The notes below the pieces were generated by a model. The model was not told where the DNA came from. It made no database searches and saw only the letters and a list, made by a program, of their open reading frames with translations. A DNA stretch of 58,231 bases, filler included, from Bipalium vagum (lineage: Eukaryota): the NCBI GenBank assembly GCA_037834085.1. It is 3 parts of 3 records of this genome, joined end to end, with 100 filler letters (N's around TTAATTAATTAA, not from the genome) between each part and the next. Parts side by side here need not be neighbours in the genome. Positions count along the whole stretch, not along the records: positions 40,584 to 58,231 come from JBBMKC010057572.1; 2 more parts are not named here. One strand, given 5' to 3'. Position 1 is the first letter of the stretch. Every line of letters starts with the position of its first letter. The position numbers and the translations under genes were made by a program. This document shows, piece after piece, positions 1 through 58,231 of this stretch.

Positions 1-5
1 AAGAA

Positions 6-6
<1 letters not shown>

Positions 7-63
<57 letters not shown>
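7..63. repeat. (AAT)n microsatellite
   Basis: About 19 perfect AAT units at the window start. Confidence 0.95.
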
Positions 64-64
<1 letters not shown>

Positions 65-1363
65 TAGTTTTTATAATACAAGAAAATACATAGTAATAAA
101 TTACTGTATTTTTTCCAAACAAATTGCGTTGTTTTTTCGTACAGTAATTGTAAAGACATCTGCATCATATAAACCGTCCTATGATAATAAATAAATACAC
201 ATCAAATATATTATTCTTTGATAAGATTACAAAAGTATAGTTAATAAATTTTTACAATAATATTTTTTTCTCTTATATAATAATATAATAATACTATATA
301 TATATATATATTATTGCTTTTCATCACAATTTAACTAATTATATCTTGATTTCCAATCTTCAGGTTTTATTCAAGAGAAGGATTCCGAATTTTTTTATTG
401 TTTTAATTCATTATAATTGAAAAATACGATAAATTGTTTAAATTAAAAATTAATTATATATTAATTATATTTAAATTAAAAATTAAAAAAAACTTCGTCT
501 GTGATAATATTTGATATTTTGTATGTTTTAATAATTTAAGTCAAAAATTATAAATAATTAAAAAAATAAAAGACGTTTAAATTATTCATGATTTTGAAAA
601 ATTTACTTCTAAAGAAAAAGATTAAAAAATTTATTTGAACTAATTGAAATATAATTTTCTCTGCAGAATCCCCAAAGCGAAGAAGATACGTAAGTTGGGG
701 AAGAGTGATCACAAATTCTAATGGTAAAATGATGATTGAAAGAATATTTTACAATGACTGAATGAATGGGAAATTGAATTGAAAAGTTTAAAAGTATTGC
801 AAAATTTATTCCTTTGCACATTTTACAAATTTCCACTAATAAATATTTACCAATTTTCTTTAAGAATAATATTTAAATTGGAAAACGTAATTTTTCAAAT
901 TTTTTATCTTAAAATAAATTGTTTTTTAGAACAATAAATATTATTTTTCGTTTATTATGTATTTTATTTTTGTATCAGTCGTGATAGAACTTATTTTCGA
1001 TTTAGCATTCAGAGATTGTTTTAATTGATACATTTTGATAAATCGTTTTGTTTTATCGTTTTTTTAATTATTACATCGATTTAAAATAAAACCAAATTAT
1101 TATATTTCAGTTGATATCTTTATTTTTTTTAATTAACATGAGTAGTATTTAAATTATTGATTTTGTCTGATAGAAACAAAATATTTTAAAAATAAAACTT
1201 TTTCCTATGATATAGAGACGTCATGTACGAAAATAATCATTTAAAGTTCCTTCAAGATTGTTAAAATAAATTGTGAAAGTGATCTGACAGTGAAAATAAA
1301 TATAACAGAACTGAGGTTTAATTTCTTTATAAGTGAAAAATGAGTTATGGCATATATACATGA

Positions 1364-1781
1364 TACTAACTCTGTCCCAAATTATGGTACACATTTGTAC
1401 AAAAGCCCTTATGTAAGATTTTAAGCTTTTTATATTGTATGGTTAATAAAACCAGGTAATCATGCTGATTAATAGATGACATTGATTGAAAATAATTTGC
1501 AAACGATTTTATGTAATTTTTTTTTTCTTAAAAATTTAAAAAAATTACTTGATACCCGTTTTAAACTAAATATTAAAACTATGGATTCGGGAAATATAAA
1601 TATTGAACTAAGACTATCAAATGCAAAGCAGTTAACTGCTGAGCAACGTAATGGAATTTTTCAATTTCTGCTAAAGCGAGTAAAAAACGGTAAAATGTTG
1701 AGGTATGGTGCAATTAAAGAAATAGCCAGTAAATTTACTGAATCTCATTTAACCATATCTAGAATTTGGCAGAAAGCTTAA
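1364..1781 (+). mobile_element. 5' remnant of a DD39D/Stowaway-like Tc1-mariner element (TIR plus N-terminal HTH)
   Basis: TA followed by CTAACTCTGTCCCAAATTA resembles the Stowaway TIR (CTCCCTCCGTCCCAAATTA). ORF 1476-1781 contains LTAEQRNGIFQFLLKRVKNGKMLRYGAIKEIASKF..TISRIW, similar to the DD39D transposase N-terminus. Confidence 0.55.
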
Positions 1782-1799
1782 AATTATTACAATGGTGGT

Positions 1800-2331
1800 A
1801 AAATATGAGCCGATGTTTTGTCAAATAAACAAAAATGATCCAGTAACACACTCCAAAGAAACCATTAAATCTAAAAAAGATTTTTTGTGTGATTGGTGGA
1901 CAGCAGCTCGAATTATTCATCATGAATTCTTAGAAAGGGACCAAACCATCATCGCTGCGGTCTATTTTGATCAGGTTGACCGAGTAGTAGAACTTATCCA
2001 GAAACTACCTTCTTTGATCAATCGAAATAATGTGCTATTTCAAAAACAAGATAGAGCCAGGCCTCATATTGCAAGTAATCCAGGACAAAATTGGGAAATA
2101 TTAGCATATCCACCTTATTCTTCTGATATTTTGTAAAATGATTATCATCTTTTACTATCTCTTAATAATTTTCTGAGGCATTGACTATTCAAAACTCGAG
2201 ATTGTGTTATCGATGCTGTCCGCAGTTTTTTCGATTGCAAATCCGTAGATTTTCACAAAACCGCCATATAGCATTTGGTGACACGTTGGCAGACGGTGAT
2301 AAAGTGTGATGGTGATTATTTCGATAATTAA
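1800..2331 (+). mobile_element. mariner (DD34D) transposase C-terminal remnant
   Basis: WW..IIHHEFL, QDRARPH, WEILAYPPYSSDI, DYHLLLSL, GDYFDN* motifs, with stops and frameshifts. Confidence 0.85.
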
Positions 2332-3599
2332 TATTGTATTTGTGTTTTTTAATAAATCTATACTTTTTATGAAAACACCACGACAGTTATTGGTAATCTA
2401 AAAGAAGAAGCGAAATTGAACTCCTTAAGATTAAAATGAATTCTAATATTATATATAAAAATTCTTGATCTCTCTCAAAATATAATATTTTAACGAAGCT
2501 AGAATTAAATGTTTTTCATCACTGGCAGAAATGTGTCATTGCCAACAGTGCATATTTCAATTAATAAAAGTTTGTTTCTTTAATCATAAGGTTTTAAAAT
2601 CACAATCTAATTTGTGAATAAATTTCCCATTTCAATAGACCAAAGCTGGTAGAAATTGCCTTAATTGAAATGACTTAATTCTTATGGTACAAACAAATTT
2701 TAATAGGCGAAATATTCTTTTTTATTATGAATTTATTTTCAAGTTGTTTTGGCAGATTAGCAGTTTAGAAAATGATCTCTTTTAATTAGTCGGGTAGTCT
2801 CCGTTTCAGAAATTCCAGTTTTTTTTTTCATCAAATCAAATGAAATATATATTTGCTCAACAGAAAAATCTGTCAAAACTGCAAAGAAAATCATCAATAA
2901 TTCCAAATTTTTGGTTCAATATGTAAGTGGAAATTTTTATTTACATATTCCAATTTCAAAGTTGTCAACAAAAATGCTGAAATTTCCATATTTTTTAACA
3001 TTTTAATAAAAAATAAATAATTCATTTGTAATTTTATACCATAATGTCACATTGATGCGAACCGCCATATGAATTTAAAAGACCATTATTTTCCAGAATA
3101 TCTGCAAGGAAGAAAGGCTTTATTTTAAACAATTTAACTATAAAATAATAAAAAATTTTGATTAACTTCAGTTCTTTATCTACGTTTGTTTAAATTTATC
3201 ATTTTAATGAACATAATATCAAAAAAATTTTAAAGTTATCGTGATAATTATTTATGATAATAATTTGTGAATGAAGAATCACTTATCATGCGGTCATAAT
3301 TTTGATTGTTCTTTTTAACATAAATTCCTAATTGAATCACTTCTTTATCTTATTTAATTACTGTGTTGATGCAAAAGTTCGTGCTCAAAATTATACATTT
3401 ATTTACAACAATAACACTACTCTTCAAGATATAGTGGTGGACAGGTTTTTTCACACATAATAAAATTTTGAGATTAATGCAAAGTTAAACATTTATATCT
3501 TAAACTTTCAATCAAATAAAGTTCATCAGCTTCAATTATTTTACTCTACCGATTATTATAATTCTTATTTGGTCAAAGTATCAATTCATATCAATCAAA

Positions 3600-4050
3600 G
3601 TGGGCTATAAATAGTTAATCAAAGTTGAATTACACTGTTTACTATTAACGATATTTGAATTTCTAGCTTCATCCTCAAATAAATGTAGTTCAATGATTTC
3701 TCTTTCCAAAAAAACACGCCAAACAGTGACTTTCGGTGGGTATAGAGATTTTTGTTGAATACGAGGAGCCCCGTCGGCACATATGTAACAATTTTTTATT
3801 AAAAAACCTATCGATGGTGAAATGAACTTCATCACTGAACAAAAGGTTTCTCTAAAAACGGGATCTTTTATTTGTTGTACAGAAGGTACGATGTTGTAAA
3901 TGTTAACCTTATTTCAAACACTGTGTTAATTAAATTTTAAATTGATATAAATGCAAACCATTTCTCAAAATTCTCTATATAGACCTATTTGATATTACAA
4001 GTTCAACAAAATGGCGTGCAATTGATGTTGACGGAGAACTCTTACACTTT
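3600..4050 (-). mobile_element. rosa/DD41D-type Tc1-mariner transposase remnant
   Basis: FSDEVHF..NCYI..KSLYPPKVTVW..LFEDE matches the FSDEAHF/NCRIW/PKVTVW/YFFED family pattern. Confidence 0.7.
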
Positions 4051-6239
4051 TGTAGCGTTCATTTTTTAAAGCTAATAATTTTTTGTTAAAAATCGTTTCT
4101 TATTTTTTATTAAATAATCTTTTACCAGTAATGCAGTTCGGATGAAATTTTTTCAAACTAGGCTTTGGTCAGTGTTTGATGAGGTTACGTCCTAGTTTCG
4201 TTATTATGGATGAAACGTCCTGCAGAATCACTACTGATTAAGTAGATACTTCATATATCGGATAGCCATCTTTTAAGACAACATTTTGGGCGATCAAAGT
4301 ACAATTATGATTAATTGAAAATATTTGATCTGTGAATAAATATTTATTAATATACGCCGTTAGTTTTTCTTTCTTTTTCAGACTCCTTAAAGTGGCTTGA
4401 TAGGTGCTTGATTGAAAAATAACTAAAGATAATGAGCATAAACCAGTAGTATCACTGGAAAAATATTATAAATATATTAAAATGACAAATGTATTTATCT
4501 TGCGGTTCTTTTATATGAAAAATGCAGAGAAATGGAATAAAAATACAGCCATGAAGGAGCTAGATATCATGTTTTATAAAGGTTGATAAGTCAATTGATA
4601 AATGTGTTGGGGTTTGGACGTGCCATGATAATTGTACTAAAAGTATTAAGAGTAATTAAGAGTAAAGTTCTAAAGATAATAATTATAATGAAATGATAAT
4701 AATAATCTTTATTTTAATATAAGATATTTTTAATATATATTTTTTTTAAAAAAAGTAACAATAATAATTTTAATAAAAAGCAGTCTGTTTATAATTCCTA
4801 TTTCGACCAAGTTGAGGTTTTTAAAGAACCTGTCCTGATGTGAGTTTTTAGGTTAATTATTTTGTCCCAGAGTTTGACGTGAACAATATTGAATAAAAAG
4901 GACTGTTAAAGTTAATTAATGTCATCTGTTAAGGATTCATGATAATCCTTTTTGTTTCTCTTGATCTGGACTTTCAAACTTAATTATTATTTTTTCCCTA
5001 ATTTGTTAAGTTCTCAGTTTTGAGAACTGGTGGACTAATTGGCTGGCTAAAACTATAAATGCAGGTCTCAGAACTGAAGGAGCAAGAAAGGAAAGTGACC
5101 TTAAAATAAATTTATAAACTGGCTAATATCAAATTGATATGAAAATCATTTACGAAGTGATCTTATAAGTGATTTATTTTGGATGTAACTTGAAATAAAC
5201 AGGCTAGTAATTACTATATCTATTCAAATGATTGTGTTTGGGCCCCTATCAAAATATAAGACTTGTGATTGCTTTAATATATCCTCGTAGTCCACCATTA
5301 GGCCTGATCCAAAGTCGGCTTTTGGTAATTCACTAATTTTTAATTAAAAAACTGATTGTCTTTAATATTTTCTCATTTTGTTATTACATCTTGTTTTATT
5401 TCAGTTATATTTATTCATCTGTGAGTGGCCGAAAAGTTTAGATTATAAGACAATTAAAGAACCTTGCAAAGTATTTTGATACATTCAAGTTTTTGTTGTG
5501 TTAATCAAATAAAAGTTTTAGACTTATCTTTTATTTGATTTGTAAGGAGCATTGGAAATTGATGAACACAGCTATTATGCCTTGGAGTCAAATAATTAGT
5601 GAGCTTCTTTATTATTAATATTAACAAATGAACCATCAAAATATAAATAATATTTCATTTATTTAGAGTAGTTTTAAGAAAACACGAATTTAAAAGATTG
5701 ATTTGAAGAGACACAAAGAAAATCATTAAAATCTACATTATATGTACATCAGAAAAATAAAATTTTGATTATTTTTATTACGGAGAGAATGCACTACACT
5801 TAAAGTCAGAAACTAAAGTTCATATGAAATATATTCATTTAAACATAATAAATGGTGAAAGCAATATTCAAGTTATGAAACAGGAAATATCATATGTAAA
5901 ATATTACATCCCAGTTTCCTGAATCTACATCAAATTCGGACTTGGTGATAAGGGAAAATATATTTAGCAGCTTTATTTATTTCTAACACAAAATTTTAAA
6001 TTATTTATACGGCGATTTAAGGACAAAACAAATATTTATTAAAGTATGTTTATTAAAGACTAAAATTTAGGGTAATTTTAGTTTATGAAAAGTAATTTTT
6101 TGAATGAAAAATTAGGGTGCTCGAGTAGAATTGACATGAAGAAACGGTAAGAAAAAAGAAAAGATCTCTAAAATCTACAATTTTTGTCACTCATTGAAAA
6201 TTCATAAACCAAGATTAAGGTTATACATCAGAGATGGTA

Positions 6240-7140
6240 GCTATTTAATAAAGGTACCATCGGCATTAATCCCACTTTCCTCGACTCCAGAAGTGAGAAC
6301 ATGAGATTTTAATGACATCTGTAGAGAAAACCTGAGATTTTTGACATAATTTTCTTATCACCTCACCTTTATTACAGACAGTTTTATTAGTAATCCTTGC
6401 AATCACCTCCCACAAGTAATAATCGAGTGGATTACAGTCAGGTGAGTTTGGAGAGCGCAAATCAGTAGTGTCGTGATAATAAAAATTTACTGATAGCCTC
6501 GAGTGCTGGAGCTGAATCTTGTTGCTCTTTCAACGGCAACTTTATCGATCAAAGATTTAACCACAGTCGACAGCATATAGTGATAAACATTCTAATTCAC
6601 TTTAAGACCTTCAAGCTGCTAATAACACCAAAGACCATGACGTGAGGAGGATACTTTGTTTTAATGACTCTAGGAACACTTTTATGACTCTGAGCAACTA
6701 TCTGTTATTCTGCCTGTTGTATGTCTGATCCTGACATAGGCTTTCCCATTCGTAAAAAATTAAAACATGTTTGATTTTTTGCAAACGTTTTTGTTCTTCT
6801 CGAGGCATGTCATTATCATTTTTCCATAAGAAGTTGTCCACTTCACATTTTTAAAGACCTATAGCGAATATCCTTGCTCACACAAAGTTTAATTGTTCTC
6901 TGAACCAACTAATCAACTAGAAATATCACGAGTTGAAAGCGGTGGGTCTTTGTCGATCATTTGCTGCACATTTTTAATAAATTTTTCGCTTCTCACATTC
7001 TGTTTCACTCAATCTTGTGTTTTTCGGTTACTTACAGACTCCACATCAAATTCCAATTCAATCTACTGCTTTTTGATTCTTGAATTGTAAGGAGATTTAA
7101 TTTCAACTTCTCAGCAATGTCACTGCTTATCATTCCGGAG
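6240..7140 (-). mobile_element. maT (DD37D-like) transposase remnant
   Basis: QQDSAPA and SPNSPDCNPLDYYLW motifs; degraded upstream HTH region. Confidence 0.7.
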
Positions 7141-7309
7141 CACATTGAATATATTATTATAAAAAGCAGTTTTTAATAACACATTTATGTTGTTTAAAAT
7201 TATTTTATACTATGAAATATATATTATATTTAATCCCTCACAAGGCCTTATAAAACTCAAATTTCATTGTAGCTTGTTTTGTTTGGCTAATGTGAGGGAC
7301 AAACCTCAA

Positions 7310-7663
7310 CATGAAAATCTCATGATTAAACAGAGCAACGCTCGCCCTCATATAGCCAAATTTACAAACTCTTCCTTAGAGCAAAATACAATTAAGTGTA
7401 TCCCACAATCACCTTACTCTCCTGACATGAACCCGATTTATTGCTTCATATCCGGTCATTTTGAGTAAAAGAAATGAATGGAAATATTTTAATCCATATA
7501 CAAAATAAAAATGTTTTCATCTATTTTCTGAGGCTGACTCGTGCGTTGAACAGATGGAAAGGCGATCTGAACAACATCATTTTGTGTAATAGTAAATATT
7601 TGAAGTGAACATTGGTCGTCAAATATAAGATTTTTTATACATGCTGTTTTAGGGGCCCCTGTA
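7310..7663 (+). mobile_element. mariner remnant (3' part)
   Basis: QSNARPH..IPQSPYSPDMNP; ends in TIR-like GGGGCCCCTG followed by TA. Confidence 0.65.
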
Positions 7664-8871
7664 TATAAATAAATGATAAATTATCAAAATAATTTAACTT
7701 TTTTATGAATGTAAGAGTAAACTCTGTAATCTGAACAAGATATTAAAATTTAAAATTAATTTTTAAACTAATCTGCCTCTATTAAAAAATTGTCTCCACA
7801 TATTATTAAAATATTAGTTTGTAAAGAAATTAATGGCGGTTTTTATGACTTCATTTTTGCATTATTTACTTTTAAATGACATTTTATTTTACTAATATAA
7901 ATTTTTTCATATCTTAAAGCGAAATCTCTAAAAAAGGTAAGTAAACAAAATTTCTAATAAAGAAAATTTATCTTCAGTTTGATATATTAAAACAATTATT
8001 ATTATAAAAATTGGTTGGTTAACAATGCTTTCAAATGAAAAAACTAAAATCCAATAAAAACTATAATTCACTAAAAACCGGATATTTTAATAAACTTACT
8101 AAAAAAATTGATTTTTTGAACTGATTTAACAACCGAGTCAAGAGTTTTAACTTCACATTCTAAATCTTTAAAAGTATTGGTAGCAGAATGAGATTTTCGA
8201 AAAAACCCAATTATGAGAGAAAAAGATATGTAATACATTTTTATCAAGAATTAACATCCAAATATTTATGTACATAGTAGAAATTGTAGGAATCAAATAA
8301 ATCAAATATTTTTTAATGCAAACTTTTTCCAAAAATTTCCAAATTTTTCAATATAATTTACTTATTTCTACTTCAAAGTCTACTTTGACAGTAACTTTTA
8401 TTTTATTAAGTAGATCAGTAGGATTTCAGGATAGTTCCTAGGAAAACTTTCAACAGAAATTAAATTAAATTAAAAATTATGACTTTTTTCCTCTTCTGTT
8501 GTATTCTCTACCTCATTAATACTCAGAAAGAGTATTTAAATTCCATATGGAAAATGGAATTCAAACTCATGAAAATTAGTTATCACTGCAAAAGAAATAA
8601 AAACCCTTTCTAATTTCTGTAAAAAAGCAAATCTTGATTGATTAAAATTGTAAAATTAATAATTAAAACATAAAGTTTACCATGAAGAGGTGATAAGTGA
8701 TAATTGCCAAATAACAAATTTATTTCAGTTTCATTTAAAACAAACCGTGAAAAAAAATCATTAAAATTAAGTGAATAATAATAATATTAATATCCAATAT
8801 AATTTTAATAAAATAATTATTATAGTATATTAATAGTATTACAATTATTATTTATTAAAACTATATTATTA

Positions 8872-9042
8872 NNNNNNNNNNNNNNNNNNNNNNNNNNNNN
8901 NNNNNNNNNNNNNNNNNNNNNNNNNNNNNNNNNNNNNNNNNNNNNNNNNNNNNNNNNNNNNNNNNNNNNNNNNNNNNNNNNNNNNNNNNNNNNNNNNNNN
9001 NNNNNNNNNNNNNNNNNNNNNNNNNNNNNNNNNNNNNNNNNN
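8872..9042. other. assembly gap (171 N)
   Basis: Run of N. Confidence 0.99.
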
Positions 9043-10149
9043 TTATTTTTATTTTCGTTTTATTATTATATTGATAATCGGTTCTTTATTTCACTTTCAT
9101 TGATTGTAGGATAAGATATTTCGTCACCTTATTAATGCCTCATTTATTTCCAGAAATCGGCTGACAATTTCCTGTGACGCCATTGTTTCTAGTTTTGGAA
9201 AGTGTAAAAAAAAATTTTTCCCCATTTTTTTTGCAGCTCTGCAAAAATAAAATTCACTTAGTTGGCATTTGCAGGGTTGGATTTTTGTACAAAAAATACA
9301 TAATTATAACCATCGTAACATATATATCAAATTGCTTTTTTCAATTATTAACGAGAAAAGGGGAATTTTCGTTACGAAATTATGGCCAATAAATCAGAGT
9401 ACGGTTATTTAACGGTTTCGTAAGCAGAAAAATATTTTTAGGGCGATGGGATTGGGATTTTTTATTTGATTGATGAATCGAAGATTTTGTATTGTATATC
9501 ACACCAGCAAATTTATTGCTACACGAACAGATAATTAACATCTTTTACAGATAAATCATTCTTTAGCATCAATTATAAGCAGATATTTCAAAGGAATAAT
9601 TGCAGGGTTAAAGTGGGTTTAATTTAAATTGTAATTATTTTTTACTGATGTTAGCTTTGTTTTTCCAATGCTCACGATTTAAGGAGAAGCAAAGCCTTTT
9701 TGAATCCCAACCTCCGTTCCGAAATTATTTTTTGTTACTGTTAGTTTATCTTGGAAAAATTATCGTTAAATATAAATCTAATTGACCCAAAATGAAAATG
9801 ATGGAAAATCTCAGCTGGAAATATATGGATTTTATTTCACTCTGATTTTTGCTTTTCTTTAAGAAAAAAAATAAAAATTAATAACTTAGACTAATTATAA
9901 TAATTATCATAGAAGATATTGCTATTTATAAAATCTTTGTTAAAATAAGTCAATAAATTTTAACCTTTGTACATATTGTGTAAAGAGTACCAATTTATAC
10001 AATCCATTAAAGATATCAATAAAAGGATGTTCAATAATTTGTTGTTACTTTTATTGAGTTACCGCGTGGAGTATTAGTCAGAATCATCATTCAGAGTATT
10101 AACGGTATACTTTTTATTATTCATATCTATACATCGACTGCAATTTATA

Positions 10150-10950
10150 GTATAAACAAATTAGTTGAACAAAGAATCTGCCTTATGCTACAGAAGATCT
10201 AACATGATTCGGGTATGTCAAAAATACAAACATGTGAATGATATAAAATTATTCAAAGATGGCAAAGAAGGGATAGTTGATTTTCCTCGTTGTTTTCGAT
10301 CATCAATATTTATAACCAACGAAAACATTTACAAAATAAGAAGTTTGTGATCTACAATATGATATTATTAGATTACGAGTGTGATATGGAAACTAATCAA
10401 TAGTTTTCGGAATGGTGCCTCGAAAACAAGCCGAAACTCAAAAAACAGCAACAGAATCAGTCAGAAATCAAGACCACGTGGACTGCTTTTTTTTCGATTA
10501 CTGCGGTGTGATGCACTTAGAATTCCTTCTAAATAAAGAAACAGTAAAAGGATTGAGATAGAATATCCGAACAAAACATGGTTTGTGGAAGGAAAATTCA
10601 TGTAGATTGCCTCATAATAATGCACAATCGCATAAAGTCATTGTTGTGCAAGAGTTTTGAGCAAAAAGCTCAACAAACGTTACCGAACAGACACCATACT
10701 CGTTTGATATAGTTCTGCATGACTTTTCCTGTTCCTCAGGCTAAAATTACAAATACCTTGAGTCAAGTTAATAAATACAAAACAATTCACTAAATGAGCT
10801 GACAAACATATCTCAATCAGCCTACAAAGATTTAATCATCCGCTGATATAGTTGTATTACAGTGGATGAGGCTCATTAAGAAGGCAAAAAAATTATCAAT
10901 CTTTTTTTTGTCTAATAAAGAATTCCAGGTACTTTATACATAACAAGTAT
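10150..10950 (+). mobile_element. mariner (DD34D) degraded transposase
   Basis: FKDGKEGIVDFPR, AFFDYCGVMHLEFL, HNNAQSH and QTPYSFD motifs spread across frames. Confidence 0.75.
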
Positions 10951-10964
10951 ACTGAAACATTTCA

Positions 10965-11030
10965 TACAGTGAAACCTCGTTAATTCGAACTCGGTTAATT
11001 CGCAAACTTTCTTAATTCGATAACGATTTT
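10965..11030 (+). mobile_element. pogo/Tigger-like terminal inverted repeat (one end)
   Basis: TA followed by CAGTGAAACCTCGTTAATTCGAACTCGGTTAATTCG, a typical Tigger end with internal TTAATTCG repeats. A more diverged copy lies near 20747. Confidence 0.55.
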
Positions 11031-11240
11031 GGTTTACAAATAATGGAAAAATCGACAATTCTCATGGATATGGAATATGAGTGCCGGAGTGAATCCAGCA
11101 CAATCAAAACTGACCGGAAAATAAAATTATGTAATTAGGAATGGTGCATCTAATCAATTTATTACAATGTCCTAGTATCAGTCCAAATCTGAATCCGAAA
11201 CTTTTTATTTTAAATATTTTATTAATTTCAATAAAATTTA

Positions 11241-12460
11241 CAGTATTGATTTTAAGTTTAAGACACCCTATATAAATATATACATATATATATAAGAAAA
11301 GAAAATGACATTTTTTTGGATAATTATACATGTTAGTATTTTGTGATATAACCATGGTGTCGAACAACTTGCTGAAGACGTCTACCTATTGAAGAAACAC
11401 AATGTTTACTTGATATTGATAACCAAGCTTCATGAATACTCTCAATGATTTCTTCAACATTGCGAACTGTTTTCCTTGTCACATTCTGCTTCATTATACT
11501 CCATATATTTTCAATACAGTTCAAATTTGGACTTTGAGCAGGCTATGGTACAATAAAATCGTCCATATTATGATCATGTAACCATTGCTGAACTTTTTTT
11601 GATTTATGAACAGGCTGTTATCCATAACAATTTTGAAATCTGGTATTTGGAATAATTCAATAGATGGTATTAAGGAGTTCTCTAATGCCATAATGATGTC
11701 ATCAGCCTTGACATTATTACTGAAGACATGAAGAACACCATCACCGCTAAAAGTCATTGTGCCGAAAACCATGACAAACCTACGAACAACAAGGTAAAGG
11801 AGCATTCATCGGTCCAGATAATTCGATTCCAATCTTCTGCTTGCCAACTTAATCTACTGGAACAACATTGGATTCTAACCCGTCTATTACCAACACGTAA
11901 CATGGGAACTTTATAACTAGTTCTAGCTCTAAGTCCGTACTTAACCAAAATTTTGCGGATATGTGATTCTGATATATTAATACTCGATGCTTTCCTCAAT
12001 TCTACCGATGTTGCACGACGATTCTGTCTGCATAAACGATATAAGTATCGTTCATTTCGGAAAGTAAATAGCTTTGGACGCCCAGACCTAGAACGATGTT
12101 TGACCATTCCTGTTTCTTCAAATCGACGGATTGTTTGCAAACACATGTCCTGGATACTTGTAAAACTTTGGCTATGCGCTTCTTAGTTGTTCCGACACGA
12201 TGTGCCCCAATGATTTACCAGTATAATGAATTGTCTATTGTTCGTCTACCCATATAAATTTCTAAATAATAAAATGATGTTTTAAATGATTTAACTTAAT
12301 AATAAACGATTTAATTTTAAGTGATAAAATTTAAATTCAAAAAAATAAATCATTAAATGACTAAAATAGCTTATTAAAAGATATGAAAATGATAAAAATT
12401 TATATAAATGAATTACAATTCAGTTTTACATGGGGTGTCTTAAACTTAAAATCATTAGTG
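11241..12460 (-). mobile_element. Full-length (1220 bp) Tc1-like element with pseudogenised transposase
   Basis: 28-bp TIRs CA(G/C)TA(T/A)TGATTTTAAGTTTAAGACACCC with TA on both sides. Transposase fragments: RSGRPK HTH, WTDE, MDN, QSPNLNCIENIW. Confidence 0.92.
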
Positions 12461-13511
12461 TATCTTATATTTTTAAATATATTATTTTGCGATGAATGAT
12501 TTAAAGAAAATAAAAATTAATAATAGGAAGAAGTATTTTGTAAGATATTAGTTTTATTTGAATAAATTAATATGAGATTTTCCACATGTAAAAATAAAAA
12601 AAAATTTAATATCAATTTAAAAAGTAATTGTTTTGTAAAGATTCCAAAAATTGAATAAATTAGTTTGAGCCAATAATAATGAAAAAAAATATTATAAGAT
12701 CTAAAATATTACATTTAAGATATTAAGTACAGATATTCCGTTATAAAAATTTATTCAATTCATTATTGATTAACATACTTTAGTCACATCACCCTCACAT
12801 TAACGGTAATACTATATACATGTATGAAGTACACAGCTTTTGAAATATAATTCAGGGGCTTTTGAAATATTGATTAGGATATAACAGTATATGACCCATT
12901 AGAGAGACAATAATTTGATTTTAATTGAAATTATTAATAAAATTCACAAAAATAATGCTTCATGTTGACATACTTTTTTTCTAAAAATTATAATAATAAT
13001 AATAATAATAATTCTATAGATTTTCACTTTCATTTTCTGAAATCTTAAATTCAATAAACCACTCATAGCCTAAAATAAATAAGAATCTCTGTAATAAAAT
13101 ATGTATTATTATTTTTCTGTAATTCAATGTTTTACTCTTTGCTATATGTATATTCTTAAAAACAATTATATTATATTTATGATCTTATCTCGATTAAAAA
13201 TGTAAGCCTAATTTTTCACTCTTGGATTCTCATATAAGCATCATTCTTCGAATAAATAGTGAACAAAAATAATAATGCAAAAATTTTTCAGTCTCTTTTC
13301 TTTTTTCATAATTTTCATTTTTTATGTTACATTGACTGATTTTTCGTTTTGCCCTATTCCCGTTCGGAAAGGATTTTGTGAGAAATGAAAGAGACCTTTT
13401 ACTGAAATAAAACACACTTCAAATCAACAATGCAAAACGTATTGGTATTTATAGAGAAAATACAAACATGAGACAAAATTGAAATATTCATCATCATCTT
13501 TTTTCCAATAT

Positions 13512-14858
13512 TCATAATCTTTTAAGGAATATCTTTTTAAAAGCTGCTCGAAAATCGCGAGAAACAATGAAATATATAATGGGATTAATAGCGCTATTTG
13601 TATATCCCAGCCAAAAGAAAATATCGAACAATAACTGCTTTTCATTCAGGTTTATGAAAGCACTGGCAATGTACAGTGTGAAAAACGGTGCCCAACAAAT
13701 GATAAAAGCTCCACAGACAATCGCCAGGAGCCGGGCCGCTTTTGTCTCTTTAGCGTATTTGTTGTGTTTGATTTGGGCTCTTTTCTGTTTGGCAATAAGA
13801 ATTTTCTGATCGATGGCAATCTGATCAAGTCGGGCTACGTTTTCGCTATTGGACTGTTCCACAATCTCTGTGATTGCTGACATGATTCTCGTACTTCTCA
13901 TGCCGATGGTTTCGATTGATATTGGAACATCGGATCGGTTCTGGGTCGATGTCGTCGATGTCGTTGATGTCGTTGAAATGAGACGGTCACTGGGTTTGTC
14001 TTGCAGAAAGGCATAGCGCCATTTATCATCTGAAGTGTGCAGGGGAAGTTTTTCAAAGATTTTCGAATTTTTCCTATTTCCCGTACCGAAATGTATTCTC
14101 ATTGTTGGACATCCCTTTTTGTCAGTACTCAATGCACCAGCTCGGAACTTTTGAGCATTCTGTCTCACTGTGGAAAAGATCCGTGCATAGAAATATACCA
14201 GTATGATTAATGGAATGAAAAAAGATCCCAAAGCCGAATATATTTTGTATATTTGGTTAAATGTTTCAACAGAACAGGAATAGTTTACAATTTGGTAACA
14301 ATCCTTATTGTATAAATAATTCAAATAGATATATTCAGATTCATTTGTCCAATGGTCCGAGGAATCTGTGGAAATGATGGAGAATATTGTCGGTGCACAA
14401 ATGATGAAAGCCGATATCCAGACGAAAGATACGAGAATTCTTGCTCGGCCATGGCTCATCAGGCTGGGATATCGAATCGAATGGCAAATGGCTATGAATC
14501 GATCCAAGCCCACAATGACCAGATTCAAGATGCTGGCAGTTGATAAGCAAACATCTATGGCCAACCATGAACCACATAACAGGTTACCGAAGACCCAGTG
14601 TTTCTTTAACAGTTCGTTTGTCGTTGACAAAGGTAATACAAATACTCCTAGAAATAAATCGCTGGCAGCTAAGTTAATAATGAATATATTTGCAATGGAA
14701 TTTCGCAATCGCCAAAAACTTTTCACTAATATAATGACTAAAATATTGCCGATGATTACAAGTAAGTTGATGAACACAAGACAAAAGCATAAGCTGATGA
14801 AAGTCACTGATAGGAAAAAGTTTGCGTTGAAACAAAATGTGGAATTTTTCAAATTCAT
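13512..14858 (-). CDS. Intronless class A aminergic GPCR, alpha-adrenergic-like octopamine receptor (OAMB/Oct-alpha type)
   Basis: 448-aa ORF with 7 hydrophobic segments. Motifs: GN (TM1), LAASD (TM2), D3.32 in WLAIDV, DRF, YSALGSFFIP, MRIH.G, ETKAA..LAIV, CWAPFF, FWLGYTNSAINPIIY..SRDFR.AFK. Confidence 0.9.
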   Translation of the reverse strand: MNLKNSTFCFNANFFLSVTFISLCFCLVFINLLVIIGNILVIILVKSFWRLRNSIANIFIINLAASDLFLGVFVLPLSTTNELLKKHWVFGNLLCGSWLAIDVCLSTASILNLVIVGLDRFIAICHSIRYPSLMSHGRARILVSFVWISAFIICAPTIFSIISTDSSDHWTNESEYIYLNYLYNKDCYQIVNYSCSVETFNQIYKIYSALGSFFIPLIILVYFYARIFSTVRQNAQKFRAGALSTDKKGCPTMRIHFGTGNRKNSKIFEKLPLHTSDDKWRYAFLQDKPSDRLISTTSTTSTTSTQNRSDVPISIETIGMRSTRIMSAITEIVEQSNSENVARLDQIAIDQKILIAKQKRAQIKHNKYAKETKAARLLAIVCGAFIICWAPFFTLYIASAFINLNEKQLLFDIFFWLGYTNSAINPIIYFIVSRDFRAAFKKIFLKRL

Positions 14859-15842
14859 CTCATTTGAGAATTATACAAAAATAATTATAACTGAAAGAAT
14901 TTTATTTATTTTCCCAATATCGATATTTAATATTTGGACGGTTTTGATTGGCTATTTCTTTTTAAAATCAAAATAAAACTTTAACAAATTAAATAATGAA
15001 ATATACCAAATAAAAATTAAATTTACCATATTCAATTTCAGTCGTTAATTTAAATATTTTTTTTTAATATTGTCTGGTTAGCTAGAAAAGATTATTTTAT
15101 TTTTGGATTAAATAAAAATTCAAGTATATACAAAATGAACAAAATAAATGAAAAATATCTAGAGTCAAATGATAAAATTTTCAATTATAAAAATAAACTC
15201 GAATTCTAAAACGTGAAAATCATTAGTGTGATAATTAATAAAAATAATTTAACTAATTTTTAAAATATGGTAACATTAAAAAAATTTTTAAACAAATATT
15301 AATTGAAAAATACAGAGAAATCAACTATATAATAATAAAATGAAAATTAACAAATAGAATTTATCAAGGAAAAATTTTGTTCTTCATTAACAATTAAAAT
15401 CAATTCATTAAATTTGCTCTTTTCTATTCCAAATAAAATAAATTACCATGTTTTAATTTTAATTAAAATTAATTTTAATAGTTAATTTTAATCGATAATT
15501 TTAATTCCAAAAAATAATTCCTGGTTAATTAAATATTTTAATTAATTATAAAATGAAATATTTTAAAATATTTTATTTTTGAATAAGATTAATATTATAA
15601 ACGAATTATTAATGTAAGATCATTTTTATCAATATCTAAAATCGTAGAAAATACTAATATGATATATATTAGGGTGACTCCTAAGTAATGGCGTATTTTT
15701 GTTTAACTATTTCAAAATTATTTTTTATATATTGGGTTGTGGAATAAGTTCTGCATTATTTTTAGTAAAAATAAAACTCAAAGTTCTAACATCAAAATAT
15801 TTATTTTAATCACAGAAATAATGACCATTGTTGTCGATTACT

Positions 15843-15942
15843 NNNNNNNNNNNNNNNNNNNNNNNNNNNNNNNNNNNNNNNNNNNNTTAATTAATTAANN
15901 NNNNNNNNNNNNNNNNNNNNNNNNNNNNNNNNNNNNNNNNNN
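15843..15942. other. Artificial contig linker N44-TTAATTAATTAA-N44
   Basis: Exactly 100 bp with stops in all six frames; identical structure at 40484-40583. Confidence 0.95.

Positions 15943-16013
<71 letters not shown>
15943..16013. repeat. (TAT)n microsatellite
   Basis: Perfect TAT array at the contig edge. Confidence 0.95.
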
Positions 16014-16014
<1 letters not shown>

Positions 16015-18759
16015 ATATTCTTTTTCATTTTATACTTATCCTTAAAACATAAAATTGTCATCTGACATGTAAATAATATATTAATTAATGATCAAATTAT
16101 TACATGTGTAAATCATGACAGAACTGTCTGATCAAATGTGAGAAAGGAACTAATCCCTTAACCTCTTCACTTCGACTATCATTTTTCCCTTTCTCTGTTA
16201 ATAGAAAGATCAAAACATGGTAAAGAATTGTGGATTAAATCTTATGTAACTGTCGCTGACTAAGGTTATGCTGACTCAAGCATTAGGATTTACTATTCCA
16301 ATAATAATTATATCATTATAAAAAAAATATCATATTAATAAAATGACGGGGTTTCGGATCCGAAACGATTAGTAATTCAGCATGAATAAGAATTACTAAT
16401 CGGAAAATGATCCTGTTTTATTTTATTTTTTTTTATTAAAAACTTTATTTTCCCATTTTTATTATTTTCAAACCAATCATCGGTGAAATGCAAATTAATA
16501 AATATCCACCCGAAACCCAGCTGAATAAATTACGATAAATCTGTTATTTGATCAAGTTTCCTACTTCCCCAGCCATACTGTAAAATTGAAAAATTTCCCA
16601 CAATTATAGTTTAAATTGTAAAAACCTTATCCCACGCTTTTCGTATGCTCCTTCATTCCCATTGATGAAGAGAGATTTTTATAGATGAAGTATACTTTGA
16701 CACATTTATATTTTATTAATGGCTTTCGATTATATTTTTCGTTCTAGTGGTCCTGATATTTGTTACAGTTTTAATTGAACAAAGCATTTCCCCTAATTTG
16801 CCAGTCAATGTTAATGTTAGATTTAATCTTCCCTACGTCATGGTTATTAAATTTTATAAATTTTATTGGAAAGTAGTAATGAAGCAATTGTATGATATGT
16901 AAAAGTATTTGTAGATTAATTTCCGAACGAATATAAATTATTTCAAAGTGCGAAATATTACATGCATAGAATAAGGGAGGATTTTTTCTGGTAATAAATC
17001 AGTTTCCCAAATTTCAGAAATATGAATAAAAATTATGTCTGTTAACATATAACTCTCTATGGAACAAAATGTAATGAGATAAATAATATATTACGATTCT
17101 TTATTATTTACGATAAAGGAGAAGAAAAAAGAATTGAGGCGGTATTTTTATGTGGACAGCATGAATTTCAAGAAAATCTTTGAACCGAAACATGTGAAAG
17201 TTTTCCATGAAACGATTTTAAAATAATATCATATGTACTATATTAAAATTAAAATATTGTGTAGAAAGTATCGTTTTGTCACAAATTATCTCTACGAGAA
17301 AATAACAAGCGTAAATGCGTCAGAAAATATTGAAAGTTTCTTTTTTCTTTTTTTATTTTTCAAAATATTTTTTTAATTTTTTCTTTCAGAAAATATAAAT
17401 AAAAATTTATCGATCATAATGTGCTATATATTTAACAAATATATTTAACAAATTGGAAAAAATATAATTTTTTCAAAAATATTATTATTTTATATTAATA
17501 TTAAAAATAATTTTAAAAATTTAAAGAAATTGTTTTATAAAAGCCGACATTCATTTTTAAACAACATACTATAAATAATATTGGAAAAAATAAAATGCCA
17601 TATTTTTACTTCTCAAAATTTGTATTATCTTCGGAAAATCTTCTTCTTTACTAATCATATTATAATTATTTTTAGGTGAAACTGGTTTTTTGAATGAGAC
17701 TATATTTCTCCTTGGAAAGTATCTTAGGTCACAATGGACTAATGAAAAGATTTATTCTTATCAAGAGTATCTTATCATATTTGCCTATTTTGGGAATCAC
17801 TAAAACATATAACGAATACCAAATGACAGTGATCAGCTATTCTCTACGTTTGGGGGAAATATAGAATCGCTTAATGAGCAGCACAAAATATTGCCTCATT
17901 TTAATTGAATCCCTGATGGAATGCAGTATTATTATCCTTTATATAACTACGAAAACTTTTGTAACTTTTTTACTGACTCTTTCACTTATGTGAATAGCCT
18001 ATTCGAAAGTAGTTGAATAATTTTTTTCTTTTATTATCCAGTAACTTTTTTTGTATTCTTCACGCCAAGTAGGACGAAGAAGAAAAATTTTTATATATCA
18101 TTTTAGCCATAAAAATTACAAATACATTTAAGGAGATTCAAAGATTTGCAATAATTAATTTTAAAAATTCATTTCAAAAATCGACCAATAGATAAGGTTT
18201 TAAAAGATCGGAAAGTTAATAAATAAAGTCAATTTTACTAATCAGCTCAATAAAAAAAAATAATTAAACAAGATATATTAGAATAAAAATTTCGGTTACC
18301 TTTCTCTCTAATTATTCTTGAATCCAGTCAGAGCTTCTTCAAACTCTAAATCAAATTAATGTTCAGGACTTTTTCTTATTTTGTTTTGTTATCCTATCTC
18401 TATTTCTGGAAGCTGACTTATATTCAAAGTTGACCATTCAAGTTTATTTATCATATTATGTTGTCAAACCGGAAGCGACCACCTTTTATCTGCTCTTCAA
18501 ACAGTTCATATTTTGTCTCTAATCTGCGGTAACTAATCGCCAAAGATTTATTTAAACGGAGTCAAAATATTTTTTTCTGCCATTTAGGCAAAAGGGGAAA
18601 TTTTTAGTTTACCAATCTTTATATTGGCTTTAAAAAACTCATTTTTCCTTTCAGGAAAAGTAATCTTCTTAAGCAAATAAAAGGAAATTTAAAAAGTCTT
18701 AATATTTTTATTACAATTATTATTACCATAGAAATTTAGTATTGGTAGTAGTTTTCCGT

Positions 18760-19235
18760 TTTATCATTCCCAGCCAAAAATTCACTTTCTATGAATTTCT
18801 CTGATATTGAAGAAATTCAGTAGACTTTTTGATTCCCCAAATGCAACAATTATGATGGTTAACTTTTCCACGAGTGTGGAAGATCGCTTTATCACTAAAG
18901 ATCATGTTTTTAAGTAAATCTACATTTTTAATTTGATAATCAGCTCTGCACACATAACTGGTCTGTTAGAATAATCTTCCTGTAAATGATGAAAAATTTG
19001 AATATAGACTTTCAAAACAGATCGCAAGACTCTATTGACTGACATATATGGAATATCTAAAAAATTTTCAGTTTCATTAAACGATAAGTGAGGTTCTTGC
19101 TCAAAGATATCTCTAATCATTTGGCATCTTTCATCAGATTTTCCCGGACATCCACTACTGATATCAACAGATCCAGTCCACTGAAATTTCATTGCTATGT
19201 CACACATAGCTTTATCTGTCGGATTTTTTTTCCAA
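18760..19235 (-). mobile_element. rosa/DD41D-type transposase remnant
   Basis: KFQWTGSV.D..SGCP, then MIFSDKAIFHTRGKVNHHNCCIWG in the continuation. Confidence 0.7.
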
Positions 19236-20939
19236 TTTTTTTTTATATTTTTTATTAATTCTCCTTTTATTTTTAATTTAACAATCAATTCTTATTTAGA
19301 TGATGACTCCATTTGGCTGATTTTTTCCTGTTGATATAGCAATCTGCTTCATGAACAAAAAATTAAACTTCATCTTCACATTTGAATTTCTCAAAGATTT
19401 ATTGCACCATAGATACCACCGAGTAAACAAGGAGATTCTATTACTAATATCACTTTAATTGTCTTCTAGGCTCTTCAATGTCTCTAATCTCTTATTTCTA
19501 AGCTAAACAAGCCAAATGCAAATTCTTCAACATTTATTTAATTAGAACAGTTGAAGTTTGGTCTCCCTTCGGTCAGATATAGTCCATAAAATAATATCAA
19601 CACTTTTTATATCAATATCAATATACAAATATATTTATAATTTTCTCTATTCTTTTCCTTAATTTTTTATTCGTCAGAATTTCGACTCTAATTTTATTTA
19701 AAAACAAGTTACATTATTTTGTCTTTAATTTCTGATTTTATATTTTTGACATGTTTTTCAATTTTTTCTTGGTTATCAGACTAAAAGTTCTAGAAAAAAA
19801 TTAAAACTCTTTCGTTCTGATGTTAAGTTTTTAATATTTCTTCTTCAAAGATTGAATTCTCTTTCGTTCTCGTTTGCATTTTTATTATTTATATTATTTT
19901 AATAATAAAAATAAAGATTTTGAAATAAGTTATTACATACTAAGTCCTTAATGATTATAATTAATTACAATTACCCAAAATCTTTTAAATTCAGTTTTTT
20001 GGTAAAATAATTTTTCCATTGAAATTTTAAATAAATATAAATTAGATTTATTTTTAAATGTTTTTAAATAAAGATCCATTTATGTTTAAATAGATTAAAC
20101 TTAATATTTTTAAAATTTCTCGATAAATATTTAAATATATAAACCAGACATTTTATATTTTTAATGGTTTCCTATTTCTTACTTTCAGAAATTTATATAG
20201 GTTCAGCTATTTTTATTCAATTAAACTCAAAGGAAGAGCAACTTTGTTTAATTTTGAAAATGGATCTATATAAATAATTCAAATTATATAGAAAATCGAA
20301 CTGTGGTGAAATAGTGAAAGTACTTTAATTTTCTTTTAGAGTTGCAAAAGATATTTTGGGTTTTCCAGATTACGCAAACCAATTCTAAACAAGTGAGTAA
20401 TCTTTTTGGTCAAAAACATTTTTTAAAGGTAGTATTGTAAGTGATTGAAGAAATCAAATTATTGATCCAAAATTTCTATAATTAACCATGTTAATGGAGA
20501 TCTGGGCTTCAACTGAGCATCGTAAAATTACTTATGGTAACATTTCAAATAAATTCTACTGATATATCTATTATAAGTATCCTGTATATTTTCGAGCGGT
20601 ATTTTGTAATGTATTTTTGATTTTCACAATGATTTTTATTGAGAGGTTATGATTTCCTAGAGTTGCCATCACAATATATCTATCGACCTATATAATTTAA
20701 AAATATTAATCTTAGCCAATTAAAAACTCATTGTATCTTATTGATTATAGTGAAACTTGGTTAATTTAAATCCTCTTAATTTCGACCAAATTTCCTACTA
20801 AAGCTTATGAATAAACACATTTTAATAATTTTTTTGCACCAGATGATTCTGGTATTAACTAGAGTTTGTTCAATTTATGAAGAGTTCGGCAAAATAAACA
20901 AAAATATTAAAATTTCAATATTAACATTTTTATAAAAAA

Positions 20940-21480
20940 GGTGTATGTTACTCTAGTTTCAAATCGGCGATTTTTGAATTCGTATTTCCACAGAATATCG
21001 TTAACATAAGAATAAAATGTGGTCGATTTTTATTTTGTAGTTTCCGGCAATTTTTTTCGAAGATATTGGTGCATGCAAGTGTGACCGGATTCACAAAATT
21101 TTCTCCGTGATTAACCATAGCATCACCATACTATTGTGATAAAAGTGAAATACCACCATATAAACTCCACATATCGGATATATTTACAGTTCCTGAGTGA
21201 AAATTTTCAATAATCCATGTTATATTTGCTGAAAGATCTTCAGGAATAAAGAAAACTTTGAGTATTTTGATCAATTCCACCAAAAATCCACTGTCTTTTC
21301 ATCTGTCTTCCAATAATTTTTCTGCAAACCATCTGACATTCATCATTTTTTACAATAATTCCTGGTCTGCTAATCTTTCAGTGACAAGGTAATAAGTGCC
21401 AAATTTGTTCAAGTATGTCAACCAATCGATAGCATGAAGAAGTATTTAGAAACCTTTTTTTAGGTATTGCCCACAGTAAA
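20940..21480 (-). mobile_element. Merlin (IS1016/ISXO2-like) transposase remnant
   Basis: QWIFGGID...SGTVNISDMWSLY...VNHGENFVNPVTLACTNIFE matches the WVFGGI/SDxW..Y/VNHS..FVDP..HTN.IE pattern. Confidence 0.75.
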
Positions 21481-23189
21481 AAATATCTGTTATCTTTATT
21501 TAGGACTATCATAAAATGTAATGTTACTGTTGAATTAACACTGATAAATAAGGATAAAAATAGAAAGAAAAAGGAAAAGATGAGATCACTTCTTTGAAGC
21601 CTGCTATCATCCTCAAAATTATCGATTAAAAGAATTTTTGAGATCATGATTTAATACAATAATAATTGAATTAAATTAAAATTTCATGTCGTGAAGAAGT
21701 TTTTATTTAGAAAAAGACATTCGATTTAATGCGATCCTTTAACCTGATGTTTCGCTGTGAGACAAAATATTTCAGACATGAATTTGGAAAATGAAGTCTT
21801 AGATCACCAGAATGACAGATATTCAAAAGGGGTTGCTTTTTTGGAAGAAAATTTGTTAAGTTTTGACTACAGTTAAGTGATCGACGAATCGACAAATTAG
21901 CGACGACAAGAACTTATAGGACTGTGACATAGGACGATGTCATCTATCTTTGCCACCAGTGTTGTATCACGACATAAAGTTATTTATAAGGTTAAGGTGA
22001 AGTACAGTATTTTTCATGTAATTAAATCTACGTTTCATAATTTAATCCATGTTTCATATTATTAAATCCAGTAATAATTTATAATTAAGAAAAATAAATT
22101 TTAATTTAAAATGCTCTAAGGAAAATACTAAATACAAGTAAAAAGTAAGCATGTATTCATTAAAACTTCATTTTTTTGCTGCTTTGCATAAAAATTGTCT
22201 CATGATTAAAATATGGATTAAATTACATGAAAAATAGTGTAGTTGTAAACGAAAAGACAAAAGTTTGCAATTTTTACCGAATATTTGTTCAGTCATAAAT
22301 GTGATAGATTTATTTTGATGTATATTAATTCTCAATCTCCTACTTTTAAGAGACATACAAGTTATAAAAACTAACCTTTCATTAGTCATTGTCGTCCACT
22401 AACTCTGCATTCAATTTTCATTGTCCATAAATTCCTTTTGACCACCTAGTTTAGATAAAACTAGTCTAAAGCGTTTTTAGTGCGTTTTAATGTTGACTAT
22501 TGTTGATTTTATTTAAAATATTTAACTGCTTACCTTAAAAAATTAATAATATTAAAATTTAAAATATTTGAAGTATGAAAATTGTAAATGACAAAACATT
22601 TATTTCGTACTCAAGTAAATTACTATGAATTCGTCAAGTAAAATAAATCCGAAAATGCTGTTTTTCCTTCGAAGGGTATTTGAGATGGATTTATTTCATC
22701 AGACTTTGCTTAGAAATTTTTTTGAAGAGCAAGATAGTGTAAAATTATTAATTGTTAAGATAATTGCTAATATCACATTTTCCAATCTGTAAGCAATAAA
22801 ATATCGATTCATCTAAAACCCAAAGAGAAAATCCTAAAAACATGGAACTAATAAGAATTTGGTACGTTAATTTCCGTAATATAAATGAATTTTAGTTTTT
22901 TAAGTCACAATTCTAAATGAATAAAGTTTCTAAAATGGTCGGTGTTATTCAATCTCCGAAAAGATATTGGATATAGTCTATATAAGCTTTTGTACATAAG
23001 AATTAAGAATATTTGTGGTTCGTAACATTTTTTGGGTGTCACCTATTATAACTTATCAATCTATTTCATATTAATACATATCAATGTTTCTAGGAAACTG
23101 ATAATAGTTCCTAAATAATGTAAATTATAAAACTTATTTTGTTTCAAGTGGTTATTAGATGCTGTTTATGTCTTTCCAACAATTGATAA

Positions 23190-23525
23190 GGTACCCGCTT
23201 ATTTTCCTTCCTTCTGAATCTTAACAATGTCACTCAAACGTTTTGAAATTGTTTGTTGAGTAACATTCAGTGATGCATCTAATTGTAGTTGAGATTGGGT
23301 ATCATTTTCATCCAAAAATGTTTGCAAATCATTGTTTTTTCTTTCAAACAAAAGTTACCATCCTTGAATCGGTTAAACCAGTTCCGACAAGCTCTTTCGG
23401 CTATAGCATGGCTGCCATAAGCCTCTATCATTAATTTATGAGCATCACTAGCATTTTTCTTTAAATGAAATAGGAAAAGCAATGCTTCCCGCATTTGTTA
23501 TTTTCCAGTTACCAATTCCGTCATC
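23190..23525 (-). mobile_element. Mos1-like mariner N-terminal remnant
   Basis: MREALLFLFHLKKNASDAHKLMIEAYGSHA..ERACRNWF.RFKDG, then LDENDTQSQ..LNVTQQTISKRL. Confidence 0.85.
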
Positions 23526-24949
23526 TAAAATGAAAATTATTTTAAAACGTGTTTATAAATTCTTATATTGTTATAGATAGCGCTTAAAATGTATATTATT
23601 TAAACAACAGTATAATTTACATTTTTAAACTTATAACTAATAAAAATTATAAAAGATTAAAACGCAAAATCAATTTCATAATATAAATGCAGAAATGCAA
23701 GTATTAATAAAATTTATATTATAAATGTGTTGTCTCTGGTAGTAATTTATTGATTATAAAGTATGCCTATGAATACTAGAAGCTAGAAATGTATAGATTA
23801 TTTCGTCACATGAACATTGATGATTAAATGTATTTCTGTTTTTCTCAGAAAATAATTAATTAATGAGATAATTAATTTTAATGAGGGGTCTCACTTATCT
23901 ATTGAACAAGTTTTTTAGATATCTAAATCTGGATATCTATTCAGTGCTCACAATTCATACGAGAAACACTATATTTTTGACTGTTTTATTAAATCGAAAA
24001 CATCAACATTTCGTGAGTTACATATCAATTTATATGATTCAAATAATATTCTATAATTTTTAACCAACAACGAAAATATTCTACCATAGTTTTAATTTCA
24101 TTTCAGTGTAATCTAATTGAAAAGGTCAAATTTTTTATCTCCTGGAGATTTTAAATATCTGCTGATCGTTTTTGTAAATATTATATAAAAAGTTTGAGCG
24201 ATAAATCTAGGAATTGCTTAGATAATGGTCCACGAGCCCCTAGTCTATGGGAACTAAATTCAGTTAAAGTAATGTCATCACCAATCCATTATAATTATAA
24301 AGAACTGAGTTGGATCTTTTCCATTTGGTTCCGATATCTCTTAAGATGAGCAGTTCTTTAATGTGATCGTTGTCAAAAAACATAACATTTCCAAATGAGG
24401 CAACCATGAATAAATAGAAACAAAAATACATAGAATATTTTATTATTACTACATATTTTAAATGTTCGATTAAAAGAAAATTCCTCTTTTAACAGAGGAG
24501 ATTCAGAAAAAATGTTTTAATGTATGTATTTCAGCATATAATGATGGACAAAATTCAGCACCACATTACACAAACAGAAAACACTTGATTATTAATCGAA
24601 AAACAGGAAGTTAATTGGAAAACACCTTATTCACCTTCATAAAAATCTTCATCTTTTGTGTTACCAAAGGCATCACCTTAAAATTTTGTGCATTGTTTCA
24701 TTCTTCCTTTGGGTGTTAGGTCAAGATGTAGTTCAGTCATCCATTAATTAATTCCAATGTTTTATAGATTGTTTTATACTCTCTAGCATCTACTGTGATG
24801 TTGAATAGTACATCCAATGTGAGTGGAACTTCACACATGTTCCACAAGTTCAAAATTGTTTTCTTGCATTTATAACTAATCTATGAAATTCTAATTTTAT
24901 TTTTTCAATGCGTACAAAAACATCTATTACACAGGAAATTCCTGCTGTT

Positions 24950-25350
24950 TATAAACACTGCCGCATCATAAACGTGTAACACCAATCTTCTGTTCCTGTA
25001 TAGTTCTGCATCCTCATTCTGCTACCTATTTAACCTCATGAATTTTAATTTTGGCAGAAACCTGAATTTCTTTCCTTTACCACCTCATTTTTATCTCAAC
25101 CTCAAGTTTTAATCAATAATGGTAAATTTCTCCAGACGTATCATTTTTACGTAGGTGATGTCCCAAAACCCAATGCTCCCTGACATAATTTACAACTTGT
25201 AATTTATAGGATTTTTTCTCCTCCTGTCATAGGTCTCAACTTCACATATATATTAAGCAGGATGATTTTTTGAGCTAAAGTTTTTGGTAAATTAGTGCGT
25301 CCTATATGCTGTCAAGAACTATATTTCTCTCTGATGTTGGATTCAAATTA
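24950..25350 (-). mobile_element. Possible RTE-clade LINE 3' remnant
   Basis: Degenerate LGHH / LEKFTII fragments resemble the RTE C-terminal FGH..R..LEK.I.EG pattern; heavily decayed. Confidence 0.3.
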
Positions 25351-25849
25351 CTAAGAAAAGACGAAAATCACTTTTTGCAATTCATACAGTTCTTAGGGGA
25401 TGCTACAACATAAATTATAATTACTGTAAATGATTTAATCATCCATAAACTGCACAAAAATATAAAAATTTCCCATAAATTCCAAAAGCTTAAATTGACG
25501 ATCACTGTTATCTATTATTCGACCAATTATACAGAAATATTTTTCATCTTTCAAGAATTGTCTCTTTGGTAACATCCTTATTTGTCTGAAATTTTCGTTT
25601 TAAACTTATGACTATTTTGCCTATTAATATCAGTCTTTGAGTATTACGATTTCTTGAATACTATACTCCGTTTTTGTTAATTGTCATCAAACTATATTAA
25701 TGGAAACTTATTTAATCTAAACTATAAATGATCAAATATTTTCATAAAAGGCGATGATTAATTTGAGTTAATTTGAAATAGTTAAACAAACCTTTTAAAT
25801 CAGTAATTAAATAAATTTTGCTTAATTAAATATCGATTTGATTAACCCA

Positions 25850-26160
25850 TTAATACTGGACGGCATGGTTTGTATTAATTTTTGTCTATAGGCATCATTG
25901 CTTATCAAATTATTCCTCAAGATTTCTGCGTTATCAATTAATTATGGAGAATTTAATGGGATCCATGTTTGAGCTGTAGTGAGGCCATTCCATAACATTT
26001 ATACCACAATCATCAAACTATTTTCGTCTATGAATCGATTTTTGTGATTTTATCTCATTGCATGGAAAGTAATTTAGAATTTTTTGATGTACCGAGTTTC
26101 TAAAGATGTAACTTAAATGAAAACTATCTAAATCAATAGGAAACTTTTTGTTAAATGATT
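25850..26160 (-). mobile_element. Tc1-like transposase remnant
   Basis: EWPHYSSNMDPIK corresponds to WPxxSPDLNPIE. Confidence 0.5.
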
Positions 26161-26569
26161 CAAAAATTGGCTAATGAAGTGGATGTTGACAAAGCAGCAA
26201 TCGTTCAAAGCAACATCAATCATTTTCATTTGCGAAAATTATTTACATTAATGTAAGTGGTACCTCTGAAATTTCAAGTTTAAAAAAGAATGGTGTAATA
26301 GCAAATTCAACAAAAAATCTCATACAAAAATCAAATCTTAACCCGGAACGAAAAAATGTTTTGAATTTGTTCTTGCGCCGAAAGATAATTATTAATTATG
26401 AATATTTTCAATGAAACCGGGAAAGAATTTCGATTTTTTTGTAAGAAGCTGCATATTTTAAAAAATTAAAAATTATTAAATTTTTTATTTAAATTATTTA
26501 GAAATCTTAATATAACAAGATATTGCGACTTGGGATTATGTGTTATATATATACCTATCTCTCTTTAGT

Positions 26570-26810
26570 GATCGGCTATCCTTCATATTGTTATCTGACC
26601 TATCATCTATAACAGATTATCATCTCTTCCAATCTCTATCGAACAGTATGGCCTAGGTTTTCATTAAGGATGATGTCCACCTGCAACTTTGGCTCGAAGT
26701 ATTCTTTTAAAAATCTGTCGATTTTTTCAAACGAGGAATGGAAAAGTTGTCATCTGTACGAGAAAAGGAAGTTATAATAAATATAATATTATAATAATAT
26801 ATTGGGACGA
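26570..26810 (+). mobile_element. mariner C-terminal remnant
   Basis: TDYHLFQSLSN and FFKRGMEKL motifs. Confidence 0.6.
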
Positions 26811-28114
26811 CAAGAGCCGAAAATAGCACCACAGTTTAATGTTTTGTTGTAAACATTTTATAATTGTAACTCCATTGTAACACAAACTTTACTGTCAATG
26901 AAAATTTTATTTATGACAGGCAATAAGAAGGGATGAGAAGGGGGATAAATTTCTTTACCAAATTTGGATAATATAACATTTAATGAGGTCTGAATGTCAA
27001 TTATGTGGGTAAGCAGTCTTTTGTAGTTAGTTGGTTAATTTTTTAAAAATATCTCCATCTAAGAAAATGTAAACAGAAAATGAGAAAATTTAATGTTTTA
27101 TCAGCAGACATTGATTCTAAAAGAAAAGTTTCTTGATTTTCAACTCATTTAACTATTAGGAAGAAAATAGTGACTGAGAAATTAGTTTTATATGTAAACT
27201 ACGAAATTTAGGGGTCCTTATGTTTATCTGAAGGTCAATTACCAATTACACGATTTTATTTAAATATCGATTCTGATGAATATTAAGTTTTATGAACTTA
27301 GTTTTCTGATTTCTTACATTTAAAGATTTATTGATTGATTTGTGAAACTTATACTTTTATGTTTCATTTAGTTTAAGGAATATAATCATACCATGGGAAT
27401 TTTTAATTTTAAAATCATAGCTTAAAAGTTTAAATAATAGTATTAACAAAACAAATGTATAATAATTTAAACAATTTAAATTATTTAACATAATTGTAAG
27501 TAAATTAAAGTTACATTCCAAAAAATGAAAATTTAATTCTATCATTAATCAGATAATTATATTTTATAATTAAATTAAGTCAATAAATTTAAATAAATTA
27601 AGATTTGAAAATCCCATGGTTTGATAATTAAATTTTTTTAAAATTCGGATTGTGAAAGAGAAATAAAATTTATGGACTTCAAATCTCTTCATGTTAATAA
27701 TCAGAACGATCATTCATACGTTCCACAACAGATGATTTTACATTATCTGAAAGAATATAATCTTTAAAATAATAAATTCTACATCAAATCATATTAATAA
27801 ATATAAAATATCATAACCAAATACCAAAATATTCTTAACAGTTGTTGGGTAATGAAGACTGGTTCGAGTAAATCAATCTATCTTATCAAAAATCAACACA
27901 ATAGGTCCAATAAAAAATCAGTGAAAAAAGGTTGTTGTCTAAATAATTTTATTGAAAATAGGAAATACAAATAATATTAATTGCATCTTGACCTTTACAC
28001 ATTTATAATCAAATTTATTACAAAAAATAAGCTTTTATTTATGTCTTAGGGAATTGTTTTTTATTAATCATGTAATTGCTTATAACTATTGTGAGATAAA
28101 TTGAAAATTAGTCG

Positions 28115-28186
28115 AGGGATGCAGCTCAGTGGTCAGAGCAGTCCATGCGCATGTGAAGGTCTCGGGTTCGAATCCCGGTATCTCCG
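28115..28186 (+). pseudogene. tRNA-Ala-derived pseudogene or SINE head (CGC at the anticodon position)
   Basis: A box GCAGCTCAGTGG and B box GGTTCGAATCC; D and T stems pair; G3:U70 Ala determinant present. The 1:72 pair is mismatched, position 8 is C, and the anticodon stem does not pair. Confidence 0.75.
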
Positions 28187-31100
28187 AGTAATTCTTAGCT
28201 AACAACTATCGTTATTAAAATTAGGCTATGGTATCATTTTCCAATAAACAGCATTATTAAATTAATAAATAACCAAAATAGTTAACTTAATCTCTATTTT
28301 TATTAGAAATTCAAACCCCTCCTGTAAATTTTAATGATTTTCTATGGGTTTTTGAATAAAATAATGAAAATACCATTTAAAATTTTTTTATTTTGATTAT
28401 AAATTGTTCACAACTATTTTCTTTTTAATATCTGTTATAATTAAAATTGCACTTAAGGGTTAATAATTTTCAATTATTGTCTTTTGGTTATTTATGTTGC
28501 TATCCGTTCAACTTATTAAAGTAATCGATGGAACTTTCTGAATATAATACCAATAAGAAAAATGATAATGATTAATGATATGAATAATTATTGTGTAATG
28601 CTATGTTCTCGCATTCTATGGGGTTTTAATTTTGACTTAACATTATTTAGTAATAAATGTTGCTAAATTTAGATTTCCTAAAATGTATTTTATCTAATAA
28701 TTTGGGTGTCGTAACCAGTTACTGTTTTTAATTTGATTAATATTTTACATTCACTACTCCAGACACGAATGAATAATCAAACAAACTTATTGATGAATTA
28801 AGCTTCGAAGTCAAGGTTAATCAATTAGTGTTCAATCGATAATAGTAAAAAATGTCAATTAACAAATCATAAAAATATAAGTAATGGATAATTAAATGAA
28901 AATAAATTAAAGACTGTTAGCTAAAACAAGCTAAAAAATACAGTAAAACACAAAATAAAGAAAAATTACCGATGAAATAAATGTAATGAGTCTTTAAGTC
29001 ATCAGTTAGGTCCCGTTGGGTCGCCTAAATACAATCTAAGTCAACGAAACCCACTGATAATTTATAATAATTGGTAGCACAATCAGAAATCACTCAGTGA
29101 ATTAAGTATTGGTATGTCAAAGTATCTTCCATAGGGTGACATACTGGGTGACTTCTAGTTATTTTTTTTTTGTAATGATATGTTGGTTTTGATTTTAAAT
29201 CTGTTAGTTAATTACGTATTTTATAAATTTACGTAATTTTTTGTTTCAATAATTTGTCATTAATTTTTTGATAAAATTATAATATACGAATAAATTTAAT
29301 TTTATTGTCATAAAAATTATTGAAATGATATTAAATGAATGGAACACTTAGATATTGTCAAATGAGTCTTGGATTTATCCAAATGTCAATAAAAAATCAC
29401 TTAATTCCAGTTTTTATTCAAATTTCGTTTCTTCTGAAATTTGTTATTTGTTGGTTTTCCGCTTTTATTTTTTGAGTTGATTTCCTTTAAAATTAGTATT
29501 TTATAGATTCCGATTTTGATATCTACTGTTCAATTGGATTTACTTTTGACGATTTCGCAGTTGTCTTCATATTATATGCACTAGAATACTCAAAAATTAA
29601 TTAATTCAAATCTTTTTGACTATAAACTGTATTTAAACATCAAAATATTAAGTCTAGAAATGTCAATAGAATCCGTTCTTGTCGCAACGATTACGTTAGT
29701 CGATAGACAATGTTATGAAACAACAATGTCAATAAAATGGAATTCTGATATATCTGCAACATTGGCTGCTTCGTGGTGGATACTTAAAATGTTCAAAGTA
29801 AGGAGTGTTCATTTATGGGAGGGTGTTAATTCTACAAAGACTTAAACTAAAATTCTCATTGTAAAAAGGTTAATCAAAAAAATTACAAGACCGGCAAAAA
29901 TGTTTTCTTCATCATTGTTGCTTTTATCTACAATTGGATTTAATACATATTCTTCCCTGTCTTTATAATTAGTTTTAACAGCAATATTTTTTCACCAAAT
30001 CCTATTTCAAGAGGTAACATTTTTAAGTTCCTGCTCATCATTAGAAGATAAGTCAGAATTTTTGTAAGTCCCTATGAATCCTATAATGATTGAAGTAATT
30101 AATTATTGTTTCATCATCGTATTCTGATCATTACATTTCAACCCACATTATTATTCAGAATATTAACATTCTTTATTAAGGTCTTAAAATTTACTAACAT
30201 ATAGATGATAATAAGATGTTTAACAATATATTTACGGCAGTATATATTAAAATTTTTAGAGACTGGCATGCTAAAATTATATTAGGTAGTATATATATTA
30301 ATTTAAAATTTGACAATTCCAATGAAAAATCGGTATAGCAAGGTAAATTACTTAGTAGCAAGAATACTTTTAGTTGGTTTCGTGAAATTTGTGTATTAAA
30401 TTTTAATAAATACTCTAAAAAAAGGTATTAGTCATCTATAATTTGTTATTATTAAATTTCAAAAAAAACTGTTCTTTAAAATTAATTTTTTATGAACTTC
30501 AAAATTTATGTATTCTATATTTTCAGTTATTTGATTTAATTTCTAACGAGTAAAAATTGTTTAAAAACATTTAATAATGCCTTGGTTAAATAGCTGTAAT
30601 GAGGTAGTTGAAATCGGTGGTAAAACCGCCAAACCAGTAAATTTCAAGTTTCTATGAACTGTACAATTATCTATAATCAACAGAACTATATTTGCAAATT
30701 AATCAATTCGAAATTCTAATTTTTTTTATTTATAATGATTAAATAATAGTAAAAAGTTGAATAATAATATCAAAATAAATAATTACTTTCAAAATGGTCC
30801 TTGATTTGACTAAGTGCTTGCTTTGTTCAAATATGTGATCTACTTTTTATACTTGATTGGATTTATTTATGCGTTCGTGGACTTTACTCTGGACGTCGAT
30901 CATGTTAATATTATTTTCTATAATATTCTATTATTAATGTTGTTTTTTGACCTGATTTGTTAAATTAACGTCTATAATTTTTCTTTTTAAACCTAATTTT
31001 TCCTTATATTATTTTTATCATTAAATTTTTTCCTTTTTAGATTTCTATAATATTTTATTTGTTATTTTTAGAAATCCAGCTGTTTCTATTTTTACATTTA

Positions 31101-31959
31101 TTTTAATTAATTGCTAATAATAATAACCATAATAATAATTGTTAGGAGTTTATATTCTTTACATTTTAGAATTTCTCATTTTTAAATAAGACAAATTTAC
31201 ACAATAATTCTTTTTGAGTCTCCACATTATAACAATATATATTATTTAAACAAAAATATTAAAATTCTTAAGGTCAATTATCAATTCATATTAAAAACTG
31301 AATCGAACAATATAAAAGTACACAAAAGTTAAAAACATTTTAAAAATATTCAGAATCTTTTTATCCAGAGCCTAGCACAATTAAATTTAAGTCATTGTTC
31401 TTAAATTTAAAATACAACATTACGCAAAAATCTAAAAATTTGAAATAAAATCATAAAGTAATTACTAGTAATCACGAAAGCCAATTTTTTCGTATATAAA
31501 TTTTATGGACTTCATATTTCTATATTTGGCCGGTTGATATTAATCAATATTCACAATTTGATGCATTTTTAACAAAATGAATGATCACAATTCTCGAGAA
31601 AATAAATAATCTATGCAGAATGAAATTACAGTTTTTTATATCGTGTTTTCCAAGTTTGGAAGATATCTTAATATTAAACATGTTTTAATATTATGTCATA
31701 AAGTTTGAAATAGATAGACTTAATACCAAACTCTTATTAATGAAATCTTTAAAAAGGAACACTGGAATTAACCAGTATAACTGTATTCAGCACGAATACA
31801 CGACTGATATCTCGTGTGCAGGTCGCAGATTCATTTTTAAAAAAGAAAAATCTGATTTGAGAAAATTAATTAATTGCATAAAGGAATTTTGGATAGTTTG
31901 TAGGTGAAATGTCTAGAGAATAAGAAATATGATCAATGGTTTCCGAATCTGTCTTCAAA

Positions 31960-32660
31960 ATTTTTAATTAAATCCGATTTGCAACGTGAAAGAATATTGG
32001 TCTACTTTTATTGGCCATTCTTGAGTTTTCTTTTGCAAGATTCCTTATAAATTCATCCAATTGAATATAGTAGACGTATTCTATCATTGATTTACCTTGT
32101 TTTAAAAGATATTAAACTTTCACTTGTCCACTAAATAGTAATCATCTGGTTCTTTTAAAATATTTTCAACTTTGGATACTGTTTAGCAGACTGCTTAGAA
32201 TTGTGGCATATGATCCACTTTTCGTTACATTTAATAATATTATAAAAATGGATCAATCTTATTTCGTGAGAGTAGAGAAATTCATGCATTAAAATTCTTA
32301 TGCATATGGTTTTCCGTTAATTTATGGAATCATCGGTCGAGTTTTTTTGAATATTTTCTTTCATAAATTTTCTTAAACGGTTGGGATAGAAACATGAAAT
32401 ATTGCTGTTCATTCTGTGTTAGATTGGGATATATTACTTTCCACTTCAATTTTTTTGCTTTTAATTTGCAAGTCTACTCGGGATTGATTTCCCAAGTTAA
32501 AATCACCAGATTTGAATTTTGTAAATCAATTATTGATAGTAATTTTGATTAAGCACAGTATCACTAAGCACATCTTTCATGTTCCAGACAATTTGGGATG
32601 TGTTTAATCCTCGACGGAACTTATTCCATGACAATGCAAATTTTCGATTTTTCCACTATC
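31960..32660 (-). mobile_element. mariner (cecropia/Hsmar1-like) remnant
   Basis: FRRGLNTSQ, FTKFKSGDFNL.NQSR and KCNEKWIICHN (TCDEKWI.YDN equivalent). Confidence 0.75.
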
Positions 32661-35600
32661 TGTAAACTAGTTTACAAATTATATAAAATATAATTTTGTC
32701 TTAATTTTTTAAATTGTGTGGTTCTGAGAAAATATTAAAACAAGAATTATTCATTTACAATAAAAAAGATATTTAAAGTTAAAAATGACTAGATAAAAGA
32801 ATGCATTATATACTATTAATAATATTATTTTTAAAACATTTATTGTTATTATTAATTACATTATATTGAAATTAAGGTCTTCTTAATATAGTGTTTTTGT
32901 AAAAGTTGTACTTTTCTCAGGTTTCTCATTTCATAAAATAATTAAAACAAAATTTTTATGAAATTAATCATTTTTAAAAGAATTAAATTCTTAAAGATTT
33001 AAATTAAAATTATCGAATGCATTATTAAAACTAATAAAGGACAAAATAAATTTTTACAACAATATTCCGACATTTAAATCAAATTAATTTGCGTTATTTT
33101 AATTTTTGGTACAGTTGGTCTTACATAATTTGATTATAACGCTCAGGTACTTTGTTACTATTCTCTTAATACCAACTTAAGAACAGGTAAAAAATTTACC
33201 ATATTTTTATAAGATTTATCGATTTTAAAGCATAAATGGTTTTTAAATCAATGTTATTGAATGTAAATAATATATTATGCATAATAATATATCAATTTAA
33301 GTTAAAATACATTGAGGTGAATATGCTTATTTCATCGAGTGAATATGGCTTTTACACAATTCTCATCATATAAATTGATCCTCAGAGAATTCTAACATTA
33401 CAGCTTTATTCACAAGGATTTCATACTGGATTTGTATTTTTCGTAATTGTTGATACGGTTTTCGTAAGGTGTCAGATAGTTTCTAAATCAACTGATTCTA
33501 AATGATTAGTGAAATTGAAGCATTTTGTTAAGTCTATTAGATAAAAGTGGAGTGAGTTAAGAGCTTAAAGGTTAGAAGGTTTTTATGCGTGTTTAACTCT
33601 GTTTTTAATCGACTAAGAAAACAAATCAATGCACAAAATTTTATTTATATTAAATAACAATATTATTTTTATATATTTACAAGACCAGAGTGATTGCTAT
33701 TGCAACAATCCTCTTTAAGAACAATTCCTCAATGTTACGATTAATTAAATGAAGGATAACTTTTCGCACTGATAAAAATACCAGTGTCTCAAAAGCCCTT
33801 AAAGAAATGTAATTCACTACCCTATTTAGTATGTGAACTGCTAACAAAAAAAGTTGCTTCAGAAGTTAAAAAAAACAAAAGATTAGATGATTTTAGGGCT
33901 AGACCTTAACATTTATTTAGAAGAACTTTAATTATATAATTGTCTAATTCTCAAGAATTACCAATTTAGAGATTTGATTTTATAATTATTAATTATAATA
34001 ATTATTAATTGTTTAATTTACAAGAATTACCAATTAAAATATTTTACTTAATTTAATTATTTATTGATAAATAAAAATCTTGTTAATTTCTTAACAATGT
34101 ATTCTATAATTAACAACAATAAGCACTAAAGAATCACTATGGGCATATATTTTTTGAATGGATAATTTGCACTATATCTGTTTATTTAGAAATGATCTGG
34201 TCCTTTTATATATTTTTTTCTTCATGATCGCTTAGTGATTCGTTCGTGATGATTTTATTCTATAAATATTTTTCTGTGACGCTGTGATCGTTCGTGATAA
34301 TTTTGTCTGTGCCTTTTGTAAATAAAATTATGCACATGTATATATTATCTTTACTATACATTTTTTAAATAGTAAGTAAAATAAATTTAAATAGTAATTT
34401 ATATTTGTTTTTGTATAATATTTACTTATAATAACTTTAATATATTTAATTTTCTCCTAAAATCTATTTTTAGTAAGTTCTACGTACTATATTTTTTACA
34501 ATATTTTTACATATTTTTTTGTTTTAATGTTTGTATTTTTATACCAAAATGAAAATAGTGTTATTTATATTATATTTTATTTTATTTATTATTTCTTTAT
34601 TGACACTTTTGGGGAAAAATTCTTTTACACAAGACATGAAATAATTTAAATAAAACATTTTATTAATTATAATATAATTTTCACAAAATTTTTATTTCGA
34701 AGCTTTTTGGGTTTTTGAAGTTTTCTGAAGTCTCCACAAGTTAATGAATAAAAATAATTAAATAAAATTAAAATTTTCAGAAAGTTGTTTTAATATTTAG
34801 TTCTTGATCAGTAAATGACTTTTCAAACATTTTTTCTTTAAATAAATCTTTTCATCACTTTATCTTCATTTTATATTACAATTACATATTGATTTTTTGT
34901 TTTTCACATCTTTTATTCATTTTCGCTAAACGATATGTTAGTAATGTCGTGTATATTTATGGTTTTTCTAAGAGCATAGATCGAGGAGTTGATTATAAAG
35001 GTTTCAAATAGGGTCTGAGATTTCCAAAATTTAAATTAATTTTTAAAATGAAACCACTTTAAAATAAAAAACTGAAATTATTTTAAAAATATAATTGGAT
35101 GAAGGATACTCAAAATATTTTGGAATTCCCAATATATTTTTAATAATCCAATTGGAAATTGAATTTTATGAAGTAGTATTGATTCTCATTAAATGAAATC
35201 AAATAGTTCAAGAACTCCGAAAAATATTTCTCCATAATGTTAATCTCTAAATTTGGAGTGAAAAACAATTTGTCGAAGACAGATAGTTAATTGCAATTTA
35301 AATTATTTTTATTTCCGTTAATTATTAACTGAAGATAGCTTAAACAGAAGAAAATAAATCATTTATTCTCTTTTATCATACGACTGGATTATATTCGGAT
35401 TTCCCACCAAGGGTCTATTTTTGAGTGAACCTTTGGGGGGTCAGCTAATAAAACTAAATCTGATTAGAATCAAAATGTTGAGACAAATTTTAAATTTAAT
35501 ATTTTTGGTATTTAATAACTTTGTGATTTAATTATTTAATTGACAATTTGGTAATCGGTTTCATTGTTATCTAACTTTGTATTGGTAACTTGATATTATT

Positions 35601-36232
35601 GATATTCTGTGTGTTTGTTGCTATTATATTGTGATAAATAAACGTTTTATTCATTTACTGATCTAAGTGATTAGACCAAATAATAGTTTACTGTGAAAGG
35701 TTGAATTTAAATCGTCAAGCAATTGACAAGCCTAATAATGCGAAGTTTAAGAAGATGTTTAAAGTGGATTACGAACATAGGAATGTAATATTTCTTAAAT
35801 ATTTACTTTCAATATTTACTCGTCCATGTCGAGGTGAGCGGTAGTTAAAATTATTTTTTAGAAGTTCAGTGATTATGGTTCATGGTTAAACAATTAGTTG
35901 TAAAGAATATATTTTTTAAGACAAACAAAAATCCTTACAAATATATTCTTTAGTAATTATTTTTGCCTTTAATCTAATCACTTCAAAACAACAATTTTCA
36001 ATATTTAAAAATTAATGAAAGTGTTGGACTCCAGAAAATTATGTTCGTTCAATGAATATACCTGAATTCAGAATTCTATCATGTTTTAAATTTGAAAGTC
36101 AATCACTATAAAATTTTTAGCAAGTGAAACATCATTATTAATCGATCTTATTACCTTTTATTTACTTACAAAATAAACATTGAAAAGGTATCATTAACCC
36201 TTACTTTTGAAAAATCTAAATAAAACCATTAA

Positions 36233-36893
36233 TTAAAACTCATATTGGAACACCCAAAAACAAGACTGGTTTTTCTTTTCAGACTCGACCGAATAAATCA
36301 CCAATAACAATGTTGTACACATTTTTTGAGCCTCCGTTTTTGAACTATTCAAGGTTTTTCGGCAGCAGTTGACTCGAGTTAATTTTTGTATATCAGTTAT
36401 GAGATGTGGGATCCAACGGGAAACTAACTTCCTCACATTCAGTTCCTCATTCAGGATCTTATGCATTGAGGTATTTGAAATGCCAACGAAACTTCATCTC
36501 ACGATATGTTGTATGTCGACCTTCTATGATGAGCAGCGTCTATTTTTTCCTGTCCTTGGTGCACTAGTTCTCGGTTCACTGGTCAGACTAGATAGTCCAC
36601 GTTGGTTATCGCGATACCGGTGAGAAATTGTGGACTGATGTAGTGTTTCATCCCCAAGAACAGATAAAATTTCGGATCTAAATTGTTCCTGAGATAATCC
36701 TCTTATAAAATTGCTCGAACATTTTTTTCATTGATTATGGTTTTTAAATCATCGCTGTAAACAAAGAATGGTATATTTGAAACAAAATTATAATTCTTAG
36801 TATCTAAATATAGACATTTGTTATACATACTAATAGTTTATTATTGTAGGCTTGGGTGCACCAATATACAAAACTTAACAATCAGCCCTCGTA
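36233..36893 (-). mobile_element. mariner 5' half with TIR
   Basis: TA followed by CGAGGGCTGATTGTTAAGTT as the end on the minus strand; ILNEELNVRKLVSRWIPHLIT (WVPHEL motif). Confidence 0.85.
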
Positions 36894-39800
36894 TACCGTC
36901 CTTACTCAATTAATGTTATTTTGTGAAAACTATCAGTAAGTTTTTACAGTTTTCAAAAATTATTACAAATGTTCAATTTTAATTTTTTTAGTTTCTAATA
37001 GTCCTTTTTTTACACTACCACAAAGTTAATACAGTTTTTAACAGATTTTTTCAACGAATCTTCTATTAATTATGTTGTTTTAAAATATTTTGAATATTTA
37101 CTTTCCTCTTCAATTAAACAATTCTGCATCATTTGGATGTTTTTCTTGTTTAAAGTTTTTAAAATATTAATTTTTCATATTCAATATAAAACAATTAATT
37201 CATATAAAATTACAGAACAATTTCGAGTATTTAATAATAAATTTAATCAACTTGCAAATGTTTGTTTAGTATTAAATATGTAATTATTACTGTAGTTTAG
37301 ACGATTAAAAATTTGATTAAGACATTCCAGAAAATTCTTACTAATTCTTAGTTAAAAACGCTTTATTACTTATTATATTTATTACAGTAATTACGTACAA
37401 ATAAGTTACAGATTTTCCCCAGGCTTTGTGTGTTTAGAGAAAAAACCCTTTTGCCTATGTCCGCAAAAAATAAGAGCATATTTGTATAAAGTCAAAATGT
37501 TTTACTTCCTCTCGAGTTGGTATGATTACCAGTATTTCTTTAGTACCCTAAATCTTATATCACTTTTGAATAGATTTGTGATAAAACCTATTGTAAATTA
37601 AGTCCGGAATGAGTATGTCATAGTAAGACAAAAATGTGTGTCTTTAATCTTTGTGTTTCAATTCCAAAATCTTCTGATTTTTCCAGCCAAATTCTGATTA
37701 TAAGTAGGGTTGAATTTTAGAAATCTTTGATCTGAACAATATTCTAAAGTGAAAATCAGATTTGAAGGGTAGCTACATTATTCGTACCCTAGTAGCCAAT
37801 AAGGAGTATTTGGGTCTACTGATATCATCCTAATATCATCATTACATCTTAAAAACAAACAAATTACACAAACACAGCTTCTAAAATTTAAGATTTTCAG
37901 TCTACGCTCCTGGCTTCTATATTTTAGTTTAGTAATAATAGAATATCATGATAATATAGATTGGAGAAATAATTTTAATAAACTCAAAAACAATCTTTGA
38001 TTATAATATCAAATTATAATTCCCGTCAAATTGAGTGGCGCTTGAATAATAGGAATAAGCGGGATTAGTCATTAAACAGTGGGATACTGTATGGATATTA
38101 TGATTTTTTACTTTTGGGAACAGTACGGGTACAGAGATTTTTTCTTTTTGTGTCAGTTTTCGAGACAATATTAAATTGAGTATTAGTGTTGTATTCTTTT
38201 ATATTGAATAAAATCTTTAGACATACACTTTTATTGTTTCCACTGTGCGTACGCAACTAACACAACTTCTGATATCTTAGTAGATCGAGTGTATATTTTT
38301 TTTCTTTTCCAAATATTAACATTTCAAAGTCGTAAAATTTAACTTAAAATAATACACTGCTTAATGGTACTTAAATTTCGAATGAATGAACTAAAAAGTA
38401 TTAATAATGGTGGAGATTGTAAGATTTTATTTTGAAACCGATCAATTGGATAATGAAGATAAGGCGGGTTTTACTGGTTCGAGTAAATTTCTTGTGAAAA
38501 TGTCACACAACAATCATGTAATTATTATAGTGAATTGAAATATTTTCTTTATTTTTGTTTAGGAGGATCAACATTTTGAATTTCTGATTCCAATTAAAGT
38601 CTTAATATTAAAAGGACGAAAAATTTATCACTAAATATTGGAAAGGAAGATGACCATTGAATTTTGTTATAATTAAGAAATAAGTGAAAAGTAAAATTTT
38701 TACAAAAGATTATTGTAGTAAATGAGAATCAAATTTACAGAATCTGTTCGGAAAAAGATATCACTTTGGTATTCGCATGTGGTCACTATTTACTATATTT
38801 GACTTCCCACTTGTTAAAATTTTTATAAATTTAAACTTGACAGTTAACCATATTATAATTATAATTATTTTAAGGGACATTGGTATGAATAAGAGTTGTT
38901 GATTCTCTATAAAGAAATGAACGAATAATTTTCAACAAATAAATCTCAAAAGGGACCAAAATTCAAATTTTAAACAAATTTATTTATATCACGTAAAAAA
39001 TTTTAAACAGACTCATTTTAAAATCTGATTAAGCACCATCGGAATCAGGGAATTAATATTTCCCCAGTTTGGCTGAATGCCAACAGACAAATCGTTGTGA
39101 TATGTTTACTGATTTGGGAGTAATTAAAACAGATCAAAACGAAATCTCAGGATTTTCTCAGTGTAAACTTTCCGAAGTTTCAATTTGATGAAACTTTTAC
39201 AGAAACAGTCAGACAAGTACTATTTTGAAGAGTTCACAGATTTTCCTTCAAAGTTCAGAAAGAAGCATCTGAAACTTTAATTTTCTTATATCGACGTTTC
39301 TCTATCGATTGAAAGTGAATTGAATTAATAATTCATTCAGATGAGCATGAGTCAATTCTAAAAACAAATCCATAACCTTGATGCCTTTGATGACAGCAGA
39401 GATGCTCCTCTTCTATGAGATCTAAAAAAGACGTGGATGACGTCCGCAAATCCAAACCTGTAAAACTGTAGGACGATTTAGAGGTCTTCATTATTGTCCG
39501 AGGTCGCAGATCGACACAAAGGTGTATGAAAAGCATACCGGCGAGTCAACATCACGATGAAGCAGATTCAAACTTGGATAGTATTGCACAAACGTCAAGA
39601 CCATCTCGACAAAATAAAATGATTTTCCATTGATTTGTTTCTGTCGATATATATAGATTTTTGAGTGAATTGAAAATTTTATAAATCGTTATTTTAGTCA
39701 GTTTTTAAAATAAAAATTTGTTATGACTTATTTATTTCAATATTTTAAATTCGCTTAAATTCGTTGTGAAATAATAATTTTATTAAAATTTATTTTTACA

Positions 39801-40254
39801 AAAGTCAACGAATCAAAAAGGATTATACAATGTTGTTAATATATTATTAAATTAGTATTGGGAATTGGTGAGTGTCATCTTTCCTCTCACTTTTTGAGAC
39901 TGCCCATGATCAACAAATCCTCTATCAAGACGTGCAATGTTTGAAAATTGATTTTGTTAGTGATTATTGATTACTGTGTTGAAATTTGATTTTATTATTG
40001 TGTTTAATCGTCTGATAAGATAAATAATAAGTTTATAAATTTTTTTGGTTTGCAAAGGCACGAAAGCCAATAATATTAATAATAATAGTATTAATTTTAA
40101 TATTAATATTATTTTAAATAAAATAAAACTTAAAATATCAAAAATTACAGAAACAAATATATCAAAATCGCGTCGTCGTGATTTAAAATATATTTTATTT
40201 TTATTATTAATCTATTCTTTTTTAGAACTTCAATCAATAAATTTTATTTCATAA

Positions 40255-40345
40255 TTTATATCTTTAGATCATTTCATCTCTTCTGTTGGTAGTTCTTGAA
40301 TTATTGCAAAAGGATACAAACTATTTGCATCATAATATAATTGTT
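40255..40345 (-). pseudogene. Isolated protein-primed PolB motif-A fragment
   Basis: Minus strand reads QLYYDANSLYPFAIIQELPTEEMK. Confidence 0.6.
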
Positions 40346-40483
40346 AAGATCCTAGTTGATGGACAAAAGATGTTAAAGGTTGGAGCGTAAACGTGTCTTA
40401 GGTCTCAACGGTTGAAGGTTGCTTTAGGTTGTGTTCGATTAATTAAACAAACTAAGAAAACGATTTTCGGTTTAATACTTTTA

Positions 40484-40583
40484 NNNNNNNNNNNNNNNNN
40501 NNNNNNNNNNNNNNNNNNNNNNNNNNNTTAATTAATTAANNNNNNNNNNNNNNNNNNNNNNNNNNNNNNNNNNNNNNNNNNNN
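40484..40583. other. Artificial contig linker N44-TTAATTAATTAA-N44
   Basis: Same 100-bp structure as 15843-15942. Confidence 0.95.
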
Positions 40584-40680
40584 TTGCGGAATTACTCAGA
40601 TTTATTCGTTTTGACGATAAAGAAACTAGAAGCTACAGACGAAAAAATGATAAATTAGCGTCAATTAGAGATAAAAAGTA
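40584..40680 (+). mobile_element. piggyBac transposase fragment
   Basis: ELLRFIRFDDKETRSYRRKNDKLASIRD matches the RFLRFDD..TR..R...DK.A.IR pattern. Confidence 0.75.
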
Positions 40681-40729
40681 AACCACAATTTCGACAAATA
40701 CTACAGGGTGCATGCTAAGAATTCACGAA

Positions 40730-41565
40730 AACTGGTGAAAATAAAATATATTGTAAATTATGTGAAACGATTGTTTCACATTCGAAGTGTTTTTTCATTC
40801 AAAATCATCAGAATTCGCAAAGCACAAAAATGGAATGAAATCAATATCAAAATCTATAATTCCACAATTTTTTCAAATCCCAAAAGACAAATTTAAAAAG
40901 AAATGGTGCGGGCTTTCTTTTATGCAGATATTTCACTGTGGAAATTAAGGCATGAAAGCGTTCGAAACCTATTCACTTCGATTGGAAAATCAATCCCAAG
41001 TGAGTAATGGTGTAGAAATATTATTTCTGAATTATATGATGAAGAAATGATAAAAATGAAGAATTTAGTTGAAGACAATGAAGTGTTCATGATTATTAAA
41101 TTATCCGATTTATCAGGTAAAAAATTGTTAATGTTCTAGTTGGGTTATTGGACACTCTTGAAAAATCTTATTTGGTTGATTGCATTCCTCTTTCAATAGC
41201 ATCTAATACTCAAATTATGATATATCATTGATATATGATACAATTATTCTTTTAGGAATTAATAGAGGAAATGTTATGTTATTTATAAGTGATGAAGCTC
41301 GGTACATGACTGGTGCAAGTAAAACGTTACATGTACTTTATCCAAAACTTTTCCATGTAACTTGTATAGCGCACTTAATCCATAATTTAATTTAATCCAT
41401 AAAATTTCGATTAGAAGCGCAACGTTGAAAAATAAAACAAAATTGAATAATTTCCCAAGTATTGGATATCAACCAGAAACAATTATTACAAGATCTTGAT
41501 TGCCAAATGTTAAAAAAATTATAGAAAATTGGACAGGCGAAGGAATATTAGTACAACAGGCAAAA
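40730..41565 (+). mobile_element. hAT-superfamily / CGGBP1-like transposase remnant
   Basis: IYCKLC..H zinc finger, AFFYADISLWKL, FISDEARYM, LYPKLFHVTCIAHLIHN (CxxH). Confidence 0.75.
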
Positions 41566-41574
41566 TTAGCAATT

Positions 41575-42240
41575 CAATATGACAGATTTTATAATATAAA
41601 TGAATCCAATATTAGGTCATGGAAGATGATTGAAGATGTGTTAAGGGAAATTCCAAAAACCAAACGAGCGATGAGAGCAAGGCCAGTTAAGTATCAAGAA
41701 ATCAAAAGAAAGTTCAAAATTTCTGTTTTGAATATGAGAGAAAAAGGAATAAGAATTTCTACTGTGGATTTATTACGACAAGCCAAAATAATTGCTTAAA
41801 AAGATGGAATTTCTGATTTTCAGAGTCAAGTTTCTCCGGGATTTATTTTTATGAGGAGGAATAAGCTAGCAATTAGAACAGCAACAAGCATCAGTCAAAA
41901 GCTACCAACATTTTTTGGCCCAACATAGTTTGAATGTTGAAGATGAACATGTTGGGAAAATGGATTGCTATTTCGTTTGATATTCCTTCTTCGAGAACCG
42001 TAAATTTAAAAGATATTTCAATCACTACTTCTGGTAATGAAAAAATAACTTTACTGTAGTTTTTGCAGTTACAAAAGATTGCTCAATACTTCCTCTTCTT
42101 GTTATATTTAAAAGAAATACTGTACCAAAAGTTCATTTTCCAAAAGGGATATTGGTTCAAGCTAATGAAAAAGGTTGGATGAATAAAGATATGATGTATT
42201 TCTGGTTGAACAACGTTTGGAAAAACGTAAGAATTTTTTT
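41575..42240 (+). mobile_element. pogo (POGK-like, CENP-B HTH plus DDE_1) transposase remnant
   Basis: YNINESNIRSW, FMRRNKLAIRTATSISQKLP, FDIPSSRTV, TSGNEK..FTVV, IFKR, NEKGWM...M..WL..VW. Confidence 0.85.
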
Positions 42241-42270
42241 AATAAAAAAATTTGCCCATTTGAGCAAATT

Positions 42271-42900
42271 AACATGGTGACCAAATTAGCAGACCTTTTA
42301 GTGGAAAGAAATGCTGAATCGTTCCGATAATCTAGAAGTATTCATCAACCAATGCCACCAATATTTCGATGTTTTAAACAAGGCCAAGGAAATTAAAGAT
42401 GCTCTTAGATGGGATCGGGGAATAGGAAATAAACAACAAACTTGGCGTATGGATTTGAAGCTCGATTGCGTCTAGCGTTTACCAAAGAAAAGAATATAGT
42501 GACATATTGGGCAGAATTACTGGAAAACATACGTGATTCATAGTATTCTGACTTTTTTTAAAAGGTCAAAAAAGTGATGGAGCACTAGTTAACGGAACAT
42601 GACATAGTTAACAGAATTTTTGCATTCATAAACAACAACATCAGCAGAGATGCTGAAATGAGTTAAAAGAAGACCGTTGAGGAAATTAAAAATTTAATGG
42701 TTAAATTGAAAAATTTTGATAAGAAAAAAAGCCATATAAATTCGTTATAAAGCTGGCAAGGAGAAGTGATAAGATGAACTGGGCAGAGAGAGCCAAACAG
42801 AATCCTACCACGATGTAAAAAAGATGTACATAGGGAAGGATTGAGTCGATTACAGTACACTTCTAGAATCAATCTGTAATGGTACAATAGAAATTGTTAA
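42271..42900 (+). mobile_element. Possible LTR-retrotransposon PBS plus gag remnant
   Basis: AACA|TGGTGACC junction followed by decayed coding-like sequence (LEVFINQCHQYF, FEARLRLAF). Confidence 0.35.
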
Positions 42901-44699
42901 TTACCTCTTCTCGAAAGTTACTTTAAAAGAATTTTTTCCATGCAGATTCTGTTCTAAGCCAATCTGTCAGCAAAACCAATTAAAAATGTTTCATTTTTAT
43001 GGATTACGTTTAATTATTTATGAAATTTTAAACAATTTAAAAGTTGTTTAATTCAAAATTAAATCTTTGATTAAAAAAATCTACATTTCAAATTTGAAAT
43101 TAAAGTTTTTTAACTAAAAAAATAGGAATATACATAAAAATTATTTAAAAATATATTTTTAAAAAAATATCTTGTTTTTATAAAAAATTGTGTAAAATTA
43201 ATAAATTATTCTCAAATTTAAAAAGCAAAAAATTTTTATTAATTATCAAATATTAAACCAACATTTTTAAATATTTAACACATTTTAAAAAAAATTTAAA
43301 CTTATTTAAAAAATATTTTTATCTATTTTAAATAGATTTTTAAAATTTTATTTTAAATATTTTTTAAAATATTAAAATATTATTAATAATATTATTTAAA
43401 TATTAGAATATTAAAAAATAATTAGAAAACAATAAAAAATTAGAAATAATAATTATTTTTTGAAAAATTAACTTTCAAAAATAATAAAATATATTAATAA
43501 AAACAAAAAATTAAAACATTTTTACACTAAAAAATATAATTATAATTATTCAAAAATATAATTAAATTAGTAAACATTTCAAAGATATCTGATAATATTA
43601 AGAAAATATAATTAATGAATAATTTTTTTATAATTAATTAGAATTGAATCATAAACGTCACGAGAAAAAAAATCTTTCAGGATAGAAATTTAAAATTTAA
43701 TATAAATAAAGGAAAAAGTTGCAGGATTGTAAAGCTTGAATAAAAAATTTGTGAAGTAAATAAAATATTATTTCTCGTTAAGTATAAATGGTCAGACGCG
43801 ATCTGCACCAGCCATTCTCACTCTACTACAAAATTAGATCATTTATGTACCATATTTTTGTGTACACCTCTTTTTATATATAACCCTATTTTATATACAT
43901 TAATCAATTTATTTGCATTTCTTTATATACTACTTATGTATTATAACCAACAAATCCTCATATAACAGCTCATATGTTTCTTTTATATATTACTGTTGTT
44001 TTTTAAGTTTGGTATTAAAATTATGAAAGATTACTGCTTTTCGATTGCTCAAAGTCGGATATTTTGACAAGTAGCAGCATCTACTCCAGTACTTTTCTGC
44101 TGTTATTGTTTCATTCGTGCAAGAAGTCCAGAAATGAACAATTCATCTGAAGTCCTACCAAGCAAAACTTTAATTGGATGTAGGCCAGATTTTGTAACTT
44201 ATACGTCCTTTTAAGACTTATGTAATTTTACAGATAATTATCATTATTTACATTTCCAGCAATTGGTGTTAACCTTTACAAAATACATTTTACTCTTTTT
44301 ATAAGTCTTTGATTGTTATGTTAAAATATTAGTGTTCATATTTTAACATTTTTTATTTTTAATTTTTTTTACAATTTTTATTAACCATATATCATCAGAT
44401 CAGCAGTAGATACTCACAAAAATGGTAAATATTCTTAGAAATAATGATAAAATACAAATCAGGAAAAATTGTAATTAAAAGAAATCAGTTTAAAAAGCAT
44501 AAATTAATCATTTGAAATATTTTTGTTACATATTAAATGTCATCTGAAAAATATTTTTATTTTTCAAAGTCTCATGTAATTGTGTACTGAACTTAATCAC
44601 ATTAATTATTCGTTTCATTAAATAAAAATCACTGTACGATTTGTTTTGTTAAGTTAAAAGTGCTTACGTTTAGTAACCAATCAACAATTGATATTTTAA

Positions 44700-47600
44700 A
44701 TGGATCGATTTATAGTGAACAATAATTCTGCAAAAGCTGTGGACGAATATTTAGAATATAAACGGTAAATATATTTCGAGTGTTTTTTAAAATGTCTCTC
44801 ATTATGTCTTCAATGAAAATGAGCTGCTTAGTTACATAATGGAGGCATGTGGGAAATTTAATATTTGAGCTGGTTAATAAATATTTAAAAATGGTATATT
44901 GTGCTCAAATTAACTAACTTTTTAGAAGAAACACGTGATAAATAATATTTAATAAAATAAGATGATTCAGTGTTATAATTTTGGTTTTTATAAATTATTT
45001 AAAATAATTTATGTTACCTGTAACGTCGTTTTCTCTAACTTTTTATAAAATTATGAGATCTCGCTTATTACTTTTTTTCATATCTCATGATCATTTGGTA
45101 ATTTAGAAAATTATACTTCAGAAATTAATTTATTATTCTAAATGTTCACATTGTGCATCAAATTCATTCAATCTTATTATTGCATTAATGAAAATTAAAA
45201 CAGTCAAAAATGTGAATGGAGATTCGAATGATACTTAGTTTTTGTTACTTGTTTATGTAAATGTGTAAAGCTAGCATTATTATCTGAGCTTAGCGGGTGT
45301 CTTAAATTAAAATGTTGATAAAGAGAGATAAATACCTTCTGAACTAAAAATATTTTTTGTCGTAAATGTTCTTAAATCATTTACGAAGAAACCCTTTCTC
45401 TATTTCAAAATATTTGTGCTAGTATAGAAATTTTTCAAAAATTAATAAATTTGCTACTACTATTTTTTAATTTGTCAAATATGAAAAGGATTTTGAAACT
45501 TATGTCACTTGAAATGATTGAATATCATAAGTTGTTTATAATTCTTAATAGGTCTCATTTAATAATTAAGTCTTAAAATTTATAATTTTATTAACTATTA
45601 TATTTAAACTTAAGAAACTACTTTAACACTATTCTTGAAAATTCTCACATTTTTGTTTTACAAAGTAATCTCAATTCTTCCGTATAAAGTTGGATGGTCA
45701 ATGCATTTAAAATTAACTATTTTTCGACATATTAACAAATTACTTGCATTCACATTAAATTAAAAATTTTCAAATAATGGTACAGCAGCACTCTTATCTC
45801 AAATTTTGTAGAATTTATCTTAATCACAAGATTTGAAAAATTATTTATTGAAATTCAAAATCTTACAGTCAATATTTAAACAAATGATAAATTGCTACAT
45901 AAATGAAAATATACATTTTACACATAAAATGTAGCTATTAAATTTGGATTAACGACGCCATTAATCAAGGTACCATTGTAATAACTAATAAACGATTAAA
46001 ATGCTAATTTATATTAAATGGGATGAAATTTCAACAAAATATTTTTGAATATCTCAATATTTGAATATTTAAAATCACCTTATGACAAAGTTTGAAGTAA
46101 ATATTTACTAATAATGATATCAAATATTATATTCAAAATTATAGACTATTTTCATTTCACTCAATATTTTCAAAAAATTTCTAATAAATATAAACGTAAT
46201 CTAAAGAAGATAAATCAAAGGTCTTTTTGTTTTAACGTATCAATTTAACATAAATAAATTCCATGGAACACATTCGAGTGACAAAAGATCAACAACGTGG
46301 GATAGATGAGTATCTTCAATACAAAAGGTATAAAAGTATTTATGATAATGTATTTTGCAAAGTATTTGTATATTTTTAATCTGTTCTACTAATTTTTTTT
46401 AGAATTGTTGGCAACGATGATGGTGGTGTTTTGTTCACACCGGAGCAATATGAAGAATATAAGAAAAAAGTTATTCCGATGGTAAGCACTATTTTTATTA
46501 TTACTCTTAACTAAATCTGTTATTTTTTCTATATTTTTATTGATATATTTAAATTTATTATGAATTTTATTTTGATTGGATTCCATTAAATTTTTTTGAT
46601 ATTTCAACCGTTTGATAAGGCTTATATGTACTTTGAAATGATTGGTAGCTTTTGCAATTGATGCTGATTGGACATATTGAACTTAAATTCCAATGTTATG
46701 TATTTCTTTTATTTCCTAGCAATCATTTTTCGCTGTAATTACTTATTTCCAAACAAAGTAATAGTAAACTGCTTAACCGATAAACATGGTTGTAAGTTGA
46801 AAATTAATCTGATAATGGGATTCACATGCGCATGGAAAGCTCTGATCGCTGATTATATGTTCTTAAAAATAGTACTGAATGAATATTGGATCACTCCGAT
46901 TGGATATATTCAAAAAGTAACTAAAGAACAGTTAAACCGTTTTAAATTAATTATTGTAAATTAATTACTATGAAGATTAACGAAATTTATAAAAAAGTGA
47001 AATTTTGATCATAAATGTGATCATAAGTTATTTGTGATTCATGACTAAACTCTTACTTTATCTCTTGAAGAAATCATTTCCTGGCCTAATATTGTAAGAG
47101 TTAATTTTTTAAATATTAAAATTTCAGAGAATGGCCAATCGTATATATATTAGTTGGACAAATCCTCAAGGAATGGATTGCATACTTCCTGGTCCGCAAA
47201 CGGAGTGTTTTTGTCAGCACCGCTTAATTGATCATAAAACAGACTTTGATGAAATACCACAAACGCGACCAATAATGATTCCCTGTCAGTCCTGTAACTG
47301 CAAATCATTCAATTATATGGTAAAAATGTCCGGACAACCATGTCGATGTCACTGCAAGCATGAGCCAGCCAGTCATTTAAAAGTATTTATATTGATTACT
47401 CATTATTATTATTAACATCATGATCATTAATTTTATTAATATTTTTACATTATTTATTTAGAAATGGGCGCTTAAATAAATAACATTTATTATTTCATAT
47501 ACCACTAAAAGCCTCGCATATTATTTTTTATGTATGTTTTTCTCGTTTATATTAAGTTTTTATTGTATGTAAGTATCGTCAGTGAAAATCACTTATTTCC

Positions 47601-50600
47601 AGAAGGTTTTCTTTGAACCTTCATTAATAGCTGCTTTTTCACAGGTCGCCTTGAAAATCTACCATATTTTATTAAAACATTCCGATTGGTTTTAAGTGTA
47701 ACTTCCGAAATTTGGGGTAGTTCTTATTGAATCTTTCTGGCAGTTAAAATAGGATTCCTTTTGCTTTTTCTTCGAACCATTTTCTAATCTCGTGCTGTGA
47801 GCTTCTCTTTACATCCACACCTGCCTTTCCTTTTCGGTACCACAATGCCTTCTATTTAGAATTTAAGAATTAATCTTGTCACAGTAGCCTTGAGAATCGA
47901 CAGTCTCCGGGAAATATCATTTCCAGCAAATTCTGCTAGATGTAACTCTTTGATCTTAGCTCTTTTCAGTACAAGTTTACTTTAACAACCCTGTTTTATA
48001 AGCAGACCAAGCATAACACAGAGTTATTTTTAGATTTTCTTTTATATAGGTCATTTATGTAAGTCTTTTTTTAAAAGTTTTTTTTAATAGTATGTAATAT
48101 AATATATGATAACAGGTTTTGTATTAATACCTATAAATTCAAATAATTTATTACTTCATAATTATTGTAAAATCATTATCTTTAACAAATGATCAATATA
48201 AATTATACGTATATATTGACTGGATGTTAAATTGTTATACAATAATTTAGTGTCTCAATTAATTTTTCCGATACTGTATATTTATAAATTTTAAGATTTA
48301 CAGGGTCTTCCAAAAGAAGCTTTACTACTTTAAGTCGCAATTTCTCCGTACATAAAAATTAAAAAGCCAAGTAATTCATGCTACCTTTATTTAAACACAG
48401 ATATTACAAAAATTTATATTTTAAATACGATTTTATTAAAATGACCGCCTCTGGCAGCCTTACAAGTTTGAGCTATTATTATGGAATTTTGGATAACTTT
48501 TTGGCATGTCAAATGAGATCATCGCGATTTGTTTCGAAATGTTGTCTTTGAGTTGTGTAATAGTTTTTTGGTTGATTAATATAAACTTTATCTTTTAGAT
48601 ATCCCCATAAGAAATAGTCTGGAACCGTCAAATCGCGAGATCTGGGAGGCCAATCAACATCATCGAAACGTGAGATCACGCCAGATGGAAAAGTTTCTTG
48701 TAATAATGCAATTGTTTTCCTATTTGTATGCGATGTGGCACCATATTACTGAAAGTAAATAATCTCCACATTAAAATCAATCAGATAAGGCTTAAGGAAT
48801 GTTTCTATCATGTGTCGATATCTCTCCCCCGTTACTGTAACTGTTTTACCTGCAGCATTTTCGAAAAAGTATGGACCTTGCCCATATTCAACATCATAAA
48901 GTAACTTTTGATGAATGTAATGCTTCTTCCTTCAGAATATAGGGTTGCTTTGTTGCTTAAATTCGACAATTTTGTTTATTAAAAACACTTTCACTCAAGT
49001 GAAAATGACTTTCATCAGTCTTAATGATTTTTTTCCAAAAATGAGGATCCGCAATTGATCTTTCTAACAACAAATTACAATAATTCAGGCTAATTTGATG
49101 GTCTGATTCTTTAAGCTTCTGAACTACGATAAGCTTATAGGCTTTCATATGCAAACCTTCATGCATTATCCACGACAAACTGGATTTTGAGAGGTTTAAT
49201 TCCTGCGCTCTATGACAGATTGAGGTGCATTTATTGTCTTCAATGCTTTCTCATGTACTTGCAATATTTTCAGATAAACGTGCAGATCGAGGTGTCCAGA
49301 TTTTGGTCTATCTGCTACCGAGCTAAGTGCTTCAAAAGCATTAACCAGACTGTAAATTGTTGGTTTTTATGGACATTTGTTTTTCCCAAATTTTGCATTG
49401 AACTACCGCTTTGATAAAATATTTTGACAATTTCTGCCCCTTTTTGCATATTATATAACGATCCATATTTAATTTTCAAATGTTTAGCTAGAATAATGTT
49501 AAATATTAATTTATTTAAACAAAAACTACTTGGTATTTTATATGTTAAAAGTAGTAAAACTTCTTTTGGAAGATCCTGTATATTAGTATTAATATTGATT
49601 ATTACGTAAAAGTAAAAATAAGGATTGCTTGGTGAATAAACTTATTTTATCAAGTGAAATTTATTAATTTTGGCTCATGTGAGTAACCGAAATCTTGTAC
49701 AATGCACACAAACAGTTTACAATTGTATTTCCTTTTGAAAAAAATAAAATTAATTCTGCAAACGTGAACTTGTGATTCTTTTTTGCAGATCAAACCGTAC
49801 TCTTGCACAACAAAAAACTGTAATTGTGCCGAATACAAGACCAGTTACACCTGTGACTGTGGCATGCCTGCCTATCAGCATACAATGATCGTAAATACAA
49901 TTGGACTGTTGATGTTTTTTTTAATTTACAACTTCGTGATCAGATCGAGACGAAAGACGAAAGGATAGCCAGAGGTCATCCAGTGGGACAAGACAACCCC
50001 TATAAAGGCATGGGCGGGATAACGGGATTCAGTTCATTGGCTGCTGGATATGAACGATTAGATCCCAGCGGAATCGGTGCACCTTCAGAAGAATTTCTCA
50101 ATCAACCAATTACTAATGATGACCATCCATTTTTACGGATGCACCTCGAAGGCATTCATCAATACAAAATGGCAACCAATGACATAAAAGGTAGAGGATC
50201 TGGATATTCTTTTGATTTCTATTGATTTAAAAATTTTATTTTAACTAAAAGTAGATTTTATTGATTATTATTTTTGATTTCCAGTTTTTTCAGTTTAAAT
50301 TTTTTTCACTTAAATTATTATAATTGATTTATTATTAATATTATTGATTAATTATTATTATTATTATTGATCAAAAAAACGATTGACACGAATTTACTGA
50401 TAGATACATTTAACAATTATCCTAACCTGTAGTTTTTTCTAATTTATTCTTCAGTGATCTTGAAAATCGTTTTTTATTGATTATTAATTGAATAGTTGGG
50501 AAACTTTTGAATTTTTTTATTTTTTTTAAGATTATTTTCTGATTTTTAGGGGCGATGATTGACAACGAAGAAAGAATGGCAGCCATGCGTCAACCTGGTG

Positions 50601-50792
50601 AATCTGAACTTGATTATTATGAAAGGCGATATAAAGAAAAAGTTGTTCTGTCCTTATTTCTCTCGATGGACAAAATAATACAGTTTTAATTTTTTGTAAA
50701 TTTAGGAAAAGAAAAAATATATCAAAGGTCCAGTGAGACCATCCATACAAGCATCCTCTAATCCTATAACCAGAGGAACACGGCGTCAGTAA
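44700..50792 (+). CDS. FAM221A: FAM221A family protein, 7 exons: 44700-44764, 46403-46481, 47128-47382, 49789-49890, 49944-50190, 50550-50641, 50706-50792 (927 nt, 308 aa)
   Basis: All introns are GT-AG and phases are compatible. Motifs: AVDEYLEYKRIVGNDDGG.LFTPEQYEEYK, GMDC..GP.T.CFC.HR, CRCHCKH, TCDCG.PAY.H, PY.GMGG.TGFSSLA.GY.RLD.SGIG, YYERRY. The last exon rests on splice signals only. Confidence 0.92.
47560..48278 (-). mobile_element. Tc1-like 5' remnant in FAM221A intron 3
   Basis: TA followed by CAGTATCGGAAAAATTAATTGAGACAC as the end; KRAKIKELH..ISRRL..PKRKGRCGCKEKLTARD..RRPVKKQLL. Confidence 0.75.
48301..49578 (-). mobile_element. Full-length (1278 bp) rosa/DD41D element with pseudogenised transposase, in FAM221A intron 3
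   Basis: 32-bp TIRs CAGG(G/A)TCTTCCAAAAGAAG(C/T)TTTACTACTTTT flanked by TA. Motifs TDESHFHL, NKQNCRI, GATSHT and WPPRSRDLTVPDYFLWGYLK; 41 residues between the second (mutated) and third catalytic positions. Confidence 0.93.
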
Positions 50793-51249
50793 ATTATATT
50801 CGATCGTAAATGTTATCAGATTTCAAAGTGATTTCATCTTTTTCATCTTTAGAAATTCTAAATTTCTCAAATCTTTTTTGAAAACAAGAATTGAAATTGT
50901 GCCATTCTTTGATAGCTCTTGATTGAAAATAGAATTTTTGAAAATATTTAAGTAATATTTCGATTTTAGCTAAGTTCGGCTTGAGACATTCTTCAACACA
51001 CAAAGGGGACCCCGTTTGTACCACCATTTTTTCCTCCCTCATTCGTATGCGTGCCGCCCGGCATACACGTTCATTTGTTCGTCAAAAACGTGTTTACAAA
51101 TAAGATTCCCTTTGTGTGGCATATAAAATTAATTTGTTTTTTCATACACATAAAATATACCAAAAATTAATAAAAATCAAAAAAATAATAAAAAATCAAA
51201 ACTTAAAATTTTTCTTTAAAAAACTGGCAACTGAAAATAATATTAATCA

Positions 51250-54200
51250 AAAAAGATAGCGAACCCAGAATTAATTATTGATGAATGGCAAGCTATAAAT
51301 AAAAACTTACCTTTTGAAAATTGTCCTTTGCCAGATAATTTATTTCACGATGATTTTAACCAGACAACAGAAATAGTAGATGATAATTTGATTCATTATT
51401 TAAATTCTCATTATTATAAAAAACATCTTGGTTCAGTTTTTCAATATAAGATTTCACCAGCAGATACAACTTCAAAAAATATTCGTAGTTGTTTAAATTT
51501 TATTTTAGAAATCGTTACAAATGATTCAGATAATTATAGAGTTAAACTAACACCTTTACATCCGATAATATATTCAAAACATGGTTCATTTCCTTTAACA
51601 AATAAAGATAATGTAATTAATTTATTATATTCCAAATTAGAAAAAATTTTATATTCTGCTAAAGAAGTAAATATTGAAGACGTAACTATTGAATCTTTAA
51701 TAATACCAATACCTCAAGGACAGGGAAAAAATTAATATTAATTATAATGGTAATAATTCTAAAAATTTAATATTATAAACGTTTGCAATATTACTATTAA
51801 TATAATACAAAATAATGATACACTTTGCTTGGCTAGGGCAATAATAACTTCTTTAACTTATGATAATTTCACAAATAAAAATTATTTAAACCTTGGAGAA
51901 AAAGAATAGAATTAGATATATTCCAAAAGGGAGATACAATTCAAGAAGAATGGGCTATAATATTACATAATGTGACAAAAGTAGAAATTAAAGAAAATCG
52001 TAATAATATTGATGATTTAAATTTAAGAATTATAGTTTATCATCACAATAATAATAATTCTATTTTATATAGAAACAATGAAAATTTTGAAAAACAAACT
52101 TTTATATTTTATGATCATGAAAATCATCATTTTATTTCAATTGCAAAAATATCAGATTTTTTAAAATCACAAAAATATTGTCACAAATGTTTGCTAGGAT
52201 TTCAAAATCAACATAGATGCGAAGTAGATAATGTTACAACTTATAGAAATTCAAAAATTTGTGAAAATTGTAAACAAGAATATTACAGTAGATCTGATCA
52301 TAGATGTGGTTGTAAAAATTGTCCAATTTGTAATGAAACTTATGAACCACCTTTTAATCAACATAAATGTTTTATGAAAAATAATGAAGGGCATTAACAA
52401 AGTAATAAATATTTATTTTTTGATTTTGAATCTATACTCAAGAAAATGCAGGTTATCATGAAATGAATTACGCAATAGCTTATGATACTGAAAGAAAAAT
52501 ATATTTTAAAATTGCCCAATTTCATATTTTAAAATTAAATTAGAATTAGAAAATTTAACAAATGAAAATATTCAAAAAAATATTGAATTTTTAATAGATT
52601 CAAACTCTTTTATCGATACCTTATGTAAATTTTTCATTAGTGAAGATTTCAAGCAATATACTTTTATAGCTCATTATGCAAAAGGTTATGATAATCCTTC
52701 AATATTAGGTTGGTTAATTAAAAATAAGTTGCCAGTTGAAAAATTGAGTTCTGGTAGTAAAATTACTTTTATGAAAATCAAACATTTTAATATAAGATTT
52801 ATTGATTATATAAATTTTACTTTATGCCCAGTAAAAAATTTTCCTAATACATTTGGTTTCAAGGGTTCAAAAGGATATTTTCCACATTATTTCAATACAA
52901 CAGAAAATCAAAATTATTTTAGTGTTTATCCAAATTTAGAATATTATGATTATAATTATATGAGTGAAAATTCAAAAGAAAAAAAATTATTAAAACATTG
53001 GCATGATGAAAAAATAAAAAATAATGAAATATTTAAGTTTCCTATTCAAATGTTTTATTACTGTTTAACTGATGTTATGATTTTATTAAAATGTTGTTCA
53101 ATTTATAGAGATATATTTTTAAATATAAATATATCAAAAGCTACCGAAGGTTTTAACAACAAAGTTGTTGATAAAAAAATAAATATGGATCCTTTTCAAT
53201 ATATAACAATAGCTCAAGTTTGTACACAAATATTCTTATTTATGATAAATGATAAAGATATTGGAATTCCAAGATTAAATAATTTTGAGGATGTATATTC
53301 TCATAAATGTATTCATTGGCTAAAATTTATAAGTAAAAAATTTAATCAAAATATTCAACATGCAAAAAAAGGAGGAGAAAAAATAATTAATGTCAATAAT
53401 AAATATTATAAAGCTGTTGATTATTATTATGATACAAAAACTAAAATTCATTATATCTATGAATTTAATAGTTGTTATTTTCACGGTTGTCTAAAATGTT
53501 ATGATAAAAAAGAAATGTGTAAAATAGGAAATAAAACAATGGAAGAATTATATAATAGAACTTTAGAAAAAAATAAAATTATAAACTATAATAAAGATTT
53601 TAATTTAAATTTACAATTTGTAGAATTATGGGAATGTGATTTCAAAAGCTTTTAAAAAATTCTGAATTTTAAAATTTTAAACTCGACCCAACATTATCTA
53701 CATTAAAACCAAAGGAAGCAATTTTTGGAGGAAGAGCTGAACCTATAAAATACATAACATAATGGAACACGTTGTTTGAAAAACACTCACACTCTAAAGT
53801 TAAACATGTAGATTGTTTTTCACTATATCCAACTGTAAATAAATATGATAAATATCTATTTGGACACCCAATAAAAATATTTAATATTACTCCAGAGGAA
53901 TTTTTTAAAAATGGTGTCATTTCTAATGACAAAGCTACGCGTAATTACTTTGGAATTATGAACTGTAAAATTTTACCACCAAAGAAATTATTACTACCAT
54001 TTCTACTTGTTACACAAGAATTTGGAAATGCTCATAAATTATTATTTGGTTTATGTAGAACTTGTATGGAAAAAATATATAAAATGTGATCATCACATAA
54101 AAAATAATAATTGTTCTAATTCTAAAAATTATGATCATATAATAAATAAATATGAAACTGTATGAAAAATAAATTTGATTTAAATCATTCAAAAAGAAAT

Positions 54201-55399
54201 TGTAGAACATGTTATAATTCTAAACAAGAAAAATGTAATCATAATGATGAAGACAGATCCCTAATAAGAATATGGTCTACAATTGAAATAAATAAGGCAA
54301 TAGTAAGAGGATTCAAATTAATAAAAATTTATTTATTAATAGAACATTTTGAAATAAACAAGAAAAGGATTATTTGAAAACTATGTAAATATATTTATGA
54401 AATATAAATTAGAAGCATCTGGTTGTAAATGTAAATATCATTCTGAAAGTTGTTCACCAGATTGTAATAAACATTGTAACGAAGATTGTAAAAATGATCA
54501 TGATTGTAATATAAAAATTTAATTTTTTGCAGACAATATAGCTTATGATTTAGATATTGATTAAGTTTGCAATATGCTTATGTTTATAATTATGAGGTTT
54601 TGCAATATGTTTGTGTTTATAATTATTATGAGGTTTTGCAATATGCTTATGTTTATAATTATTATGAGGTTTTTAAAATAAATTTTAATGAAAAATTTAA
54701 AGAACTAAATCTAATAATTTTAAATGAAGAAGTTTGGATGATGAAATATCATTTAAAAGAAGAATGGAAAAAATCAAATAAAACTAAAAATATTTTTATA
54801 GCTTTATTTACAACAGCTCATGCTAGATTAAGATTATATGATTTAATGGATAAATTAAATGAGAGAGTAATTTATTGTGATACTGATAGTTATATATCTA
54901 TTGATGATTCTTGTGAAAATAAAAATTGTGATCACGAAGAATGTAAGCATGTTAGAATTATAGAAAATAAATTTGGAGAAAAATTTGGAAATTTAACAAA
55001 AGTTGAAAAAGATTATGGGATTGGATCTTATGTAACAGAAATAGTTGTTCCAGCTCCAAAATATTATTATATGAATATCTGGAGTACTAATAAAAAAGAA
55101 TTTGTAACAACTGGTAAAACAAAAGGATTTGTAAAAAATATTATTAATTCTGATAAAAAAATTTTTGAAAAGAAAAGAAATTAGTATTAAATAATTCTAA
55201 TAATCCATTTAATAAAAGTAAAAATAAAAATTATGAGACAATTGAAAGTATAAAAGTTAAATTGACTGGAAATAGTTTTAATAATTTTAATAGAATACAA
55301 ACAATAGAAGAAATAAAAATGTATGGTTTTGAGTTTAATAAAAGACAAATAAAATATTTAGAAAATGGAAGTGTAATAACTTATCCATATGGATATTAG
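51250..55399 (+). pseudogene. Polinton/Maverick-type protein-primed family B DNA polymerase, fragmented
   Basis: Ordered motifs: DTLCLARAI, Zn-finger CxxC clusters, ExoI FFDFES, ExoII AHYAKGYD, KGYFPHYFN, ExoIII YCLTDV, DPFQYITIA, FGGRAE, motif A VDCFSLYP, KLEASG, FTTAHARLRLY, motif C YCDTDS, KTKGF, TYPYGY*. Many frameshifts and stops. The start coordinate is approximate. Confidence 0.93.
54566..54670 (+). repeat. Tandem triplication (33+36+36 bp) inside pPolB
   Basis: TTTGCAATATG(C/T)TT(A/G)TGTTTATAATTA(TTA)TGAGGT x3, encoding LQYAYVYNY(Y)EV. Confidence 0.92.
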
Positions 55400-55636
55400 A
55401 AAATCAACCAGAAAAAAAGTAATAAAAAATGTTAGAAAAAATATAATAAATTTTGTTATTCGTTAAATAAAAATAAATAATTTTAACATTTTTTTAGTGC
55501 TTAAATTTTAGTAAATTTTGGGAAAAAATAAAAATATTTTCAAATTACTATTAAATAATTAATTATCAAGTGATTAAAAATTATCAAGCATTTTAAAATT
55601 ATTATAAATATTATTCATTATTTCATCGCTTGGAAT

Positions 55637-56290
55637 TTATTTATATAAACAACTTTTTACATTATTCATAAAATTTTTATCATAGTTTAAAAAATATTTT
55701 TTTTCTGTATTATCATATTTTGTTATTCCTCTTATTTTTAAATCATCTCTTATTAATTTATAATTTATAAAATAAGATTGAAATAGTATTTCATAATATC
55801 TTAACATCCAAAATGTAAATTCATTTATTTCTTCCATTCTTTCACTTGTACGGTTTTTAATTTTTCTTTCATTCCTTCAATTTGATTATTTTTTGCTTTT
55901 ATAATTTCTAAATTTTCAAAATTTTTTTATAGATTTATTTGCAAGAATTTCTGTTTGCGAAGAAATATTTTGTCTTTTTATTTCTGTTTGAATTTCAATT
56001 GATTTTCCTTTAAAATCTGTTTGATTTATTCTATCAATTTGTCCATGAGTATTTAATATTCTTTTTTGTAGTCTTTCAACTTCATTTTTATATTTTTCAA
56101 TTTTTGGGGACTACTCCCAGGCAAACTACCAGGAGATGAAAGACAATAGAAATCCTTTTAAACATTCTGTTTGATTTTGTGTGACTCAAAATTATTTCTG
56201 ATCTAACCTTTTGTGGGATCTTTTATATGATATAAAATGTCGTTGTAATCTTAACATTTTGTATAAATCATTATATTGTAAAACAACATT
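55637..56290 (-). pseudogene. Decayed hypothetical gene of the Polinton-like element
   Basis: K/N/E-rich coding-like frame convergent with PolB, ending in ORF 55637-55837; no family recognised. Confidence 0.4.
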
Positions 56291-57237
56291 TTAATATGCA
56301 TGTGTATGTATAAAAATATATTTAAATACTGGCAGATCCCGAAAATTTATAAATTCCGAAATAAATAATTAAATAAATAATTTATTTCGGAAATTAGAAA
56401 AAATGATAAAAGTTATTACTAAAAATAAAAAATGTTAACAAAATTAATTATATAGTCAAGAAAAGAATTATAAAAATAAATAAATATAGTATATTAAAGA
56501 TTCTATAAATAAAAATAACTAAAAAATTATAATATAAATAAAAAATATTTTAGAGAAAAGGCACACGTTGAAATATAGTTTAAGTTACGAATTATTATTA
56601 TCAAGAAATGTTTTCGTATTATATTACAAGGATATAGTCAGTATCTAGTTTCATTCTTCAAAGAATCTAATAGACAGTGACAAGTCTCAACTCCAATTAC
56701 CAAACTGTGAAGAAAAAAACTGACAATTGATATTAAATTTCAAGAGCAAAAATTATATAAGAAGACAAATTCCTCCACGAACAGGAGACGTAAAGATCAA
56801 ACGTAAATCAACAGACTCAAAAGGTTATCAACCGTATTCCAAACCGAGAACAGTCAGCGAGGATCGAGAGTACAAACGAGAACAGAGCAGTATCAATTCA
56901 ACGTGTCTACTCTCAAAACCGGAACTTCGCGATTCCGTAAAGTATTCCAATTCAAAAACCGTCAGTAAAAAGAGTAATTTTATTTATAATTAATTATTTG
57001 GAGAATTGTAATTTGACCACAAGTTGTTCAATTCGAATTCTAATTAGTAATTAATTAAATTAAATTAAATAATCGAAATAATTGAATAGATCCCCAATTA
57101 TTTCGCGGACATCAAATAAACTTTATTTTTTTGTTTCTCTTGTCATTTATCTTTTTTGTCTTCTCAACGTCAAGTAGGGCGGAGAGGCGTTTTTTACTTT
57201 TGAGGGCTCTTGAGGCTAGAATAGCGAAGAGGATAAA

Positions 57238-57517
57238 TTAAAATACTTTACTCTAATTCTTCTTCTGGATTTATCATTAATATTATCGATTTTCTTGTTC
57301 AATAAAGTTTTAATATAAAAATACAATTTATTAAATTTAAATAATACTTTTGATAAATCCAAAGCATTTGCTGTTTGTAATAAAGTAAAAGTTAAATTTC
57401 CATTTTTATTTAAATTTGTTGCTGTTGATGGATTTAAACAAATTTCTAAACAATCACATTTTTTAATGTTAAATCTTGATGATATGTATTTTTATTTAAG
57501 TTCAAATTATTAGTCAT
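57238..57517 (-). pseudogene. Probable N-terminal fragment of a Polinton major capsid protein
   Basis: MTNNLNLNKNTYHQDLT/IKKCDCLEICLNPSTATNLNKNGNLTFTL..ALDLSK, with one frameshift, directly downstream of the ATPase. Confidence 0.4.
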
Positions 57518-57519
57518 TT

Positions 57520-58160
57520 TTAAAAATAAATTTGATTTTTAAAATTTTTGTACAAGTAGATATAAAACTTAAGATAATATTTTTTTCATCTTGTAAATTT
57601 ATAAAAATATGATTATATTTTTCTTTCACATGAAAATCATACAAATAATCAAAATCATCTTTCTTTGTGAAATAAGCTAACATTTTTGAATAAATTTAAT
57701 ATTTATTATTTTTTGAAATTTTAAATAAAATTAAGACATTAATATTATTTCTTATACTTCTTAAAGCTAAATCAAAAAATGATTGAGATAAAAAAATTAC
57801 TGAACATTTATTATGTCTTCCTCTTGTAAAATACATTTCCATAATATATTGATTTTTTTCATTTATTACATCATCAAAAATAATTAAATTTTTAAATTTC
57901 TTATTTAATTTATCAGGAGGTTGAATTTTATTTGCGTTATCACTAAATGTAACTTTTCTTGTATTTTCTTTAAATTCAAAATCTTTATTTTCATCAAATT
58001 TTATTTTTTCTTTATTTTATAACTTTTCATAAATCTCAATTTTTGATAATCCTGATTTAAAACAATTTTTTATATATTTGAATGCTGGTTGAAAAAAAGC
58101 AGTTTTAGAAAAAATAATCAAATTATTATAATTAATAAAATTTAAAGTTAATAACATGTT
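57520..58160 (-). pseudogene. A32-like (FtsK-HerA) genome-packaging ATPase, fragmented, Walker A missing
   Basis: NYNNLIIFSK..FQP, Walker B NLIIFDDV, YFTRGRHNKCSVIFLSQSFFDL..RSIRNN.N.LILFK. Confidence 0.88.
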
Positions 58161-58231
58161 ATATATATACTATAGTATATATAACAGTATATACTAATAT
58201 ATATACTATTACATAATGGTATATAATAGTA

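Follow-up and report, generated by a model that had tools for sequence, protein, structure and literature searches.

A dead, partial Polinton/Maverick copy, probably one element, downstream of a FAM221 gene in Bipalium vagum

The window, by which we mean the whole analysed stretch of 58,231 nucleotides (Bipalium vagum, GCA_037834085.1; filler included), ends in what we read, at a probability of about 0.6, as a Polinton/Maverick (Alpha-class adintovirus) copy, dead and partial, some 200 nt 3′ of a host FAM221 gene, likely a single element of a family that is likely high-copy in this genome. An earlier note, made from the sequence alone, had proposed a decayed Polinton/Maverick-like element and would have abandoned it had no virus-type profile matches been found. 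Such matches are present, Pfam DNA_pol_B_2 and Pox_A32 both standing above their cut-offs, and the polymerase has its nearest named relatives, about 52% identical, in Mytilus Polintons. Sequence comparison supports deriving the polymerase and ATPase from a Polinton/Maverick (adintovirus), and gives moderate support for the same origin of the capsid start. The features are as follows.

47113..50793, plus strand: host FAM221-family gene, spliced (Pfam FAM221; end exons predicted from sequence)
50996..51118, plus strand: candidate left terminus, with (AC)3A at its end, a stretch of about 100 nt having 48-50% GC, and the 11 terminal bases inverted at 51108-51118
51247..55399, plus strand: protein-primed DNA polymerase, full-length but dead (Pfam DNA_pol_B_2, tblastn relatives, motifs)
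51780..52170, plus strand: likely vOTU protease domain within the polymerase, interrupted by a frame change
53290..53652, plus strand: nuclease-like insert inside the polymerase, possibly Vsr-like, with a putative restriction-endonuclease fold (shared insert, weak Vsr matches, model)
54566..54662, plus strand: a 33-36 nt unit repeated three times in tandem, at the place of the missing motif B
55640..56300, minus strand: decayed reading frames without assignment (ORFs of 79 and 64 aa)
56346..57105, no strand: segment with an AT-rich hairpin at either side, the arms of the two being alike (56346-56400, 57074-57105), from sequence and folding
57216..57517, minus strand: likely the 5′ part of a major capsid gene (double jelly roll), the frame changing close to its beginning (capsid N-terminus profile; rest of the gene absent)
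57564..58160, minus strand: A32-like genome-packaging ATPase pseudogene with two in-frame stops (Pox_A32, P0121 alignment)
58161..58231, no strand: AT low-complexity sequence in place of the ATPase start, running up to the window end

Two Pfam FAM221 matches mark the host gene, one at 47113-47412 (E 2e-32), the other at 49857-50222 (E 5.6e-15); its last two exons were read by eye, and it ends about 200 nt before the element. The GC content is 21.4% in the polymerase, 16.9% in the ATPase and capsid part, and 26.6% in the remainder of the window, in agreement with the extreme AT-richness already pointed out.

Within the polymerase, a 381-aa frame (52510-53652) matches DNA_pol_B_2 (PF03175; E 4.1e-10, 39.6 bits, cut-off 25.8). 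When full-length relatives are compared with the window by tblastn, eight colinear plus-strand pieces appear from about 51360 to 55396, with seven frame changes (at least seven for the whole gene), which bears out the earlier description of about 4 kb of fragmented pPolB on this strand. The pieces cover 1199 of the 1363 residues of P0001, at a mean identity of 44.6%, and 1188 of the 1259 residues of P0007. Motifs Exo I (52416), Exo II (52669), Exo III (53059), Pol A (53811), and Pol C (54879) are kept. Motif B is missing, residues 1004-1033 of P0007 and 1128-1142 of P0001 being uncovered. The DNA had been called intronless, and no gap between the pieces requires an intron; spliceosomal introns in the motifs are rejected, as nothing interrupts Exo I-III, Pol A, or Pol C and motif B was lost without intron-like sequence. 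An alternative genetic code is ruled out by the seven frame changes.

The polymerase homologues number 245; the best are 50-52% identical, and those with names are from Mytilus. In a tree of 42 rows, from which three candidates with too little similarity were omitted, the window polymerase pairs with P0001 (99/93) within a nine-row clade that includes bivalve sequences (100/95). Judged by sequence, it is an Alpha-class (pfam03175) enzyme nested among bivalve Polinton polymerases. It bears no similarity to the Endonuclease-VII-bearing polymerases (L060, E 0.99; L061, no match). Against viral contigs the window polymerase gave no match, and its alignment reached one distant locus; a PDB sequence search with the alignment gave no match.

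Two regions of the polymerase deserve separate description. The segment at 51780-52170, which aligns with the N-terminal region of P0001 and P0004, is likely a vOTU protease domain, to judge from its position and from PMC11071308; residues read as the candidate catalytic Cys and His are present. The nuclease-like insert is common to 29 loci, and the same insert motif is seen in insect and reptile matches. Pfam Vsr is matched weakly by seven of 16 aligned insert members (best E 0.02), the window member not among them, and comparison of the insert with Vsr entries gives only E 0.78-0.93. The predicted structure (pLDDT 74.7) aligns with Vsr 1cw0 over 100 residues (Z 5.4, rmsd 3.9), tied with other restriction-like folds, none of which reaches Z 8. 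Foldseek with this model returned no match at E ≤ 0.001.

On the minus strand and facing the polymerase lies the ATPase, as the earlier note had seen. A 106-aa frame (57699-58016) matches Pox_A32 (PF04665; E 5.5e-6, 26.5 bits, cut-off 22.8), and 58160-57564 aligns with residues 44-241 of P0121 at 63% identity in one frame with two stops. Read through the stops as X, the same segment matches no Pfam family at E ≤ 0.01. The pseudogene is without the first 43 residues, including Walker A, and Walker A is absent from every minus frame of 57001-58231. There are 44 ATPase homologues, the best 64% identical; the ATPase alignment found no match among viral contigs.

Downstream of the ATPase, an MCP-like start had been suggested, and this part of the claim has moderate support. 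A purpose-built profile of 124 major capsid N-termini scores 14.0 bits against 57517-57216 over profile positions 8-59, a score equalled by none of 2000 shuffles; the unbroken frame alone scores 8.6 bits, with three of 2000 shuffles as high. The fragment ranks first of 2328 window pieces, narrowly (7.8 versus 7.0), and hhalign gives it a probability of 8%. The similarity ends after about 60 codons, and a whole-protein capsid profile finds nothing further in the window. Direct matches were lacking in the homologue search (249 candidates), the Atlas (best 0.79, unrelated), Pfam, and PHROGs. The N-terminus profile, the sole basis of the assignment, suggests that 57517-57216 is likely the start of the major capsid gene.

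The earlier note had seen no integrase, protease, minor capsid, or AGT-type terminal inverted repeat (TIR), and our searches of the window found no integrase, protease, minor capsid, or TIR partner. Seven integrases (rve) of related loci gave a best E of 0.12, and the element continues past the window end. Five adenain-like proteases gave 0.098, and six minor capsid candidates 0.007, the latter a match of 23 aa within the polymerase gene; in both cases the window does not reach the right part of the element.

The left end of the element may lie at 50996. The (AC)3A there is the sole plus-strand copy in the window and sits at the GC step; the chance expectation for any of three known end motifs in the 454-nt gap is about 0.13. 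This motif is reported from Monopterus Mavericks (PMC8097293). The hairpin of the terminus has a z of -2.3, with four of 200 shuffles equally stable. No convincing TIR partner was found in the window in 12 comparisons, the two with the fewest shuffles as high (1 and 5 of 200) being AT-rich matches, and no target-site duplication (TSD) was found in the window, whose end precedes the right end of the element. The left-end pattern has no match in viral contigs. A separate MITE at 50997-51118 is ruled out, since a flanking duplication is absent and the window holds no second copy.

Between the two gene blocks (55400-57216), the frames of 55640-56300 match no Pfam or PHROG family, and the segment between the hairpins, 56346-57105, matches no Rfam family of any kind. 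The region 56600-57200 is higher in GC and CpG. A group I intron was considered here and rejected: there is no Rfam match, and the fold z values are -2.2 and -1.9, on 20 shuffles only.

Further copies in the genome, of which the earlier note had thought intact ones possible, are supported by one DNA run covering 49500-58150; this run is possibly the source of the window itself, and the contig depths taken from it are not independent. A contig at 49544-51100 (depth 20, no differences) joins the FAM221 gene to the element start. On the stretch, 7368 contigs were placed, 771 at 99% identity or more, 1902 at 95-99%, 2904 at 90-95%, and 1791 under 90%. Summed depth, which is no copy number and at the 85% threshold also varies with gene conservation, is 25-120 in 49789-50944 and climbs to 1360-12919 across the polymerase; it is 554-1026 in 55569-57013, where the unassigned frames are also repeated, versus 8772-51680 in 57014-58150. 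Thousands of diverged contigs fall on the element; therefore, the family is likely high-copy in this genome.

Are the polymerase and the ATPase-capsid halves parts of one element? We consider this somewhat probable. The two halves are decayed to a similar degree, no host-like gene lies between them, and their polymerase and ATPase classes occur together in complete elements. The chief alternative, less probable, is that two unrelated Polinton fragments of different families were brought together, whether one inserted into or next to the other or a high-copy repeat at the scaffold end was assembled from short reads into a mosaic. In its favour are the three depth levels over the stretch and the lack, in the run, of any contig bridging the polymerase and the ATPase module, the element pieces listed being only about 200-350 nt; depth at the 85% threshold partly reflects gene conservation, which weakens the former point. 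The 1.8 kb in which no viral gene is recognisable, the end of the capsid gene after about 60 codons, the gene order unlike that of L014, L015, and L002, the N gaps in the window, and a window end that falls inside the repeat point the same way. The difference in GC between the halves (21.4% versus 16.9%) and the want of a TIR partner or TSD likewise speak against a single element. If the halves are two separate insertions, both remain Polinton fragments.

An unlikely variant is a split family, in which a polymerase-only segment and an ATPase-capsid segment, with shared end sequences, are independently mobile and adjacent here by chance. The two would then have been amplified in this animal, the capsid segment at the higher copy number, in a polymerase lineage otherwise named only from bivalves; this, too, is improbable. 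No integrase lies upstream of the polymerase though a candidate end is just 250 nt away, and summed depth is several-fold higher over the ATPase-capsid part, as such a family would have it. However, the left end (50940-51140), direct or inverted, is absent from 55400-58231 (best of four comparisons, 16 of 200 shuffles as high). Largely refuted is an origin of the polymerase from a bidnavirus or linear plasmid with an ATPase from an unrelated source: Alpha-class polymerases match bidnaviruses too (PMC8502044) and the window is without an integrase, but the closest locus with context, L002, has an rve integrase adjoining its polymerase, the vOTU Cys and His are apparently kept here while the bidnavirus vOTU is described as inactivated (PMC11071308), and a likely jelly-roll capsid start comes after the ATPase.

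The reading as one dead Polinton fits placement with the Alpha-class adintoviruses/group-2 Polintons of Starrett et al. 2021 (PMC8502044), as these are described there. The likeness lies in a pfam03175 polymerase with a likely OTU-type region at its N-terminus, an ATPase, a likely jelly-roll capsid start, and a degraded germline copy; the window copy differs in being without integrase, adenain protease, and minor capsid. Alpha polymerases joined to Beta-class virion modules are already reported in that paper. With the polymerases of Mytilus and other bivalve-associated Polintons (P0002, the P0004 cluster of 71, the P0006 cluster, and L002) and the unnamed P0001, the window polymerase shares 49-52% identity across the exonuclease and nuclease-insert region, and one well-supported clade. 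About half of the residues differ, which rules out a recent transfer. L002 has its integrase head-to-head, directly upstream of the polymerase, unlike the window copy.

The complete metagenome Polintons L014 and L015 pair the same polymerase class (38-42%) with a related ATPase class (28-31%; E 3e-27 and 3e-24) and a jelly-roll capsid, L015 carrying an rve integrase in addition. Their genes lie on one strand, with the ATPase directly after the polymerase and the capsid several genes from the ATPase, whereas in the window the ATPase lies next to the likely capsid start and both point towards the polymerase. Vertebrate Mavericks, most copies of which are degraded, usually have modules that face inward, according to PMC8097293; there, the ATPase is within the polymerase module, and in the window it is in the opposing one. 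Jeong et al. (10.1101/2023.08.22.554363) report pPolB2 Polintons with a VSR domain from molluscs and from a marine nematode; these are alike in the nuclease-like insert of a group-2 polymerase and in mollusc affinity. For planarian Polintons/Mavericks, silencing by piRNAs is reported in Schmidtea and expansion in Dugesia (PMC8532177; 10.64898/2025.12.11.693146); by description, they would agree with a high-copy family, provided that the host is itself a planarian.

We propose that a Polinton inserted about 200 nt downstream of the FAM221 gene, with the polymerase (plus) and the ATPase-capsid module (minus) probably in convergent orientation; the genes for integrase, protease, and minor capsid would lie beyond the window end or have been lost by deletion. 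Going by the literature, protein priming at the termini would serve an active relative for replication, and it would insert by a retroviral-type integrase that leaves a 6-bp duplication, and could pack its DNA into a jelly-roll capsid via the ATPase. The window copy is incapable of replication, insertion, or packaging, having lost motif B, Walker A, and the greater part of the capsid gene.

The earlier suggestion of a probably undescribed viral family is not supported: the polymerase, by sequence, is Alpha-class and nested with bivalve Polinton polymerases, and L014 and L015 pair the same polymerase and ATPase classes. The element, a broken, partial copy of a known type and likely one among many, is thus an ordinary viral fossil and no new virus family, at most an unnamed subfamily of a known kind. 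Animal genomes commonly hold decayed Polinton copies, and this combination of genes has been described, so that it is of little consequence in itself. Should the halves prove independently mobile, it would be a segmented Polinton; a literature search turned up none by title or opening of the abstract. The element may bear the rarer (AC)3A end motif, found in the literature drawn on here only for an eel, and it is useful as a marker of an apparently abundant family and of a polymerase clade with named members from mussels.

We propose that the polymerase and the ATPase-capsid modules at the right of the window are parts of one Polinton element, a reading to which we give a probability of about 0.6. 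A single Polinton would have inserted at position 50996, with its two modules facing inward, and would then have lost the capsid interior, polymerase motif B and the ATPase start. Observed directly are the genes, the breaks in them, the junction to a host gene and a large number of related sequences in one sequencing run. The features are as follows.

50996, plus strand: candidate left end
51247-55399, plus strand: broken polymerase gene
57517-57216, minus strand: likely start of the major capsid gene
58160-57564, minus strand: broken packaging ATPase gene

The best homologues of the polymerase have 50-52% identity; wherever a top match is named, it comes from Mytilus. Full-length relatives align in eight colinear pieces separated by seven frame changes, with 1199 of 1363 residues covered for P0001 and 1188 of 1259 for P0007. 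The P0001 alignment contains 20 stop codons. Most of them form two clusters, at which the alignment probably crosses additional short frame changes. Motifs Exo I-III, Pol A and Pol C are retained; motif B is missing, its place being taken by a 33-36 nt unit repeated three times in tandem. In a 42-row tree of the 381-aa polymerase frame, which excludes the polymerases of the near-complete Polintons L060, L061 and L062 as too dissimilar, the window pairs with P0001 (99/93) within a clade of Mytilus and other bivalve-associated polymerases (100/95). The nuclease-like insert of the polymerase at 53290-53652 is predicted to fold into a restriction-endonuclease-like shape, to which Vsr is no closer than other folds of this type (for Vsr, Z 5.4, rmsd 3.9, 100 aligned).

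The earlier note's minus-strand packaging ATPase is borne out, as the middle frame matches Pox_A32 above the cut-off and the gene has 63% identity to its relative P0121, with two in-frame stops. Counting against this identity, the 199-aa X-read version matches no Pfam family at E<=0.01. The first 43 residues, Walker A included, are missing, and AT low-complexity sequence takes their place up to the window end. In the ATPase tree, the window groups with three unnamed proteins, P0121-P0123 (SH-aLRT 100).

The capsid-like start proposed beside it is moderately supported. Direct searches (homologue search, Atlas, PHROGs) returned nothing for the fragment, and its hhalign probability is 8%. A search profile built on three jelly-roll capsids of related loci gathered 150 capsid proteins, of which 127 full-length ones were kept as the basis of new profiles. 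On the unbroken frame, the whole-protein profile scores 3.5 bits (19 of 1000 shuffles equally high) and a profile of 124 capsid N-termini 8.6 bits (3 of 2000). Once the frame is extended by the first 15 codons, counted from the ATG at 57517, with an X at the break, the N-terminal profile reaches 14.0 bits over its positions 8-59, a score matched by none of 2000 shuffles. The match keeps the register set by the start codon and adjoins the 3′ side of the ATPase on the same strand. Judged by sequence, 57517-57216 is likely, though not certainly, the start of a major capsid gene; the whole-protein profile finds no further capsid sequence anywhere in the window.

The absence of integrase, protease and minor capsid from the window held on comparison with proteins of complete related loci: none of seven integrases, five proteases, six minor-capsid candidates, five core proteins and 17 further proteins finds a credible match there. 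No Pfam, PHROG or Rfam family occurs in the 1.8 kb separating the modules. Within it, two AT-rich hairpins with similar arms (56346-56400 and 57074-57105) stand on either side of a stretch richer in GC and CpG, which contains a basic ORF of 89 aa (56724-56993); 56346-57105 may be a repeat in its own right, inserted into the element.

A spliced host gene of the FAM221 family ends at about 50793. On the plus strand, (AC)3A occurs just once in the window, at 50996, exactly at a GC jump to 48-50% over 100 nt. This is one of three end motifs that PMC8097293 reports for vertebrate Mavericks; since any of the three is expected about 0.13 times by chance in the 454-nt gap, it is only a candidate end. 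No partner repeat lies within the window.

Public run X1, possibly the source of the window itself, contains 41% of the words sampled; its contigs were aligned to 49500-58150. One 1557-nt contig of depth 20 spans 49544-51100 without differences, ending there and connecting the host gene with the element start. Summed depth, which is not copy number, is 25-120 in 49789-50944, 1360-12919 across the polymerase, 554-1026 in 55569-57013 and 8772-51680 in 57014-58150. By identity, the 7368 contigs, part of which fall on an intron repeat near 49500, divide into 771 at >=99%, 1902 at 95-99%, 2904 at 90-95% and 1791 at <90%. The contrast between element and flank indicates a large, diverged repeat family. 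Bin 49500-49788 itself has a summed depth of 18101; it touches an intron segment of the FAM221 gene, 48400-49560 (minus strand), which we take from its motif to be a decayed Tc1/mariner-like relic, without a Pfam match. Similar relics lie at 1753-2136, 11754-12182 and 18920-19291, and a single-ORF rhodopsin-family GPCR at 13512-14870 (minus strand; 7tm_1, E 1.7e-61). This GPCR and the spliced FAM221 gene show that the host is an animal.

The chief points against one element are the uneven depth and a gene order unlike that of L014 and L015, complete or nearly complete metagenome Polintons, and of L002, where an integrase lies directly upstream of the polymerase. Two adjacent Polinton fragments, or an assembly mosaic, are a real but lesser possibility. 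None of the X1 contigs listed bridges the two modules. N gaps occur at 8872-9042, 15843-15942 and 40484-40583, the last two being filler between joined records; at least two enclose a TTAATTAATTAA spacer, from which the window is read as a scaffold of short-read contigs. On the side of one element, among related elements (59 loci were gathered with the polymerase alignment), L014 and L015 each have a polymerase of the same class, a related ATPase (28-31%) and a jelly-roll capsid; Pfam confirms the rve integrase of L015. In L015:5129-6304, one fused ORF encodes both that integrase and a parvovirus-type phospholipase A2 domain, and an ORF at L014:5415-6593 begins similarly. The complete 13.1-kb element L001:1-13142 is bounded by perfect TIRs of 101 nt and encodes a polymerase, an ATPase and a jelly-roll capsid; those of its ORFs that were examined showed no integrase.

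A truly split family, with polymerase and ATPase-capsid parts separate, is improbable. L060 and L061 have a related ATPase but another polymerase class (Endonuclease VII, no pfam03175). L004 and L005 have a polymerase near that of L014, yet a quite different ATPase and no match to the capsid profile, which points to modules being swapped inside a single polymerase clade. In Starrett et al. (PMC8502044), Alpha adintoviruses are defined by an OTU + pfam03175 polymerase, and Alpha polymerases joined to Beta-class virion modules are already reported. The records of L060, L061, L062 and P0179, a bivalve-type Polinton polymerase, are labelled bacterial MAGs; host contamination is the likely explanation. 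A non-Polinton origin is very improbable.

As described in the literature, Polintons replicate by protein priming, insert through their integrase with a 6-bp duplication and are possibly packaged in capsids. We found no paper on this particular subfamily; bioRxiv supplements, outside our scope, may include Polinton sequences from planarians or bivalves. Planarian Polintons (PMC8532177) and a Polinton expansion in Dugesia (10.64898/2025.12.11.693146) are already in print, and most Maverick copies in vertebrate genomes are described as degraded fossils (PMC8097293). The Bipalium vagum element is a further member of this known Polinton kind.
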